Shown: positions 1 to 64,000 of the stretch, in pieces
Layout of the letters: the number at the start of each line of letters is the position of its first letter
How positions within the stretch are numbered: the first letter of the stretch is position 1
IMG/VR virus record: IMGVR_UViG_3300038828_000048
Location: 58,260-122,259 of that record
Source of the DNA: a virus
Taxonomy: Duplodnaviria > Caudoviricetes
Length of the DNA stretch: 64,000 nt
Direction: 5' to 3' (one strand)
Notes under the pieces: model-generated
Told to the model about the DNA's origin: nothing
Databases searched by the model: none
Seen by the model: the letters and a program-made list of their open reading frames with translations, nothing else
Translations under genes and position numbers: made by a program

Positions 1-1
1 T

Positions 2-253
2 GATGGGATATATCAATTTATTATAAAAACATGTAGTGATACACAAATATTATGTGTTAACTATTATATTCTTAAAAATATCGAGTGTGCTTATAGAACA
101 CTTGTTTTGAAAGAAGATTGGGATAATGCTAAAATCTTACAACAATATATAGAGCTTATAAAAGCTAATGCATATTTTAAAGATTTTGATAAAGCAAAGG
201 AGTTTTACTCAATAGCAGTAAAATTTATAAAAAAATTAAATTGTAATTGTTAA
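2..253 (+). CDS. Partial (5'-truncated) putative virion protein
   Basis: Open frame from window edge, DGIYQFIIKTC...KKLNCNC*, stop 251-253; DGxY...CxC-ending proteins are typical of crAss-like structural modules. Confidence 0.6.
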   Translation, partial: DGIYQFIIKTCSDTQILCVNYYILKNIECAYRTLVLKEDWDNAKILQQYIELIKANAYFKDFDKAKEFYSIAVKFIKKLNCNC

Positions 254-255
254 GT

Positions 256-762
256 ATGATTAGTAATCCAAATAGATGTGGGTGTATTAGTACTGAGGTA
301 ATATCTCCTTGTGATCATCCGAATGATGAATGTTGTTTAACAGTTTGTAATATATTAGCTGATAAAGAAACATATCCGTGTGGAGATAGTAGAGTATTGG
401 ATATAACTAAATTTATCAAAATACCATCATGTTGCGATAATTCTTCAGTACAAATAACCATAAAGGAATCATCTAATAACTTAAAAGATGTAGTTGCATC
501 TTATAATTATACGGCAAAATTATTTTCAGTATCATACACATCAAATTATGATGATGGTAAAGATTATAAATCTGCTAAAATTGTATATCAAGTTAAATGT
601 GGATTATTACGTTTAAATGCAACAATAATCATACCATTTAAACAACATAATGAGAATCCAGATTGTCCTAGCGAACATTATAACCCTTGTACTGGTGATT
701 GTATAGAAATACAAAACGAAGTATCCATTGGATCAAAAGGAAATGAAATAACCATATCATAA
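256..762 (+). CDS. Cys-rich hypothetical (structural) protein
   Basis: ORF track 247..762; ATG at 256 is the likelier start; many Cys. Confidence 0.65.
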   Translation: MISNPNRCGCISTEVISPCDHPNDECCLTVCNILADKETYPCGDSRVLDITKFIKIPSCCDNSSVQITIKESSNNLKDVVASYNYTAKLFSVSYTSNYDDGKDYKSAKIVYQVKCGLLRLNATIIIPFKQHNENPDCPSEHYNPCTGDCIEIQNEVSIGSKGNEITIS

Positions 763-776
763 AATAAAAATAGATA

Positions 777-2804
777 ATGATACAACCTAATAGTATAAGT
801 ATTATAAATTCAATAGTTGTTTGGTCTGGTAAAGTTACAAACGGTAATACTCAAAATAATGGAGTAAATATACATTTTGATATACCGAATGATTTTGAAT
901 TAGTTTATCAACCTACTTTAACAAAAGGAGTATATAATAATATAACATCTACTGTTATAGTAGATATGTCTCCTAATGAAGTTATTGATTTTAATTTTGT
1001 TTTAAAACTAGCCAATACAACCCAAGGGTTTAATTATAATTATCACTTTATCGCTAGTGTTACTGGTTTAGATACAATATCTACAAATAATATTTTAGAT
1101 GATATAGTTAATTATAATACAGCAGCTTGTGGTCCATTAGGAGGAGGAGTGGAAGATTTTTTTGGTTGTTTATGTATAGACGTATCACTTAACGATACTC
1201 CTTGCACAGAAGGTACATCTCAATGGGTATTAAATGCATTAAGTGTTGTAAATTCTAATTCATATAGATGGGATGCAAATACTGGTAAAGGTAGTTTTAC
1301 ACCAATTGATCCGTCAAAACCTGTAACTGGTACTTATAAACTTAATTGTATAAATGGATTATCTGTTGTAGAAGTAAGTTGTGGTGTTCCTTTTACAATT
1401 TATCCACAATTAGAAAGCAAAAAAATATTTGATCATAAAGTTGGTTATAAGTGTGGTGTTGATTTAACAGAAGCAGAAATTATCGTACTTCAATCACAAA
1501 CACAATATGCATTATTAGATAGTAATGAAATTAGATCTTATTGTTGGGATATAATATTAAACAATGACGGAGAAATTGTCGGTGGATTTGCATTAACTTG
1601 TAATGAAAAACAAAACACTAGAACTTTTTTTGAATGTAGTATAGAAGAATGTGTTGTTATAGATCCACCATGTCCAGATTGTAGTGGAAATCCACAAGGA
1701 GATTTACCATCTGATGTATATACAGTAATAAGTGCTTATGAAGATTATTCTCCAGAAATAGGAGATATAGTATATGTATCACATCCTTTACATAACGCTA
1801 TTTATAAATGGAATGGGAGTCAATGGAAAATATGGGATTGTGGATGCCAAGCTAAACCAATAAATGTAGTAGGTTTTGCAATTACAGGTACTACTACTAA
1901 AACAGCAACTATTACATTAAGTAATGGCACTACTTTAGAAGCTGTATTTGATGATATAGACACTGACACAGATACTGATACTAATACTACTTACACATTA
2001 GACGATACAACTACTCCAGGTACAATATACCTAAAAGATAACACAGGTGCTATTATAAGCACAGTAGTGTTACCTACAGCATCAGGTGATAACTGGGGAA
2101 CACAAGTAATACAACATGCAGTGGGTAGTGCATCAAGTGGTGGCGGTACAATATTAGATCCGTTATTAGTAGAAAAATGTTTACCTATAGACTTATTTAT
2201 ACCACCCTTTATAACTGATGTTGGAAATAGTGCCGTATTAAATGTTTCTGGTATAACTAATGTAGATACATTGTGGAATACATGGATATGGCAAGCAGCA
2301 ATAAATTATATACCAGCTATAACACCAAATCCTACGTGGACAGATGTACAAACAGGTGGGGTAACTTATACGGTTGGAACAGATGATACAATAGTAAGAG
2401 TAGTTCTTACAGATGGTAACTGTACATGGTGGTCGAATGAGAGTGGATATGAACATGCATTTGATGTTATAGAATGTCCTATTAGATTAGAGGCATTTCT
2501 GGGATCAAATGTGGATGTATTCCCTGTAATAACGGGACCAAATAATATAGAATATAAAACAAATAATTCTCCAATAAGGCCAGTACTCGCACCCCCGTAT
2601 TCTCCAAATTCTTTTATATTTCAAGAACTTGGGAATCTTGCAGGTGGACCCGCATTTACCTGGACAGATGTGCAAACTGGCGAAGATCCAGCATCAGATA
2701 TATTAAAATATGTTGGGGGAGATGGAAAATTTTACAGAATAAAATATACACATACTGATGGATGTGTATATTATTCAAATATAGTAGGAACGTATTTTGC
2801 ATAA
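777..2804 (+). CDS. Putative virion fibre/decoration protein (beta-rich, Ig-like modules)
   Basis: 675 aa, Thr/Gly/Cys-rich, DTDTDT linker, duplicated PxxTWTDVQTG module. Confidence 0.55.
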   Translation: MIQPNSISIINSIVVWSGKVTNGNTQNNGVNIHFDIPNDFELVYQPTLTKGVYNNITSTVIVDMSPNEVIDFNFVLKLANTTQGFNYNYHFIASVTGLDTISTNNILDDIVNYNTAACGPLGGGVEDFFGCLCIDVSLNDTPCTEGTSQWVLNALSVVNSNSYRWDANTGKGSFTPIDPSKPVTGTYKLNCINGLSVVEVSCGVPFTIYPQLESKKIFDHKVGYKCGVDLTEAEIIVLQSQTQYALLDSNEIRSYCWDIILNNDGEIVGGFALTCNEKQNTRTFFECSIEECVVIDPPCPDCSGNPQGDLPSDVYTVISAYEDYSPEIGDIVYVSHPLHNAIYKWNGSQWKIWDCGCQAKPINVVGFAITGTTTKTATITLSNGTTLEAVFDDIDTDTDTDTNTTYTLDDTTTPGTIYLKDNTGAIISTVVLPTASGDNWGTQVIQHAVGSASSGGGTILDPLLVEKCLPIDLFIPPFITDVGNSAVLNVSGITNVDTLWNTWIWQAAINYIPAITPNPTWTDVQTGGVTYTVGTDDTIVRVVLTDGNCTWWSNESGYEHAFDVIECPIRLEAFLGSNVDVFPVITGPNNIEYKTNNSPIRPVLAPPYSPNSFIFQELGNLAGGPAFTWTDVQTGEDPASDILKYVGGDGKFYRIKYTHTDGCVYYSNIVGTYFA

Positions 2805-2818
2805 AATAAAAAACCGCA

Positions 2819-3577
2819 ATGTCACAACTAACAGATAAGCATTTAACAGATATAAGCGATGGTGTAAGATCCATCAATAATAAATTGTGTGAAAATGGTT
2901 CTTCTGCATCACAAGTAGAAGTTATTAACGATTGTACAAAACCTATTCCTGTATTCTTTTGTAATACAGAAACAAAATTGGATCCTGAAGTAGTATGTTT
3001 ATCTAATGATGGTGGGGTTTCTATAATTAAAGGATGGGAAGTATTTGATGTAAGTACAAACCCACCAACAAGTAAGTTTTATATTGGTGGAGTAGAAGTT
3101 ACAGGATATAGTGTAATACCATGTTCTTCAAACATAAAAGATAGAGAAATTATTACTGTCTGTGTAGATGGTAAAGAATGGACTAAAGTAATTGTATTTG
3201 AAGCTGACTTGCCCGTAAGTTTTTTATGGTTAGATGAAACAGATGCTCCAGTAGCAACCCCAGATCCATTATTAATAAATAATATTAAATGTTTACCTTT
3301 ACAACAAATAGGAATAGAACAGTATTCTGGATTAAGTAACACAACACAAAATTCAACATTTAGTGCTAATGAAGTTACTATAACTTACGATACATCTACT
3401 TTTACTACATCCCCATTGACTATTACTTTAATATCTAGTAATGCATTGGGTAGTAAAGAATTTAAGGTTCAACCCAATACTCAAGAAACTCGAAAATTTA
3501 AGTATCCAGTTATAACAGGAGTTATTATATCAGGAGCAGTTGATAGTAATGTAACAGTAGAATTTCAATTGAATTAA
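2819..3577 (+). CDS. Putative structural protein
   Basis: 252 aa ORF within structural module. Confidence 0.55.
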   Translation: MSQLTDKHLTDISDGVRSINNKLCENGSSASQVEVINDCTKPIPVFFCNTETKLDPEVVCLSNDGGVSIIKGWEVFDVSTNPPTSKFYIGGVEVTGYSVIPCSSNIKDREIITVCVDGKEWTKVIVFEADLPVSFLWLDETDAPVATPDPLLINNIKCLPLQQIGIEQYSGLSNTTQNSTFSANEVTITYDTSTFTTSPLTITLISSNALGSKEFKVQPNTQETRKFKYPVITGVIISGAVDSNVTVEFQLN

Positions 3578-3597
3578 TTTTAAATATAATATATAAT

Positions 3598-3875
3598 ATG
3601 ACGACTCATAATTTAATAAAAGATACAGAAGTAGCTGTACGCCAATGTCTTCAAATCATTAATATTGCAACTAAAGCAGTTATATCATCTTGGGAAAAGG
3701 TGATTTTAGTACAGGAACAGTAACTATATTAGGTACTAGTAGTAATATTCAAGCACTTACTGGTACTGTTGGAGCAACTACATCTTTAGGGGCACACTCA
3801 GCAGCAGGGTTAGGATTACGACATTCATTTACAGCTGTTAGTATTGGGGGTGTTGGTGTTTGGATGAGAATTTGA
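3598..3875 (+). pseudogene. Frameshifted remnant of fibre-like gene
   Basis: ATG 3598 frame stops at 3723; overlapping frame 3690..3875 continues with Gly/Thr-rich sequence ending VWMRI. Confidence 0.35.
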
Positions 3876-3909
3876 TTTTCTTATTTAAAATAAAATAAAA
3901 TACAAAAAG

Positions 3910-4104
3910 ATGTATGAAATTAGAGATAATAAAATAGTAAAGATAGATTTAATAGAAGTTATTGATGATATAACATCATAATCTATAATAATTGAGATAC
4001 AATCTATAAATGATACTATCTCTAATTTAACAGATAAAGTAACTAAATTAAATGATGATTTAAAAATAGTCATTGATTTAGAGAATCAATTAAATAATAA
4101 ATAA
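3910..4104 (+). pseudogene. Small coiled-coil gene with in-frame TAA
   Basis: MYEIRDNKIVKIDLIEVIDDITS*SIIIEIQSIND...NNK*; internal TAA 3979-3981. Confidence 0.45.
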
Positions 4105-4114
4105 AGAAAAAGAA

Positions 4115-6454
4115 ATGAGAAGTTGTGGACGAGTAATTTTTGAGTATAATAATACACCTTGTAATTGTGTTACATCAGAAACAATTAGTGGATTATATAT
4201 AAACGGAGGTGCAAATTTTCCATCAAATGCAGCTAATAATTCGTTACATTTTGTAAAATATGACGATAATGTTGTTGTTTATAAAAAAACAAATACTGGT
4301 TGGATAGAAGTGCAAAATTATTCAATAGGTGGTAGTGATACCGATACTATTATAAGATTTGTTGAAATATTACCTAGTGGAGAATGGAAGTGGGAAGTAT
4401 TTGATGTGGTGAATAATGTTGTTATATCGAATTTTAATACACCACCTGTAATTGCACAAATACAATCGTTTGAAGAACAAAATGTAAATTATACTGGAAC
4501 ACAATTGCCGATTTCTCCAGGAATAAATATAGGAGATACAAAAAGAGTAAAGTTCTCTAATTTTGTATATGTAAATTATACATGGGATGGTACAATTTGG
4601 GTTAAAAAATATCACGAATGGAATCCTTATACTGAATCATATTGGGATGATACTATGCTTTGTGAACCCATTGGTGCGATAAATAGTGGTGATGTATATG
4701 TAGCACAATATGGAGTAGGTTTTATAGGTATAGATCCACAATATATACCAGAAAACGGTGTTATAATAGTAACTAATTCATGTGGTAAACTACACCTACA
4801 CTGGGATGGTACTAATTTAATTTTTGATGGTTTTCAAAAAATAGAAGAATGGTATGAAAAGAGAATATGTCTAAACACAGCAACACCACCATTTACACCA
4901 GTAGATCCTAATAACCCTACTATTACAGAAGTAGAAGCGTGGAAAAATACTAACTTATCTCTACTAGACCAACAGAATGGTACAATATTAACATATTATG
5001 ATCCTACTCCTATATATACTATACAACCAACGTTAACTATTAATAACCCTAATTCAGGATTTTCAGTATATTCATATAGAATTACATCATGTATAATAAA
5101 TAGTACAGAGTTGTTAACAGCTCCTATTGATGTGTGGATAGCAAATTCTTATGTATATATAGGTCAAATAGGTACTCTTATTAGAAATTATTTTACTAGC
5201 AATAATATAATAGGACAAGTAGATGATGGTGCATTTGGTGAAACAAATGATGTTTTTATATATGGAGTTCAAGGAAGTACGTTAAGTTTTTCAATGACTA
5301 CCGAATATAGCTTAGATGTAACTCCTACTACATTCGTAACAACAACTGTTTCGGGTACTACTACAGCAACATTAGCTCCACAAGTATATGATTGTAATAC
5401 CCCTTTATACACATTTATTTTAAATAAAAATAATACTATATCTAAAATATCACAACCAGAATCTTTGTTTTTTAAAGAACAAACTATTATTGATGCTGGT
5501 GTAGATAAATATGGAAGAATATATCGATATGGTTATATAGGTATAGGTATGAATAGACCTAAAGCACCTTTGCATATATTGGGTTTAGGTGATTCATCAG
5601 AACCTTATTTATCAGATGCAGCAATATATATAGGCGGAAATGGGAAAAAAATTTATTGGGGGGATAACTTTAAAACTCCTGAAAGTGGAATTAATGTACA
5701 TAATTTGTCTTTAGGAGAATGGAACGGAGATAGTGACGCTTTTGCTTTCCACGCTAAAACTGGGCATAGATTTTATCTAAAAGCTTCAGCGTGGGATGAT
5801 AATAATTCAACTCAATATCCTGCTTTCTTTATTAGGAATGCTGTGTCAGGTGCAAGTAATGTGGGTAAAATTGGTCTTAATACTAACAATCCTAGAGTTT
5901 CAGTAGATTTTGGGAAGCTTACCAACCCTGATGGAGTAATTGCTAACAAGGATGGTATGATAATTCCAGGAGGTACTATTGCAGAAAGACCATCAACTCC
6001 TGTAGAATCTACGATTAGATATAATTCAGATTCCAAATGTATAGAATATTATGATGGAGTTAGTTGGAAATCAGATTGTAAACCATACAAGATATATACC
6101 GCATTATTATCTCAAACTGGAACTAATGCCCCTGTTGCAACAGTTCTGGAGAATGATTTATATAATCCTGTTACAATTACAAGATTATTCGCAGGTTCAT
6201 ATACCATAGACTGTATAGATTTTATAGTAGGCAAAGTTCATATATCTGGGGCAACAGATTGGAATGGCTCTGGAAGTACAGTAATCCCATTGTGGGATGA
6301 ATCTCAAATAATAGGTTATTTAGAAATATATTGTAATCAGAGTTCTGGTAAAATTGGATTTGAAGTATTTAATGCGGCATTCACAAGAATTGATTGGAGT
6401 GTGTTAATGGGGGCATCTAATTTAAACTTCCCTGAAATTAAAGTATATCCGTAA
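4115..6454 (+). CDS. Tail fibre / receptor-binding protein
   Basis: 779 aa; IGIGxxxPxAPLHI and KIGLNTNNP repeats, GTIAERP..IRYNSD..EYYDG.W and YTALLSQTGTNAP motifs typical of Bacteroidetes phage fibres. Confidence 0.7.
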   Translation: MRSCGRVIFEYNNTPCNCVTSETISGLYINGGANFPSNAANNSLHFVKYDDNVVVYKKTNTGWIEVQNYSIGGSDTDTIIRFVEILPSGEWKWEVFDVVNNVVISNFNTPPVIAQIQSFEEQNVNYTGTQLPISPGINIGDTKRVKFSNFVYVNYTWDGTIWVKKYHEWNPYTESYWDDTMLCEPIGAINSGDVYVAQYGVGFIGIDPQYIPENGVIIVTNSCGKLHLHWDGTNLIFDGFQKIEEWYEKRICLNTATPPFTPVDPNNPTITEVEAWKNTNLSLLDQQNGTILTYYDPTPIYTIQPTLTINNPNSGFSVYSYRITSCIINSTELLTAPIDVWIANSYVYIGQIGTLIRNYFTSNNIIGQVDDGAFGETNDVFIYGVQGSTLSFSMTTEYSLDVTPTTFVTTTVSGTTTATLAPQVYDCNTPLYTFILNKNNTISKISQPESLFFKEQTIIDAGVDKYGRIYRYGYIGIGMNRPKAPLHILGLGDSSEPYLSDAAIYIGGNGKKIYWGDNFKTPESGINVHNLSLGEWNGDSDAFAFHAKTGHRFYLKASAWDDNNSTQYPAFFIRNAVSGASNVGKIGLNTNNPRVSVDFGKLTNPDGVIANKDGMIIPGGTIAERPSTPVESTIRYNSDSKCIEYYDGVSWKSDCKPYKIYTALLSQTGTNAPVATVLENDLYNPVTITRLFAGSYTIDCIDFIVGKVHISGATDWNGSGSTVIPLWDESQIIGYLEIYCNQSSGKIGFEVFNAAFTRIDWSVLMGASNLNFPEIKVYP

Positions 6455-6802
6455 ATGTTAATATTAGTCTTCACATTATTATCTGCCATCTACGACAAAG
6501 GCAAACGTTTTGAAGATCACAAACTAAGATTTATATTCAGGGCGGTTATAGTGGCTTTAATTAGCTTAATAGGTGCAGATAGTATGTATGAGTATATAGT
6601 AAATTTTGCTTTCAACACAGCTATCTTTTATGCTTTATTTGATTATATATTAAATATTTTAGAGTGTAGAGATTGGAATTATATAGGAAGTACAGCAACT
6701 ATAGATAAAATAACAAATAAATACGGGGATTGGAAAATACAACTATTATTTAAAATATTGTTAATAACAGTTACATTTATATTAAAATTTAAAACAATTT
6801 AA
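6455..6802 (+). CDS. Membrane protein
   Basis: 115 aa, several hydrophobic helices. Confidence 0.6.
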   Translation: MLILVFTLLSAIYDKGKRFEDHKLRFIFRAVIVALISLIGADSMYEYIVNFAFNTAIFYALFDYILNILECRDWNYIGSTATIDKITNKYGDWKIQLLFKILLITVTFILKFKTI

Positions 6803-6803
6803 A

Positions 6804-6995
6804 ATGAATACATTTAGTAAAATTTTAGGATCTTGGGAATTTTGGGTAATGGTTGGTTTGTTTGCTCTAGGTTATGGATTAATGTCAAAAATCGAAAGTT
6901 TAGCAACTCATAAAGATACGCTATTACCAATATTAGGATTTCTTCCTATAGTAGCAATATGGTATATAGTTTTTGTTAAACCAACTAAAGAATAA
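6804..6995 (+). CDS. Small 2-TM membrane protein
   Basis: 63 aa, two hydrophobic segments. Confidence 0.55.
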   Translation: MNTFSKILGSWEFWVMVGLFALGYGLMSKIESLATHKDTLLPILGFLPIVAIWYIVFVKPTKE

Positions 6996-7001
6996 TAAAT
7001 C

Positions 7002-7652
7002 ATGGAAAAATATTCAGTTATATTATTTATAGTAATCGTAGTCGGTTCTATCTTTTTTAAATCATGCACTAAAGATGATAGTGATATACAATATGTATCA
7101 GCTAATACAACGAGTGTTAATGATACATTTGTAAATTTAGAAGTTAGTACTAGGTATGGTATTACATCGAAAGCAGAAGTATTATTTTTACAATCGGCTA
7201 CGACAAGTAATTATAGATTTGATAGTTTATTGCATGTATATGTAGCTTATAATGCAGAAAAAATAGACAGTTTCGTGCTAGATCAAGTTAGTCCATCTCA
7301 TGCGTTTATTTATTATACAAACATCGATAAATTCGATGCTGCAAATTATAATATTCAAATTATATTTAAAGATGGCACTGTTGAGTTTTTACGAGGATTT
7401 CTTGCACCATATAAGGGTAGTCACTATGTTTATAAACCAGATCCAGACAAAGATCTTTTTTATAAAAGTAAAGCAACAAAACTCATATATAAACAAAAAA
7501 AAGCATATAGTCCACAAGAACTTCATCATATAGATTATACAACTAAAATTCATGTATGGGAAACATATAAGGATAATATAATGATATCTAAAAAAGAACT
7601 ACAACCAACTAGAATAACGGATTATGAATTTACATTAGATAATAGACCTTAA
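7002..7652 (+). CDS. Putative lipoprotein
   Basis: Hydrophobic signal followed by FKS-C lipobox-like Cys. Confidence 0.5.
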   Translation: MEKYSVILFIVIVVGSIFFKSCTKDDSDIQYVSANTTSVNDTFVNLEVSTRYGITSKAEVLFLQSATTSNYRFDSLLHVYVAYNAEKIDSFVLDQVSPSHAFIYYTNIDKFDAANYNIQIIFKDGTVEFLRGFLAPYKGSHYVYKPDPDKDLFYKSKATKLIYKQKKAYSPQELHHIDYTTKIHVWETYKDNIMISKKELQPTRITDYEFTLDNRP

Positions 7653-7664
7653 ATTTAATCATTA

Positions 7665-8150
7665 ATGAGACCTCTTTTGATAGATATATTTCATCTAAAA
7701 AATTCCGATTCTGTGTTTATAAGATTGATATTAAGTATTATTGGCGCTATAATAGGATATTTTACAAATATGATAAATGAAAATAGTAATGCTTTTGTAG
7801 CAATCGGATTGGTAGTATTTGCGGATTTTGGTGCAGGGATTTTCAAAGCTATTTACACAAATACGTTTGAAATAAAAAAAGCATTAAAAGTGGTTTGGTA
7901 TTTTGGAGCATATAGTGTACTTTTAGCAATTATGTTGAGTATTGAAAAAGGCTTTCAATATGCTTCGTGGATATCAGAAGCAGTAATGTTACCGATTATT
8001 ATATTTCAAATAATATCGATGTTAAAAAACCTTTCTATTATTGGTATAATACCTAAAGGTGTTTTATTAAAAATTTTAGAAAACATCGATAATTATAAAG
8101 ATAATGTAACCAATATTAATAGTGATATTAATACCGATACATTACAATAA
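7665..8150 (+). CDS. Holin
   Basis: 161 aa, 3-4 TM helices, D-F-x-x-G and SxLxNL motifs, directly upstream of endolysin. Confidence 0.75.
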   Translation: MRPLLIDIFHLKNSDSVFIRLILSIIGAIIGYFTNMINENSNAFVAIGLVVFADFGAGIFKAIYTNTFEIKKALKVVWYFGAYSVLLAIMLSIEKGFQYASWISEAVMLPIIIFQIISMLKNLSIIGIIPKGVLLKILENIDNYKDNVTNINSDINTDTLQ

Positions 8151-8157
8151 AGATGTT

Positions 8158-8727
8158 ATGGATAATATATCATTAGAACGAATAAATACTTTACATCCTA
8201 AATTAAGAGATAAAGCAAAAAAGGATTATCTTGATGCAAACAATCTTCTTGGTAAGAATGTAAGATTAAGAATATCTTATGCTAAGAGAAGTTTTGCTGA
8301 ACAAGCAGCATTATATGCACAAGGTAGAGAAACTCTAGGAGAGATCAATAGATTACGTCATATAGCAAAGATGCAACCTATTGGTTTCTCTGAATCTCGG
8401 AATAAAGTAACAAATGCTAAAGCAGGAGAAAGTTATCATAACTATGCGCTTGCTTTTGATATTGTTCTATTGTATGATAAAAACAGTGATGGAATATTTG
8501 AAGAAGCATCTTGGGATTTAAAAAGAGATGGTGATAGAGATGGTATAGCAGATTGGATCGAAGTTACTAAACTTTTTACAGAAAGAGGTTGGGTTAATGG
8601 ATTTTGGACCAATGGTAAACATTGGGATAAACCACATTTTCAATATACATTTGGATTAACTATAAAACAACTACAAGCAAAATATAATCATGCTGATTTT
8701 ATAAGCAATGATTATGTAAAAATATAA
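8158..8727 (+). CDS. Endolysin, M15 family (L-Ala-D-Glu peptidase-like)
   Basis: RSFAEQAALYAQGR, VTNAKAGESYHNYALAFD (SxHxxxxAxD), DKPHFQ; ATG 8158 preferred over 8122. Confidence 0.9.
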   Translation: MDNISLERINTLHPKLRDKAKKDYLDANNLLGKNVRLRISYAKRSFAEQAALYAQGRETLGEINRLRHIAKMQPIGFSESRNKVTNAKAGESYHNYALAFDIVLLYDKNSDGIFEEASWDLKRDGDRDGIADWIEVTKLFTERGWVNGFWTNGKHWDKPHFQYTFGLTIKQLQAKYNHADFISNDYVKI

Positions 8728-8747
8728 ACTTTAATAAAATATCTGAG

Positions 8748-9119
8748 ATGATTAATAAAAAAAAGTGGTATAGTGAGTGGTGGGTTAAATTACTCATTGG
8801 TATAATTATTATCTTTATTATATATAAGTTAATATCTCCTATAATATCTGAATTTAATGTAAATAAAGAATTACAAGATATTATTATCGAAAAGGATAAA
8901 CAAATAAGAACTAAAGATAGTATTATTCAAAATTCAAAAGATAAAATTGTAGAAATTAGACGAATAAGAGAGAAAATTAATGTTAATCTTACCGAAGATG
9001 AATTAGAAAAACTCTTTATTCAATTTAATTCTTATAAAAAAAATAATAATCCGATAATCGACACAACAATTTCTATTGATAAATTATTTTATTATATTGA
9101 TGAGAATTTAAAAAAATAA
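8748..9119 (+). CDS. Putative i-spanin-like protein
   Basis: N-terminal TM plus coiled coil, after endolysin. Confidence 0.5.
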   Translation: MINKKKWYSEWWVKLLIGIIIIFIIYKLISPIISEFNVNKELQDIIIEKDKQIRTKDSIIQNSKDKIVEIRRIREKINVNLTEDELEKLFIQFNSYKKNNNPIIDTTISIDKLFYYIDENLKK

Positions 9120-9126
9120 ACAAAAC

Positions 9127-9591
9127 ATGAAATATTTGTTAATCATTCTTCTTTTTCTAATATCTACTACTTCTATATATTCTCAAGGGAATTATAGTGA
9201 TTCTACTTATATATTAAATTATCAGCAATCAATAAACTATTATAAAAACAATGAATTGTTTAAATACAAGGTTGGTAATCTAGAACATCAATTGGAACTA
9301 TTACATAAAATTATTGATAAACAGAACGCTATAAATGAAGAATTAACTAAACGAGATTCTCTTTATAAAATTGAAATTGATAATTATAAAATTATGGAAG
9401 AATCTTTTTATGAAAGAAATAATCATACCACTGATATAATAAATACCTATAAATTAGGTAATACAATAAGCGAAAATAATATTAAAAGTTTGCAACAACA
9501 GTTAAAAAAGCAAAAATTTGTTACTGGGGTTTATAAAGTAGGAACTATCTCGTTAGCAGCATTACTAGTTTATGTAATAATTAAACCATAG
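9127..9591 (+). CDS. Putative spanin-like envelope protein
   Basis: Signal peptide, coiled coil, C-terminal hydrophobic segment. Confidence 0.45.
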   Translation: MKYLLIILLFLISTTSIYSQGNYSDSTYILNYQQSINYYKNNELFKYKVGNLEHQLELLHKIIDKQNAINEELTKRDSLYKIEIDNYKIMEESFYERNNHTTDIINTYKLGNTISENNIKSLQQQLKKQKFVTGVYKVGTISLAALLVYVIIKP

Positions 9592-9594
9592 GTT

Positions 9595-9918
9595 ATGAAA
9601 TATAGTAAAAAGATTGATTTATTAAAAAATAGATTCAAAACATCTTTCAAGTTTGTTGGTTTTTTTATGAACGATATATTATTAATAATAATATCAACAA
9701 TTATTTTATTAATTTTTTTGTTTACTATAAGACAATCAGATTTATTATATAATATTATTAAATCTATATTATTGTTAAGCTTTGTTGTCAACATTTGGTG
9801 TTATATCGATAATAAATTTATTTATAAATCTTTAAATAAAGAACCCAAAGGATTTGTTTTATTAATTCTATTGGGTTTATGTTTTTGTTTTAAAGCATAT
9901 GTTAATAGTATTATATAA
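9595..9918 (+). CDS. Membrane protein
   Basis: 107 aa, 3 TM segments. Confidence 0.5.
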   Translation: MKYSKKIDLLKNRFKTSFKFVGFFMNDILLIIISTIILLIFLFTIRQSDLLYNIIKSILLLSFVVNIWCYIDNKFIYKSLNKEPKGFVLLILLGLCFCFKAYVNSII

Positions 9919-9940
9919 TAAAGGGAGAATAAATTAAGTA

Positions 9941-10543
9941 ATGAATCAGTTAACAAATCAATTATATCAAAATATATATTCACTATCAAATAATATACTT
10001 AATAGTTTATATTACGATATGTGTTTTGATGATACTGATTTAAATAAATATATATTAATTTCCAAAGTAACATGTAATAAAAATACAACTCCGTGTGAAA
10101 AAACTTTAGATTCTTTAGTAGAGAAGATAGGAATGTTTTGTAAAAAATCATATGTTCCTAATATGGTTGATGTGATAAAAGATGCATCTATCGAATTTTA
10201 TATGAAAAATCCAGAATGTACACCTTTACCTTTATGGCAAATAATTAGAGATAGGTTATCTTTCCAATATAAACTAAAGATCGAGATTAAGAATATAAAT
10301 GTTCAAAAACATATACTAACATCGTATATTAATAATAATATCAAAGATGCTCCTCCAAATCTTTTAGTTAAGATAAAACCTTCTAAAAATAATAACAAGA
10401 TTTCTATAACTCAGAAATCAATAAAAAGAGATAACTTTGATCCCATATTATCAATTAAATCTTTTTCAAAAGATCTAAAAGATAGCGATTTAAAAATAAA
10501 AGTTAAAGAAAATATTATTCATATTTCAGATTGTAACATATGA
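9941..10543 (+). CDS. Hypothetical protein
   Basis: 200 aa ORF. Confidence 0.55.
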   Translation: MNQLTNQLYQNIYSLSNNILNSLYYDMCFDDTDLNKYILISKVTCNKNTTPCEKTLDSLVEKIGMFCKKSYVPNMVDVIKDASIEFYMKNPECTPLPLWQIIRDRLSFQYKLKIEIKNINVQKHILTSYINNNIKDAPPNLLVKIKPSKNNNKISITQKSIKRDNFDPILSIKSFSKDLKDSDLKIKVKENIIHISDCNI

Positions 10544-13500
10544 GCAATTTTATAGAAATTTGTTTTGGTTTAGAAAATTGTACAAACATTCGTATAGAAT
10601 GGTTATCCAAAGAAGGTGTACAAGTAGCTTGCGATAAAGATAATTGCATTCGTTTAGCACCAGATCCTTATGCAGATGGAGAAAAATGTATAGAAGGATG
10701 GATACATTGTGATGAATGTAAATCGGGTAATAGCGAACCTATATATTTTAAACGATGTTTTTGTACAACTAAAGCAGATTGCTTAGAATGTGAAGAATGT
10801 AAGAAATATGGGGATTCTAGTATTTGTGAAGGTGTATTAACAGAACAACAAAAACAAGAAGGCAGGTTGTGTAATGGTGATTGCCCACCAGATAAACCAT
10901 ATTTTAATCCTATTGTAGAACGATGTGCTGAGTGCATAGAGGGATCAATTAATCAAGATAATCCATGTTTAATATGTGTTCAAGGATCTTGGACATTAAA
11001 ATGTGAAAATTGTGATAAAACTACAGCAGAATGTAAAGAATGTTTAACAAATACTGATTGTAGTAAAAATACAGATGGAAGAAATTGTTGTGATTCACAA
11101 GGAAAATGCGGATGCTGCCCAGGATTTTATTTCGATTGGAAACAAAATAAATGTATTCTTATAGGTCCATGTGGACCAGATAAAGAATGTGGGGATTGTC
11201 AAGAATGTGTTGAAGTAATTGCTCCTGATGGTACAATTACTTATGATTGTGTACCTATTAAATGTCCTCCAGGAACAAAATGTATTAATGGTAAACAATG
11301 TATTCCTTGGGAATGCGAATCGGTTTCGTGTGATAATGGAGCAGATTGTGGTCCGAATTGCGGATGTGTAACTATAAATGGTGTAAAACAATGTGTACCG
11401 TGTGAAATATTAGAGTGTTTAGGTTTATGTGCAGAAGCATTAGGTTGTAGATGCAATGAAGTAACTGATAAATGTGAAGGTTTACCTGCATGTTCAAACC
11501 CTGATTGTGATGGTTCATCTCCGTGTGATGATCCAAACTGTACTTGTTATAAACAAAGATGTGTAAATTGTGGTAATTTTCCATGTAATGGTGAAGATGG
11601 TGGGTGTACATCTTATGCAAATTGTAAATGCTCTGATTCTAATAATTGCGAAGGTGGTAAGGAATGCAAGGATAAAATAAAACTTACACAAAAAGAAAAT
11701 TGTGATAATGTTAATGGGTGTGAACTCGAAGCTGAATTAGTTTTAGAAAATAAATGTAATTGTGATCAAATAGAATTTAAAACTAGATTGATTGCTAATA
11801 CAAGTCAAACTGTAGATCCGATTCCTGGAATTTCTGCGTTGGTGCTACCTGGGTTTGCATCTATAGAAGTAAAGTTATATAAATACGGGGTAGAATATAG
11901 TAAGTTTAAAGAATCAGATTTATTTGGTGATGATGAACTTGTTACTGGTACTATTAATACTATTATTACATATCAAGTTAAAGATTCTTATGGTAAATGG
12001 ATAAATGTTCCTGAAACATCAAATATTCCTATTAGATCTATAAATGTAAATAATATTGTTCCTATAATCAATATTAGTGAAAATTTGATTATAAAAGCTA
12101 TTGACGGTAAACCAACAAGAGCATTTATAAAAGTTATTGCTCAGAATATCAAAGTGACATCGAATAATTGTATAAGTTACGAATCTAAAGAACTTCGTAC
12201 AATGATGGTTGATTTTTCTTTAACAGCATCTCAAGTACAAACTTTATTACTAGACTATATATCTTTTAACTCAGTATTTTTAAATGATACAGTTAATGAT
12301 AGAAAACCATTATTTATTTGGTATAAATCTATTGATGGAGTTAATAATAAAGTTCAATATAAAAATAATGGAGTTTACGCAAATTCTGGATATTTTAGAA
12401 AAAGATATGTTGATAAAGTAGGTAGTACATATAAAGATACAATTGCTTCTCCTGTTGATGGATTAGTTCCTAATTATATGTATATGACCAAAGTGAATTG
12501 TGGATGTAATCCAAATAACTCAGCACTTACTACTGGTCCATTATTGTTCTGTTGTCCAAAGGAATATAATGTAAAATTTGATAATTGTAATACTAAAGTA
12601 TCTATTGATGCGTTCAATGTTTGTTCGGTAAATGGTAGATTATTAGATCACCAATCTCCTAATTTTATATTCCCTACAGAATGTCAAACAAATTATATAG
12701 TAATTGTAGATAAAGAAAGTAGAACAGAGAAAACAGTTGATTTACGATATGAATCTACAAATAGAGTTAGGAATGTTGAAATAAATTCTCCAACCGATCC
12801 TATCGTTGGTATAAGAATCGCTCAAAAATATAATGGTGGATTGCTTTCTGGTATTCAATGTATAAAGGAGTTTAAACCACCTGTAGTAATATTTCCTTCA
12901 TTAGATTTTAAAATTGATTGTGAATTTAGTACAACTAAAGCAAAAGTTACTGTACAACAAACAAGTGGTGCTGATCTTAGAATATCAGATATAGAATATA
13001 TATCTGGTAATAAAAATACACAAATATCATTGAATGTAGTTACTAATTTAGTTGGAAGCATGTTTGTTACAGAAATTCCAAAACAAGTTAGTAATAAATC
13101 GGTATTTCCATTAAAAGCTCTTGTACGATTTGTTGGAGGATGTATAAAATATTTTGATATTCCTTCATGTGAAGTAAAATTAAATTTAGAAACACAAGGT
13201 AGAACAGTTAGTAATAAACTTTGTCCTATATCTGGTACAGGAGTAGTTATAAAAGCAACACCTGATTTTTTTGATAATTCTCGACCTATTACTTATACTC
13301 TTTCTGGTGGTGATCTTTTACAACCATTGAGTGTTTCAAATACCGATGGATCAGCGTTATTTAACGATTTAGGAGCAGGTACTTATACTGGTATAGCTAC
13401 TCAAGATGATCTTATAGCAACATCGACCATCATAGTAAATAATGCTTCTACACCAAACATTACTATAGCAAATAGTAGTATTTGTCAAGGAGAAACAACT

Positions 13501-15705
13501 TCTATAAATATAGAAGCAATTCCTGGTAGTGCTTTTACAGTATATAATCCATCTGGTTCGATAATTTCATCACCAATAATTCCAAATACTGGAGTATTTA
13601 CTATACCAAACATTTCGCTTTCAGGAGAATATTTAGTAACATTAAATAATAATGTTGATGGTGCTTATTGTTCTCCTTTTAATAAAACTGTTACATTAAG
13701 TATAGGTGGTCAAAATCTAAATCCATCTATAGAGTTTCAAGTTGGTAATTATTGTATAGGAGATTCCATACCATTTAGAATTACAGATGGGGGTGTAGGT
13801 GCTACTTATAGTTTACAAAGTTCATCAGGGATCGTTCCTCCTACATTACAAGCAACATCTCAAGGGTTTAATGGTACATTTATCCCATCAACAAATCCAG
13901 CTTATATATCAATTATTAGTGTAGTAGGTGAATGTAATACATTAGCAACAACTCCTATACAAGCATCTATTTCTGGGTTGCTTCAACAAGTAAATATTAC
14001 AAATATTACTTATCCGTGTAATGGAGATAATAATCATATTGTAAGTTTTACTGCGATAGGAGCAGTATCGGCTATGATAAATAATGAACCTTGTACAAAT
14101 CTGGGATCTGGACAATTTACTAAAATTGTAACTGGATCTGGAGATATAACTATACAAGCAACGAACGGATCGTGTGTTACAACTCAAATTATAACATTAA
14201 ATAGTTGTGAATCTCCTAATTATTCAGCAAGTATAGGAATTTCTGGATCTACTTGTGGACAAGGATCTCAAGATATATTTTATACAGCATACACAGCAGG
14301 TTTAATAGGTTATAATTATCAACTTCAAAAAGAAATTAGTGGAGTTTGGGTTGATGTTTCTGGACAATCTGGTATATTTTCAGCACCACCACCAAATACA
14401 AATAGTTTCACAGTAAATAATACAATAGGTGTTGTAGAAAGTTATAGAGTTAAATTCACACAAGGAGGTAATACTTATTATACAAATAGTGTTGAAACAT
14501 CTTCAATACAACCCCCAAATATTTCTATAATTGGTCAAACTGTAGGAAATACTACATCTACATACACATTTACAGCACAAGGAGGTTTACTTGGAGTAAC
14601 AACTTATTCGTGGTCTGGAGCAGGTGTTAGCGGAAATAATGCAACATCAAATCCTATACAGTTTAATACCCCAGGTGTTTATAATATTGTAGTAAATACT
14701 GATACAAATGGTTGTATAGGTACAGCTTCTCATACTATTACAATAGAACAATCTTGTGCTAATCCTATTACAGCAAGTATATCAGTATCAGGAAACACAG
14801 GTTGTCAAACTTTTAACGCAATTGCATCTGGGGGTTCTGGAACACTCACTTATGAGTGGTTGATTGATAATGTAGTTATACATAATGGTATGACATTTTC
14901 TGGTCAATCAATTAATGTAGGAGATACAGTATTGGTTACTTTACGAGTAAGTGCTCTTAGTTCTGGATGTGCTCCATCCGAAGCATCAATGAATTATACT
15001 AAGTGTGCTGGAGGATGCGATTGTAATTATACAATTTCTGTAGTAGATAGTGTAACTGGTATAGATACAATACTATCGACATTTGAAGTTATTGAATTAT
15101 CAGGAAGACAACAAATTCGACATATTGGTAGAAAAATAGTAACAAAACAATGTTTGGGTGGTGTCCCAGAAATATTATTTGATACCACGGGTAATTATAA
15201 CTATGGTATTACTAAAGTAATTAGTAGAGTTGATTTATTATCTACAGAACCTATTACATCTATTGATATGATTATATCAGGATCTTCGGTTACACAAGCA
15301 ATACCTACATCTTTTGGTGGAGGAAATCCTCAAACATCTCCAGTACATTTAGCGCAATATCTTAATAATATAACATCTTCAAGTATATTTATCGCAACTA
15401 GCAGCTCTGTAGAGTTTACAATATCAAGCGCAAATACTTCTGGTTTCAATACATCTGGTACATACACAAGAGGATCGAGTACATTGAATTTTAGTAGTGG
15501 TGCGAGTGCTACAGCATTTATAACACAAGGATATACTACTGGATGTGGTACTATAATCACAGATAAATTATATCAAAGTTTACTAGGAACTCCTTATACA
15601 GTAACATATAACTCTCTTACTCTTACAGGAACTCCTTCGATTTCATTCTCGAATAATTTGGGAACTCATGCACCAACAAGAACTTGTGTGGGTTGTAATT
15701 CATAA
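10540..15705 (+). CDS. Large virion fibre/spike protein with very Cys-rich N-terminus and Ig/PKD-like repeats
   Basis: 1721 aa; first ~410 aa are CxxC/CxC/CC repeats; C-terminal half has GxY-V-V and YSWSG beta-sandwich signatures. Confidence 0.65.
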   Translation: MSNFIEICFGLENCTNIRIEWLSKEGVQVACDKDNCIRLAPDPYADGEKCIEGWIHCDECKSGNSEPIYFKRCFCTTKADCLECEECKKYGDSSICEGVLTEQQKQEGRLCNGDCPPDKPYFNPIVERCAECIEGSINQDNPCLICVQGSWTLKCENCDKTTAECKECLTNTDCSKNTDGRNCCDSQGKCGCCPGFYFDWKQNKCILIGPCGPDKECGDCQECVEVIAPDGTITYDCVPIKCPPGTKCINGKQCIPWECESVSCDNGADCGPNCGCVTINGVKQCVPCEILECLGLCAEALGCRCNEVTDKCEGLPACSNPDCDGSSPCDDPNCTCYKQRCVNCGNFPCNGEDGGCTSYANCKCSDSNNCEGGKECKDKIKLTQKENCDNVNGCELEAELVLENKCNCDQIEFKTRLIANTSQTVDPIPGISALVLPGFASIEVKLYKYGVEYSKFKESDLFGDDELVTGTINTIITYQVKDSYGKWINVPETSNIPIRSINVNNIVPIINISENLIIKAIDGKPTRAFIKVIAQNIKVTSNNCISYESKELRTMMVDFSLTASQVQTLLLDYISFNSVFLNDTVNDRKPLFIWYKSIDGVNNKVQYKNNGVYANSGYFRKRYVDKVGSTYKDTIASPVDGLVPNYMYMTKVNCGCNPNNSALTTGPLLFCCPKEYNVKFDNCNTKVSIDAFNVCSVNGRLLDHQSPNFIFPTECQTNYIVIVDKESRTEKTVDLRYESTNRVRNVEINSPTDPIVGIRIAQKYNGGLLSGIQCIKEFKPPVVIFPSLDFKIDCEFSTTKAKVTVQQTSGADLRISDIEYISGNKNTQISLNVVTNLVGSMFVTEIPKQVSNKSVFPLKALVRFVGGCIKYFDIPSCEVKLNLETQGRTVSNKLCPISGTGVVIKATPDFFDNSRPITYTLSGGDLLQPLSVSNTDGSALFNDLGAGTYTGIATQDDLIATSTIIVNNASTPNITIANSSICQGETTSINIEAIPGSAFTVYNPSGSIISSPIIPNTGVFTIPNISLSGEYLVTLNNNVDGAYCSPFNKTVTLSIGGQNLNPSIEFQVGNYCIGDSIPFRITDGGVGATYSLQSSSGIVPPTLQATSQGFNGTFIPSTNPAYISIISVVGECNTLATTPIQASISGLLQQVNITNITYPCNGDNNHIVSFTAIGAVSAMINNEPCTNLGSGQFTKIVTGSGDITIQATNGSCVTTQIITLNSCESPNYSASIGISGSTCGQGSQDIFYTAYTAGLIGYNYQLQKEISGVWVDVSGQSGIFSAPPPNTNSFTVNNTIGVVESYRVKFTQGGNTYYTNSVETSSIQPPNISIIGQTVGNTTSTYTFTAQGGLLGVTTYSWSGAGVSGNNATSNPIQFNTPGVYNIVVNTDTNGCIGTASHTITIEQSCANPITASISVSGNTGCQTFNAIASGGSGTLTYEWLIDNVVIHNGMTFSGQSINVGDTVLVTLRVSALSSGCAPSEASMNYTKCAGGCDCNYTISVVDSVTGIDTILSTFEVIELSGRQQIRHIGRKIVTKQCLGGVPEILFDTTGNYNYGITKVISRVDLLSTEPITSIDMIISGSSVTQAIPTSFGGGNPQTSPVHLAQYLNNITSSSIFIATSSSVEFTISSANTSGFNTSGTYTRGSSTLNFSSGASATAFITQGYTTGCGTIITDKLYQSLLGTPYTVTYNSLTLTGTPSISFSNNLGTHAPTRTCVGCNS

Positions 15706-15752
15706 TAATAAAAGTAAGCGATGGTTTTCATTTTTTCATGAGTTTTGAGTTT

Positions 15753-15779
15753 AGGAGATGAGAAATTATCTCCTTTCTT
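15753..15779 (+). terminator. Rho-independent terminator
   Basis: AGGAGATGA-GAAA-TTATCTCCT stem-loop followed by TTCTT. Confidence 0.6.
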
Positions 15780-15804
15780 AAATAAAAAAAAACATTAAGT
15801 TAAT

Positions 15805-16260
15805 ATGGATATTAGTAAGTTAAGAATAGCGGATGAATCAACAAATTTAGTATCAAAATCAAATGAGCTAAAAATTGATTTCCAACCAAATAGAATTAAA
15901 TTTAATTTGATGGAAATTATTCCTACAAATGCTATATTAAAAAAATATAATATATCTTTATTAGATCCTAATAAAGGAAACAGGATTGTAGATATAGGAT
16001 TAAAAATTAATACTGATGTATTTCTGGATGATGTTTATAGCTCTCTTACTTTAAAAGGTAATCTGCTTTATGAATATAAAGATGAAACTTACGAGATTAA
16101 TATAAATAATAAAATCAACGCTCTTGAAGAAAATAAAATAATAAATAATGTAAAACATCTATCATCTGTTATTTTAAATTCTGATGAAGATGTGATCAAT
16201 TATTTATTGGATAAAATTTCTAGTTTAGAAACTAGAATTATAGCGTTAGAATTAAGATAA
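15805..16260 (+). CDS. Hypothetical protein with C-terminal coiled coil
   Basis: 151 aa; ends ISSLETRIIALE. Confidence 0.6.
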   Translation: MDISKLRIADESTNLVSKSNELKIDFQPNRIKFNLMEIIPTNAILKKYNISLLDPNKGNRIVDIGLKINTDVFLDDVYSSLTLKGNLLYEYKDETYEININNKINALEENKIINNVKHLSSVILNSDEDVINYLLDKISSLETRIIALELR

Positions 16261-16277
16261 TTAAGATAATTAAGATA

Positions 16278-17003
16278 ATGAGTAACCATAATCATTACGA
16301 AACAGTTGGTAAAGTTATTTTTTCTGTAAAAGAGCAAACAGACGCTCATTTACTATCTGATGATACTGGGTTTTCTGATGAACAAATTTATTATTATCTT
16401 TTACAATGTAGAAGTTTATTTTTATATAGAAAGTATAGAACATATAGAGATGTTAGTCAAAAAGATTATATGACTACACCTTGTATGAATCTCATTGATG
16501 CTGATAATCAATGTCCATGTAAACCACCAACTGGGTGCGAAATACTAATGACAGAGTTATATCTACCTAATATGATAGGAAATATTATTTCTGTAACAAA
16601 TCCTGATGGTACAAAGGAATATACTCCTACGGAATCAAATTTATCGAAATATAGAAAAGATTCAAGAATCAAAAAATTCGCTGATAAAACATCATATTTT
16701 CAACTATCCAATAACAAAGGTACAAAATTGTATATAATATCAGATAAACCCTTAAAAGCAATCAAAGTAACTCTAATACCTCAGTATCCAGAAGAAATAC
16801 AAAGGATGCCTGATTGTAAAGGAGATAATATAAACGAATGTGTAGCTACTTATGATTTAGAATGGATTTTAGATCCTGATTTAACAAAAGCATGTATTGA
16901 TGAAACAATTAATATATTACTTAGAACAAAAAGCAAACTTGCTGATGTTAAAAATAATGGTGTAGATGATAATATCGCTAATAAACAAGAAATAAATGTT
17001 TGA
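16278..17003 (+). CDS. Tail ring / tubular protein (crAss-like)
   Basis: 241 aa; SDDTGFSDEQI..R, C-terminal D..NN..D; synteny before IHF-like, ring and muzzle genes. Confidence 0.6.
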   Translation: MSNHNHYETVGKVIFSVKEQTDAHLLSDDTGFSDEQIYYYLLQCRSLFLYRKYRTYRDVSQKDYMTTPCMNLIDADNQCPCKPPTGCEILMTELYLPNMIGNIISVTNPDGTKEYTPTESNLSKYRKDSRIKKFADKTSYFQLSNNKGTKLYIISDKPLKAIKVTLIPQYPEEIQRMPDCKGDNINECVATYDLEWILDPDLTKACIDETINILLRTKSKLADVKNNGVDDNIANKQEINV

Positions 17004-17559
17004 TTTAGGGAGTGAACTCGATAAAACGATTTTTAAGAAAAATAAAATATCTACTCCAATAAGTAGAGATCATTCTAATGGATATAATCGAAAATTTAAG
17101 GCATTAGATAATAAAAAGAATAAATTTAATAATCACAAAATACTACGATTTGAAGCTTATAAATTATATAGAGAAAAGGAATTACCGAATGATACACACA
17201 TAAACTATATATCATTTGCTAAAGTATTAATTTATTTGTTTACAGAAATAGCTAAACAAGTTATACTTAATAAAAAAGCATGGAACATTAATCGTATTGG
17301 TATTATTCGTTTTTCATCAATATATGTTAAGAAAAATGAAAATATAATCATTAATAATAGTCCTGAAACAGGTAAAGCTAAAATGGATATGGTCAAAGTG
17401 TTTGGAAAAATTAAATATTATAAATCTTCTAATTTATATCTTAGAAGATTTAGTTTTTTAGTATCAAAAAAGATTAAACTCATGTTTCAAAAAGATCTAA
17501 GGGAATATAGTAAGAGTTATACACATAAACGATTTACAGAACTAAAAACATACATATAG
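16996..17559 (+). CDS. IHF/HU-like basic protein
   Basis: Very basic; F.KVL..LF.EI...VI....W.I.RIG.I; same position as the crAss-like IHF gene between ring genes. Confidence 0.45.
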   Translation: MFDLGSELDKTIFKKNKISTPISRDHSNGYNRKFKALDNKKNKFNNHKILRFEAYKLYREKELPNDTHINYISFAKVLIYLFTEIAKQVILNKKAWNINRIGIIRFSSIYVKKNENIIINNSPETGKAKMDMVKVFGKIKYYKSSNLYLRRFSFLVSKKIKLMFQKDLREYSKSYTHKRFTELKTYI

Positions 17560-17583
17560 CAATTATTAATCAAATATTAATTG

Positions 17584-17591
17584 TACTTTTG
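17584..17591 (+). promoter_or_regulatory. Bacteroidetes -7 promoter element
   Basis: TACTTTTG (TAnnTTTG) 20 nt before ATG 17611; no clear -33. Confidence 0.4.
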
Positions 17592-17610
17592 TAGAATAAA
17601 ATAATGCTTT

Positions 17611-18819
17611 ATGAGTTATAGTGGACAAATTTCAATTAAAAATATCATCCAGGATTATATAAATAAATCTGGACATAAAGGTAATTTGAATGAAGAATAT
17701 GTATATATAGCAGCAGAAGAAGCATTAGATCAAATAATAACAGGAAATGGTTATTTCGAGTATATAATATTATTAAATCTTTATAATCAAAAAGCTGAAT
17801 TACCAGCAAATTTTAAATATCCAACTCAAGTAGCATATAGACCACCATACAATATAGAAACACCTGCTAATGATTTAAAAAGATACTTCATTAGTACTAT
17901 AAATAATAATTATGTCGAAAATGTTTGTTTAGATGCTTGTACATCTTGTAAACAAACAAAATGTTGTTGCGAAACAAAAGAATGGTATCCTATTGAAACA
18001 ACAGATACTTATGTAAAACTTGTTAAAGAACCAATGTTAGCAACAGGGTATTCAAAATTTCTCTATGGTGTACAAAACGAATATTCAAACAATAAAACTA
18101 GTTTTTTATCAGAACTTCCACATAATAAAAGTAACTTAGAAAAAAATATTGTTCGACATCATATTATTCCTAGTTTTACTAGATCACAAAAATGTCCAGA
18201 GTTTCAAGTTGTTAGACCAAGATCAAATTACTTTTTTAATCTTCCAAACGAATTAAAATATTGCAATCTTCCTAGTTATGATACGAATTTAGAGTATTCT
18301 ATAGATAATAGAATCATTCAATTGAACAATTATGATTATAGATGTAATAAATGTAATTCTTGTAAAAATAGAAATGGTTCTTGTGAAACAAATCTCCCTA
18401 TGGAACGTCATGGTGAACTTTTGATATCATATATGGGTCATAAAGTTGATGAAGAAGGGTTTAGAATGATTCCTGATGAATTATATGTAATTAAAGCTGT
18501 TACAGATTATATTATATCATATATAGCTTTTATAGATTATTCTATCAAAAGAGATCAATCGTCTGAAAGATATTGGATGAATGTAAAAATGGTAGCTGAG
18601 AAATCGATTATACAAGCAAGAAGTAGATATAGAATACCTCCACCTGATAAAATGGATTTATTCTTTCAAAATATTTGGTCTAAAAAATCACAATATAATT
18701 CTAGTTCAGATCAATTAAATAGGTTTTTACCAGAGTTAGAAGGGAGATTGGTTGGATCTCATTATACAGAACAAGATTATAATAATTATTCTTCCATGTT
18801 TCATAATCATACACATTAA
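17611..18819 (+). CDS. Tail ring / tubular protein (crAss-like) with Cys-rich insertions
   Basis: LISYxGxxVDEEGFxMIPD and KAVTDYI motifs; Cys clusters. Confidence 0.7.
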   Translation: MSYSGQISIKNIIQDYINKSGHKGNLNEEYVYIAAEEALDQIITGNGYFEYIILLNLYNQKAELPANFKYPTQVAYRPPYNIETPANDLKRYFISTINNNYVENVCLDACTSCKQTKCCCETKEWYPIETTDTYVKLVKEPMLATGYSKFLYGVQNEYSNNKTSFLSELPHNKSNLEKNIVRHHIIPSFTRSQKCPEFQVVRPRSNYFFNLPNELKYCNLPSYDTNLEYSIDNRIIQLNNYDYRCNKCNSCKNRNGSCETNLPMERHGELLISYMGHKVDEEGFRMIPDELYVIKAVTDYIISYIAFIDYSIKRDQSSERYWMNVKMVAEKSIIQARSRYRIPPPDKMDLFFQNIWSKKSQYNSSSDQLNRFLPELEGRLVGSHYTEQDYNNYSSMFHNHTH

Positions 18820-18821
18820 TA

Positions 18822-21800
18822 ATGGATGATAAACCGATAATATCGATATTTAATAAAGGAATGCATATGGATGCACAATATTCAGTGCAACCAGAAGGTA
18901 CATATCCTATAGGAATGAATATTATTAATAGAGATGAGTATCAAAGTTCTTTTAAATCCAATGAACATGGTACGATTAAGCTAGAAGAATTTCCTGATGT
19001 TATAGGAGATGTATTCATGAAAGATCTAAACGAAACTACTTTTATAACCAAAGATGGAAGTATTAAGATTTTTAACTATGATCAGAATAAAAAAATAGAT
19101 GTAGCATCTTTCGCAGAATTTGGATGTCCAATGGAAGTCAAAGATTGCGAGTATATTAATGTAAGATATACTAAAAAAGGTTGTGATTCTTATTTACACT
19201 GGTCTAGTAATAATATATATTATTGGGTAAATTTATCTGAATTAAGAGATCCTAAAAGAAAAGAATCTTTAATAAAAAAACTTAATGGGGGTGATTGCAA
19301 AGATTGCAATACTGGATGTGATTATTTTAAAATATTTAGACCAAAAAACGAACCTAAATCTAAATTAGATTCACATCAATATGGAGGTAGTTTACCAGCA
19401 GGTACTTATGTAACTGTTCCACGATTAATTAATGAAGATAAAACTTATACTAATTGGGGAGTACCTAGTAGAACAGTTCATGTGGGATCCGAACATAATA
19501 TACCTGGAGAAGAATCTACTGGTAGATTAAGTATTACTTATGATAATTTGGATTGTAATTATAGTAAAATAGAAATTGTTGTAATATATTACAATGGTTC
19601 TACAATTACAGCAAGATCAAATGAATACTATTATAGCAAAGATTCCTTTACTGTTGAATATCATCAATTACAAGGTACTGATATTCTTATAGATGAAATA
19701 TTAATAAAATCACAAGTGAATCTTGAAGGATCTGATTTATTTAACTATGATGGTATGATGTATTATTTTGGTATTAAACCAAGAAAAGAATATAACATAC
19801 AAAAAATTGCATCTAAAGTAACTGTAAAATGGATAGCTGAAAAATATACTTTAGAAGATGCAAAACGATATAACATAAAAACACTACCTTATGGAGAATC
19901 AATTGCGTTAGGTTTAGTTATTAATCATGATGATGGATCACATTCTTATGTGGGTCATATACCTTGTGGTGGAGCTGGATCATCTTCATTATCAATAGAC
20001 TTAGGTTCTAGTACTTCAAATAATAGTTTAACTGGGAATACTGGATCGGGTGGTAAAAGTTTAGATATTAATTCATCATCTGGATCAACAGGTACAGGTA
20101 GTGGATCTGGTTCAGGATCAACTGGATCTGCATTAGGTAATATTTCAATTCAAAAACAAGGTGAGTATAAGAGAACTAGAACTGCTATACCAGATACACC
20201 TAGCGACTTGAGTAACAATGATGAGTTAATAGATATTGAAAAACAATTAATTGAATCTTATACTACAGATGTATTAGATTTAGTTAATGTTATTAGACCA
20301 GCTTGTAGTTGTCAAGGATATACTCCACCAGATCCACCTATAGAAGGATGTTGTCCACCACCACCAGATGAATTAAATCAATTCTGTAATGTTTGTAATG
20401 GACACAAAGATGCAGATTTAGTTTTAAAAGATATTCAAACTGCTGAAAAAATAGGTGTTAAATGGTTATCTATCTTAGGAGATTATATTGGTAGAGATGG
20501 TAAAACTGATTTAAAATTAGATTTCAAACCAAATACTATAAAAGAAGTTGCTCTTGATATTATTGATGCTATCAAAAAGAGAGAACGAGTAATTATAGAA
20601 AAAACTATATATAAAGTTACAAAAAATGTTAGTTATGGTGGTGGTAGTAACTCATCATCTATTAATTCTTTAACTGGTTTCGCACCAACATCTAATCCGC
20701 AAACCCCAAGTTATCCAAACGGTATTATAGTTGCAACTGGTAGTACTAAATGTAAAGTAGAATCTAGAGAATATCCTTGTATTAGAGATTGTTATGGTAA
20801 TCCTATATATGAAGGATTAACTGGTTCTAAAATACGACATCATAAATTACCTGATGAAACAGAATTAACATTTTTTGAATCTAAAAGTATAGGTGTTCCA
20901 TCTATTGCTACTCCTGATGCAGATGAATATGCAGATCATTATGGAGTATATTTAGGATTAATATTTGAGAATATTATTATCGATTACGATGATTATTATA
21001 AAGTAACTGGTAAAAAGGTTAGTAAAACTAAACCTTTTAATATCGTTCAAGCAGAGTTGAATTATAGTAATAAAACTATTCTTACTAAAGGGTTGATGTT
21101 ATCCAATTATGTATCATCAAATCAAGGTAAAGAGTATGATTATCAACCTCACGCAGTTAATTCTATGGAACGTGTTAACAAATACATAGATATCAATGAT
21201 TCTAGATGGGATCCAGGTGCAGGTCCTAGTAATACTGTTTGTATGTATTCATTAGATCAACAAGTATTACAACCATCTATCGCAGGAGCTACTAAGCTCA
21301 AAATACTTGGGAGAATGACTGGTAATGGTTTTAGACATTACTTATATACAAAAGGTAAAAAAGTTGATAATGCTACATTCGGTAGGAGAATAGATAGAGC
21401 TGGATGTGTATCAGCAACTAATCTTTCAACATTTTCTGCAAAATCTGCTGATTACGATGTTACATTTTATAAATATATAAAAGGTGGTTTAGATTCTGTA
21501 GAAGCACCTGGACCAGGAGCAACTCGACCATTAATGAATAAATATGGTCAAGATTGTTTATGGATAGGATTAAATTCATCTTATTCTGTAAAAGATGATT
21601 CTTTTGTAGGAGATGTATTAGATCATAAAGCTCCTTTATATGCTGAAGGTGATTATGCTGTTTTATATAGAGATCTTCCTGATCAATATGGTTCGCTTGA
21701 AACTATAAACTATATTCCTATATTGGAAGCTGATGGAGATGTTACTACAGCAAAAGGATTAGTTGGTGATAGATTTATATCACCATATAGTTATATTAAA

Positions 21801-23843
21801 ACATCTTGGGTATCAGATAAAGTAGGGAATAAATTTCCTATTTCTAATATGGTTGCTGGTAAAGAAGATAGATGTCATTGTGATAATCCAGAAGATGCTA
21901 TTCATTCTCTTATAGGAAAGTGGTTTTTGACAGAATTACCTACTGAAAATGATAAAGCTAATGCTAAAAATTGGGCAGGTACACACACCCCAGGAGATGC
22001 ACGATCTAAACAATGGAGTGAATCATTTGGAGTAGGTAGTGAATCGCAATATTATTATCCAGGAACATTAACACATCTTAATACCTTTACTGGAGAAAGC
22101 GAAGCAAATCCTTTTATGGTACAGCGTTCAGATAGTTTAGCTGAACAACGATACCCATATATAAAAACACAATATTTCTTAGAAGCAACTAAACATCCTT
22201 GCGAAGATTCTTATTTATCGCAGTTTAGTAGAAGAATAGAACAACCATCTGCTGGAGAAAGAATGATAAAAATTTTAATTGATAGTTTAATAAATTTAGG
22301 TTTATTAGGTGGTCAAATGATTGATATATTAAATCCAGAAAGTGCATTAGAATCTATAGGAGATATTACTACTTTCCCAATAACAGTAATTATTTATTTC
22401 TTATTATCAAAAGTATTATTTACTAATGATTTTATAGATGAATTTTTAGGATTACCTCAATGTAAAATGGATAGTGAAGGTGGTTTAGATTATAAAATCG
22501 AAGGATATCACAAGAATTTTAATAAATATTCATTTATATTCTCACAAAAAAGAAATCTCTATCAATATAGAGGTATGCAAGAATTTACTAATTGTGGATG
22601 TAATAAATCTAATATAGATATTGTTTATATTTCTGATAAACAAGTTGAAACAAGTTTTATTGATAGTTATAAATCAGTTAGACCAGGAAATTACTTTGTG
22701 TTAAATCAAGGTGATGGTAAGTTAATTGATATATTTACTGGTGTAAATGGTGGTTTATTTGCACATACAACAGATTCTATTTTATCTTTAATTGAACCAC
22801 AAACACGAACTAGTACTAATGGAATATTTGATATAATTACTGGTAATAAAAAAATATATCCTGTACGAATATTAGGATCATCTTATGAAGGACATGCTGG
22901 TATTTTAAATAGATCACACGCAATTGATTCTCGTTATGGTAGATTTTTTATTGATTATGAAGCTGATGAGTTATTTTTGTTTAATGGTCGTGGTGTAGAA
23001 CCTTTAAGTAAAGATAAAGGAGTAGCTACACTGTTTAAAAATTATACGAAATACTGTGAACCAAAAGCTTGTAGAGATGAATATACTGGACAACATTATA
23101 CATTAGGTATTGATCCTCGATTCCATAGATTATTAATCACTAAATCTGATGATAAAAAATCATGGACAATATCATATGATTTATTAGATAATTACTTTGT
23201 TTCATTTCACTCTTATATACCTAGAAAATATCTATTTACTAGAGAAGATATGTATGCGTTATACGATAATAAACTTTATTCTTTCAAAAAAACACAAGAT
23301 ATTGAATCAAAATATAATAATTATTTTGAAAAACAATATGGGTTTTATATAGATGTAAAAAGTGTTATAGGATTTCGTACTACTTATGCATCTCATATAA
23401 TTAGAACCAATATGGAGAAGAATGTAGATGGTAATTTATATAAAAATATATTTCAAAGTTTTGATAAAGTATCGTTCTGGGGATCTAATCAAACAGGTGG
23501 TGTTCATTTTTTAGATAATAAACTAGTAATTGATAGAGAAAATGATTTAAATTTGCAGGATAATTATGGTGTAATACCTATAGATTATATCGATGGTGAG
23601 TTTAGATTTAGTGAGTTTTACGATTATACAGATGTAGAAGGTAATCCTGTAATTAAAAAAGAGAAATGTTTACCATTTATAGAACCAATAAATTATGCGT
23701 GTGTAGGTAGAGATTCTCAAAATTGGAGTAAAAGAGTAATTGCTGATAGTATGTTTTATACAAGATTAGAAAGAACAGAGTTATCAAATGCAAAGTTATA
23801 TATTAAAACAATGATACTTCATCATAATCATAAAATGAGGTAA
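18822..23843 (+). CDS. Tail muzzle / stabilisation protein (P22 gp10-like, crAss-like)
   Basis: 1673 aa; N-terminal FNKGMHMD, LPAGTY..RL..TNW, C-terminal SWTISYD..VSFHSYIP. Confidence 0.75.
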   Translation: MDDKPIISIFNKGMHMDAQYSVQPEGTYPIGMNIINRDEYQSSFKSNEHGTIKLEEFPDVIGDVFMKDLNETTFITKDGSIKIFNYDQNKKIDVASFAEFGCPMEVKDCEYINVRYTKKGCDSYLHWSSNNIYYWVNLSELRDPKRKESLIKKLNGGDCKDCNTGCDYFKIFRPKNEPKSKLDSHQYGGSLPAGTYVTVPRLINEDKTYTNWGVPSRTVHVGSEHNIPGEESTGRLSITYDNLDCNYSKIEIVVIYYNGSTITARSNEYYYSKDSFTVEYHQLQGTDILIDEILIKSQVNLEGSDLFNYDGMMYYFGIKPRKEYNIQKIASKVTVKWIAEKYTLEDAKRYNIKTLPYGESIALGLVINHDDGSHSYVGHIPCGGAGSSSLSIDLGSSTSNNSLTGNTGSGGKSLDINSSSGSTGTGSGSGSGSTGSALGNISIQKQGEYKRTRTAIPDTPSDLSNNDELIDIEKQLIESYTTDVLDLVNVIRPACSCQGYTPPDPPIEGCCPPPPDELNQFCNVCNGHKDADLVLKDIQTAEKIGVKWLSILGDYIGRDGKTDLKLDFKPNTIKEVALDIIDAIKKRERVIIEKTIYKVTKNVSYGGGSNSSSINSLTGFAPTSNPQTPSYPNGIIVATGSTKCKVESREYPCIRDCYGNPIYEGLTGSKIRHHKLPDETELTFFESKSIGVPSIATPDADEYADHYGVYLGLIFENIIIDYDDYYKVTGKKVSKTKPFNIVQAELNYSNKTILTKGLMLSNYVSSNQGKEYDYQPHAVNSMERVNKYIDINDSRWDPGAGPSNTVCMYSLDQQVLQPSIAGATKLKILGRMTGNGFRHYLYTKGKKVDNATFGRRIDRAGCVSATNLSTFSAKSADYDVTFYKYIKGGLDSVEAPGPGATRPLMNKYGQDCLWIGLNSSYSVKDDSFVGDVLDHKAPLYAEGDYAVLYRDLPDQYGSLETINYIPILEADGDVTTAKGLVGDRFISPYSYIKTSWVSDKVGNKFPISNMVAGKEDRCHCDNPEDAIHSLIGKWFLTELPTENDKANAKNWAGTHTPGDARSKQWSESFGVGSESQYYYPGTLTHLNTFTGESEANPFMVQRSDSLAEQRYPYIKTQYFLEATKHPCEDSYLSQFSRRIEQPSAGERMIKILIDSLINLGLLGGQMIDILNPESALESIGDITTFPITVIIYFLLSKVLFTNDFIDEFLGLPQCKMDSEGGLDYKIEGYHKNFNKYSFIFSQKRNLYQYRGMQEFTNCGCNKSNIDIVYISDKQVETSFIDSYKSVRPGNYFVLNQGDGKLIDIFTGVNGGLFAHTTDSILSLIEPQTRTSTNGIFDIITGNKKIYPVRILGSSYEGHAGILNRSHAIDSRYGRFFIDYEADELFLFNGRGVEPLSKDKGVATLFKNYTKYCEPKACRDEYTGQHYTLGIDPRFHRLLITKSDDKKSWTISYDLLDNYFVSFHSYIPRKYLFTREDMYALYDNKLYSFKKTQDIESKYNNYFEKQYGFYIDVKSVIGFRTTYASHIIRTNMEKNVDGNLYKNIFQSFDKVSFWGSNQTGGVHFLDNKLVIDRENDLNLQDNYGVIPIDYIDGEFRFSEFYDYTDVEGNPVIKKEKCLPFIEPINYACVGRDSQNWSKRVIADSMFYTRLERTELSNAKLYIKTMILHHNHKMR

Positions 23844-23860
23844 TAAAACAATAATCTGAT

Positions 23861-26119
23861 ATGAATCCTATAAGAAAAAAAATAAAACATTTAATTCCAT
23901 CTTATCAATTTGGAGGAGATACTAATTTTTTCGATTATTTTAAATCTATTGTACCAAAAATAAAAAGTTATCAAGGTCAAACTAATGGTGAATCTAATTT
24001 ATACTCGGATGATTCTCAAAAATACTATGCTAATTTGTTACGTGTAAATAATTTAGCAGTTAATAATTTACTTGATATACCTAATAGTACCGCAAAATAT
24101 ACAGATAGAGGTACTCAGCGAGAACAAGTAAACGGAGTATCACAAAATATATTGGATGATCCTAATTCTACATCTATACGAGATATTTTAGATGCAAATT
24201 ATGGAGAACTAAATACTGTTTATGGAAATGGTCGTAATGATCCATCCAAACCAGGAGAATATTATGAGAAATATCAACCTAAAAAGAATGCAGCTCTAAC
24301 TGGATTTTATTCTGATTTAGATAAGCAAAGAACAAATCAGATGTTAGAAACAGGTGCTAACATTTTTTCTTTAATGAAAGGTCAGGAAACTTATGACAAT
24401 AAACCAAAAGAATCTTTTGATACAACAAATACAGGATCTTTCGGTTATAGGTTTCAATTTGGTGGGAATAATAATAATTCATCTTATGATCAAATTCTCA
24501 AAAACATAGAATTGGATGCTGCAATTAAAAGTTTACCCGTAACAAAACTTGTATCTGCAAACGATCGAAATAAAAAAATATATGATAAAGCTGGGGATCA
24601 ATTGATATCAGATATAAATTATGTATTTAAAGATAAAAAAGCTCGTGCTAAAGCAGACCCTATGCTACAATATTTAGCTGAATCTGGAGTAGCTAAAAAG
24701 TTAGAGAAATTAGATAATAAGGATGTTTCTTATGTTAAAGATACGGTTAATAAAACTGGATTTTTTAGTTTAGGAAATATTGGTGAATATAAAGATCTTT
24801 ATAAATATATAAAATCAGAAACGGGTTTGACATCTGAAGATGCTAAAGGTATTTTGGATAAAGCTATTGAAAAAGAATCATGGGTAAAAAGAGCTGCTAT
24901 AAAGACAGCTATAAAACCATTTTTACAATATGGAGGTAAATTAGATCAACAATCAAATACAGTATTTAATTCTTTAAAATCTAAAGGTTATTTAGAAAAT
25001 TTTGATACAAATAGTTTTAATCGTTTATCTAAAGAAGAACAAGATATTCTTTTCAAAAAAGCAGCTTTAGATTTTAATAGTAAACAAAAAATACCCCAAG
25101 GAGAAATAATTCAAGAAATTAGAACTCCTTTAATTGCACAAATAGATAGTTCTAATATGAGCGCTGATCAAGGTAATTTTGAACAACAGTTTGCTAAAGC
25201 AAGAAAAGAAGGATTGGTTGAATTTGAATATAATGGTAAAAAAATAGCTGTTAAACTTAATCCTAATAGTAAAAAATCAATAGTTTTATCGGAAAAACCT
25301 AATTATAAAGTTGATAATTCATCTATAATTGGATATGCTAAAGATATATTAGCTAATAAACAATATGGTGGTAGCTTTGTAAACAAAACAGGATATACCC
25401 CTGGTACTGAATCATATAATAATCCATTTAATATAATTCCTGGAAATGATATAACCATGTCACAAACTCCTTTTCCTGTATTAGCTAAACCTAATGTTGG
25501 AAAACCTGTTGTAATGATTCCAGGTAGAGATTATAAATTTCCTGGTGCTAGTTCTGTAACAGAAATACCATATAAACAATTTGGTGGTATTAGTGCAAAC
25601 AATATCGAACAAGTATATAAAGTAGCTAATCAAATGAATCAAATTGCTAGCAACCCTAATACAAATGGTTTAAATGATTTTGTTGAAAGATTAAATGGTA
25701 TAGCTGCAAATAATAATGTTAAACCTATACCAAATAGATATAATCAAGATGAGCTTGCTGAAATGATTTATACAAGTATTGATAGTAATGCAAATATGAA
25801 TCCTAATGATGTACAGTATCGACGTGATAAAATGGGTGCTGAGTTAAATTTACAAGTTAAACCCATAACAGGATTTAAATTAGCAAAAGGTGGTACACAG
25901 AAAGTTGCAGAATATCAACAAATGCTTAAAGATAGCGGATTTAATATAACGGTTGATGGTGCATGGGGAAAAAATACTCAAGCAGCTTATGAAATATTTA
26001 CTGGTAAAAAAGCACCTAGTAAAACAGCAATAAAAGAAGGTAAAGCAAAAGTTGCAAGTAATATATCAAAATCAAATAATTTACTAGCACCAATTCCTTT
26101 TAAACAAATGATATTTTAA
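23861..26119 (+). CDS. Putative ejected/cargo polyprotein with C-terminal peptidoglycan-binding domain
   Basis: Six xxGG motifs delimit modules; YQQML...VDGAWGKNTQAA is PG_binding_1-like. Confidence 0.55.
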   Translation: MNPIRKKIKHLIPSYQFGGDTNFFDYFKSIVPKIKSYQGQTNGESNLYSDDSQKYYANLLRVNNLAVNNLLDIPNSTAKYTDRGTQREQVNGVSQNILDDPNSTSIRDILDANYGELNTVYGNGRNDPSKPGEYYEKYQPKKNAALTGFYSDLDKQRTNQMLETGANIFSLMKGQETYDNKPKESFDTTNTGSFGYRFQFGGNNNNSSYDQILKNIELDAAIKSLPVTKLVSANDRNKKIYDKAGDQLISDINYVFKDKKARAKADPMLQYLAESGVAKKLEKLDNKDVSYVKDTVNKTGFFSLGNIGEYKDLYKYIKSETGLTSEDAKGILDKAIEKESWVKRAAIKTAIKPFLQYGGKLDQQSNTVFNSLKSKGYLENFDTNSFNRLSKEEQDILFKKAALDFNSKQKIPQGEIIQEIRTPLIAQIDSSNMSADQGNFEQQFAKARKEGLVEFEYNGKKIAVKLNPNSKKSIVLSEKPNYKVDNSSIIGYAKDILANKQYGGSFVNKTGYTPGTESYNNPFNIIPGNDITMSQTPFPVLAKPNVGKPVVMIPGRDYKFPGASSVTEIPYKQFGGISANNIEQVYKVANQMNQIASNPNTNGLNDFVERLNGIAANNNVKPIPNRYNQDELAEMIYTSIDSNANMNPNDVQYRRDKMGAELNLQVKPITGFKLAKGGTQKVAEYQQMLKDSGFNITVDGAWGKNTQAAYEIFTGKKAPSKTAIKEGKAKVASNISKSNNLLAPIPFKQMIF

Positions 26120-26128
26120 TAATAAGAT

Positions 26129-27841
26129 ATGATAGCGAATATAAATAAATTTCCTCTTAAACCATTACAAGCAGAGATAAATGAATGGATATTTACTCCT
26201 GATGGATCATTGGTGAAATCCAATGCAAAGAAGAAACATTCTCAGATGGATGGTGATATAAAAACTGATATAGCACCAACAGAATCTTATGTTTTTTCTA
26301 ATGATCCTACAATGACTATTTCTAAAGAGGATGCAAAAAATATAATATATGGTTCTGAATATTTTAATTATGTAGAAGGTAAAAATGGAAAATTACCTAA
26401 AGATTTAAGTTTCGATAAATTCGTATCTGGTAATAAAAGCACAGTAGCAGAAATAGCAAAAAATATCGCAAAAACATATAAAGTTCTTGATGATGAAATT
26501 CATATTGACAATCCATTTGTACGACGTGCTAATGAATTTAACAAGGAAACTCGTCAGAAACCTATACAAATTGCTATTCAAATTAATGAGCATTTACGTC
26601 CAAAAACAGAAGAAGAATTGTATCAACAAGCATCAGGACAAGTAGCACAACCACAACAAGAATCAATGCAACAATCCGAATCACAAACTCCGCAATATAA
26701 ATACGGTGGATATCATAGAGCATTAGAACAATATCAAAGTGGTGGTGAAATCCTTAGTGGTTTAGGTTCTGGTGCAGCAGCAGGTACAGCTATCGCACCT
26801 GGTATTGGAACAGTTATAGGTGGAGTAATAGGAGGTATCGGTTCTCTAATAACAGGTTCTAGTAGTAGAAAGAAAGCTAAACAAGCAGAAGCAGAGCGAT
26901 TAGCAATGATTGCAAAGCTTAAAGAGAACAATGAAAAAAGTTACATGGGGTTAAATGCAGCTACATTTGCAAAAGCAGCAACTCCATTACCCAAATATGA
27001 TTATCTTAATTTAGATGAGAATATAGATTTAGTTAATAATAGTTATGATAGTATTATTAACAGAAAAGATTCAGATTATCAAAGTGCATTGAATTTAGGT
27101 AATGCTGCACAAACATCAGCATTAAGAGCATTAACAGCAGCAGGAGCATCTCCAGATGAAATTAATGCACAATTAGCTGGATTAAGAGCAAGTGGTATTA
27201 GTACATTAAATCAAATGTCCAAAGGAATAAATGATAAATTTGATAACCTTACACTTGCTAAAGCAAGAGAATTAGGAGATATTAAACGTACTATTGCAGG
27301 AGATACTCAACAGGGTAGAAATATTACTGCAAATAATAGATATAATAGAAATCAAAATGTAATTGGAGAATTTGGTAATAATTATCAAACTAGTTTAAAT
27401 GATGATGAGAATTTAATTATTCAAGATTATAGCACTAAAGAAGCTCTTAGGAGAGGTTCAGCAGCAGAATCAGCACAAGCACAAGGAGCATTTCAAAATG
27501 GATTGTTATCTGTAGGATCTGCTGGAGCAGGATATAAAAGTGCATTACAAGATACTGAGTTATTTAATCTTAATAAACAGTATATGAATAATTTGATTTC
27601 TGGTAGAACAGTACAACCAGCTACTATTACACCTACTAGTACTTTACCAAATACTATAAAACAACCATCAATAGCATTGCCTACTTCATATGGATCTTAT
27701 ATTAATCTATTTACACAAACTCCTGGTGAAAGTGTGAATAGAGGTACACAAGAATATTATAATGGATTACCAGTATATGTTGATTCAAGAACAAATAGAA
27801 AATACGTTTTGAGTTCAACAGGAGAAATCCTTTTCATTTAA
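26129..27841 (+). CDS. Putative ejection (pilot/channel) protein with glycine-zipper TM
   Basis: GAAAGTAIAPGIGTVIGGVIGGIG glycine zipper after YKYGG/YQSGG motifs; Ala/Gln-rich helices. Confidence 0.6.
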   Translation: MIANINKFPLKPLQAEINEWIFTPDGSLVKSNAKKKHSQMDGDIKTDIAPTESYVFSNDPTMTISKEDAKNIIYGSEYFNYVEGKNGKLPKDLSFDKFVSGNKSTVAEIAKNIAKTYKVLDDEIHIDNPFVRRANEFNKETRQKPIQIAIQINEHLRPKTEEELYQQASGQVAQPQQESMQQSESQTPQYKYGGYHRALEQYQSGGEILSGLGSGAAAGTAIAPGIGTVIGGVIGGIGSLITGSSSRKKAKQAEAERLAMIAKLKENNEKSYMGLNAATFAKAATPLPKYDYLNLDENIDLVNNSYDSIINRKDSDYQSALNLGNAAQTSALRALTAAGASPDEINAQLAGLRASGISTLNQMSKGINDKFDNLTLAKARELGDIKRTIAGDTQQGRNITANNRYNRNQNVIGEFGNNYQTSLNDDENLIIQDYSTKEALRRGSAAESAQAQGAFQNGLLSVGSAGAGYKSALQDTELFNLNKQYMNNLISGRTVQPATITPTSTLPNTIKQPSIALPTSYGSYINLFTQTPGESVNRGTQEYYNGLPVYVDSRTNRKYVLSSTGEILFI

Positions 27842-27851
27842 AAATAATCTC

Positions 27852-29264
27852 ATGATATTAACTAAAAAAATACCATCGTATTTAATACCTAGATTCCAAC
27901 AAGGTGGTTTGGTGTTTAGAGATAATTTATATACCCAACCAAATGATTTAGGTCGAGTATCTAATATATTAATTACTCCAAGATCTCAAGGATATGAAGA
28001 AACAAATAATACTCTACATAATATTCAACAAGAAAGACAGCTTCGTAGTGCAGAAATGCAAAATAAAAATGAAGTTGTAAATTCTATTATTAGGAATAAA
28101 ATTCAAACTGATGAAGCAGAAATGAAAAAGAAACAGTATGAAGATGCAAATCTTCGTTATATACTAAAAGAACGAGCTGATTATGTAGATAAGTTAACAG
28201 GGGATGATTTAGATCCTATATTTAATCCTAAAATAAAAGTATTACAAGAAAAACATGGTATAGCTAAAGATCGTCCATTAACAATGGATGGATTAGCTGA
28301 ACAACAAAAAGCAATTTTTGCATACTATAGTGATCCAGAGTATAAAAATATCAAAGAATACTCTACACTAATAAAACATGTAAGTACAGAAGCAGAAAAA
28401 GTAAATGCAACACTTAATAATTATAAACTAAAAGATCCAAAAGGGTTTATGGATTATAATCTTAATGATTATGGTAATAAACTAAGAACATTAAGACAAA
28501 ATCTTATTCAAATAGGTGATGGAGATTTTACAAAAGATGGAGTATTGGATCAGAATGATATGAATATATTAAAGAATAGTTATTCTGAACTTACAAACAT
28601 GAATATCGAATTAACCCCACAAGCACAAAAAAGAATTAATTATGAAAGAGATGTAGAGATGCAAAAACAAGAAGCAACTTTACAAATACAACAATTAAAG
28701 AATAGAAAAACTACAATAGATGTAAAATTAGCAGAAGAACAAATGAAAGCTCTTGAAGATTTTACAAAAGTAATATCAGATCCAAACTCTACTGATGATG
28801 ACAAAATAAGAGCTAAAGATATTTTAGCAGCAGCTAATAAGAAAATTAAAGATATTAGTGGTTTTGATCAATCATCTGGAGAAGCTCCTAAAAATGAATC
28901 AGAATTGTTATATAGAGCTGGACAAGGAGATCCAGCAGCTATAAAAGCGTTACAATGGAAACAAGCGGCAGAAGTACAATTAAAATCTACTCCTACATAT
29001 AGTAATAGTAGAAGTAGTAGTAATAATGATTTTAATTATAATGCTGATGGTTCTGGTAAATCACATAAAAGCAATAAATCAGGTGATAAAATATACAACG
29101 GATATGCGTTAGATAAAGATGGGAGATTTAAATATGGTAAGTATGGTCCAAATGGATGGTTGATACCACCTACTCAAAGTGCTAAATCTAGAGGAGGAAA
29201 AACATATAACAATGTTGTGGATGAAAAAACAAATCTAGTGATGAACGCTCTTGACGGGATATAA
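27852..29264 (+). CDS. Putative ejection protein (helical)
   Basis: N-terminal LIPRFQQGG, coiled-coil rich, precedes vRNAP. Confidence 0.55.
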   Translation: MILTKKIPSYLIPRFQQGGLVFRDNLYTQPNDLGRVSNILITPRSQGYEETNNTLHNIQQERQLRSAEMQNKNEVVNSIIRNKIQTDEAEMKKKQYEDANLRYILKERADYVDKLTGDDLDPIFNPKIKVLQEKHGIAKDRPLTMDGLAEQQKAIFAYYSDPEYKNIKEYSTLIKHVSTEAEKVNATLNNYKLKDPKGFMDYNLNDYGNKLRTLRQNLIQIGDGDFTKDGVLDQNDMNILKNSYSELTNMNIELTPQAQKRINYERDVEMQKQEATLQIQQLKNRKTTIDVKLAEEQMKALEDFTKVISDPNSTDDDKIRAKDILAAANKKIKDISGFDQSSGEAPKNESELLYRAGQGDPAAIKALQWKQAAEVQLKSTPTYSNSRSSSNNDFNYNADGSGKSHKSNKSGDKIYNGYALDKDGRFKYGKYGPNGWLIPPTQSAKSRGGKTYNNVVDEKTNLVMNALDGI

Positions 29265-29296
29265 TAAAATAATTTTAAAGAATATTTTATAACTAT

Positions 29297-29330
29297 AAGA
29301 TATTGATATTGTTTAATATCAATATCTTTG
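29297..29330 (+). promoter_or_regulatory. Perfect 14-bp hairpin overlapping a TAnnTTTG element
   Basis: AAGATATTGATATT-GTTT-AATATCAATATCTT; TATCTTTG at 29323-29330. Confidence 0.5.
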
Positions 29331-29354
29331 TGTTTATATTAAAAATTGTTTATT

Positions 29355-32300
29355 ATGGCTGATACTCAGAATCCAACAGATACTTCATTCAATGATCCAT
29401 CAAACAACCCAGAAGGAGTAATCCCAAAACTCTATTCTTTAGATAAAGATTTATATACAAGTAAAGGTGTTAGTTTAGATGATTTTACTTTAGCAATGAG
29501 CAATCCTGCTGTTCAAAACAAAGTATTTAATAAACATATCGATAAATTTGCTGCAAAAAAAGTTACATTTAGAGATTTTCAATCATCACTTAATATTGAA
29601 CCATCTAGAGAAAAAGGATCTCTTAAAGATTATATCTATCAATTAGAGCATGATCCTAAAAAAGGATATTATTCGTTTAATCCTGATAGTAAATCAGGAG
29701 CAGTTGGTGGATATCAAATTATTTATGATAATAATGTCGAAGAAAAAAATAAGCAAAAATATGGTGTAAATAGAGATCAATTTTTATCAAATCCATTTGT
29801 TCAAGAAGAATACATGAGTGATAGAATAAATGATGAATATATACCAAACTTAGATGCATTAAAAGAAATAAATAAAGCAAAAGGAAATAAATATAATGAT
29901 TATGAATTAGCATATCTTATACACCATGAAGGTCTTGCTGGTGCAAAACATTTTCTTAAAAATGGTAAATCTCTACATGGTAGTGAAAAAGCATTAGAAA
30001 GTCAATTTGCAAAAGGTAGAACTTATTTAGAACAAGTACAAGCTCTTAGTGAAAATAAGATTGATAGTAATCCTAATCAAGATGAAGATAGTAAATTAGC
30101 TGAATATTATAAAGCTAATCCGAATACAGGTTCTAAAAGTTGGTTTAGTAACGCTATTCTTAGCACAGATTTATTTTTAGGAGATGTTAAGAAAACAAAA
30201 ACTTTAGAAGATGGTACTGAAGTATATCTTAGGGATGGTGGTGAGAAAGTATATAAACTTCCAGATGGTAGAGTAGTTCGATCATTAACTGATAAAAATA
30301 ATGCTGCATTAAAAGCAGGAAAAAATATAGTAACCGATACTATGATTGGTGGAGTAATCGGTACAGCAGGTATGTTGTTTGGTGCAGCACGAGATATAGG
30401 TGAGAAATTAGCATATCATACAACAGATGGTAAAGCTGGTGATAATAATTGGGATAGTGTATATAATAACGATCTTTCTGCATTTGCTAAAGATATGAAG
30501 CAAAGCTTGAAAATAAATAAACCCGATTTTACACCAGAAAGATTGCAAAAAATTGATATAAAAGAAGGGGATGATGCGATAACTAAATTAAGTAAATACG
30601 TTAGTTATATTGCAGAGGAATCAGGAAACCCAGATTTTTGGTATAATGAAGGAGCACAAGGTATTTCTTCTATGTTAGAAATGAGGTTACCATCTATGTT
30701 TGTTGGAAAACTTGGTGGTAAAGCTGTTAAAGCTATAATGAAAAATGCAAACAATGTTGAAGATTTAACAAAACTACAAAAGATTGCAATAAAAGGAACC
30801 GAATACGTAACTTATTCAGCATTTAATGGAGCATTGGAATCCGCTATAGAAGCAGAAAGTATATATAAAACAGTTAAATCTGATCTATATGCTAAAAATA
30901 GTTTTCTCCCTGATGATAAACAATTATCTGATGATGAAATAAATAGAAAAGCATCTAAAAGAGCATCTAGTGGTTTTGTAGATAACTTTGCATTAATTAG
31001 TGGTTCTAATTTACTTGAAGCTGATAATTTAATGGGTAATCTTGGAGGAAGATCTTTTATGGGTAAAGCTGCTAAATTATTGCTTAAAGCTGGATTACAA
31101 GCTGGTGTTGAAGCTTTTCAAGAAGTTGGTCAATTTGGTATAGAAAAATATGAAACTTCAAAATTAGATAAAAAAGATACTAAACACGAAGGAAATCTAT
31201 TTCAAAGATTATATTCTGGTGCTGCTGAAACCATTTCTGGTGTTGCAGGAACTATTAAAGATGAATATGATAAAGGAAGTCCTGAGCTAGCAAAATCAGC
31301 GTTTTTAGGTGGTTTATTAGGTGGTGGTATGACAAGTGTTACCCAGCTTACCAAAGAAGTAATAAATTATCCTATATCTAAAACTATTAATGAAACTGCT
31401 CCTGAATCTATATTAGATTTTTATCAAAAAGATGAAAATGGAAATATAAAATATAATGATAAAAATGAACCTGTTATAGATAAATCTGCATTATCAACAT
31501 ATCTATCTAAGGTAGATAATGATTATCAAAATATCGCTGCTAAAAATTTAGCAAATGAAATAGATGACAAGTTGGCAGCAGATGTTATAACAGCAGGATC
31601 GTTTGCTAGTTTTATACAAAAACATAAAGCAAAAGATAGATCATCGGATCGGTTAAGAGAAGTATTTGATTCATACGCTTTAACAGATGAACAATACAAT
31701 CTACTTGGTATTAGTAAAAGAAAAGATAAAAAGGAATATGTTGATGAGCGTAATTCTATGTTTGAAATAGGATTAAGAGCATATGACGAAATAAGTTCTA
31801 TCAAACAAAAATTAACTCCTGATTCATTCAACAAAGCATTTGAACATTTTTATAAACAAAAGTTTGTATTTAGTAAGATTCAAAGTAATCAAGCAAAAAT
31901 TGATAACTATGATGCACAAACACAATTGACTGATGTTGAAAGCGCAAATAGAGATAATTTAGTAAAAGAACAAGAACGATTAAATGGATTATTTACATTC
32001 TATGGTTCTTTAGTTAATTCAAGTATTGGTAAACAAACTAAAACAAAAGATAATAAAGATAATATTGGGGAAGATACATCTATTCCTAAAGATAAAGAAG
32101 ATTTTGTGGAAGATAGTCCAAAAGATACTTCAAAAGATACTAAAAAAACAGAAGATCTTCCTTCTACACAACAAGAAAAAGAAGATCAAAAAGATGATTT
32201 ATCTAAAGTAGAGATACCAGTACAAGATCCTATAGTAGATTCATCAAAAGTTGATTTTAAAACTGAACCTAAACCTTTGGTTACTGATGAAGAAGGAAAT

Positions 32301-35300
32301 TTTCTATCACCAGATGAGTTAGACAGTAGTTCAGATATAGATGAGAATAACGGTAATGATAATGCTGATATTAAAGAATCAGTAGTATTTGATGATGAAA
32401 TTAAAGATAATAATCAAAATGATAATATACCTGTTCCTACTAATACCACTACTAATCCAGTTTCATCAACCGAAGTTGATCAACAATCAGAAACCCAACC
32501 AGTTAATGAATCTGATGTTAGTTCAGAAGAAATTCCTATCGAACCAACAGATGATGACGTTAGTAAAGCTATTGCATTAGAATCTAGTGATAGAAAAGAA
32601 GTTTTAGCATCTATACCAAGAATTAAAATTAATAATTCAGTACAACCTGGGGATGTAATTACTAATAAAGAAGGAGTAGAGTTTGTAATAAAGAGTGTAA
32701 AAGGTAATAAAGTTACTTATACAACAAAAACAATTGATGATGTATTTAATAAGGTTAATAAACCACATCAGTTTGTAAGAACTACTACCATACCAGTAAA
32801 TGCAAAAGTTTCTGATACTGTTGATAATACAGGATCAGTATCTCCTATATCTGAATCAATAGAAACTGATGAAACATTACAACATAGCAAAGTATATGTT
32901 TTAAATAATAAAGAATCTAAAGATAGTGTTGGTAGCACATTAGCTATTTCCCAATTAGATAACTCATCAGTTATCGTTAAAAGAACCGAAAGTATTAATG
33001 GAGTAGTAGCATATATAGATTATATATCAAGAGCAGTAGTTGATAGATTTAAAAAATTATGGAATCCTTATTTTCTTAAACACGAGAATGGAGATTTTAA
33101 AGGTTTTTCGATACAAAAATCTGATTTTCCTTATGTTGCTATTCCTAATTTTGATATCTCTTATATAACAGATCCTAATGGTAAACCTATAAATTTTAGT
33201 AGAGTTGAAGATGGACAATATAAAGGATTAGTATTACTATCAGAAGTTAAAAAATATTTTGATAATAATAAATTTTTAAGAGTAGGTTATGGTAAAGATG
33301 AAACAGCATTTGATATTAAATATGAATTAGTAGATTTTTTACCATTTACTACAGTTTTTAGTGGTGTTGATTCTGAAATATTTATTAGACAATCATCATC
33401 TCTTACTACAGCAAATACTGATTCATCATCGCTAAGAGAAGAAATTTTACAACTTCAACAATTACGAAGATATATTCAGAATAAAATAGATAAAGGTGGT
33501 TTTGTATCTGCACGAATAACTAAAAAGGATGCTGGGATTATGCGTTTAATTGTTCCAAAAAATACATCTGTTGCATCTAAATCATCATTAAACAAAGTAT
33601 CTCCTATTAGTATATATAGATCTAGTGTAAACAATGAATTTGATTTACCAATATTAATACCTAATATAAAAAATCCTAATAGAGCATTTATCGATGGAAC
33701 ATTAAGAGAAGTAACGTTGATCGAACGTCTTGGTAAAGAAGTTGAATATTATAAACCATCAATGTTATATCCAGTAGATATAAATTCTGATGGTGAAGTA
33801 GTGTATAACACTATTTATTTAAAAAATAGAAAATTGGGTGAATCAAATATTATGGGTACTTATGGATCAGTACCTATAGTAAATGAGCATAGTATTAAAA
33901 ATACTAATAACTTGATTTATACTGCTGAGTTATTACTTAGTAGATTATATGGAATAGATCTTACTATAGAAGAAAAAGATTTATTGGATAAGTTGAAAGT
34001 TAAAAATACCATCAAAGAAGTAAAAGATTATATAGACAGTTTTGTACGTTCTGATCTAAAACTTATTTCTGATGGGGTATTAGGATCAAAAGATTCAGCG
34101 ATTCATATAAGCACTATGTTTCAACTAGCATTATACAATCCTGAAACAAAAACTCATCAATTATATACTAATCGACCACAAAATCAAGCAAAAGGAATCT
34201 CAAGAGAAGCAATAAAAGCAACTCTTAGAGATATGTGGTTTACAATGAATTATAATTATGTTATAGGTAATAATACTATAGATGTAATAGATGAAGTTAC
34301 AAAAGAAGTATTATCTCTAAATTATAGAGAATTAGCGTTCGATAATATTTATCCTGATTATGAAATATTTAAAGGAGATGAAGATAGTAAAATCGGTCAT
34401 ACTATATATTCTCCATCAGTAAATAGTAGAATACATTTTGAAGTTAACGGGTTTGAGTATAAACCAGAAACAATTGCTACAACCACTATTCCAATACAAG
34501 TACAATATCCTGTAAAAATAGAATCTACTGTAGTAGAAAATGATTTTTCTAATATTCCTGATGAGAAAATTGATACACAAACAATTAACCCATCTTCAGT
34601 AGATATAAAAGATGTAGAAGCGCAGAAAGTTGATATACAAACTCAATCAGAATTACCAACCGATAGTGAATTTGTTACTGAGAGAACTCTAGATGATGCT
34701 GAGAATGAATTTCCAGGAGAAAATCCTAATATAACCTCTCAGGATATTACAAAACCAACAGAAATTCAAGAATTAGATTTACCAGATAATATTGATGATG
34801 ATATATTAGCATTTGAAACAGAAGATGATTATTTTCTTAATAATTTAACTATCGAGAATAGTAATTCAATTCCTGGTGTTCCACAAGTACATTTAAATAA
34901 TATAGTAAATATTTTATTAGGTAGAGTTAGTAGATTAATCGAAAATGGTAAACTTGATAAAGAAAAAGCAAAGGTTTTAGAAATAAATACTATGAAACAG
35001 CTTTATGTTAATGCTAAAGCATCTTTAGAATTAACATTAACAAAAGCAATACCTGGAACAAAGAAATATGAACAATTGAAATCATATTTAGATATTGTTG
35101 AAAAAGTTGTTGATAACTACCATATAGTAGATAGTTTGTTTAATAAATCATTTTTAGCTATTACAGGAAAGGATTTTGAAAATAATAGTGCTGATAATCA
35201 GTACAATGAAGATCGTATTATTACATTAAACCCTAAAGATAAAACAAGAGCTACTATCAAATTATTTCTTTTGAAAATAAAAGAAATGGATGATAAAAAT

Positions 35301-38300
35301 AATACAAAGAAATTCTTTTTAAATTCTTTGGGTATTAAAGGAGCAGAAGATTTATATCAGCATATTGATGTAGATAAAGCATTAAATATATTATTTAATA
35401 TATTAACTGTTAAAACTGGATTTTACTATGAACCAAATTTAGAAAATGTAATAAAAATACTGGATGATAATAGTAAATCATATCCTTTTTTAACAGATAT
35501 AGCATTCTATCTTAAACATACTCCTGAGATTGGACCAGAATTTGTAAGAAGTTTTTACTCTATTGATTCTAGGTATAGTAAACTTATATATACTGATGAT
35601 ATTCAAAACGGAGTTACTTATACAACTTTGATAGATAATCAAACAAATTTTAAATCTGGTGCAACAAAACTAAGAAATAGTTGGAAAAACAATTTAACAT
35701 CTTTAATCGGTTTTAATAATGTTAATAGATTAGTATTAGATCCTAATTCTCAACTAGGAGCTAAATTATTGTTTATAAAAGAATTATTTGGTGATTCTAA
35801 ATCTAGAATTTTAGATTATAATACTGGAGAAATAAACCTATCTAATACAAGGTTATCAGTAAATCAGATAGCAACAATCCAACCTTGGATAGATTCTATT
35901 AATAAAACATTAGTTAATTTAAATAATCCAAATGTTGATCCAAGAGATGTTTTATCAAACAAATTCATTTATACTAAAAAACTTTTAATAAATGAACTAT
36001 TAAAGAATCTTGGTATAAATTTGGATAATGATGTATTATCAAAATTAGATAACCCAGATTATAAATTATTATTATCTAATGGTAAATCTGTAGTATTTAA
36101 TTCAAATAAAATATTTGACAGTAGAAAAAAATTGCTTCAGAATATTGATCAATTATTAATCGGTACTTCTGATGTAAATTCTTTATTAAAACAAGATATT
36201 ATTAGAGAAATTGCATCGTTTGTAGCACAACACTCGAAAAATAATAATTTTCATTCGGATAGAATGTTTCAGGATGGTAATAAAAGTGTTTCTGTATTTC
36301 AAATCCCAAGATATTTTTATTTAAGAGTTGCTAAACTTACCGATCTGAGTACTGGTTTTCTTGAAACGCTTATTAGTTTAAGAAATAATAAAAAACATTA
36401 TAGCTCGAACTCATATTGGAAACATTTAATAAAAACTAATAATCTAAATTATTCTACTGCTGCATTGCAAGCAACAGAAGAAATACGAAGAAACAATTCA
36501 GAAAAAGATATTCATGAATTTCCTGAAAAGAAATTATTAGAAGCGATGATTGCTAATTTTTTATCAGGAGTTAATAATACTACATCTAATGTTAAAATGA
36601 AGTTGTTTGGTAAAACAATTTCTGATTCTAAAATGATGACATATTTTGAAGTACCTAAATTAGATTTATTTTTAGGATACGATGCTGAAACAACTTATAT
36701 ATTATCTGATGAAAATAATGGAGAAGTAATTGGGAAAACAAAAATATCAGAATTTTTAATTGATCAAATTTTGATGCCTGATGTAAATCGAATATTAAAT
36801 GATGATACTGTACAATTAAAATCATATAATAAAGATGTATTTTATTCTGTACCATCCCTAAATGATTTTACAAAATACGGTTTAAACTCTATCAAAGAGG
36901 TAGCGTCTGTTATAAGTAATCCAGATATAAACCCTACTGCTTATAATCTAATAGAAAATGCATTTAAAGAATATCTGAATAATGAAATTAGTGCTACAAA
37001 AGAACTATTTCAGAAATATCGCATAGGATATTCTTCTGATACTAAATCATGGTCTATGGTTTCAAAAGATGCAGTAGATTACTATACTGAGCGTAGTGTT
37101 GCTGGAAGTGATACGAAAATAGCTCCAGAAACCATTCACAATCAAATTGTAAAAGATTTTGTACTAAATTACCTTGTTGGATATTCTAATAGTTCTATGT
37201 TGATATATGGTGATCCTGCGATATATACTAAAGGTAATATTAATACTACAATGAATAATGTAATCAAAAGATTAAAAACTTTTGCATCACCAAGAGAAGT
37301 ATTAGATACAAATATTTATAAAAAATTATCTGGCAAAGATTCAATTTCTTATTTAGTAGTAAAAGATGATGTATCCCCTGTTAATTCAATCAAATATATT
37401 ACTAATTTATTAGATGGATTGGAAATAACAGATGAAGAAGTAAAAATTCTTAGAGATAAAAATTCATCAGTAGATGATAAGAATATTATATACAATAAAT
37501 ATCCAAATAGCTCTGGTTATTTTAAAAATAATCATGCAGATGCTCAAGAATTTGTACATTGGAAACATCATCTTGACACTCTAGTTGCACTAGGTGAATT
37601 AAAAATTCATGATTATAATAATATAGTTGATATAATAGAGAATCATCCTGAAAAAATTAAGAACTCTGATATTTTAAAAGTATTTGCTCCATTCAAACCA
37701 CTATATTCAGGAACAGTTATCAAAGGACCAATCGAGCAACAATTTTACATCAAATCATCGCATATCCCTTTGTTACCAGGGTTTAGTGGAGGATTAGAAC
37801 CATTGATATTGTTTATGGAAAAAAATACTATTGATCGTTTAGCATTTGAATCATCAGTTAAGTTAGGTATCGAAAATACTATTGAATTATTTGAAAATAC
37901 TAAACTAAAAAATTTATCTGATTTAAAGAAATTAGATATAGATAATGCAACATTAAATTTACCTATAGAAAATTATGGTAAACAGTTACATAATCCTATA
38001 AAAGATAAGAATGAAATAACAGTTTCCACACAAGCTCAAAAGGGTATATTTGGTAATATTAAAAATGAATTTGTAGAATTTAAAGGTAAACAAGTAAAAG
38101 TAGCTGATCTTGAAAAGCTTCGAGATAAATTACATGGAGAAGCTCAAGAATTTTTAAAACAAGAACTTATAAAAGCATTAGATCCTAATGATACTGGTGA
38201 GATGGATATCGAATCTCTATTAGGATTAATGAATAGTGAATTAGAATCTGGTAGATATGATGATAATATCAAACAATCAATTTCTTTTGATAAAGAAAGA

Positions 38301-41300
38301 AATGTATTAAGAGTTCCTTTGTGGTTATCATCTAATCCAGGTGCATTAGAAGCTATTATAACTAATATTATTAACTCTGGTGGTGTATCTGGAATTAAAA
38401 GACCAGGTATTGGTTTAGTTCAAGCATCTTCTATTGGTCAAACAGTTGTATCAGATCAATTAAAAGATTTTGATAATAATATTATATTTACTGAAAAATA
38501 TAATCCTAAAAAGGGATTACAACATGGTGTAAAAAATAAAAAAGGACAATACGTATCCCAAATCATTGTTCCTTGGTATTTTAAAGAAAAAATGGATTAT
38601 TTTGTTAATGGTAAAAATCAAATAGATTTATCAAAATTACCAGAAGATTTATTAACAATATTTGGGTTTAGAATACCAAATCAATTTCACGCATCTATGA
38701 TAGGATTGGAAATTGTTGGATTTTTACCACCATCATTTGGTAATACTGTATTAGTACCTACTGAAATTACATCTCAGATGGGATCAGATTTCGACGTAGA
38801 TAAACTTTATAGTTATATAAAAGCACTTGATTTCAAAGTAGATCAGGAAGCACTAGATCTTTCTAAAAAGGTTAAAAAAGAAATATCTAATTATTGGAAA
38901 GCAGTATCCAATGATTTTAGGAACCAATATCCAGATTTGATTGCTAGAAAAAAGGAGATAGAAGAATCCTATGTTGATGTTGCTAAAAAACTTGATTGGG
39001 AGCAAAAAGATATTGATTTACATAGTGAAATAGTTGATGCGTTAAGTACAGCTAGAGAATACGATACAAAAAGAAAAGAATTAGAAAAAGAATTATCTTT
39101 ATTGAATCAAAAAATCAAAGAATCTGCTAGATATGAATTAACTAATGATTATTTGAATAATCTTTGGAATCAGATTTTGGATATAGAATTATCAGTTATA
39201 ACATCAAATAATGAAGTTATTCAACGTTCTGTTCGTCAAGCATTAGATACTCCAACAGAACAATTATCTGATGTTGCTGATCATTTGCAAAAGCTCCAAA
39301 ATTCAACTCAGAAACAGCAATCTCATATATCTCCGATATATAATATACAAAAGTATTTTGCTGGATCACAAGCTAAATCATTGGTAGGAAATACGAGTTT
39401 AGCGTTAGTGTTTAATTTTATTATACAGAATAAATCATTTAGCATATCGAATAAGAGTTATATTCCTGTATCATTTGATGGAGATTTTGTACATAAAAAT
39501 CTATCAAATCCATTTACAGTAAAAACAGATAATGAGTTAAAACAAGCATATGAGAAATTTAAGAATGGAGTATTTGTTGAAGATCTAATTAATGGTACTC
39601 AACAACTATATGATATTACTGAAATACCATCTGATGTACTAGATGATTATAGGAGAGAGAAAGTAAAACAAGATTTAGCTAAAGAATTATCTGATAGAAC
39701 AGGTATTTCTGTTAGATGGGTAGATAGTATTGATAGTTTAAGCAACAATCAGCTTGGTTCTATTAAAGATGAAGTATATCGAGAATTAGATAACTACTTC
39801 TTTGATTATATTAGTGGTAGAAAAATGTATCAAAGACATGAGAATTTACCAAATTACATCAAAATAAATAATGATGCTTTTATAAATAATACTCAGAAAA
39901 ATAGAATAGCAACTAGATTAGCAGATAGTATTAAGAAAAATACTAATGGAAAATTTGTTGGAAGTTTAGAAGGAACAGAAGATTCTTATGTAATCAAAAT
40001 TAATACATCAACTTCTTATCGTAGAGATTTAAATAATAGATATAATAAAGATAATAGTAAATTACAGAGTAAGAGTTTATCCGATATAGATATATTTGAA
40101 ATATTAAACTCAAATAATCTATCTATAGAAGAATCTCCAGAATTACAAAAACAACAATATCAAAAACCTAATAATATAGGTAATAGAAATAATCTCGAAT
40201 ATCAATTTAAAGTAATTGATAAAATAGCTGCTAATCTTGGTAAAGTAAACCAATGGTATAAACAGTTAGGAAATTCAGATAAATTTTGGTCTAAAGTTCA
40301 ACAAGATTTACAAATACCTAAAGAACAGATTGCTTTATTAAAAGAATCTGAAGGTGATACTGCTAGTAAAATTGAAGGTCATAGTACTTTAGAAGAGTTT
40401 AAAAAACAAAAAGAAAATAGGATTAAAGAACTTGAAGAAAAATTAAAAAATCTTGAAAATGATAATATTCAAGGTGCTTATGATTTTTCAGCAACTTCTA
40501 ACAGTGGTAAATGGAATAGTGCTAATAATGAATTATTAAGTTTAGTACAAAACAATAGGAAAGCTTTTGCTATTTATAAATTTCTTATTGGAGATGCGCA
40601 ATCTTTTAAAGAAATTATAAACTTTCTTAATGAAAAAGGTATAGAAATAGAATATACAGAAAGAATGAAGAGAGCAGATGAAACAATGTCTGCTGAAGAG
40701 ATTCAATCTGCTATTGATAGTTATAATAACTCTGTAAATGAAAAAGCAGAAGACAAAAATCAAATAGAAAAAGATATTTTATCTGAAAATAATTTACAAG
40801 ATGAAACAGAATATACACCGCAAGAATTAATTGAAAAATATCCTTTATCAGGAGTTCAAAAAGTTATTTGGAATCTTATAAAAGATATTGTTGCTAAATT
40901 AGGAATAAAAGTAAAATTTTCATCAAGTAGGATTACAGAAGGATTTGATGGTAGTAATAATCCTCAAAATGGAGAAATATTAATTAGACCTTCTACACTT
41001 AAAAATGGAAGATTTACGGAAGTTTTAGTACATGAAGTTGTACATGCTTTAACTACTAAAATAATTTCAAGAGTAAATTCAGGAGTAACAACTGGATTAA
41101 CACAAAAACAAATTAATGCTGTAAAAGGATTAATGAAATTATATGAAGCTATAAAAGCTAACAATAATTTACAAAACAAATATCCTGTAAAAGATGTATT
41201 TGAATTTATTGCTCACTTAACTAATGAAGAATTTGTAAAAGAACTTGAAACAAAAGATAAGAATTTTCTTCAAAAAGTAGTTGATTTTATACTTGATATA

Positions 41301-44300
41301 TTAGGAATTACTAATGCGAACGAATTATCTAAAAAGTATTTAGTAGATATTATTTCAGATGGTACATTTTTAGAAGAAAATGGTATTACCATTTTGCCTT
41401 CTGACTATGGGAATAATTTACAAGGAAGTAAAAGTGAAGAAATAAAAAAAATAAAAGATGAAATAAATCAACTTAAACAAGAACTTGAAAAAGTAGAAAA
41501 AGAAGGGTTTGGTGCTTTAAAACCTATTTATAAATTCTATGAAGAAACTGTAGGTAATATTCTTAAAAAACAATACAAAGATGATCTACAAAAAATTACA
41601 GATGAATACGAAAATAGTTGGTATGAAATCACATTGGATAATAATAGAGATACAAAATCTTTATTGTTAAATAAAGATGAAAATTCTAAAATTTATGGTT
41701 ATTATGATAAATTACTTAATGAAATAGTTTTATCAAAAGATGCTGACCAAGAAGTTATATTTCATGAATTTATACATCCGTTTATGGAAAGTTATAAAAT
41801 TATGAATCCTAAACAACACGGAGAATTATTGGATGAAGCATATACTATTCTCGGACAAGAATTATCTGATCAAATTGTATTAAATTATCCAGAAAATCAA
41901 GTAGAGAATGAGATAATTACACGAGCAATAAGCAGAGTAGCTAATAATAATGTTGATTCCAATTCTGGAAAAACATTCTTTAAAAAGATGTTAGAGTTTA
42001 TTAACTATATTAAAACTCAACTCCATCGAGCTGTATTTGCGAAAATGGCATTGGGTAAATCTTTAGATATGAAAGATATATCTGAGCTTCAAACTATTCA
42101 AGAGTTAGCAGATATGTTTACTTTATATAAAGGTAAAATTAATCCTAATATATCAAATATTACAACTACTATAGATATTGTAAATACAAAAGATATAAAC
42201 AAAGATATATATCGAGATATTCCAGTAATTAATACAAAAGATATTACTACACAAGAAGGTACTAAAGGAGCAGCATCTTATTCTAAAGATGAAAATTTAA
42301 TTAGAGTAGATCGAGAGTTGTTGGAGCAGAAATTTAAAGAAAAAGCATGGACTAATCCTAGAAAGTTAATTGAAATTTTACATGAAGAAAATATAGAATC
42401 TTACGCTCAATCATTATCAGAAGATCAGTTTAAAACTTATCAAGAATGGGAGAATTTTGTTATGGAACATGAATATCAATATTCATTATATTCTAGAGAA
42501 GATTATAATAAAGATTTTCCAGAGAATAATAGTAAAGGAGGATATGAAACAGAAATTAACAATAGAGCATTAAACCAACTTGATCGAGAAAAGGATCAAA
42601 CAGAAGTAAACAATGTTGATTTACCAGATTATAAATCCATCCCTAATACAACAAATTCAATTAAGCAAGAAGATGTTGTGATGCTTAAAGATAGAAACCC
42701 AAATATTAAAATTATACCGATTAATTCTTATAATGATTTTATCTATAATCTTAGTGAATCTATGATTAAGGAAAAAAGATTAGCTGAGAATATTGAATAT
42801 AAATCTAGTAGTATTATAGGTATTCAATCAGCAGCAGTTGATGATGCTAATAAAAATCTTTTAGATAAAATTAATTTCACCAGAGATACATCTCTTGCTG
42901 CAATAATATTATTACAACAAGGATTGAATTATAATCAAGTATTTACTTTATTATCCCAACCTGTTATAAAAGAATATGTAAATAATTTAACAAAGAAGGG
43001 AAAAGGGTTTGATTATAATGCTAATCTTGAACAGATTTCTTACGAATCTGCATATAATCAGTATGCTTCTAATTTATCAGAAGAAGAACTTGATGGTATA
43101 AAATCATTTGATTTTAAACTTTCTGGATTGGAAGAATCATTAAAAAATCCAGATTCTACAAGCAAAGCACATTCAATAAGACAAATTAAAGCATTGAATG
43201 TATTTAGACATTATAGCACTAAATATAGTCCTTATATAGGAATAATGAATGCAGCAAATATCAATACAACAGGTGGTGGTAAAAATTTAAGCACCATGAG
43301 TAGTGTATTGACAAGTGTAGATGATATTATGGGAAATAATACATTTAGAAATGCAAATAAAGTATTACAAGAAGGTGTACATACTCACTCTATAAAGAAT
43401 CTTGCTGAATTGTTTAATTTTGTAATGAAAAAGGATAATGGATTATCTATCTTAAATCATAAATCTAATATATATGATACTCTTTATTTTGAGATAAGTT
43501 CTTATTTGAATAATAGAAACGTACCTATTACTCCTTGGATCAAAAATAAAATATTTGAAGGAATACGAAATGTTGTAAAAGCTTATATGTTTAGTTCATT
43601 AACAAGTAGTATTTCTGATAAACAAGCGGAAGATATTAGACAAGAGCTATTAAAGGGTAATGATAGAAAACCACCGTTAGGTATTATATTACTTAATTTA
43701 AAAGCTAAAAATTATAAATCAATTGCTAATTCAACTTTTAATAGTAAAAGAATAAGCGATAATAGTTTTTTAAATATAATTGATATTAAAAAAGAAAAGG
43801 ATAGTAATAATACTTTTATAACTGCTGATGTTAACGACAATAAACTTGATATAAATGAGATCCATAAAGATTTAGAAGATTTATTTAATACCCCTATTGA
43901 ATTAGAAAATGGATATAATACTAAACATCTTATTTTAGATTTGATAAAGTATGATTTTGTAATGGGAAGAAAACAAAGTGCTAAAAGTTTTACTAAATAT
44001 CTTCCTGAAACATTGATCCAAAAGATTATATTAAATAATGATTTATTAAATAATACTCTTGATGAATTATCACTGTTTGATTCTGAGAAGATCAATAGTT
44101 TAACAAAAAATGTATTATTTTATACTCCAGAATTGATTACACAAATTCCTAATATTACATCCGATAGTGAACCAACATTTATCCATGATGTAGATGAAGA
44201 TCAAGTTTCTTTAGGTCAAATGCGTATAAACTATAAAGCTGTAAATAATGATACAATAATATCAAATGCTTTATTTACAAAACTAGAAGGATCTGATGAT

Positions 44301-47300
44301 GTTATTGTAAATCCGATAATAAAAGTATATGATGTAATTTATGAATACGATAGTACTTTAATGAAATATATTAAAGTAACTGGTTTAACAAATTCATCTT
44401 ATGGAATAGGAATCAATAATGATTTATCATCACCAAGAAGATTAAATATTCCTGTTACAAATTTATCTATCATAAATGCAACTACTTATTCAGATAAAGA
44501 AGTAAGTACTCCAACGGGAATTTTATCATCTATAAAAAGAGAACTAGATAGAGTAACTCATAGTAATGAAAAAGCTACTACAAAGAATAATAGCAATATA
44601 TTAACTCAAGTACTTGATTACATGGGTGCATTAAACGATTATTCGATTGAATTTGTAGATACACTTGAGAATATATCTGTAGGAGGTAAAGAAAGAAAAA
44701 ATCTTTATGGTTATACTGATGTTGCAAATAAACGTATTGTAATAGCACGAGATTTAAAAGATAGAGGTAATTTAACTTATAGTAGAGTATTATTACATGA
44801 AATTGGTCATATAGTTACTAATACTTATATAAGTGAGTATCTTAATCAATTAGCTACTGGAAAATCAGATACTCTTACTAAAGAGCAAATAACAACATTA
44901 AATAGAGTATATAAAGTATATCAAAGATTAGAATCTGATAAAGAATTTACTTCTCAATTAGAACGACCAATAAACAACTTTCATGAATTTGTTACTGAAG
45001 TAATATCATCTCATGATTTTAGGACCAAAGTTGATAAAAATTATAAAGCATCTATATTTGAAAAAATAAATGAATTTATTAAATCTATTTTAAAACAAGT
45101 ATTTGGCGAAACAAATAATTATGTTGGGTATTCTGATACTCTTTTGGGTGATATATTATCAATACCAACTAATAATAGTTTTAATACTCAGATTTACTCA
45201 TCAAAAGATGATTCTAAAATATATATTGTTAAAAAATTAGGAGATGATGTATTAAGTGTATCAACATTTAATGATGCTGGTAATCCTGCATCTTATGTAG
45301 ATGCTCAAAGTATTTATGATAAAATTAAAGATTACGATAAAAGAGATGTAAAAATATACGAAGATGCTTATAATATTAAGAAAGTATCCGATAATGTTCT
45401 TGGTGAATTTACGATAACAACAGTAAACGGAATAGTATCTATAAAAGATAGTAATAATAATACTATATCAGAAACGGATCTGCGTCACGGATTGATTTTG
45501 GGATTTGAAACTCAAGAAGAATCTCAGGAAGAATCACAAGGAGTAGATCCTAAAACTGATACATTAAAATTTGTAAGTAGTATATCAGATAACAAAATTA
45601 GATCTTTAGATATTAAATATAAAAAATTATTTAGTATTATCAATAATAGATTAACAAATGTATCTAAAAAGATAAAGATCCAGGAAGATGTTATCAAAAA
45701 CATTAAAGCAAAAAAGAGTATTAGTGCTTTAGAAAATAACACTTTATTAAATAATAATATTAAAAAATTAGATGCATTAGAATCAGAATTTAATACTCTT
45801 ATTGTTTCTCTAAACAAAATAGCAGAATTAAAAGGAGTAAGTGATTTATATAAGTTCTTTGCACAAAGCGAAGGGGATTTTGTTAATATCCTTAGTAAAG
45901 AAGAAATATCGTTTGCAGAAGCTAACTATTTATCATCTTTGTTTAATGAAATATTATATAAATTCAATCCTAATTCTCCTAATTACTATTTGGATAAAAA
46001 TGAATTTATTAATTTAGGTAGTTCTGAGAAGAAAGATATAATAGAAAAGCTATCTGGGTTTGAAGCGAGATTGAAAACAACATACTTGGAGCAACTTTTA
46101 AACCATAAGCGTAAAATGGTTAAAGATTCATTAAATGTTTATTCTCAAAATAGATTGAGTGATGAAAAATTCAAAGAGATAATAGATTCTGAATTAAAAG
46201 ATATATCAGAGCTTCAGAGATGGTTTCTAGGAGCAGATCGTGTTGATGATGAGTTTACCAATATGGTTGTAAATAGAATGCAACAAGTAGCACAACAAGG
46301 TGTTTCTCAATCAGCAGAATACTCAAATAAACTCAAAGAATTATATCAACGAATAATCCCAAGTTTAAAAAAATATTCATCTCCTAATGATAAGTTTGGA
46401 ATCATTTCTGTATTATTGGATAATTTTGGAAATTTTATATCAGATTATACTGAAGATTTTTTTGATTCTCAGAATAAAATGTTATCTGATTTCAAGCAAC
46501 AATTAACAGCAGCAAACGGTGATAAATTTAAAATTAGAAATGCATTTTTAAAGAGAAATAGATGGAATATTCAAAATAAAGTAGCACTTAATCCTAAATA
46601 TCTTCTAGAAGAAGATGAGTTGAAGGATTTAGGGTTAAAATTTGTTAAATCTGCTAATTTTGAACAAGATAAACAAAAGTACCTTGATTATATTAGAAGT
46701 ACAGTAGGTATGTACAAATTTGATAGAATGGTAGAATCTGTTAGAAGATCAGCTAGAGATTATAATGAAGAATATAACACTCTAAAAACAACATTAAATG
46801 ATCAAATAACATCTGGAGTAATTGATGCTGCTCAGAAAAAAGAAGCATTACGAACTTTTCAAGCAAAATATTCACCAATAATAGCTGCTGATTATAATTT
46901 TAATCCTAAACTTATAAATAGTGTAGCTCGTGAATTAGGTAAAAAAGATTCATCTGAACTATATATATCAGATAAGTATGTAAAACTTGTACCTAAAAAG
47001 TTTGAAGGTGTTAAAAGTTTATATGAAACCAATCAGGGTTATACTAAATTTTATGATAAAAACATTCAAAAATTTTATGACAATAGTGAATATGATATTC
47101 TTGATTTTATAGATCATGTAAATGATCTTTTACACATGGGTGTGCATTTGATTCCAGAAGAAAAACGTTTTGGAATTTCTACAAGATCACTTCCGTTTAT
47201 CGAAAAGGATCTATTAGAAAATCTCATATCAGAACCAATATCTTTATTGGGATTGAAAAATCGTGTAAAAGATATCTCTGCATCAATTCGATCTTTAGGT

Positions 47301-49706
47301 GCGTATAAAACAACAGATCAATATAAAGAACTTCCTGTTGATTTTGTATCATCAGCAGCAGTTAATGATAAAAATCAGGAAATTAAAGATAAGATCAATC
47401 TAAAGATAAAAGAATATTATCTTTCTAAAGATATACTTCCCGATGAAATAGCAAAAACAACCGATCCTAAATTAAAAGATAGTGATTTATATTATCCAAC
47501 AGTTTATAAAAGAATCAAACAAGAAGTTTACGATGAAGTAAATAAACTTAGAAGTTTTGATATCGTAAAAGGATTATCAATGTATGCTCAACAAGTTTAT
47601 AATTATAAAACAAAAGCTGAAAATTCTGATGAAGTTGGGTTGTTAATAGATATGGTAGAACAACGATTAAAGAATAAAGGAGTAGATTCTATCAATGGTA
47701 GTATTGTTAAAGATATAGAACACTCTAAACATTCAAGTGCGCAAGAGAGAATAAAAATGTTTACCAACTTCTTAAATAACTATCGTGAATTATCAACAAA
47801 TAAACCTACAGCTAAATTTAAAAATGTTAGAGGTAAACATTATAGTAATTTCGAGAAACAACAGTTGGAAGAATTAAAACAATATTTATCTAAATTAGAA
47901 AGTATAAATAAAGATAAATTATCTGATGAACAGAAGATTGTTATCGAAACTGAGATAGATAAAATCAAAAGTAATATAGATGAACTTGGTAAAGATGTAT
48001 ATTTGGTAGATTCTATAATAGCTCCTTTGATTATATTTACTCAACTTAAAGGATTAGGATGGAATTTCGTTAGTTATATGTATAACCTTTCTATTGGTCA
48101 ATTAAATAACTATTATGAATCTAAAGATGGTAGAATTTTTACAGCAGATAGTTATAAAGATTCTATAAAAGATGTTTTAAAACATTCATCTGGTGCTAAA
48201 TTTGGATTTGGAATTCTAGGAATGTTAGCTGGAGGTATTACATCCCCATTTATGCTTCCTGGTTTAATGCTTGGTTTCACATCTGGTATTGCAATAGGAA
48301 AACTTGCTCAAAAATATTATGAAACATTCGATAAAGAAGGTAAAACAGATGTAGATAAAATATTTAATTTTTATGCAAAACACGATGTACTTAATAAAGT
48401 ACAAAATGAGAATTATAGAACATTTACTGATTCATCTCCAGTTGTATCCCAAAAACTTCAAAAATTAAAAGATACAAGTTTGGGCAAGTTTATATCAAAT
48501 TATCTTTCAATATATAAATCTACCGAAGCAGCAGAGGATATTAACCAAGGAGTGATAGGTTTATCATATATTAGATCAGTTGCTATAGATGATATAAATG
48601 GTGTAAATAGACCACTTATAGATTTTATAAACCAAGATGGTAGTATTAATGAAGAACTACTACCACAAAGAGTTCAACTCAATGATGTAAATTTATCAAA
48701 AACAGAGTTTGTAAACAGAATGGTTACTGAGATTAAAAATACTATTCGACGTACACAAGGAGATTATGAATCTTTATTTAAATCAGATATAAAATCAAAA
48801 ATTTTAGGTAAAGCTGGTATGCAATTTAAAACTTGGATGCCTGAAACTATTATGAAAGATTTTGAAGTAGCTAAAAAAGATCAAGGTATTACCGATATTT
48901 TAACAGGAGAAAAATATACTCGAAAAGGAGTATATGTGAGTTTACTTGAAAAAGCTGGATTGTTTAATACAAGTATTGTATTTACAAGCAATATTCTTAC
49001 TCCTTTAATGCTAACATCTCTATTAACAGGAGCATTTATACCAGCATTAGCTTTGGGTTCTGGAGGAGCAGCAGCGTTGTTTTATGCTAATAAAAAAGCT
49101 GATAAATCGAAAGTAGATCCTCTTGTTACAAAAGCATTAGTAAAATCAGTATTTAATGAGTTACCTTTTATTAAACGATTTATAGGATCAAAAGAACCAA
49201 ATAAATATTTTTCTGATCTTTTAAATAATGAAGATGCAGGTAATTTTAGAGCTTTAGCAGCGAAATTAAAGGTGAATATTGGTTTATTATCCGTCTATAT
49301 GATATTCTCAATTTTAAAAGAAGTTGTAAAAGGAGATGATGACGATGATGATAAAAATAAAATGTTATCAAAATTATCATATACACTGTTGAATTTAGCA
49401 GGAAAAACATATTCAGATAATAGTTTAACTCTTGATCCTACAAGTTCATTCGATAGATTCTCTGAAGTTAAAAATATTATTCCAGCAATTACTACAGCAG
49501 GAGAAATTGGTGAGATAGTACTTAAACCAGGAATCTGGGGAGAACAATACGAAAGAGATCAATATAAAGGTTCTCCTACTGGATATAAGAAAGGAGATTT
49601 TAAACAATTGGTTAAATTAGAGAAAATAATTCCTGGACCAAATAGGGTATCTCAACTTGAGTATATGATGACAAATAAATATAGAATGTTTGATTTAGGT
49701 AATTAA
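29355..49706 (+). CDS. Giant polyvalent virion-associated DNA-dependent RNA polymerase (crAss-like two-barrel) with lysozyme-like and zincin-like domains
   Basis: FRIPNQ (~38670) and GSDFDVDK (DxDxD, 38787-38801), ADAQEF, SAAVDDA; SGAVGGYQ..FLSNP..QE N-terminal lysozyme-like; HEVVH, HEFIH, HEIGH; ATG 29355 preferred over TTG 29346. Confidence 0.85.
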   Translation: MADTQNPTDTSFNDPSNNPEGVIPKLYSLDKDLYTSKGVSLDDFTLAMSNPAVQNKVFNKHIDKFAAKKVTFRDFQSSLNIEPSREKGSLKDYIYQLEHDPKKGYYSFNPDSKSGAVGGYQIIYDNNVEEKNKQKYGVNRDQFLSNPFVQEEYMSDRINDEYIPNLDALKEINKAKGNKYNDYELAYLIHHEGLAGAKHFLKNGKSLHGSEKALESQFAKGRTYLEQVQALSENKIDSNPNQDEDSKLAEYYKANPNTGSKSWFSNAILSTDLFLGDVKKTKTLEDGTEVYLRDGGEKVYKLPDGRVVRSLTDKNNAALKAGKNIVTDTMIGGVIGTAGMLFGAARDIGEKLAYHTTDGKAGDNNWDSVYNNDLSAFAKDMKQSLKINKPDFTPERLQKIDIKEGDDAITKLSKYVSYIAEESGNPDFWYNEGAQGISSMLEMRLPSMFVGKLGGKAVKAIMKNANNVEDLTKLQKIAIKGTEYVTYSAFNGALESAIEAESIYKTVKSDLYAKNSFLPDDKQLSDDEINRKASKRASSGFVDNFALISGSNLLEADNLMGNLGGRSFMGKAAKLLLKAGLQAGVEAFQEVGQFGIEKYETSKLDKKDTKHEGNLFQRLYSGAAETISGVAGTIKDEYDKGSPELAKSAFLGGLLGGGMTSVTQLTKEVINYPISKTINETAPESILDFYQKDENGNIKYNDKNEPVIDKSALSTYLSKVDNDYQNIAAKNLANEIDDKLAADVITAGSFASFIQKHKAKDRSSDRLREVFDSYALTDEQYNLLGISKRKDKKEYVDERNSMFEIGLRAYDEISSIKQKLTPDSFNKAFEHFYKQKFVFSKIQSNQAKIDNYDAQTQLTDVESANRDNLVKEQERLNGLFTFYGSLVNSSIGKQTKTKDNKDNIGEDTSIPKDKEDFVEDSPKDTSKDTKKTEDLPSTQQEKEDQKDDLSKVEIPVQDPIVDSSKVDFKTEPKPLVTDEEGNFLSPDELDSSSDIDENNGNDNADIKESVVFDDEIKDNNQNDNIPVPTNTTTNPVSSTEVDQQSETQPVNESDVSSEEIPIEPTDDDVSKAIALESSDRKEVLASIPRIKINNSVQPGDVITNKEGVEFVIKSVKGNKVTYTTKTIDDVFNKVNKPHQFVRTTTIPVNAKVSDTVDNTGSVSPISESIETDETLQHSKVYVLNNKESKDSVGSTLAISQLDNSSVIVKRTESINGVVAYIDYISRAVVDRFKKLWNPYFLKHENGDFKGFSIQKSDFPYVAIPNFDISYITDPNGKPINFSRVEDGQYKGLVLLSEVKKYFDNNKFLRVGYGKDETAFDIKYELVDFLPFTTVFSGVDSEIFIRQSSSLTTANTDSSSLREEILQLQQLRRYIQNKIDKGGFVSARITKKDAGIMRLIVPKNTSVASKSSLNKVSPISIYRSSVNNEFDLPILIPNIKNPNRAFIDGTLREVTLIERLGKEVEYYKPSMLYPVDINSDGEVVYNTIYLKNRKLGESNIMGTYGSVPIVNEHSIKNTNNLIYTAELLLSRLYGIDLTIEEKDLLDKLKVKNTIKEVKDYIDSFVRSDLKLISDGVLGSKDSAIHISTMFQLALYNPETKTHQLYTNRPQNQAKGISREAIKATLRDMWFTMNYNYVIGNNTIDVIDEVTKEVLSLNYRELAFDNIYPDYEIFKGDEDSKIGHTIYSPSVNSRIHFEVNGFEYKPETIATTTIPIQVQYPVKIESTVVENDFSNIPDEKIDTQTINPSSVDIKDVEAQKVDIQTQSELPTDSEFVTERTLDDAENEFPGENPNITSQDITKPTEIQELDLPDNIDDDILAFETEDDYFLNNLTIENSNSIPGVPQVHLNNIVNILLGRVSRLIENGKLDKEKAKVLEINTMKQLYVNAKASLELTLTKAIPGTKKYEQLKSYLDIVEKVVDNYHIVDSLFNKSFLAITGKDFENNSADNQYNEDRIITLNPKDKTRATIKLFLLKIKEMDDKNNTKKFFLNSLGIKGAEDLYQHIDVDKALNILFNILTVKTGFYYEPNLENVIKILDDNSKSYPFLTDIAFYLKHTPEIGPEFVRSFYSIDSRYSKLIYTDDIQNGVTYTTLIDNQTNFKSGATKLRNSWKNNLTSLIGFNNVNRLVLDPNSQLGAKLLFIKELFGDSKSRILDYNTGEINLSNTRLSVNQIATIQPWIDSINKTLVNLNNPNVDPRDVLSNKFIYTKKLLINELLKNLGINLDNDVLSKLDNPDYKLLLSNGKSVVFNSNKIFDSRKKLLQNIDQLLIGTSDVNSLLKQDIIREIASFVAQHSKNNNFHSDRMFQDGNKSVSVFQIPRYFYLRVAKLTDLSTGFLETLISLRNNKKHYSSNSYWKHLIKTNNLNYSTAALQATEEIRRNNSEKDIHEFPEKKLLEAMIANFLSGVNNTTSNVKMKLFGKTISDSKMMTYFEVPKLDLFLGYDAETTYILSDENNGEVIGKTKISEFLIDQILMPDVNRILNDDTVQLKSYNKDVFYSVPSLNDFTKYGLNSIKEVASVISNPDINPTAYNLIENAFKEYLNNEISATKELFQKYRIGYSSDTKSWSMVSKDAVDYYTERSVAGSDTKIAPETIHNQIVKDFVLNYLVGYSNSSMLIYGDPAIYTKGNINTTMNNVIKRLKTFASPREVLDTNIYKKLSGKDSISYLVVKDDVSPVNSIKYITNLLDGLEITDEEVKILRDKNSSVDDKNIIYNKYPNSSGYFKNNHADAQEFVHWKHHLDTLVALGELKIHDYNNIVDIIENHPEKIKNSDILKVFAPFKPLYSGTVIKGPIEQQFYIKSSHIPLLPGFSGGLEPLILFMEKNTIDRLAFESSVKLGIENTIELFENTKLKNLSDLKKLDIDNATLNLPIENYGKQLHNPIKDKNEITVSTQAQKGIFGNIKNEFVEFKGKQVKVADLEKLRDKLHGEAQEFLKQELIKALDPNDTGEMDIESLLGLMNSELESGRYDDNIKQSISFDKERNVLRVPLWLSSNPGALEAIITNIINSGGVSGIKRPGIGLVQASSIGQTVVSDQLKDFDNNIIFTEKYNPKKGLQHGVKNKKGQYVSQIIVPWYFKEKMDYFVNGKNQIDLSKLPEDLLTIFGFRIPNQFHASMIGLEIVGFLPPSFGNTVLVPTEITSQMGSDFDVDKLYSYIKALDFKVDQEALDLSKKVKKEISNYWKAVSNDFRNQYPDLIARKKEIEESYVDVAKKLDWEQKDIDLHSEIVDALSTAREYDTKRKELEKELSLLNQKIKESARYELTNDYLNNLWNQILDIELSVITSNNEVIQRSVRQALDTPTEQLSDVADHLQKLQNSTQKQQSHISPIYNIQKYFAGSQAKSLVGNTSLALVFNFIIQNKSFSISNKSYIPVSFDGDFVHKNLSNPFTVKTDNELKQAYEKFKNGVFVEDLINGTQQLYDITEIPSDVLDDYRREKVKQDLAKELSDRTGISVRWVDSIDSLSNNQLGSIKDEVYRELDNYFFDYISGRKMYQRHENLPNYIKINNDAFINNTQKNRIATRLADSIKKNTNGKFVGSLEGTEDSYVIKINTSTSYRRDLNNRYNKDNSKLQSKSLSDIDIFEILNSNNLSIEESPELQKQQYQKPNNIGNRNNLEYQFKVIDKIAANLGKVNQWYKQLGNSDKFWSKVQQDLQIPKEQIALLKESEGDTASKIEGHSTLEEFKKQKENRIKELEEKLKNLENDNIQGAYDFSATSNSGKWNSANNELLSLVQNNRKAFAIYKFLIGDAQSFKEIINFLNEKGIEIEYTERMKRADETMSAEEIQSAIDSYNNSVNEKAEDKNQIEKDILSENNLQDETEYTPQELIEKYPLSGVQKVIWNLIKDIVAKLGIKVKFSSSRITEGFDGSNNPQNGEILIRPSTLKNGRFTEVLVHEVVHALTTKIISRVNSGVTTGLTQKQINAVKGLMKLYEAIKANNNLQNKYPVKDVFEFIAHLTNEEFVKELETKDKNFLQKVVDFILDILGITNANELSKKYLVDIISDGTFLEENGITILPSDYGNNLQGSKSEEIKKIKDEINQLKQELEKVEKEGFGALKPIYKFYEETVGNILKKQYKDDLQKITDEYENSWYEITLDNNRDTKSLLLNKDENSKIYGYYDKLLNEIVLSKDADQEVIFHEFIHPFMESYKIMNPKQHGELLDEAYTILGQELSDQIVLNYPENQVENEIITRAISRVANNNVDSNSGKTFFKKMLEFINYIKTQLHRAVFAKMALGKSLDMKDISELQTIQELADMFTLYKGKINPNISNITTTIDIVNTKDINKDIYRDIPVINTKDITTQEGTKGAASYSKDENLIRVDRELLEQKFKEKAWTNPRKLIEILHEENIESYAQSLSEDQFKTYQEWENFVMEHEYQYSLYSREDYNKDFPENNSKGGYETEINNRALNQLDREKDQTEVNNVDLPDYKSIPNTTNSIKQEDVVMLKDRNPNIKIIPINSYNDFIYNLSESMIKEKRLAENIEYKSSSIIGIQSAAVDDANKNLLDKINFTRDTSLAAIILLQQGLNYNQVFTLLSQPVIKEYVNNLTKKGKGFDYNANLEQISYESAYNQYASNLSEEELDGIKSFDFKLSGLEESLKNPDSTSKAHSIRQIKALNVFRHYSTKYSPYIGIMNAANINTTGGGKNLSTMSSVLTSVDDIMGNNTFRNANKVLQEGVHTHSIKNLAELFNFVMKKDNGLSILNHKSNIYDTLYFEISSYLNNRNVPITPWIKNKIFEGIRNVVKAYMFSSLTSSISDKQAEDIRQELLKGNDRKPPLGIILLNLKAKNYKSIANSTFNSKRISDNSFLNIIDIKKEKDSNNTFITADVNDNKLDINEIHKDLEDLFNTPIELENGYNTKHLILDLIKYDFVMGRKQSAKSFTKYLPETLIQKIILNNDLLNNTLDELSLFDSEKINSLTKNVLFYTPELITQIPNITSDSEPTFIHDVDEDQVSLGQMRINYKAVNNDTIISNALFTKLEGSDDVIVNPIIKVYDVIYEYDSTLMKYIKVTGLTNSSYGIGINNDLSSPRRLNIPVTNLSIINATTYSDKEVSTPTGILSSIKRELDRVTHSNEKATTKNNSNILTQVLDYMGALNDYSIEFVDTLENISVGGKERKNLYGYTDVANKRIVIARDLKDRGNLTYSRVLLHEIGHIVTNTYISEYLNQLATGKSDTLTKEQITTLNRVYKVYQRLESDKEFTSQLERPINNFHEFVTEVISSHDFRTKVDKNYKASIFEKINEFIKSILKQVFGETNNYVGYSDTLLGDILSIPTNNSFNTQIYSSKDDSKIYIVKKLGDDVLSVSTFNDAGNPASYVDAQSIYDKIKDYDKRDVKIYEDAYNIKKVSDNVLGEFTITTVNGIVSIKDSNNNTISETDLRHGLILGFETQEESQEESQGVDPKTDTLKFVSSISDNKIRSLDIKYKKLFSIINNRLTNVSKKIKIQEDVIKNIKAKKSISALENNTLLNNNIKKLDALESEFNTLIVSLNKIAELKGVSDLYKFFAQSEGDFVNILSKEEISFAEANYLSSLFNEILYKFNPNSPNYYLDKNEFINLGSSEKKDIIEKLSGFEARLKTTYLEQLLNHKRKMVKDSLNVYSQNRLSDEKFKEIIDSELKDISELQRWFLGADRVDDEFTNMVVNRMQQVAQQGVSQSAEYSNKLKELYQRIIPSLKKYSSPNDKFGIISVLLDNFGNFISDYTEDFFDSQNKMLSDFKQQLTAANGDKFKIRNAFLKRNRWNIQNKVALNPKYLLEEDELKDLGLKFVKSANFEQDKQKYLDYIRSTVGMYKFDRMVESVRRSARDYNEEYNTLKTTLNDQITSGVIDAAQKKEALRTFQAKYSPIIAADYNFNPKLINSVARELGKKDSSELYISDKYVKLVPKKFEGVKSLYETNQGYTKFYDKNIQKFYDNSEYDILDFIDHVNDLLHMGVHLIPEEKRFGISTRSLPFIEKDLLENLISEPISLLGLKNRVKDISASIRSLGAYKTTDQYKELPVDFVSSAAVNDKNQEIKDKINLKIKEYYLSKDILPDEIAKTTDPKLKDSDLYYPTVYKRIKQEVYDEVNKLRSFDIVKGLSMYAQQVYNYKTKAENSDEVGLLIDMVEQRLKNKGVDSINGSIVKDIEHSKHSSAQERIKMFTNFLNNYRELSTNKPTAKFKNVRGKHYSNFEKQQLEELKQYLSKLESINKDKLSDEQKIVIETEIDKIKSNIDELGKDVYLVDSIIAPLIIFTQLKGLGWNFVSYMYNLSIGQLNNYYESKDGRIFTADSYKDSIKDVLKHSSGAKFGFGILGMLAGGITSPFMLPGLMLGFTSGIAIGKLAQKYYETFDKEGKTDVDKIFNFYAKHDVLNKVQNENYRTFTDSSPVVSQKLQKLKDTSLGKFISNYLSIYKSTEAAEDINQGVIGLSYIRSVAIDDINGVNRPLIDFINQDGSINEELLPQRVQLNDVNLSKTEFVNRMVTEIKNTIRRTQGDYESLFKSDIKSKILGKAGMQFKTWMPETIMKDFEVAKKDQGITDILTGEKYTRKGVYVSLLEKAGLFNTSIVFTSNILTPLMLTSLLTGAFIPALALGSGGAAALFYANKKADKSKVDPLVTKALVKSVFNELPFIKRFIGSKEPNKYFSDLLNNEDAGNFRALAAKLKVNIGLLSVYMIFSILKEVVKGDDDDDDKNKMLSKLSYTLLNLAGKTYSDNSLTLDPTSSFDRFSEVKNIIPAITTAGEIGEIVLKPGIWGEQYERDQYKGSPTGYKKGDFKQLVKLEKIIPGPNRVSQLEYMMTNKYRMFDLGN

Positions 49707-49790
49707 ATATATTAAATACAACTATATAGATTAGAATCTGGTATAAAAAAAATGTGGAGTTATTAAAAATAATAGATTAATGTAATCAAT

Positions 49791-50126
49791 ATGGATAACA
49801 AAGATAAAAGAGAACAATTGATAAAGATGTTGGAGAAAATATTGGGAGTAAAAGTATCCAACATCCATATTATAGATCTTGATAAACTTAAAATTAGTGA
49901 TGAACAAATAGAGGAGAGAATGATTGAATTACTCTCCTCTAATAATTCTAATGAGATTGAATTATTTCTAAACGAAGGATTAGCTAATATGGATAATTCC
50001 ATTAAAGAACGAGAATTATTAAAAATATATGATCTATTGGAAGAAAGAGGTGTTGATTCCCCAAATTCTCTAGGTCAAGATTTAATCATTAAAAAACTTA
50101 AAGAAATTACTGATAATAAAATATAA
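49791..50126 (+). CDS. Hypothetical protein
   Basis: 111 aa, last + strand gene before strand switch. Confidence 0.55.
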   Translation: MDNKDKREQLIKMLEKILGVKVSNIHIIDLDKLKISDEQIEERMIELLSSNNSNEIELFLNEGLANMDNSIKERELLKIYDLLEERGVDSPNSLGQDLIIKKLKEITDNKI

Positions 50127-50152
50127 TTAGAATATGATTAAAATGTACTTGA

Positions 50153-50794
50153 TTAAGCTGTAACCAAGAATAAATTGGGATTTAACGCATCAGCAATAAG
50201 TTCTTTATAAAATCCATTGCTATATATAGATATATCTTTATGTTCTATTCCAAATTCGGTTTCAAAAGTATCATATCTTAAACAAAACCTGAATTTTCCT
50301 CCTACTGGTATATTATTATACAAAATATGAATAGTAAATTTTTGAAACTCCACTCCCAATACATTCTTTAAATATTTTTTCAAGTGATTCATATAAGGGA
50401 TATGATATATTTTACCATTACTCATTAATTGTAAAAAAGTACTTGTAGTAAGTTTATTGCCATCAAGATCGTTTATAATATTGGATATGATAATTTTATG
50501 TAAATTTGATAATTTAATCAATCCATCATCTTTTTCTTCTCTTTCTTTTTTAACATCGTCAGGATCATGCCATATATTCTCGAATAAATCTTTTATATTA
50601 CATATAAATGCATCATCATAATATTGACTAATATTTCTATAATATATAGAGTCTGGAGTTCGATTAGAAAAATCATATTTGTTAAATATATTGAGAAAAT
50701 TCTTTTTTAATTTTATAAACAAAACATGAGTATCTATATCAAGATTTGCAATATGCCGTAAAGGAATTACTATATAATTATTATTCTTCTTCAT
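50153..50794 (-). CDS. Hypothetical protein
   Basis: 213 aa ORF. Confidence 0.6.
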   Translation of the reverse strand: MKKNNNYIVIPLRHIANLDIDTHVLFIKLKKNFLNIFNKYDFSNRTPDSIYYRNISQYYDDAFICNIKDLFENIWHDPDDVKKEREEKDDGLIKLSNLHKIIISNIINDLDGNKLTTSTFLQLMSNGKIYHIPYMNHLKKYLKNVLGVEFQKFTIHILYNNIPVGGKFRFCLRYDTFETEFGIEHKDISIYSNGFYKELIADALNPNLFLVTA

Positions 50795-51372
50795 TTTTTT
50801 AACATTACAATCGTTACATCTACATCCTTTAATTCTTCTTGAATAATGGTTTTTACATCTTTAAAACCTTTTTGTTGCAATTGAACATATTTTCTACTAG
50901 ATTCAGCATCCTTTATCCCAAATTCGTTAATATCCCAAATACCCCCAGCAATACCGCAACCAATTAAAGGTAATCCAATATGTTTACCCATAAATTTATG
51001 ATTAATCTTTCTCAGACATAATCTAAGAGCATTATAATCTAAATTAGGTCCTGGTCCATATTGTGTATAAGCATTTACTACGGTTAATTGATTACCTAAA
51101 TCATGCGTAACTACTCCAACGTAATCTTCTCTGAAACACCCAGACATCTTTAATTCATAATTCATATAATCAATCTGACCTAACTTATTTATATCACCTT
51201 TATATATAGGTGCTTCTAACTTAAATGTATCTGTACCAAAAGTTTTTTTCATTTGTAATGCTATACCTTTACCCTGTATATTAAAACAATTTATACCATG
51301 ACAAATCACATCAAAAGATCCTTCTAATGATAATTTAATTAGGTCTCCTTTAACACTATTGAATTTTCCCAT
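50791..51372 (-). CDS. Macro domain (ADP-ribose binding/hydrolase) protein
   Basis: KGDL, HGINC..GKGIA, VVNAYTQY, IGLPLIGCGIAGG. Confidence 0.9.
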   Translation of the reverse strand: MGKFNSVKGDLIKLSLEGSFDVICHGINCFNIQGKGIALQMKKTFGTDTFKLEAPIYKGDINKLGQIDYMNYELKMSGCFREDYVGVVTHDLGNQLTVVNAYTQYGPGPNLDYNALRLCLRKINHKFMGKHIGLPLIGCGIAGGIWDINEFGIKDAESSRKYVQLQQKGFKDVKTIIQEELKDVDVTIVMLKK

Positions 51373-51908
51373 AATTTTAAATGTTTATAAATTTTATTAA
51401 TTTTAATAATAAATTCTTCATAAGAATAATCTAATTTTATAATGTTACATTGTGTACAACAAGAAATTAAATTAGTTATTTCATAACCTTTAGAAGAATC
51501 TATTCTATCTAATCCTATTGTAGATATTTCACACCCACAATAATTACAAGGTTTTCCCCAAAAAGATTCAAATTCTTCTTTTGTTATATTCCATGAAAAA
51601 TTTCTTTTTTTAGCACTGCGTACATAAGAATTCCATCTCCCATTAATAGTAGTTTTTCTCCAAGTTTTACCAAGTTGTAAAATATAATCTTTATTCTCTG
51701 TGTAATATTTTTTCTTTTTAATACTATTCTCTTCTTTATGATCTTCTCGATATTTTTTTCTTAAAGTATTATAAGATGGTTCTCTTTTTCCATTTTCTAT
51801 TTTTTCACAATATTTACACCATGCTCTTAACCCATCTTTTCTTTTTTTACATCTATAAAAATCAGAAAATTGTTTTATAATCTTACACTTAGGACAAAAT
51901 TTACTCAT
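51339..51908 (-). CDS. HNH-type homing endonuclease
   Basis: CPKC...WCKYC zinc finger; CNYCG..GLDRIDSSKGY..NLISCC..CN..K. Confidence 0.85.
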   Translation of the reverse strand: MSKFCPKCKIIKQFSDFYRCKKRKDGLRAWCKYCEKIENGKREPSYNTLRKKYREDHKEENSIKKKKYYTENKDYILQLGKTWRKTTINGRWNSYVRSAKKRNFSWNITKEEFESFWGKPCNYCGCEISTIGLDRIDSSKGYEITNLISCCTQCNIIKLDYSYEEFIIKINKIYKHLKLWENSIVLKET

Positions 51909-51923
51909 AATGATTTTTTTTTA

Positions 51924-51953
51924 CAAAAATAGAAAAAATTACCTATTGTACAA
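51924..51953 (-). promoter_or_regulatory. Bacteroidetes -33/-7 promoter for HNH gene
   Basis: TTG-N19-TATTTTTG on - strand. Confidence 0.7.
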
Positions 51954-52061
51954 GGATTTTATAATTTTTATTTTTTTATAATTACATCCATGAGCTATAA
52001 CACTAAAAGAACCTGCAAGTGCAAGCTCTATTAAATCTCCTTGTATTTCTTGGTATTTCAT
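51939..52061 (-). pseudogene. Orphaned original 5' end of macro domain gene
   Basis: MKYQEIQGDLIELALAGSFSVIAHGCN aligns with MGKFNSVKGDLIKLSLEGSFDVICHGIN. Confidence 0.8.
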
Positions 52062-52062
52062 A

Positions 52063-52224
52063 TCAATTAGATGTATTTTTATTAAGATTACGTCTTATAT
52101 CATCAATTGCTTCTTCTTTAGCTTTAGATCTCTCTTCTTCTAAATACTTATCAAAGTTTTCAAATGTGATATGTTGAGTTCTACTTTTTACTTCAAGACT
52201 ATTTTTTATTTCTTGTTTATTCAT
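52063..52224 (-). CDS. Small hypothetical protein (53 aa)
   Basis: MNKQEIKNSLEVKSRTQHITFENFDKYLEEERSK...; fills gap exactly. Confidence 0.5.
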   Translation of the reverse strand: MNKQEIKNSLEVKSRTQHITFENFDKYLEEERSKAKEEAIDDIRRNLNKNTSN

Positions 52225-52551
52225 TTAATTTGATTCTTTATTTAATTCTAACCTTATTTCTTCTATACTATCAAAAGTTTCAACAGCAAATCTTACAGGA
52301 TTGTGACGATTATACAAAAATTCAAAATAAGCTGTATCCTTTACAGGTAAATCATACTTAAAATAATGGTATATTGGTTTACCTGATTTCTCTACAATAT
52401 CTTGATACTTATGTTCTAATTTTAAATACTTAACTATTGTTCCGTAATATAATATCTTCATATCGTGAGTAATAGAGATAGTATTTTTATCCTTTTTTAA
52501 CTCTGTGATAATTGATATAAATTTTTTAATTACTACATCTAAACTGTTCAT
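52225..52551 (-). CDS. Hypothetical protein
   Basis: 108 aa ORF in tightly packed operon. Confidence 0.6.
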   Translation of the reverse strand: MNSLDVVIKKFISIITELKKDKNTISITHDMKILYYGTIVKYLKLEHKYQDIVEKSGKPIYHYFKYDLPVKDTAYFEFLYNRHNPVRFAVETFDSIEEIRLELNKESN

Positions 52552-52554
52552 ATT

Positions 52555-53280
52555 TTAAGAATTTTGTTCTAATATTTCTAACCAACGATCTTTCAACATT
52601 TTAAAGTAAATATCGGGATCACAACCATAAGAACCAATTGACCACATATCATTTACTTCTATGTACTCAGTTTCTCCGTTTGCTAATAAACAAACATCTA
52701 AACTGTAAGCTACAGGTGGGTTATAATATTGATTTATAAAATGTTTGATAGCATTGTAACTAGGAGTTGCTAATGGATTAATTCCGTTGTAGTAACTCAT
52801 GTTTACTGCTTCACCTTTATATACAAATACTCTCCATTCAGAGATGATTTTTTCTTTGAAAGGTTTAGCACATAAATATGGACCATCAAAATCTACCAAT
52901 TCTGGATAGAGATTCCACTGAGATTGTTTAGTAAATACAGCTCCTGTGAATTTCTTTACATCTAAAGCTGGTTTAACAAAAACAGGGTACTTTAGTTCTC
53001 TTTTAAATGGTACAATCCACTGATCAAAAACTTGAGTAAGATTAGATGTCCATTGTAAAGGTGGTGGTGTTTTTATACCATACAAACCAAAGAAAAACTC
53101 CATGAATTCTATGGAACCGATTGGTACAGGGTCTAGTGGACGAATATATTCTCTATTAATCTGAGCTTGTTTCAGATCAGTTAAAGAAATTGTGTGTCCT
53201 GCATTAGTTGCTCCTAACCAACCTTTAAAACAATAATCAGAAATTATCTTACCACCAAGAGATTCTACTATTACATTCAT
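52555..53280 (-). CDS. ATP-grasp protein (R2K/DUF4343-like)
   Basis: PIGSIEF, PVFVKP..KKFTG, SEWRVFV, YSLDV, IEVND.WS.G.YG. Confidence 0.8.
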   Translation of the reverse strand: MNVIVESLGGKIISDYCFKGWLGATNAGHTISLTDLKQAQINREYIRPLDPVPIGSIEFMEFFFGLYGIKTPPPLQWTSNLTQVFDQWIVPFKRELKYPVFVKPALDVKKFTGAVFTKQSQWNLYPELVDFDGPYLCAKPFKEKIISEWRVFVYKGEAVNMSYYNGINPLATPSYNAIKHFINQYYNPPVAYSLDVCLLANGETEYIEVNDMWSIGSYGCDPDIYFKMLKDRWLEILEQNS

Positions 53281-53801
53281 ACTAATTGGATTTTATTGTT
53301 TGCAAATTCGATATCCCATTCTGTTTTCGGAAGTAGTGATTTGATATGTTCATCAAATGAATTACTTCTTAAGTATATTTTACCTTCTGTTGCACAGTAC
53401 ATACCTCCAGCGTGAAAACAGTTTTTCATATCTTCAATAGTAAATAACTTATCTTTTGAAAGTTCTTGATGTGCTTTGAAACCTTCGATATAACCGATCA
53501 TTGCACCAGGAGCTTGCGAACTCATTTTCAATTTACCAACAATAAATTTTTCAGCCATCTCCTCAACGCTATATTCATTGATAAGTTCTTCTACTTTTGA
53601 TAAAGGAATTGATTTAATTTTATAAAAAACTAACATATCCCCTGTAACAGTTTTTGTTGATTCTAACGGTTTAGTTGAATAAGTGATTTTCTTACAATCC
53701 TTACAAAAAGTATCAGATTCTATACTTTCTTTTGATAAATATCTAGTTATAGCTTTATCATTCAGACATATTTTAAAATCTCCTTTTAATTTCGGAATCA
53801 T
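53277..53801 (-). CDS. Hypothetical protein
   Basis: 174 aa ORF. Confidence 0.6.
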   Translation of the reverse strand: MIPKLKGDFKICLNDKAITRYLSKESIESDTFCKDCKKITYSTKPLESTKTVTGDMLVFYKIKSIPLSKVEELINEYSVEEMAEKFIVGKLKMSSQAPGAMIGYIEGFKAHQELSKDKLFTIEDMKNCFHAGGMYCATEGKIYLRSNSFDEHIKSLLPKTEWDIEFANNKIQLV

Positions 53802-53830
53802 CCACTATTACGTAATAAGTATCTGATATT

Positions 53831-54196
53831 TTAACTAACTTTGTTTGCATAATATGAATTTAAAAATGAGTAAATTGCTTCTACTACCCCACCTTTATTA
53901 AAATTTAATAAAACATCGGTAAATCTATAGTTAAACTCAGATTCACAAATCAAAGGTTTTATCTTAGTTAGTACTTCCATTATCCAATTCCAATCTGAAT
54001 GAAATTTTAAGGGATGAAAAGAAGGCTCGCATAGTGCATACCAATCATCTTCTACATAGTCTTGAAGTCTATTAGACCATTCTGACCAAGCTTTATCGGG
54101 TATTCTTACTACATTTCTACCATGTACCTTATCTTTTTTATAACCTAAAAACTCAGCACATCTTTTATTATACTCCGATGTTTCAATAGTATTCAT
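53831..54196 (-). CDS. Hypothetical protein (paralog of 54323..54706)
   Basis: FHSDWNWIMEV...IYSFLNSYY. Confidence 0.65.
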   Translation of the reverse strand: MNTIETSEYNKRCAEFLGYKKDKVHGRNVVRIPDKAWSEWSNRLQDYVEDDWYALCEPSFHPLKFHSDWNWIMEVLTKIKPLICESEFNYRFTDVLLNFNKGGVVEAIYSFLNSYYANKVS

Positions 54197-54369
54197 ATTA
54201 ATCTAGTTATATACACTTCAATAAAAGAAGTTTGTTTAAGTAAATTGGTTTTTAATTTTCTTGCTTTTTGTTCTGTAGAACATCTTGTAAATTTATACCT
54301 AGGTTTCCAATTACTTTTACCTCTATTCCAAATTATCCAACTGACAAAGTATGGTTTTGTTGTTTCCAT
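54193..54369 (-). CDS. Small hypothetical protein (58 aa)
   Basis: METTKPYFVSWIIWNRG...; stop overlaps next ATG. Confidence 0.4.
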   Translation of the reverse strand: METTKPYFVSWIIWNRGKSNWKPRYKFTRCSTEQKARKLKTNLLKQTSFIEVYITRLI

Positions 54370-54706
54370 AGTATGAATTTAGAAATGAATAGATTCTTTG
54401 TATTACTTCTTCTTTAGGTGTTCTAAATTGAAGATTCCACATGACTATGGTATTAGTATCCAAAGGTAAAGATTGTATCTTGTATATCACTTTCATAAGT
54501 GCATTCCAATCAGATGCAAAAGGAAGATAACCATCTCTACATAGTACCTTATCTTCTACTCTTACAGTACCGTTATTTCTATCTTTGTGTTCCCAATAAG
54601 AGTGTGTCCAATTACTAGGATTCTTACGCATACAAGGAGAAACTAATTCATAATCTAAAAATATAGCACATAGAAAATTAAATGTGTTTTTATCTTCTTT
54701 ACTCAT
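54323..54706 (-). CDS. Hypothetical protein (paralog of 53831..54196)
   Basis: FASDWNALMKV...IYSFLNSYY. Confidence 0.65.
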   Translation of the reverse strand: MSKEDKNTFNFLCAIFLDYELVSPCMRKNPSNWTHSYWEHKDRNNGTVRVEDKVLCRDGYLPFASDWNALMKVIYKIQSLPLDTNTIVMWNLQFRTPKEEVIQRIYSFLNSYYGNNKTILCQLDNLE

Positions 54707-54890
54707 GGTATATCCATTTTAATTTTGTTATTGAACTTTCAATTTGTTGATTCCATCTTTGTATTAACTCAGAGAAAGAATTTACACCCCAATATATTTT
54801 TTGCTCAATTAACTCATCATCTGTTAAAAACTTTATTTTGTTATAACATACTCTATTGTCTTTTAAACAAATACAAGTGTACTTATACAT
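54699..54890 (-). CDS. Hypothetical protein
   Basis: 63 aa ORF. Confidence 0.5.
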   Translation of the reverse strand: MYKYTCICLKDNRVCYNKIKFLTDDELIEQKIYWGVNSFSELIQRWNQQIESSITKLKWIYHE

Positions 54891-54896
54891 GATTAG

Positions 54897-54941
54897 TTAT
54901 TGATTATCAACTAAACTTCTGTACTGTATAAAACCACGGAA
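54897..54941 (-). pseudogene. thyX: Orphaned original 3' end of thyX
   Basis: FRGFIQYRSLVDNQ* right after GIY-YIG stop; matches current end FKGWNQYRKIL. Confidence 0.7.
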
Positions 54942-54942
54942 A

Positions 54943-55716
54943 TCAATATTTCCAAATAAAACCACCAGACGATTTACTTCTACCGTTAGCGCAATTAGAA
55001 ATACCTTTACCAGTGCTTTTTTCAGCTTCTTTAACTGAACTCCATTCCTTAATAAAATTATGTTGTAAATCATATTGTTTAACTTTTTTTGATTTATTAT
55101 TATTTGTTTTTAACCCTTTGTTCCAAGCTTTCTTTTCTTTTTTATATCTCAATTCACCAATAGGATTTTCAGAGTAACACCACCTATACCCAAAAGCAGA
55201 GTATCTTTTGTTTTCACAACAAGATGAGATTGTAGAACAAAATGTCTCATCTTTACCTATAAATCTACAAGCTTGAGCAATAGAATCGAAAACATGTAAT
55301 ATCTCTAGTGTTTCATACTCTAACATTCTAACAGATTTTTGTTTATCTATCCATGTTTTTGCTGGAGGTTTCACATTGTTTTTTATTGCATAAATTCTTT
55401 TTTTATTTTTTTGTTCATCTGTATTTTTTATACCTATTGTACTCCCAGCTTTTTTTGCTATATTATAAAGTGGGTAAAGTAAATCAAAATAATATTGTTC
55501 TTTTTCAATTAGTTTTTCTTTTTTACAATTTTCTATGATTTCAAATATAAAATTATCTATCCCATATTTATTAACAGCTCTCTGTAAAATTATGGAGTGG
55601 TGAGTTCCTTTTCTTAAAGATCTAAAATGTGTGTTTTTTCTTTGTTTTAAGTTGCAAGAACTACCAATATAAAAATCACCAGTTATATTATTTAATATTT
55701 TATAAATACCTATCAT
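54943..55716 (-). CDS. GIY-YIG homing endonuclease with NUMOD1-like repeats
   Basis: GIYKI..FYIGSS..R; FDSIAQA...SAFGYRW and WSSVKEA...SSGGFIWKY. Confidence 0.9.
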   Translation of the reverse strand: MIGIYKILNNITGDFYIGSSCNLKQRKNTHFRSLRKGTHHSIILQRAVNKYGIDNFIFEIIENCKKEKLIEKEQYYFDLLYPLYNIAKKAGSTIGIKNTDEQKNKKRIYAIKNNVKPPAKTWIDKQKSVRMLEYETLEILHVFDSIAQACRFIGKDETFCSTISSCCENKRYSAFGYRWCYSENPIGELRYKKEKKAWNKGLKTNNNKSKKVKQYDLQHNFIKEWSSVKEAEKSTGKGISNCANGRSKSSGGFIWKY

Positions 55717-55741
55717 AATTTTAGCACTTTGTATTATAGAA

Positions 55742-55749
55742 CAAAGATA
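55742..55749 (-). promoter_or_regulatory. Bacteroidetes -7 element for GIY-YIG gene
   Basis: TATCTTTG on - strand upstream of ATG 55716. Confidence 0.5.
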
Positions 55750-55772
55750 CTAAAATTATGATAAATTTAAAA

Positions 55773-56300
55773 TTATAGTTTTCCTTCTAATTCTAAAATT
55801 TTACGGTACTGATTCCAACCTTTAAAATTACCGTACCAATTAGAATTATCAACACATATTGCAACATGTTCTGTAGGTGATGCATGCCCTGATTCCACCA
55901 ACATATCATGTAATCGGATATCAGCTTCATAATCAATCTTTGGATTGTCTCCAAGTGTTTCATAGGAAATACGAGCACAACGAGCAACGCTTACCTTTAT
56001 CATTAATTGCTGTAACTCTTCATTTGTTAGACCTCTATCTGCATGTTTAAAACTGTCAAAACTTGAATGAGATAAATCTATACCATCACCAAAAGGTAAA
56101 TGATACTCTCCAGGTTGTAGCTTCTTAGGGGTACTCCCACTCATTACATCCCACATAGCTTCTGCTAGAGCCATCATGTGAATTTCAGCTTGACCTTTGT
56201 TTATAGATAACCATTTTTCTTCTGACCAATTACTTGTATCTATACCTTTTTCTGCAAGATATTTACTTACGTCTTTTCTGCTTCTAAATTGATGTTTCAT
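55773..56300 (-). CDS. thyX: Flavin-dependent thymidylate synthase, C-terminal fragment
   Basis: QAEIH..LA, HLPF, SVARCARISY, HASPTEHVA, GNFKGW.QYR. Confidence 0.8.
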   Translation of the reverse strand: MKHQFRSRKDVSKYLAEKGIDTSNWSEEKWLSINKGQAEIHMMALAEAMWDVMSGSTPKKLQPGEYHLPFGDGIDLSHSSFDSFKHADRGLTNEELQQLMIKVSVARCARISYETLGDNPKIDYEADIRLHDMLVESGHASPTEHVAICVDNSNWYGNFKGWNQYRKILELEGKL

Positions 56301-56586
56301 TTTTTCTTTTTATTTCTGATTCAAAACTATTATCCCAAATACACTCTCGTAAATTTTCTCCCTCATAAACTTCTATTGTACTTTGTCCATCATTTTCAGA
56401 AGGAGTAATAAATTCTTCTGTGTCAAAAAGAGTTTCGCATTCTATAAATTCTAATTCAGGAACATTACATAATTCAGCAGGTAAATAACCTTTTTCTAGT
56501 TTTTTAATAGCTTGTTGCATATTAGCAGCGTCCTCAAAATGAAGTCTTTGCCAAATTGTTACTTTTATATCTATATATTTACTCAT
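56284..56586 (-). CDS. Hypothetical protein (paralog of 57748..58044) inside split thyX
   Basis: K.TIW.R...DTEE...TIE...CIW.N shared. Confidence 0.65.
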   Translation of the reverse strand: MSKYIDIKVTIWQRLHFEDAANMQQAIKKLEKGYLPAELCNVPELEFIECETLFDTEEFITPSENDGQSTIEVYEGENLRECIWDNSFESEIKRKNETSI

Positions 56587-57025
56587 TTTTATAAATTTTT
56601 AAAATCCATTCTGCGTATTCAATTAAATCTTCTGGTCTTTGTCCTTTTGGTTGTTTAGTTACCCATAGCTCAAGATTTTCAGGTCTATTATCTGTTTTAT
56701 TTCCATTTTTATGATGAACAGACTCAAAAGAATGTAATTTTCGACCTAATATGTTTTCCATAACATACCTGTGTTCTAAATTCCAATCTCTAGTATTAAA
56801 ACCTTTTCCTTTTTCTACTTTTATAAGTACATAACCGTAAGAATTTATTTTTTTACTACCTAATTCTGATTCACGTTCTTTTGATATTCCGTTAGGATAA
56901 CGTCTATTTCTTTCGTGTTCTTCGTAATGTAGTTTTCTATAACAGTTTTTACATAAACCTCTGCTATGTACTTCTCTTTCACAACCATTGGAACAATTTC
57001 CTATTCTTGTTTTCTTTCTTCCCAT
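56579..57025 (-). CDS. HNH homing endonuclease (own start codon)
   Basis: MGRKK..C..GC....RGLC..CY; GYV..EHR.VME..LGR.L...E.VHHKNG.K.DNRPENLELW. Confidence 0.8.
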   Translation of the reverse strand: MGRKKTRIGNCSNGCEREVHSRGLCKNCYRKLHYEEHERNRRYPNGISKERESELGSKKINSYGYVLIKVEKGKGFNTRDWNLEHRYVMENILGRKLHSFESVHHKNGNKTDNRPENLELWVTKQPKGQRPEDLIEYAEWILKIYKNE

Positions 57026-57541
57026 AATTTTTACATTTAGTGCAAATGTAACTAAATTATTTAGAGTGTCAAGTTTTTCATCATCAATTTCGTAAATTGG
57101 ACACCTGAGTTCAAAAAAGTTAGAGAATCCTGTGGCCGATATTATAACTGTATGCCACATAAAAGGTTCAAGAAGTCTATTACAAAGTTGTTTTGTTACA
57201 TTAGAATTATGTAATCCTGTTGCAATTTGTACAGCAGAATTTCTTGCATCTAACCACCCTTCTACTAATTTATGAACGTTTTCTCCTGTTTCAGATTGAA
57301 AATATTCGTTCCCTTGCATACCTTTATGGTCTTTTTGCCATGCAATAGGAATAAAAGGATTTTCTTCAACCATTTTAACCATCTTTTCAAATGGTATTGC
57401 TCTACTACTTGCAGAATTTCTACTAAACATTCTATGAGTATTTAATTCCGCTAATATAAATCTGGGGAATGTTACTACCATTGTTGTTAATCGGTCACCT
57501 TGTGGATTAACACTATCTGCTAAAATTTTTGCTGAGATCAT
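56579..57541 (-). CDS. thyX: ThyX N-terminal fragment fused in frame to an HNH endonuclease
   Basis: PRFILAELNTHRMFSRNSASSRAIP, KQLCNRLLEPF, NFFELR, then HNH domain. Confidence 0.8.
   Translation of the reverse strand: MISAKILADSVNPQGDRLTTMVVTFPRFILAELNTHRMFSRNSASSRAIPFEKMVKMVEENPFIPIAWQKDHKGMQGNEYFQSETGENVHKLVEGWLDARNSAVQIATGLHNSNVTKQLCNRLLEPFMWHTVIISATGFSNFFELRCPIYEIDDEKLDTLNNLVTFALNVKIMGRKKTRIGNCSNGCEREVHSRGLCKNCYRKLHYEEHERNRRYPNGISKERESELGSKKINSYGYVLIKVEKGKGFNTRDWNLEHRYVMENILGRKLHSFESVHHKNGNKTDNRPENLELWVTKQPKGQRPEDLIEYAEWILKIYKNE
57043..57072 (-). promoter_or_regulatory. Bacteroidetes -33/-7 promoter for internal HNH gene
   Basis: TTG-N19-TACATTTG on - strand, just upstream of ATG 57025. 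Confidence 0.7.
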
Positions 57542-57542
57542 T

Positions 57543-57782
57543 TTAATATTTTAAACTTGTTTTTAAATAATTATTCAAATCCATATCTGGTAAACACCTA
57601 GTTACATATTTCCAATTACCTTCTTTGGTTACCATCCAGATTTGACCTTGATATTTAGAAAAACAATCCCTACCACCATTTGCAACTAAGAATCTTCGTA
57701 ATTCAGCAAATGTAGTAGGGTGTTTTTCTCCTTTATCTTTTACCATACTATCTTTGGGTTCTATCTGTAATACCATCGACAT
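57543..57782 (-). CDS. Hypothetical protein
   Basis: 79 aa ORF. Confidence 0.5.
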   Translation of the reverse strand: MSMVLQIEPKDSMVKDKGEKHPTTFAELRRFLVANGGRDCFSKYQGQIWMVTKEGNWKYVTRCLPDMDLNNYLKTSLKY

Positions 57783-58044
57783 TATTCCAAATACATTGTA
57801 AACCTACTTTACCTTCTTGGTACTCCATCAATTCTATGGTAGCATTACCACCATTATCTTCAACCGATAATTCTTCTTCAGTATCGTAGAGAACAGAGAA
57901 TTGACTGTTAATATCATCATCAGGATAACCTATATCGTTTGGGGATAAACCTTCTTGTAATTTATCTAAAACTTCTTCTTTGGTAATCTTGGATTCATCT
58001 AGTTCTATTCTACCCCAGATTGTACATTTATAATGTATCTCCAT
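57748..58044 (-). CDS. Hypothetical protein (paralog of 56284..56586)
   Basis: 98 aa, acidic. Confidence 0.6.
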   Translation of the reverse strand: MEIHYKCTIWGRIELDESKITKEEVLDKLQEGLSPNDIGYPDDDINSQFSVLYDTEEELSVEDNGGNATIELMEYQEGKVGLQCIWNNVDGITDRTQR

Positions 58045-58069
58045 AGTTAATTACTATAGTTAAATCTTT

Positions 58070-58276
58070 TTAAAAGTGCTCGTTGAGAAGTATCAAGAGC
58101 ATCATACATTTTTCACAAATTGATAAATGACTAGCATACCAAAATTCATCTATGAATTCTTTTGATTCTTTTAATCCATTTTTAATTTTACTATCATGTA
58201 TCAGTTTTACAGCATTTAACTTACGATTATGATCAAAGTGATCATCCATTACTTCAATAAATGTTTTTTGATTCAT
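58070..58276 (-). CDS. Ribosomal L7/L12 C-terminal-like small protein
   Basis: KLNAVKLI......GLKESKEFID. Confidence 0.45.
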   Translation of the reverse strand: MNQKTFIEVMDDHFDHNRKLNAVKLIHDSKIKNGLKESKEFIDEFWYASHLSICEKCMMLLILLNEHF

Positions 58277-58277
58277 T

Positions 58278-59129
58278 TTAAATTATTTTTTCGTTAACTA
58301 ATATTGTTCTCACTTTCTCTACAAGCTCTTCAATTGTACCTGAATTATCTATTACATAATCCCAATCAGTTACGTGATCAAGAGCTACTTCTGATTCATG
58401 CTGTGGTTTTCTACTACAAGGTGTTAAACAATCTAATGAAGAATCATCTACGCAAACACAAGTACTGCTATATCTGTTCACTCTAATAGTGATACCATTT
58501 CGTTTCTTCACCGCTTCTAACTCGTTGGGGAATCTCATGTCCGCTATGATCCAATTTGGATATCTATTTTCATAAAGACCTGTATCATTTCTCCAATTTT
58601 CTCTATAAGGACTACCTTTATAATCACTCATTAAAGCATTTACCCATATATCATGATGAAGTTGCTTTCTGAAAAGTTCAGTACCTATAAATTGAAGTAA
58701 TTTTCTTGGTGTATAAGATTCTTTATAAGCTGTTTGATGATTAGTTTTCAACTCTTCTTCATATTTTTCCTTATTGCAAGCTTCGTTAATCATGATGGGA
58801 GATTCTCCAGTATAATAAAAACCATTAGCATATCCGTATCTGACCCATTCTTCCCCTAATTCTTTATTCTTAAATTCTTGATTTTCCAATTCTTCTCTAG
58901 TGCAACCAATGAGTAAGCAAACTATGTCTTTCAACTTACTTGCAAAAGATACTTGTTTCCAACCAGACATTTGATAACCAAAATCGAATTTATCAAAATC
59001 TTTTAAACTATAATTTGAAAAAGATATTCTACCAGATTCTACTCTATCCTTCCAAACTAAATATTGAATTATTGAACCAACTGTGTTTTTCCCACTCCCT
59101 ATCTTACCGCTCAATGCTATTAATGCCAT
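58278..59129 (-). CDS. Deoxynucleoside monophosphate kinase
   Basis: P-loop SGKIGSGK, SFASKLK, TPRKLLQFIGTE..R, D.RFPNE, HESE.ALD. Confidence 0.9.
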   Translation of the reverse strand: MALIALSGKIGSGKNTVGSIIQYLVWKDRVESGRISFSNYSLKDFDKFDFGYQMSGWKQVSFASKLKDIVCLLIGCTREELENQEFKNKELGEEWVRYGYANGFYYTGESPIMINEACNKEKYEEELKTNHQTAYKESYTPRKLLQFIGTELFRKQLHHDIWVNALMSDYKGSPYRENWRNDTGLYENRYPNWIIADMRFPNELEAVKKRNGITIRVNRYSSTCVCVDDSSLDCLTPCSRKPQHESEVALDHVTDWDYVIDNSGTIEELVEKVRTILVNEKII

Positions 59130-59139
59130 GTTTTTTGTT

Positions 59140-59409
59140 TTAATAAGTTAAATTTAATTCTTCTTCTAATTCTTTTATCAAATCTGGTACATCTTCTTTA
59201 AGTACAAATCTGCTGAACAGGAAGTATTGATAAGGAAAATTACCTGATAGATCTATTTCTTCTACTTAAATACCTAATTCTCCACCTATCTGATGTATTT
59301 TATCAAAAGCAGATACAGTATATGTTTTACTTCTTTTTATCCAGAGAGAAGCTGGAAAATCTGCTGGTCTATTTGCATCATTTATACAAACAACTTCTTT
59401 ACCTATCAT
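59140..59409 (-). pseudogene. Small phage gene with single in-frame TAA
   Basis: MIGKEVVCINDANRP...ELGI*VEEIDLSGNFPYQYF...; TAA at 59266-59268. Confidence 0.55.
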
Positions 59410-59749
59410 ACTTTATTCTTGTTATAACACCATTTAATAGTTCATCTAAAGAAAGATAACCAACACCAATGAACGGTATTTTACCTTCTTCTTCTACGTT
59501 CCAATCCCATTGAAATCTGATACTAAGTCTGTTTAAAGAATCTAATTTAAAATGGTTAAACTCTTTAAAACCTACAACACTTTTACTAAGTATTTCAGAA
59601 ACGATTTTATGAGCATTTAAATCTTCTTCAGACCATTCATTTTTATTTGGGTAAGTGTACCCTACATTTTGAAAACTTAGGTTTGGAAACTCTTTTTGAA
59701 TTTTTATTAACTCACTGTATTGATCTTGATTGATTCTGTTGATTGTCAT
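59399..59749 (-). CDS. Hypothetical protein
   Basis: 116 aa ORF. Confidence 0.6.
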   Translation of the reverse strand: MTINRINQDQYSELIKIQKEFPNLSFQNVGYTYPNKNEWSEEDLNAHKIVSEILSKSVVGFKEFNHFKLDSLNRLSIRFQWDWNVEEEGKIPFIGVGYLSLDELLNGVITRIKYDR

Positions 59750-59751
59750 AC

Positions 59752-59973
59752 CTAGATGATTTTACCTTCTTTTATTTTTAATTGTATTAAATCTGATATA
59801 GATACACTGTAATACTTACTTGTTTTTGGTAATTCAGAAATTATCAAATCTCTTTTAACATCTAACATAAAAATACCACCTTGAGTCTGTATCCTATTTT
59901 TTTCATCTAACCACTCTTTAACTTTTTTATCCACGTATTGATTTACATCTTGATCAGTTTTAAGTATTATCAT
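59752..59973 (-). CDS. Hypothetical protein
   Basis: 73 aa ORF. Confidence 0.55.
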   Translation of the reverse strand: MIILKTDQDVNQYVDKKVKEWLDEKNRIQTQGGIFMLDVKRDLIISELPKTSKYYSVSISDLIQLKIKEGKII

Positions 59974-59983
59974 CAGTAAATAT

Positions 59984-60385
59984 TTATTTGATTAATTTTA
60001 AAGCTTTGAATAGACCTGCTTCTAATGCTTCTTCATAGGAAATAAACCATTCATTATCATTATTTTTAGATAAGGTAATTAAATCTTTATCAGCATGTTG
60101 TATTTGAACTTCCCAAGTAATAAAATCTGTTATTGGAGTTATTATTATTGGAGTAGGTAATTCTCGCAACCATTTTTGTAATAAACCTTGTGTTGGCGCT
60201 GAATAATTATCCCACTCATTGTGATTATATTCATCGTTATCTCCATCTTCACCACTACTAAATTGTATTGCACTATCTTCCAAATAACAATAAAATGTTT
60301 TGTAGTCAAATCCTTTTTCTTTAGCTAATACTGCTGTATTAAAATCTATTAATTCTTCTTGCATAATTTTATTATTATTTATCAT
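59984..60385 (-). CDS. Hypothetical phage protein
   Basis: TA.LAKEKGF...APTQ.LLQKWLRE...SYEEALE.GL. Confidence 0.7.
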   Translation of the reverse strand: MINNNKIMQEELIDFNTAVLAKEKGFDYKTFYCYLEDSAIQFSSGEDGDNDEYNHNEWDNYSAPTQGLLQKWLRELPTPIIITPITDFITWEVQIQHADKDLITLSKNNDNEWFISYEEALEAGLFKALKLIK

Positions 60386-60535
60386 AAACTATTTAATTAA
60401 ATTAGTTAAATATAAAGTATCTCCTACATCAAAATTACAATTAGCTATAAATGAATAATCATTTTTATCATAATATATACAAGTTGCGTCATCATATACT
60501 TCAGCACGATCAATATACATCTTTTAATTGTACCT

Positions 60536-60627
60536 ACTTAACAGCGTATATAAGAAATGGCACATAAACATTCGTGCTAAATTTCAAGTTTCTGCAAGTG
60601 CCACTTCTCATATACGCAAACCGAGCA
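60536..60627 (+). repeat. attC-like site 1 (R' lacks TT)
   Basis: ACTTAAC-AGCGTATATAAGAAATGGCAC...GTGCCACTTCTCATATACGC-AAACC-G(--)AGCA; near copy of site 2. Confidence 0.7.
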
Positions 60628-60633
60628 CCAATA

Positions 60634-61020
60634 CTACCTTTCGTGCGGATAAGGAACATATCTAAAATCTCTTATTGAAGAATGGTAAAGATTTTGAATT
60701 TCCCCGTCTAATGGATGATAAAATTTGCCAGATTCATTTGCAGTATAACAGAATGTAGAATCTAATATATTCCCACCATCTCTATTGCAAGAACCTCCAC
60801 CAAAATAATACCTTGTCCCTCCAATACTTTCGTGTAGTGTTTCTTTAACACCAATTACAAATATATTACCAGTACATTCAATAATAATATCTCCAACATT
60901 CGGTTTCCATTTTTTCTGTATCTCATCATTAAAAATACATTCAAGTAAATAATTTTTACTTAACCCTTTGAATGTATCAGGTAAGTAAAATTCTAAATCT
61001 TCTTTTTTAAATTCTTTCAT
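60634..61020 (-). CDS. Cassette 1 hypothetical protein
   Basis: 128 aa between sites 1 and 2. Confidence 0.65.
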   Translation of the reverse strand: MKEFKKEDLEFYLPDTFKGLSKNYLLECIFNDEIQKKWKPNVGDIIIECTGNIFVIGVKETLHESIGGTRYYFGGGSCNRDGGNILDSTFCYTANESGKFYHPLDGEIQNLYHSSIRDFRYVPYPHER

Positions 61021-61052
61021 ATTATTTAATTTTTGTTAATAATCCGTACTGG

Positions 61053-61146
61053 TGCTAACAGCGTATATGAGAAATGACACATAAACATTCGTGCTAAATT
61101 TCAGCATCCTACAAGAGCCACTTCTCATATATGCAAAACGTTATAA
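61053..61146 (+). repeat. attC-like site 2 (intact)
   Basis: TGCTAAC-AGCGTATATGAGAA...TTCTCATATATGC-AAAAC-GTTATAA. Confidence 0.75.
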
Positions 61147-61153
61147 GCAAGTG

Positions 61154-61852
61154 CTACATTTCGTTTCCAAATAGAGTTCCTGCTTGTAAACCTTTTTCTT
61201 TTCTTTTTCCCCACCCACTATTTAGATTATCTTTTGGATATGGAATAATTTTGTGTTTAAGTTCAGATATTATACGCTTTCTGTCTTTTTTGTGAAGTAT
61301 GTACAAATATCTGTGCTTTTTTTTCATTTCAATCCTCTCATAATTTGGGTCAATTTTTATTAGCTCATCAGTTTTAATCGTTCCATATAGAGCGACAACA
61401 CTTCTTGGGTGCATTACCTCACCATTTATCTTATGTAAGTAGCCCTTAATTAGCATAGTATTGTTACCTTGATAAAGCCAATTAGTTGCTTGATAAATTA
61501 TTCCTAAATGGTCTTGCATTGGGTCGCTATAACTTATCAAAACTTTTACTTCTGTATTTTTTCTTAACCAATCAAATGTTTTACCTAAAAAATAACTTTC
61601 ACTATTTTTTGGTGCTTCATCAATCAGCCAAAGTCTTGTAAGTTCTAAAACTTCGCTATTTTCTAAATTAGATGTAATTGATTTAACTGTTTGTCTTCCA
61701 ACAGGAAATCCATATACAGCAACACCAATCAATTCATCTTTATCAAACAAACCAATAGCGTATCTGCAAGAAGTCCATTTGTGCGAGTAATGGTTTTCTA
61801 TAATTAGCTTCTTAGCTACATTCTTATCAATTAAATCAATTCTATAATCCAT
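61154..61852 (-). CDS. Cassette 2: Mom-like adenine-modification (GNAT fold) protein
   Basis: ENHYS, LIGVAVYG.P, LELTRL, NSESYF, LISYSDP..H.G.IYQATNW.Y.G. Confidence 0.75.
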   Translation of the reverse strand: MDYRIDLIDKNVAKKLIIENHYSHKWTSCRYAIGLFDKDELIGVAVYGFPVGRQTVKSITSNLENSEVLELTRLWLIDEAPKNSESYFLGKTFDWLRKNTEVKVLISYSDPMQDHLGIIYQATNWLYQGNNTMLIKGYLHKINGEVMHPRSVVALYGTIKTDELIKIDPNYERIEMKKKHRYLYILHKKDRKRIISELKHKIIPYPKDNLNSGWGKRKEKGLQAGTLFGNEM

Positions 61853-61943
61853 ATTTTAAATTTTTATTTTCCCACCGCACAAAAAAGAAAAGAAAAAGGT
61901 TTCGTCTTTCAATTCAAGTTTTGTGCTATAAATCCGCACCAGC

Positions 61944-62035
61944 TTATAACAGCAGTTTGGCAAAAGCTGCCATTAAAAATTCGTGCGAAAATTGAGCATC
62001 CGTTAGGCAGCCTTCGCATGTACTTGATGTTATGA
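61944..62035 (+). repeat. attC-like site 3 (chimeric right end)
   Basis: TTATAAC-AGCAGTTTGGCAAAAGCTGCC...GGCAGCCTTCGC-ATGTACTTGAT-GTTATGA. Confidence 0.7.
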
Positions 62036-62039
62036 CACA

Positions 62040-62276
62040 TCAAGATTCAAGCTGTTCTAATGTCATTTTTAATCCTGATGCAACTTCATATTCTTCTATA
62101 TCAATATGATTTTTTATCATTAATTTTAATTGTTTACAATATTCTTCTATCGTGCAATTATCCATTGAACACATTGATTCGTAATTAATTCTGCCTATAA
62201 ATCTTTTTACATCTGGATTGTTATTTTTGTCAAGAAGAATAGATGATGTGGTTTTAAAATACAATTTATTATTCAT
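62040..62276 (-). CDS. Cassette 3 gene B, hypothetical
   Basis: 78 aa; IEEYE.AS.LK UVR-like tail. Confidence 0.55.
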   Translation of the reverse strand: MNNKLYFKTTSSILLDKNNNPDVKRFIGRINYESMCSMDNCTIEEYCKQLKLMIKNHIDIEEYEVASGLKMTLEQLES

Positions 62277-62683
62277 GATAATATTAATTCTTTGCCAGTA
62301 AGAGAAAAGTATAAGTTTTGAAGCTGATGCACATACTCAATATTGTGTGGAAGAAAAAATAATTGATCACCTGTAACGTTATTTACTTCTCTTAATAAAA
62401 ACGATGTATAAGAATGTAAAGATTTAACAGATTCTAATTTATATCCATCTTCTATTTCAATTTCATAAGTTGTGTCATATTCGTTTTCATATTCGATAAA
62501 CCCTAATTTTTTAAACCATTCTTTTGTTAGTCCTATCGGATAATGGCAACTTCTATCTATTTGATTTTCTTGATTTGTTAAAATAGACAACAACTTATTA
62601 TCAACTATTTTAATTTTTACAATTAGGTCAGCTCTTAAATATTTAATTATGCTTCCTATTCTTAATTCATTTAATGGTATCAT
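62273..62683 (-). CDS. Cassette 3 gene A, hypothetical (NELRIG family)
   Basis: NELRIG...PI.LT.EW...GF...YVHQLQNLYFSLTG.EL. Confidence 0.7.
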   Translation of the reverse strand: MIPLNELRIGSIIKYLRADLIVKIKIVDNKLLSILTNQENQIDRSCHYPIGLTKEWFKKLGFIEYENEYDTTYEIEIEDGYKLESVKSLHSYTSFLLREVNNVTGDQLFFLPHNIEYVHQLQNLYFSLTGKELILS

Positions 62684-62716
62684 TTTTATTTAATTTAGTG
62701 GTTAATAATTGACGTG

Positions 62717-62780
62717 TCATAACAGTGTATAAGACGATATTTTCTTTCAGAAAAACATCGCTTATACTTGTACGTTATGT
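62717..62780 (+). repeat. attC-like site 4 (intact, extrahelical A)
   Basis: TCATAAC-AGT-GTATAAG(A)CGAT...ATCGCTTATAC-TTGTAC-GTTATGT. Confidence 0.75.
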
Positions 62781-63155
62781 GACAGATAAGGTTAGTTCTT
62801 CACCTATTGATGAATAGAAATTTTGTAATTCATGGAAATATTTAAAATAAGTATCCAATGTTCGCCAATTACGAATACAATGAACTCCAAGCGGTAATGT
62901 ATAGCCTAATAAATACCTATGTCTTTCATCAGACCACTTTATAAACCAATTACTATCTTGTCTCTTAAATATAACCATGTCTCCGCCGTTTATTTCTTCA
63001 AATCCAAAATTTAATAACCACTCTTCAGTAATAGGAATAGGATTATCTGGTTTCATTCCTTTCTCCATATTAGATAAGTAATGTCCAGTTATTATCAAAT
63101 CTCTACCGTCACTTTCTAAATAATTTCCGATTCTTAATTCATTTTTATTTATCAT
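62775..63155 (-). CDS. Cassette 4 hypothetical (NELRIG family, paralog of 62273..62683)
   Basis: NELRIGN...PIPITEEWLLNFGF...HELQNFY; stop lies in the GTTA box. Confidence 0.7.
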   Translation of the reverse strand: MINKNELRIGNYLESDGRDLIITGHYLSNMEKGMKPDNPIPITEEWLLNFGFEEINGGDMVIFKRQDSNWFIKWSDERHRYLLGYTLPLGVHCIRNWRTLDTYFKYFHELQNFYSSIGEELTLSVT

Positions 63156-63190
63156 TTCAATTTTATTTTAATACGTTAATTTTATCCGTC

Positions 63191-63255
63191 ACATAAGAAT
63201 GTACATAACGACATGATCTTATCAGATCACGATCGTATGTACTTTTACGTTAGCA
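63191..63255 (+). repeat. attC-like site 5 (AAC mutated to AAG)
   Basis: ACATAAG-AAT-GTACATA(A)CGA..TGATCT-TATC-AGATCA..TCGTATGTAC-TTTTAC-GTTAGCA. Confidence 0.7.
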
Positions 63256-63259
63256 AACA

Positions 63260-63463
63260 TTAAGAATAACTGATACCCATAATTGGCATCCATTCTTTTA
63301 TGTCGCTTTTTGGTACTTTGACCGTTCCGCTCCACGTCATCACAGTCCATTCGTTACCCATCAAAAAACCTCTTGTCCAGAAATCTTGATGATGAGATGT
63401 GTGTTTTACAAATACATTGTAGCCGTGTATCGGCTCTTCTAATTCGGTTTTTTTAATTTCCAT
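63260..63463 (-). CDS. Cassette 5 hypothetical protein
   Basis: 67 aa, ends EWMPI. Confidence 0.6.
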   Translation of the reverse strand: MEIKKTELEEPIHGYNVFVKHTSHHQDFWTRGFLMGNEWTVMTWSGTVKVPKSDIKEWMPIMGISYS

Positions 63464-63476
63464 AATAATTAACGTT

Positions 63477-63512
63477 TGCTAACACAAGCTATGCATGTAC
63501 TTGACGTTGGCA
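63477..63512 (+). repeat. attC-like site 6 (internally deleted)
   Basis: TGCTAAC-22 nt-GTTGGCA. Confidence 0.6.
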
Positions 63513-63516
63513 GCAA

Positions 63517-63735
63517 TTAAAAGAGCGACAGCTTATCCGTCAAATACTTTTTAATTATTGCCTTTTGTTCATCTGTGGTGTCGGACAAATCCATTTGCAC
63601 ACCATTAATAATTTGAGCAATGTAATTCCAACGTTTTTTCATCGGGGCTTCATTTATGCCTTCAATTACATCTGCAATGTGGACGGTAACATCCATATTT
63701 CTGTCAATTCTTACTTCAATATCTATTGTTTCCAT
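63517..63735 (-). CDS. Cassette 6 hypothetical protein
   Basis: 72 aa between sites 6 and 7. Confidence 0.6.
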   Translation of the reverse strand: METIDIEVRIDRNMDVTVHIADVIEGINEAPMKKRWNYIAQIINGVQMDLSDTTDEQKAIIKKYLTDKLSLF

Positions 63736-63752
63736 TTGAAAATATTAACTGC

Positions 63753-63884
63753 TGCCAACAATATATTGCCAATAGTGGGGCAGACGTGCCACAATTGAGC
63801 ATTGGTACTACTATTTAACTTTGTGCTGATGATGGGCAGTAGTGCCTTGAAACCCCACCATCGGCAATACTCGGAACGTTATTT
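63753..63884 (+). repeat. attC-like site 7 (long, intact)
   Basis: TGCCAAC..TATTGCCAATAGTGGGG...CCCCACCATCGGCAATA-CTCGGAAC-GTTATTT. Confidence 0.7.
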
Positions 63885-64000
63885 CTCTATCTTTAAAAGT
63901 GGGCCGCCCATGAGCAGACGGCCCTATAACAACAATAAAAAACAACCGTTTATGTGGGGCCACCATTAATAGCCCAATACCGAAAAGCCAACTCCGTATA

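Follow-up and report, generated by a model that had tools for sequence, protein, structure and literature searches.

The row of small gene cassettes at the end of a large marine phage genome (a 122-kb contig) appears to be an orphan, recombinase-free array of at least seven mobile cassettes. It belongs to an integron-like system of phages of Flavobacteriia and other Bacteroidota, a reading to which we assign a probability of about 0.8. Integrons are the textbook bacterial device for stocking and swapping accessory genes. In some other phage records that bear the same sites, a recombinase is present at the downstream end of the array; it is absent here, and the array is an orphan member of the group. 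The window, the whole stretch of 64,000 nucleotides that was analyzed, holds the following elements, and every array gene in it lies on the minus strand.

Site A, 60539–60623, minus strand: last hairpin of the array, at its downstream (3′) end; TAAC at 60539–60542; DNA fold z −4.0; far boundary degenerate, with CCG on the plus strand in place of GTT (the left GTT of C1).
Cassette C1, 60621–61059, minus strand: 128-aa ORF at 60634–61020, function unassigned; arms AGCACCAATAC / GTACTGGTGCTAAC.
Site B, 61056–61143, minus strand: hairpin heading C1 on the sense strand; family pattern AACGTTTT-N5-T-N4-GAAGTGGC.
Cassette C2, 61140–61950, minus strand: Mom-like DNA modification gene of anti-restriction type, ORF 61154–61852, which matches PF25680 at 1e-61 and also phrog_1384.
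Site C, 61947–62032, minus strand: hairpin heading C2.
Cassette C3, 62029–62723, minus strand: ORFs 62040–62276 (78 aa) and 62273–62683 (136 aa, phrog_10066).
Site D, 62720–62777, minus strand: short hairpin heading C3; DNA fold z −5.7/−6.8; a seed of model R1.
Cassette C4, 62774–63197, minus strand: ORF 62775–63155 (126 aa, phrog_10066), a paralogue of the C3 gene; the TAAC core supplies its stop codon, TAA.
Site E, 63194–63252, minus strand: short hairpin heading C4; z −4.2/−3.2; one core AAG, not AAC, on the plus strand.
Cassette C5, 63249–63483, minus strand: ORF 63260–63463 (67 aa); common to two arrays.
Element F, 63480–63509, minus strand: 22-nt hybrid or minimal site that barely folds; second assembly path from 63493.
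Cassette C6, 63506–63759, minus strand: ORF 63517–63735 (72 aa); belongs to a co-occurring related array.
Site G, 63756–63887, minus strand: long hairpin heading C6.
Next unit of the alternative array, 3′ end, 63884–64000, minus strand: in contig L103, the tail of a DUF3799-family gene.

The array extends beyond the preliminary description of this DNA by three sites and two units at the contig start. Contig bases 1–127 are the same as window 63366–63492, exactly one 127-mer common to both ends, and in two independent assemblies (L098 and L099) C5 continues into the contig-start array; along this path L098 is 100% identical over 8795 nt. Given the common 127-mer and the continuation in L098 and L099, the main-path order, J-C8-I-C7-H-C5-E-C4-D-C3-C-C2-B-C1-A with eight sites, was taken as true. 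The last 508 bases of the window (63493–64000), which hold most of F, unit 6, and element G, represent a second assembly path, and the window end is 99.2% identical to the other array, on L103. Six units and seven elements had been described as one array; five of the units stand, but unit 6 and the seventh element are part of a related array that occurs alongside, has C5 in common, and was joined in by the assembler.

The phage had also been called crAss-like. Its genome scores 27.8 bits with CrAss_Ring_1, barely over the cut-off of 27, and the phage is possibly crAss-like. The large structural ORFs gave no match to PHROGs, an Rfam scan of the array region returned nothing relevant, and no viral relatives were found for L001:1942–2631. 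Two records that match the flanking gene at 59984–60385 (L002 and L003) were discarded as syntenic relatives: only that gene is common, and no array is present there. Upstream of the array, at a distance of 1.5 kb, is a Tad2-like gene.

The most distinctive property of the units is the complementarity of their ends. In all six (60621/3–61059, 61140–61950, 62029–62723, 62774–63197, 63249–63483, and 63506–63759), the 15-nt ends pair within the unit at 11–12 of 12 variable positions, whereas pairing between different units averages 6.3 and reaches at most 10. The earlier claim that each end is reverse-complementary to its own partner only is thereby confirmed. The single non-Watson-Crick position in the window units is always position 11, which is A.C on the plus strand and G.T on the gene-sense strand. 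Cassettes of other records (L006, L007, L111, and L231–L239) share the TAAC...GTTA hairpins, the 15-nt cassette-specific arms, and the G.T at position 11. Over 12 array loci, this G.T was present in 49 of 55 fully paired sense-strand units and was the sole wobble in 44; the antisense strand of the same loci yielded only 3 fully paired units. Arm pairing at 14/15 was noisy (440 real versus 293 shuffled), and hence only 15/15 was counted. Each cassette has its own arms, which covary over distances of 200–800 nt. Indeed, the Mom cassette of L007 carries compensatory arm changes with the wobble kept. The outer arm of site A, GTTAAGTAGGTAC, has no partner within the window.

Read on the sense strand, a cassette begins with the C of the TAAC core and a 5–6 nt unpaired spacer, followed by an imperfect inner hairpin with a stem of 18–25 bp and a variable loop, in which the start codon of the gene often lies in relatives. 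Next come 1–3 nt, GTT(A), a 12-nt unique arm, one to three ORFs, a second 12-nt arm complementary to the first, and TAA. For L111 and L006, and probably for element I outside the window, ORF starts were located within the hairpin loop. Most sites share only TAAC/GTTA and short motifs, A and B (88% identity) and a few 3′ ends being alike, and sites with unlike loop lengths could not be aligned by MAFFT. Of the seven AAC-hairpin-GTT elements in the preliminary description, the hairpins between units were recovered, but the exact form does not hold throughout: the left GTT of C1 is CCG, E carries AAG, and the 22 nt of F barely fold.

Junctions of the circular form fold into one long hairpin. With DNA parameters, the short elements fold far better than shuffled sequences (z of −5.7/−6.8 for D, −4.2/−3.2 for E, and −4.0/−3.9 for A); long-looped sites, though their stems are plainly visible, do not beat shuffles (z about −1). 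The sense strand is the more stable one only in some cases with DNA parameters. With RNA parameters the transcribed strand is favored by 7–17 kcal/mol. Strong asymmetry between the strands is confined to RNA parameters and would be equally expected if the hairpins acted in the transcript. Two site detectors, one counting stems and one using energy, performed no better than on shuffles. A record retrieved with an exact 19-nt site pattern (L005) was a chance GC-rich match.

At the level of sequence comparison, the array cassettes are shown to be mobile. The exact C5 protein occurs on 14 contigs in at least four contexts, and the 3′ junction of C5 breaks exactly at TAA|C. The site G hairpin and C6 occur together with three alternative upstream neighbors (Dam, a 99-aa gene, and a DUF3799 gene). 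The cultured Flavobacterium phages filifjonk9-1 and mumin9-1 are 99.5%–99.96% identical and differ by whole hairpin-plus-gene units; the insertions, of 1550 nt and 384 nt, have a hairpin at the start and TAAC at the end. For this pair, the comparison for gain or loss at G|TT, suggested at the outset, gave units cut exactly at TAAC. The proposed joining of cassettes at G|TT on the plus strand, which is TAA|C on the sense strand, also agrees with the breakpoints between contexts, which fall there. Homology to another phage's array, on L006, is confined to the Mom cassette (87% identity over 61139–61960 only), and the L006 Mom junctions, like element F, are not clean TAA|C products. The L007 Mom cassette is headed by a hairpin 90% identical to site B. 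The circular intermediates that had been postulated find a counterpart in L102, a cassette-only contig of 2260 bp (2.26 kb), circular or tandem, with six cassette genes and one junction hairpin; homologous recombination between two near-identical 118-nt hairpins could also account for this junction.

The array had been termed CALIN-like, with no tyrosine recombinase encoded in the window. This absence extends to the whole 122-kb contig, which has no PF00589 match, but where such arrays do have a linked enzyme, it is Xer-like. A short Xer-like tyrosine recombinase adjacent to an array was found in 9 of 50 site-bearing IMG/VR phage records, a non-random set picked by record size. These enzymes are 265–294 aa long and co-oriented, with the array or site 0.3–2.5 kb upstream on the same strand. 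Their best family is NF040815 (XerA/integron integrase); the match to TIGR02249 is split in two, with profile positions of about 177–238 left out, and scores below the cut-off, and the nearest solved structures are XerA and VchIntIA. Judged by these matches, the array-linked recombinase is about equally related to archaeal XerA and to IntI and is without the I2 domain, the defining feature of IntI (PMC4792948). Tyrosine recombinases were absent from 70 of 71 Mom-bearing viral records and, in the remaining one, present away from any array. Since there is none here nor in these 70 records, the arrays could be fossils. Among Flavobacteriaceae, homologues of the recombinase are encoded by 136 of 201 genomes, a count that may include housekeeping XerC/D, and only scattered units, with no tidy arrays, were found near the 12 best matches.

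A mechanism can be proposed for the exchange. In a circular cassette, the two arms and the inner hairpin would stack into a single long folded site, with the position-11 G.T wobble in its outer 15-bp stem. Strand exchange by a tyrosine recombinase at TAA|C (G|TTA on the plus strand of the window) would then insert, excise, and reshuffle whole hairpin-plus-gene units. As the phage has no recombinase, exchange would need an enzyme supplied in trans, perhaps by the host or a co-infecting phage. We infer that the sites fold as single-stranded DNA, that the gene-sense strand is the one cut, that the Xer-like enzyme is the catalyst of cassette exchange, and that the position-11 wobble selects the strand. 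A wider proposal, to which we would give slightly less than even odds, is that the arrays constitute a second, self-contained type of integron, whose main users are Bacteroidota phages that trade counter-defence genes. In this type, an I2-less Xer-like enzyme would act on sites folded from the sense strand, and a fixed G.T wobble in the outer stem, not extrahelical bases, would show which strand is to be cut. If so, the system either arose independently or preserves an intermediate stage between Xer recombinases and IntI. The origin of IntI from Xer-like enzymes and the coevolution of I2 with attC are an unsettled puzzle (PMC4792948).

It is unlikely, although this is the best of the alternatives, that the array is a classical CALIN, with ordinary attC sites acquired from, or traded with, bacterial integrons and a host IntI acting on them. 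In its favor, attC sites have the same AAC...GTT hairpin geometry and show the same own-end footprint. Moreover, model R1, seeded with sites D, E, and J, matches sites of Polaribacter phage P12002L at 48.5 and 26.3 bits and so ties the window sites to sites that HattCI/Infernal called attC, including one that IntI1 recombined into attI1 in E. coli (PMC9892861). R1 is too sequence-bound, missing most sites even with filters off; it matched in 2 of 151 Flavobacteriaceae chromosomes, one match being a single cassette in a defence island. The classical parts assumed in the preliminary description are nevertheless not those found: every recombinase beside such arrays is without the IntI-specific I2 region, the hairpin heads the cassette, the genes lie on the folding strand, opposite to the classical layout, and start inside the hairpin, and the arms are 15 nt long with a fixed wobble, not the 7-nt boxes RYYYAAC/GTTRRRY.

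Less probable again is that the hairpins are RNA-level signals, acting as terminators or in RNase processing or translation control with pairing of transcript ends, and that shuffling is homologous recombination between repeated regulatory hairpins, as in the PeSL modules. All mismatches are G.U-compatible on the transcribed strand, which is also the one favored with RNA parameters; start codons lie in loops, the Mom gene has its own 21-bp long-range pairing of RNA type, and near-identical hairpins (A/B at 88%; the 118-nt G copies) could recombine by homology. Most sites, however, are too little alike for homologous exchange, yet the breakpoints fall exactly at TAAC. A role in RNA may coexist with DNA exchange, but it leaves unexplained these breakpoints, the cassette-unique arms that covary over 200–800 nt, and the dedicated recombinase at the array ends in nine records. 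Chance or an assembly artefact, suggested by the chimeric contig end across the shared 127-mer, is counted as already refuted by the complete identity of the main array over 8795 nt in an independent assembly, by the same architecture in cultured, finished phage genomes, and by own-end pairing far above that between units.

An integron-like cassette system would place integron-style logic in virulent phages, with reversed gene polarity, another structural mark, and a Xer-like enzyme, and it suggests how the "early/accessory" regions of Flavobacteriia phages become hypervariable. The present array, with a Mom-like gene inside and the Tad2-like gene near, has a cargo that looks like counter-defence; given Mom and many methyltransferases among the cargo, and the neighboring Tad2-like gene, such regions are probably counter-defence libraries. 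The sequence rule (TAAC/GTTA, 15-nt arms, and the position-11 wobble) can be used for finding cassettes and mining for new anti-defence genes, and the system provides a natural test case of a tyrosine recombinase that handles folded sites without I2. The window adds an orphan array together with direct population evidence of exchange, namely a shared C5, assemblies that break exactly where cassettes end, and a circular or tandem contig composed of cassettes alone.

Hairpin-cassette arrays of Bacteroidota phages with a Xer-like recombinase are an operational class, which was not found in the literature. Analogous to integrons and CALINs, they consist of small promoter-poor genes separated by imperfect AAC / GTT hairpin sites; each cassette begins with a sequence that pairs with its own end and not with the adjacent box, the footprint expected of a circular intermediate. 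The crossover is G|TT / AA|C, the recombinase is of the Xer/IntI branch, and integrase-free arrays are common. Counted as attC-type, the sites fit the definition of a CALIN (at least two close attC-type sites with no integrase near). In contrast to integrons, the linked enzyme of the phage arrays, without I2, lies downstream and co-oriented, not upstream and divergent. The hairpin precedes the gene, may hold its start codon, and the genes are read from the folding strand, whereas in the classical layout attC follows the ORF, which is read on the top strand with its expression driven by Pc, next to attI; neither attI nor Pc was identified at the array. The 15-nt arms with G.T at position 11 differ from the 7-nt boxes, and the phage cores, mostly TAAC/GTTA followed by T or G, fit RRRY poorly.

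CALINs in virulent phages, including Polaribacter phage P12002L, have already been published (Qi et al., 2023; PMC9892861). P12002L has sites of the same family according to R1 and a Mom-like cassette (75% DNA identity) in its CALIN, and both phages are without integrase; the present array is larger (at least seven cassettes) and lies in a 122-kb, possibly crAss-like phage. The sites of P12002L were treated as ordinary attC, with a remark on "divergent directions"; arms pairing within a unit, a wobble at position 11, genes in reverse orientation, and a Xer-like partner are not described there (PMC9892861). The PeSL modules of T4-type phages are similar in their hyperplastic regions, with small accessory ORFs between stem-loop repeats and modular gain and loss, and mini-circles have been proposed for them as well (PMC2839356; PMC4122927). 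PeSLs, however, are conserved promoter-terminator repeats that recombine by homology, whereas the sites of the phage arrays differ in sequence, the ends of each unit are unique and complementary, the breakpoints map precisely to a core of four bases, and some other phage records with such sites encode a recombinase dedicated to them. Integration of the CTX phage at dif by host XerCD is a case of an I2-less Xer-type enzyme acting on a one-strand hairpin; a single strand is exchanged, and the product is resolved by replication. There, a whole phage genome enters one chromosomal site via the host XerCD, whereas in the phage cassette system, in which single-strand folding is only inferred, many small cassettes move and a dedicated enzyme is linked to the array.

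On the plus strand of the window, six short units are separated by hairpin elements (sites A to G), and the minus strand carries every ORF of the array region. The minus strand is therefore referred to as the sense strand, on which the core TAA|C corresponds to G|TT(A) of the plus strand. All six pairs of unit ends reported in the preliminary description were found in place when the region was read directly. Within each unit, the opening 15 nt (GTT plus 12) is the reverse complement of the closing 15 nt (12 plus AAC) at every position but one. The mismatched position is always the 11th, where the left arm has an A where a G is needed, giving an A·C mismatch on the plus strand and a G·T wobble on the gene-sense strand. 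Own-end pairing extends over 11–12 of the 12 variable positions, compared with a mean of 6.3 and a maximum of 10 for the ends of different units. The elements between units have the shape AAC-hairpin-GTT, with a few deviations: the left GTT of cassette C1 is CCG, E has AAG in place of AAC, and F is just 22 nt long. The C4 gene ends on the TAA of a TAAC core (window 62775–62777), which thus serves both for recombination and as a stop codon.

The window is the final 64 kb of a 122,259-base IMG/VR contig, and contig bases 1–127 are identical to window 63366–63492, exactly one 127-mer; the sequences differ beyond it. Three more sites lie at the contig start:

Contig 115–199, site H
Contig 415–535, site I
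Contig 1324–1378, site J

Two further units at the contig start obey the own-end rule and carry the position-11 mismatch. An independent assembly (L098) is 100% identical to the contig-start path across 8795 nt. A second independent contig of 121,765 bases (L099) has the order backbone-C8-C7-C5 and ends exactly after the TAA of C5; assemblies break at cassette junctions, as in this instance. Window 63250–64000 is 99.2% identical to another array (L103). The samples of L098–L105 are ERZ794929, ERZ27240681/83, and ERZ27290313. The final 508 bases of the window (63493–64000) are judged from these comparisons to be an assembly chimera across one 127-mer, derived from a co-occurring array that shares C5. 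Of what was first described, unit 6 and element 7 are part of that co-occurring array. The true array is read as J-C8, I-C7, H-C5, E-C4, D-C3, C-C2, B-C1, A. Because of the 127-mer overlap, the array at the contig start, the independent assemblies and the L103 match, the genome is probably complete and circularly permuted, with a length of ∼121.6 kb.

The exact C5 protein was found in 14 contigs and at least four contexts. On the 3′ side of C5, the main array has ...GCTAA|C and then hairpin E with C4; six other contigs have ...GCTAA|T and then another hairpin and another gene. The contexts part exactly within the TAAC core. Hairpin G, together with C6, has three alternative upstream neighbors: Dam, a gene of 99 aa, and a DUF3799 gene. 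A contig of 2401 bases (L102; ENA ERZ27290313 k141_252875) has a terminal overlap of 141 nt, equal to the assembler's k, and therefore represents a 2260-base circle or a tandem repeat. It contains only cassettes, with six genes including C5 and C6 and their sites, joined via one G-type hairpin. L102 matches the segment of another contig (L101) that lies between two 118-nt hairpins, and homologous exchange between these near-identical hairpins could account for the junction, for L102 only. Two Flavobacterium phages in culture, filifjonk9-1 and mumin9-1, are 99.5%–99.96% identical around their arrays and differ by two insertions of 1550 and 384 nt. The first base of each insertion directly follows a TAAC, at the start of a hairpin, and its last bases are TAAC; one of the two adjoins non-hairpin DNA, at the final TAAC of the array. 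The comparison at G|TT proposed for related phages gave breaks at sense TAA|C in both the C5 contexts and these insertions, evidence that the units are mobile. Five cassettes of the filifjonk9-1 array (L111 5279–11479) are DNA methyltransferases, one of them within the 1550-nt insertion absent from mumin9-1.

Relatives of Mom occur in 80 viral loci that were compared. One locus (L006) is 87% identical to this genome over 61139–61960 only, which is the Mom cassette, and is a chain of at least eight units following the own-end rule. In another (L007), the arms of the Mom cassette are different, having co-changed on both sides, and the position-11 wobble is kept; the hairpin heading this cassette is 90% identical to window sites A and B.

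In plus-strand terms the break lies at G|TT, as first described, and every unit owns its right-hand hairpin. In filifjonk9-1 and L006, many ORFs begin in the hairpin loop and continue across the 3′ arm, the GTTA core, and then the cassette arm; in L006, for example, a lipoprotein signal peptide is encoded this way. Element I and C7 of this genome probably follow the same pattern. The ORF starts in loops and the ends of the insertions show that a hairpin belongs to its downstream gene. Across 12 array loci, 55 units with fully paired 15-nt arms (G·T allowed) were found on the sense strand and 3 on the antisense strand. The position-11 wobble (leading-arm G opposite trailing-arm T) is present in 49 of the 55 and is the sole wobble in 44. 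A single position-11-marked cassette was also seen in a Flavobacteriaceae chromosome (L110; G166:C1:740500-760400, ∼9800–10700), in a defense island (HamA plus helicase, AAA_15 ATPase), with its ORF on the strand opposite to the G·T-wobble strand.

With DNA parameters, the short sites A, D, and E fold far better than shuffled sequences (z −3.2 to −6.8). The long-looped sites B, C, and G have z of about −1, yet stems of 15–20 bp are evident. When the end of a unit is joined to its own start via either neighboring hairpin, as in a circular form, the result is a single long imperfect hairpin with a 15-bp outer stem and an inner stem of 18–25 bp in which one base is often bulged. The internal loop is asymmetric; on the sense strand it has 5–6 nt after AAC and 1–3 nt ahead of GTT. 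RNA parameters make the sense strand 7–17 kcal/mol more stable than the plus strand, because all non-Watson-Crick pairs there are G·U; under DNA parameters the two strands differ little and inconsistently. The strand bias of pairing is real and by itself compatible with a role in either DNA or RNA. Four sites share a loop motif on the plus strand, ∼TTCGTGC-N-AAAWTT-SAGCAT, with variants in H and L007:

Window 60571–60591, plus strand, loop motif in site A
Window 61088–61108, plus strand, loop motif in site B
Window 61982–61999, plus strand, loop motif in site C
Window 63785–63802, plus strand, loop motif in site G

This motif might bind a protein or act as a promoter. Phage P12002L (L026 3041–3933) has four paired-end units spaced by merely 4–8 nt and without an inner hairpin. 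This spacing and element F point to the existence of minimal sites.

The statement that no recombinase is encoded can be extended to the whole genome, which has zero matches to PF00589. There was likewise no PF00589 match in 70 of 71 Mom-bearing viral records, or in P12002L and filifjonk9-1. A 17-base pattern was drawn up from site B and sites in L006 and L111, using their 5′ arms, and was found in at least 119 IMG/VR stretches. Among 50 pattern-bearing records, picked by record length, 11 encode a tyrosine recombinase, nine of which are short (199–294 aa as called, eight being 265–294 aa). In all nine, the site or several position-11-marked units in a row lie 0.3–2.5 kb upstream on the same strand; L237, whose recombinase is at 9702–10502, has nine marked units. 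In NCBIfam they match NF040815 (XerA/integron integrase) best, scoring 166–206 bits, under the cut-off of 220, and their Pfam matches are PF00589 and PF13495. Among solved structures, XerA (E = 3e-30) and VchIntIA (E = 7e-29, restricted to the N-terminal part) come closest. The match to the integron-integrase model is split in two and leaves out the part for the I2 domain, the defining feature of IntI that reads the extrahelical bases of attC (PMC4792948). A short Xer-like enzyme beside the arrays is thus confirmed for other site-bearing phage records. As candidates for a host-supplied enzyme, homologues at 35%–54% identity, which may include XerC/D, occur in 136 of 201 Flavobacteriaceae genomes, with just scattered marked units near the best of them. 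We infer that the Xer-like enzyme is the catalyst, that a folded strand is involved, and that the wobble has a role.

C2 encodes a Mom-like DNA modification gene (PF25680, 1e-61), and C3 and C4 each include a phrog_10066 paralogue; no family assignment was found for the remaining cassettes. A Tad2-like anti-Thoeris gene (PF11195, 1e-25) lies on the minus strand at bases 2877–3146 of this contig (L001; G000), 1.5 kb upstream of the array, and the neighborhood is a counter-defense region. In addition to its arms, the Mom cassette contains, further in, two perfect 21-nt inverted repeats (window 61188–61208 and 61882–61902), of which one belongs to the 5′ leader and its partner to the final ORF codons; they are partly retained in L006 and L007. 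They resemble a means of controlling a toxic gene at the RNA level, distinct from the cassette arms. The phage, AT-rich with 27% GC, includes a 6786-aa ORF. Its description as crAss-like is plausible but weakly supported, one protein scoring barely above the Pfam cut-off for CrAss_Ring_1 (27.8 versus 27 bits).

The array is a real, integron-like cassette array and is orphan, since its genome is without PF00589 while other site-bearing phage records encode an adjacent Xer-like enzyme. A literature search found no paper describing the reversed polarity, the fixed wobble in long arms, or an Xer-like partner. The nearest phage precedent for modular shuffling is the PeSL modules of T4-type phages (PMC2839356, PMC4122927), which differ in that they shuffle via homology between conserved repeats. 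Site geometry is shared with classical integrons; the difference is that here the genes are read from the opposite strand. Clusters of attC sites lacking an integrase (CALINs) were described in virulent phages, including P12002L, whose CALIN contains Mom-like and methyltransferase genes and one site recombined by IntI1 (Qi et al., 2023; PMC9892861). A model seeded with sites D, E, and J (R1) links the window sites to those of P12002L, and the Mom genes of the two phages are 75% identical at the DNA level; the array is therefore of a kind already published.

Follow-up and report, generated by a model that had tools for sequence, protein, structure and literature searches.

The window analysed here, a 64,000-nt stretch of the 122-kb contig of a crAss-like phage (Caudoviricetes; IMG/VR record IMGVR_UViG_3300038828_000048), ends in 3.4 kb of small genes separated by seven hairpins (Table 1), and this array continues at the other end of the contig, where bases 1-1387 contain another three hairpins and two cassettes. 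In the sites of the window, AAC is followed by a spacer of 2-3 nt and GTT is preceded by one of 5-6 nt. The hairpins are 85-95% identical to those of recombinase-linked viral arrays, and hairpin A in particular shares 86-93% identity with hairpins within the integrase-linked arrays L164, L132, L173, and L202, while a search of window positions 49000-64000 against Rfam matched no family. Hairpin B carries an A x C mismatch at +15 nt from AAC, and hairpin D has a single bulged A on the plus strand. Regarding the genes, the product of the C2 ORF is a Mom-like DNA-modification protein (PF25680, E = 1e-61), whose gene is 75% identical at the nucleotide level to the Mom gene of Polaribacter phage P12002L, and the 128-aa product of C1 had no match among Pfam families. 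The stop codon of the C4 ORF falls inside the GTTA core. The arms of C4 are also found in viral contig L038 (G008), which holds two tyrosine recombinases whose position relative to its array was not determined.

Table 1. Features of the cassette array in window coordinates. Cassette coordinates start at the G of GTT and stop at the C of AAC; the column for position 11 lists the left-arm and right-arm base.
Feature	Position	Strand	ORF(s)	Position 11	Remarks
Hairpin A	60528..60622	+			orphan left R arm, AAC at 60540-60542; central imperfect palindrome 60543-60622
Cassette C1	60623..61059	-	60634-61020 (128 aa)	A 60631 / C 61049	
Hairpin B, central part	61060..61139	+			80 nt
Cassette C2	61140..61950	-	61154-61852	A 61150 / C 61940	
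Hairpin C, central part	61951..62028	+			78 nt
Cassette C3	62029..62723	-	62040-62276, 62273-62683	A 62039 / C 62713	
Hairpin D, central part	62724..62773	+			50 nt; spacers 3 nt after AAC, 6 nt before GTT
Cassette C4	62774..63197	-	62775-63155	A 62784 / C 63187	
Hairpin E, central part	63198..63248	+			51 nt
Cassette C5	63249..63483	-	63260-63463	A 63259 / C 63473	sole mismatch 11
Hairpin F	63484..63505	+			22 nt only
Cassette C6	63506..63759	-	63517-63735	A 63516 / C 63749	sole mismatch 11
Hairpin G, central part	63760..63877	+			118 nt; contig site 122018-122137
Cassette C7, start	63878..64000	.			truncated by contig end

Several sites of the array are damaged. The right-hand GTT of hairpin A is reduced to a bare G at 60623 by deletion of TT, the right end of C4 reads AAG (63195-63197) instead of AAC, and hairpin F is a hybrid or scar, in which 9 nt from the hairpin of C5 itself are joined to 13 nt from the 3' end of another hairpin. 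Moreover, the array does not start at an attI site, its left end being hairpin A with its orphan arm, and a search of the whole 122-kb contig for tyrosine recombinases (PF00589) gave no match. With the contig about 72% complete and the array reaching both of its ends, a recombinase in the gap is not excluded. Because there is no recombinase and several sites are damaged, the array of the window is an orphan of the CALIN type, with the reservation that the gap in the contig could hide the enzyme, and it is possibly in part a fossil.

The two ends of each cassette are complementary to one another, and this pairing stops at positions 14-16 in all six complete cassettes (C1-C6), which is the length reported in an earlier note made from the sequence alone. 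The description of these arms as twice the classical R box stands as regards the 14-16 nt, but the contrast was overstated, since classical Vibrio cassettes already pair over 9-13 nt. The central claim of that note, an invariant mismatch at position 11 counted from the G of GTT, is borne out: the left-arm A stands opposite a right-arm C in 6/6 cassettes, and this A x C on the plus strand corresponds to the G·T wobble that had been anticipated on the minus strand. The other mismatches are as few as had been stated, comprising position 10 in C2 (mismatches at 10 and 11, AA versus TG class), position 1 in C4, where the AAG end leaves mismatches at 1 and 11, and the TT deletion of C1, to which position 15 of C1 must be added. 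Once TT is restored, positions 11 and 15 are the only mismatches of the C1 arms, and position 11 is the sole mismatch within the 15 nt of the C3 arms. When the C6 arms are folded, the minus strand yields a closing stem of 15 contiguous pairs and the plus strand 10 pairs, a gap at position 11, and then 4 pairs. The rule also holds for the two cassettes near the beginning of the contig (contig positions 199-415 and 535-1324).

Chance pairing does not seem to produce this pattern. Eleven end pairs with at most one mismatch outside position 11 were present in the real genome, seven of them with A/G at position 11, while each of 20 shuffled sequences held 1-8 such end pairs, of which 0-1 carried A/G. 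A looser arm criterion (at most 3 mismatches in 15 nt), which returned 182 real hits versus 182-214 in shuffled sequence, was dropped and replaced by stricter ones that were blind to position 11.

The rule extends well beyond the window. Among about 250 cassettes whose choice took no account of position 11, A/G occupies this position in 83-88% and the rest behave like chance pairs; the counts, from a selection blind to positions 10, 11, and 15, are 157/179 for phage cassettes and 62/72 for bacterial cassettes, and in a pattern scan of IMG/VR 47/56 end pairs had A/G there. When end pairs are selected on positions 1-9 only, those with A/G at 11 keep 80-85% pairing at positions 12-14, whereas those without it drop there to background (about 30%), their pairing beyond position 9 being at background level only. 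The neighbours of position 11 are Watson-Crick paired in 80-100% of cases and covary, in agreement with the free covariation noted earlier: the covarying positions are 4-10 and 12-14, as many as 119 distinct 6-mers occur at positions 4-9, and all four pair types are present at positions 6-9. The idea thereby withstood the refutation proposed in the earlier note, namely that in a larger set position 11 would be paired or random as often as its neighbours. The R stem consists of 10 Watson-Crick pairs, of which GTTA/TAAC are conserved and the others covary, a T·G wobble of the bottom strand at position 11, and 3-4 more pairs, the first of them (position 12) being mostly T·A. A mismatch at position 10 accompanies the wobble in about a quarter of the cassettes. 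A first, crude hairpin finder was far too noisy and was kept as a secondary filter only. An assembly artefact was considered and rejected, as the arms turn up again in independent samples. The array family was seen in crAss-like, Polaribacter-type, and very large phages, in Bacteroidota, and in other bacteria.

The wobble might also have no function. The A/C position could merely be inherited from a common arm ancestor, and some arm subfamilies do have outer sequence in common (for instance ..AATACTAC with ..AGTACGGAT), or it could reflect strand-biased deamination of DNA that is often single-stranded, given that a C-to-T change on the exposed strand would convert G:C to G·T on that very strand. 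However, the arms are highly diverse at positions 4-9, yet the wobble stays at one position with essentially no reversion, and a mutational bias would spread wobbles over the stem. Furthermore, the arms alone fold at -11.9 kcal/mol on the bottom strand versus -10.7 kcal/mol on the top strand, and a fully paired stem would reach about -14 to -15 kcal/mol; the full pair is more stable by 2-3 kcal/mol and, therefore, the wobble is maintained against stability. An origin without function appears quite improbable.

In 63/80 related viral contigs, the array adjoins a gene for a tyrosine recombinase of about 260 aa that is Xer-like and lacks the insertion of integron integrases, the array ending 30-90 nt ahead of its start codon and always in the same orientation. 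Over its full length this recombinase aligns with XerA (4A8E; E = 1e-38) and, compared with VchIntIA, is about 48 residues shorter across the I2 region, with 31 residues where IntI has 79. On the TIGR02249 model, array-linked recombinases score 158-216 bits against a cut-off of 265, the match falling into two stretches with the insertion left out between them. The proposal of a distinct, non-canonical site family is thus supported, as the sites go with an insertion-less Xer-like recombinase and classical Vibrio arrays have no fixed mismatch.

The nature of the enzyme also permits the ends of the cassettes to be read as double-stranded DNA, that is, as 11-bp Xer-type half-sites (TTA......AT and TTA......GT) in which A:T versus G:C at position 11 sets the polarity, namely the order in which the arms are bound or cleaved and the direction of insertion, like the unequal arms of dif; the mismatch would then be a by-product of comparing the two arms. 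Besides the missing IntI insertion, it is in keeping with this that the identity of the base at position 11 is constant, rather than just non-pairing, one arm always having A and the other G, that position 12 is T in about 75%, and that the attI beside the recombinase of the relatives is a duplex-type site with a conserved ..TATATATAATA abutting GTTA. The cassette arm also resembles the XerD arm of E. coli dif, TTATGTTAAAT. Nevertheless, at three separate fixed positions (R11, L+10, and L+15) it is always the one strand that forms G·T and the opposite strand that shows A x C, covariation maintains pairing at positions 12-15, beyond the mismatch, which favours a stem, and the better folding of the wobble strand would be meaningless for duplex recognition. 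As the whole explanation, a duplex half-site is unlikely, though a real possibility, and it is not mutually exclusive with a strand mark.

The bias in folding is nearly uniform, the bottom (wobble) strand being the more stable in 133/134 phage sites and in 29/31 bacterial sites, although the part of the energy gap due to position 11 itself is small, about 1.2 kcal/mol. In the inner stem, A x C mismatches recur at fixed distances from AAC, namely at +15 nt in 73/109 phage sites and at +10 nt in 40/109. Enrichment of G:T mispairs on attC bottom strands, where they add to strand selectivity, has been reported (PMC5027507), and, like the long pairing of a cassette's own ends, it was partly known already for classical attC (PMC5027507). 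The earlier suggestion of a structural determinant for strand choice or recombinase contact fits the strand bias and the asymmetry by site polarity; the function itself is inferred.

The strand that carries the wobble is also the coding strand in the window and in phage arrays, and stop codons are often in or beside the left arm, so that paired ends with a G·U wobble might instead work in the transcript as a processing stem, a terminator, or a translation signal. However, phage ORFs lie on the bottom strand in 113 versus 2 cases and bacterial ORFs on the top strand in 48 versus 5 (48/53 with a clear ORF), and the relation of position 11 to the recombinase side is the same in phages and bacteria despite the opposite gene strands. 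Moreover, the stop codons vary in position (2-4, 12-14, 14-16, and 15-17) and never overlap position 11. The asymmetry at position 11 tracks site polarity and recombinase side, not gene orientation, and an expression signal is very hard to credit; RNA processing stems were rejected on the grounds that the bacterial genes lie on the opposite strand.

The cassettes appear in different surroundings. Arrays L167 and L184 share an identical cassette of 916 nt that sits at a different place in each of them, and C3 was found in other contexts in an independent activated-sludge run, where homology ends exactly before G 62029, this left boundary being exact in three contexts. C5 occurs in two contexts, as the start of the contig repeats window 63365-63484 and then diverges, and contigs of the source sample branch at 63492/63493. 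Hairpin F and, in run X7, the 3' half of hairpin D are hybrids, which disagrees with a single crossover between G and TT. Mapping of the crossover from shared cassettes mostly failed, due to near-duplicate contigs or arrays with identical hairpins.

The reading that we prefer, with modest confidence, is that the wobble at position 11 is a selected mark for strand choice or recognition in an integron-like cassette array, read by the Xer-like recombinase; its function is inferred and has not been demonstrated, while the anatomy of the sites, the conservation, the covariation, the link with recombinase and site polarity, and the strand bias in stability are directly observed. The six units are gene cassettes, and each junction holds an attC-like hairpin in which AAC is followed by a short spacer, an imperfect stem-loop, a longer spacer, and GTT. 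Crossover between G and TT would split the outer (R) stem of each cassette's own site, as in integrons, leaving its halves at opposite ends of the integrated cassette, to be reunited only in the excised circle. The long cassette-specific stem may also make a far better hairpin of the excised circle (about -22.6 kcal/mol) than the integrated array offers in its hybrid sites (about -15.3 kcal/mol). The wobble would mark the substrate of the insertion-less recombinase of about 260 aa, from a place at the outer edge of a putative 11-bp Xer-type binding arm (positions 2-12, binding being inferred), and, together with the inner-stem wobbles 10 and 15 nt after AAC, it could render the bottom strand the better-folding, recognisable substrate.

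Nevertheless, the use of folded single strands by this recombinase has no experimental support, and the enzyme might act on duplex DNA because it lacks the insertion by which IntI holds extrahelical bases. The lack of a recombinase within 122 kb and the damaged cores (loss of TT at 60623, an AAG end at 63195-63197, and the hybrid nature of hairpin F) also speak against the preferred reading. A more far-reaching version, in which fixed G·T wobbles (position 11 of the outer stem and those 10 and 15 nt into the inner stem) replace the extrahelical bases and set strand, register, and arm for insertion-less Xer-type recombinases, can only be offered tentatively and may well prove wrong; if true, it would explain how recombination of folded single-stranded sites is possible for a plain Xer enzyme, and would point to a likely intermediate between dif/Xer and integrons, used by phages to trade anti-defence genes.

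Integron recombination is thought to need the integrase insertion, by which the enzyme holds on to bases flipped out of the folded attC. The arrays described here form a large family that goes with a recombinase devoid of this insertion, and the sites of this family bear a different, very strictly conserved mark, a wobble whose place does not vary. Should the enzyme read this mark, it would provide a simple and testable rule to find sites that standard integron finders missed in Polaribacter phage P12002L, help to explain the choice of the correct strand and orientation, and bear on the origin of integrons from Xer systems. The arrays also represent a route along which small genes can pass between lytic phages, the Mom-like anti-restriction gene of C2 being an example.

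Among known systems, the hairpin elements IS200/IS605 and REP/RAYT and the promoter-stem-loop cassettes of T4-type phages are alike in having imperfect hairpins between small genes in a variable phage region. Y1/HUH transposons were discarded, as no PF01797 match, and hence no Y1 transposase, was found in the contig and each junction holds a single hairpin where such elements would carry two; the defining combination of a Y1 HUH transposase and subterminal hairpins at both element ends is absent. T4-type stem-loops were also rejected, since the AAC/GTT cores and the cassette-specific pairing of the ends obey the logic of integrons. Xer/dif systems (XerA, XerC/D, and XerH) share the end-to-end XerA alignment and arms of about 11 bp that start with TTA, and the two cassette arms differ in their outer bases, as they do in dif. 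However, instead of a single chromosomal 11-6-11 bp site, the arms here lie 20-130 nt apart around a hairpin, flank mobile cassettes, and occur in arrays, so that the definition of a single 28-30 bp site with two 11-bp arms and a 6-8 bp centre is not fulfilled.

In anatomy, the sites resemble those of integron attC/IntI arrays (class 1 attC and Vibrio VCRs), with which they share the AAC/GTT core, outer R and inner L stems, unequal unpaired spacers, and an outer half of the R stem supplied by the cassette's own start. As in integrons, the same cassettes occur in different positions, the arrays of relatives, not that of the window, adjoin attI and a tyrosine recombinase, and G:T pairs are over-represented on the bottom strand, the one that recombines (PMC5027507). 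By contrast, the recombinase lacks the IntI-specific insertion and its gene is co-directional with the cassette genes, those of phages being on the bottom strand; the R stem is fixed at 14-15 bp with an obligatory wobble at 11, whereas Vibrio sites have 9-13 contiguous pairs and no fixed mismatch (a baseline of just two arrays, from a Vibrio phage record and a Vibrio replicon), and the inner stem has mostly fixed wobbles where classical sites have extrahelical bases. Of the features that define integrons, attC-type sites with cores, R/L stems, spacers, and a variable loop are present as judged by anatomy, without an IntegronFinder model score; an array start at attI by the recombinase is missing in the window and met in relatives (63/80 loci), and an IntI-type integrase above the family cut-off is found neither in the contig nor in relatives.

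The definition of a CALIN, at least two clustered attC sites with no integrase nearby, is met with the caveat of the contig gap. A literature search on Xer-type integron-like arrays in phages, Bacteroidota, or Patescibacteria turned up general studies of integrons and the CALIN paper, and nothing else. That paper describes such integrase-free attC clusters in virulent phages, P12002L being one case (Qi et al. 2023, PMC9892861), although no link of the sites to an Xer-like recombinase and no rule at position 11 was described there. The two P12002L sites tested in that work (attC1 and attC2) are not among the hairpins seen here. Nevertheless, the array of the window is likewise an orphan attC-type cluster in a lytic-type phage with DNA-modification genes, and it has with P12002L both the Mom cassette and the same type of hairpin in common.

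The window is the final 64 kb of one viral contig of 122,259 bp (about 28% G+C, estimated completeness about 72%), which has a 6,786-aa ORF of a kind characteristic of crAss-like phages. Beyond about 60.5 kb and as far as the contig end, imperfect hairpins delimited by ...AAC and GTT... alternate with small minus-strand ORFs. The exact arm coordinates of the six cassettes C1-C6, each running from the G of GTT to the C of AAC, confirm the 14-16 bp of complementarity between own ends that the earlier note had described, pairing ending at positions 14-16 from the G. They likewise bear out its A on the left arm opposite C on the right arm at position 11 in 6/6 cassettes, equivalent to a G·T wobble on the minus strand, and the further mismatches that it had listed (position 10 of C2, position 1 of C4 and the TT deletion of C1) are correct in every detail. 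Two more cassettes near the contig start (contig 199-415 and 535-1324) fit the same rule, and equally good end pairs with A/G at position 11 (the right arm being reverse-complemented) number seven in the real contig versus 0-1 in shuffled genomes. When C6 is folded, the minus strand forms 15 contiguous closing pairs and the plus strand forms 10 pairs, a gap and 4 pairs.

Cassettes of the window and departures from pairing between own ends
Cassette	Window coordinates	Content	Departures
C1	60623-61059		TT of GTT absent; mismatches at 11 and 15
C2	61140-61950	Mom cassette	mismatches at 10 and 11
C3	62029-62723		mismatch at 11
C4	62774-63197		end is AAG; mismatches at 1 and 11
C5	63249-63483		mismatch at 11
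C6	63506-63759		mismatch at 11

The rule holds far beyond this contig. A degenerate hairpin pattern retrieved 114 viral stretches from IMG/VR, and among end pairs picked with position 11 left out of the criterion, 47/56 had A on one arm while the opposite arm, once reverse-complemented, had G. In loci fetched through a recombinase, where the selection of cassettes was blind to positions 10, 11 and 15, A/G was found at position 11 in 157/179 phage cassettes and 62/72 bacterial cassettes. The outcome that would have refuted the earlier note, a position 11 as often paired or random as its neighbours, is thus not observed. The sharpest test took every GTT...AAC pair matching at positions 1-9 and split these pairs by the presence of A/G at position 11. 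Pairs with A/G showed 80-85% pairing at positions 12-14, 61% at position 15 and background beyond, while those without it were at background (about 30%) from position 10 onward. In practice, a Watson-Crick pair at position 11 is absent from real cassettes. Around a quarter of cassettes have an extra mismatch at position 10 (A vs T), and around three quarters have T at position 12. A neutral or mutational origin of the wobble is unlikely, because the arms are diverse (119 distinct 6-mers at positions 4-9, with each of the four pair types represented at 6-9) and yet the wobble position is fixed.

The recombinase linked to these arrays came from pattern match L005, located in a complete 78-kb phage contig that has terminal repeats, in which the start codon of a 269-aa tyrosine recombinase (L005 1801-2610) lies 43 nt from the GTT of the first cassette. 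Viral contigs commonly encode relatives of this enzyme (210 found, 55-67% identity), and in 63/80 kept loci, essentially all of those with sufficient upstream DNA, a rule-obeying array in constant orientation stops 30-90 nt before the recombinase gene. The attI-like DNA in this interval (loci L123-L202, the 30-90 nt ahead of the start codon of the recombinase) has a conserved end, ..TATATATAATA, abutting the GTTA of the first cassette, and farther upstream it often contains TTGATTT-type or GGTT/AGTTA repeats. Archaeal XerA (4A8E) aligns with the recombinase along the whole length, whereas the recombinase has only 31 residues where the integron integrase VchIntIA has 79, and thus lacks the integron-specific insertion; moreover, its score is below the integron-integrase cut-off, with the match falling in two stretches.

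In bacteria, relatives of this recombinase (39-52% identity) come mainly from Bacteroidota, but also from Nitrospirae and a Desulfitobacterium chromosome, and the arrays following them fit the same position-11 rule. If A is placed on the left arm, arrays of phages and bacteria alike have the recombinase on their GTT (attI) side. Cassette ORFs, however, occupy the wobble (bottom) strand in phage arrays (113 vs 2) and the non-wobble strand in bacteria (48 vs 5). A coding or transcript-level explanation of position 11 is thus ruled out, since the gene strand differs between the two groups while the polarity is constant, and the asymmetry is tied to the recombination site itself. Contig L203 (CAZKYX010000012.1), the label or binning of which is doubtful, has a phage-type layout, its array lying upstream of the recombinase. 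In Desulfitobacterium sp. Sab5 (L246 7638-8795) and in an Aequorivita MAG (L242 7662-8819), the array-adjacent recombinases are in 385-aa ORFs where about 115 residues precede the Xer-like core as a putative N-terminal extension. For Desulfitobacterium, a member of the Firmicutes, such an integron-like array is unusual in its own right. In classical integrons, two features mark the bottom strand (PMC5027507), namely a longer spacer beside AAC and additional bases on the arm facing AAC, and on this basis the window's minus strand is the bottom one. In phages, the bottom strand is also the coding strand, which is unusual.

Stability was computed with DNA parameters on the reconstituted site, in which the own arms of a cassette are rejoined. 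The bottom strand was the more stable in 133/134 phage sites and 29/31 bacterial sites; mean values were -22.6 and -18.2 kcal/mol for reconstituted sites, and the hybrid sites as present in the array were much weaker (-15.3 and -12.7 kcal/mol). When only the arms are considered, the wobble strand is ahead of the other strand by about 1.2 kcal/mol, but a full pair would bring a further 2-3 kcal/mol, so the wobble is maintained against stability. The best-supported reading of position 11 is a mark under selection, placed in the R stem of the bottom strand when folded, in agreement with the structural determinant (strand choice or recombinase contact) that the earlier note had proposed, although its function is inferred. 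Position 11 falls at the outer border of a Xer-type arm of 11 bp (positions 2-12). The arm sequences read TTA......AT and TTA......GT, a pattern similar to that of the XerD arm of E. coli dif. In a close competing reading, both arms are recognized by the enzyme as duplex half-sites, and the difference between A:T and G:C fixes direction. A folded-strand mark and duplex half-sites are not exclusive and can both be true.

Neither a tyrosine recombinase nor a Y1 transposase was found in the contig. Window hairpins A/B, H1 and H2 share 85-95% identity with hairpins within recombinase-linked arrays; given the missing recombinase and the Xer-type recombinase beside related arrays, the window holds an orphan array, of the type with attC sites lacking an integrase (CALIN), of an integron-like system run by an Xer-type enzyme. 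Some site cores are damaged: hairpin A has GTT without TT (60623), C4 ends with AAG instead of AAC (63195-63197), and the arm left of hairpin A (60528-60542) is without a partner. With the missing recombinase, this suggests that the array is partly locked in. The stretch 63365-63484 recurs at the contig start, followed there by a different hairpin and different cassettes; thus, the array spans both contig ends and C5 is present in two contexts. Both continuations after C5 occur in the source sample, branching at 63492/63493, with about double depth over C5. Hairpin F (63484-63505) has just 22 nt, namely the first 9 nt of the C5 hairpin and the last 13 nt of another, and the hybrid hairpins F and D (the latter in its 3' half, in run X7) are inconsistent with a single crossover between the G and TT of GTT.

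As judged from sequence comparison, the cassettes move. C3 is found in other contexts in an independent activated-sludge study, where the homology stops precisely ahead of G 62029. The related phage arrays L167 (IMGVR_UViG_3300042502_000862) and L184 (3300044732_001408) contain the same cassettes in changed order, an identical 916-nt cassette being the one next to the recombinase in L167 but the sixth from it in L184, and their 40-nt junction hairpins are identical.

Orphan attC clusters in lytic phages, including Polaribacter phage P12002L, have already been published (Qi et al. 2023, PMC9892861), and the Mom cassette C2 is common to the window and P12002L. The two P12002L sites tested in that study (attC1 and attC2) differ from the hairpins found here (L002 4642-4691 and 5486-5537). 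In P12002L, the Mom and methyltransferase cassettes (L002 3860-5540) have own-end pairing much longer than in the window, with 8 bp, a small internal loop at 9-13 (CAAT vs TCTGT) and 10-15 more pairs (AATTTTTAAAAACCG). A leader of about 90 nt, from the right arm to the start codon, is conserved in the Mom cassette C2 and in the methyltransferase cassettes of L005 and Polaribacter phage P12002S (window 61853-61950, L005 3736-3842, L003 about 4015-4114; plus strand ..caaaaaagaaaagaaaaagg..aagttttgtgct.taaa..cgcaccag...), and could serve DNA-modification cassettes as a common promoter or regulatory element. A literature search found no published account that describes the position-11 rule or phage arrays of the Xer type.

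The classical baseline was small, comprising a phage-borne integron of Vibrio anguillarum and the large array of Vibrio sp. HDW18, in which the contiguous pairing of cassette ends extends over 9-13 nt and goes no further. The long own-end pairing that the earlier note set against the 7-bp R box of classical attC is thus partly ordinary, whereas the fixed mismatch stands apart, as neither it nor resumed pairing occurs in these two arrays. As far as they allow, the succession of 10 pairs, wobble and 3-4 pairs is a design specific to the Xer-type family. The inner stem follows a similar principle, its first disruptions being top-strand A x C oppositions at fixed distances of 15 nt (73/109 sites) and 10 nt (40/109) after AAC, roughly where classical attC sites bear extrahelical bases. 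G:T mispairs are known to be enriched on attC bottom strands (1.24 vs 0.39 per site) and to aid strand selectivity (Nivina et al., PMC5027507); what is new with respect to this enrichment is the fixed position and its near-absolute conservation.
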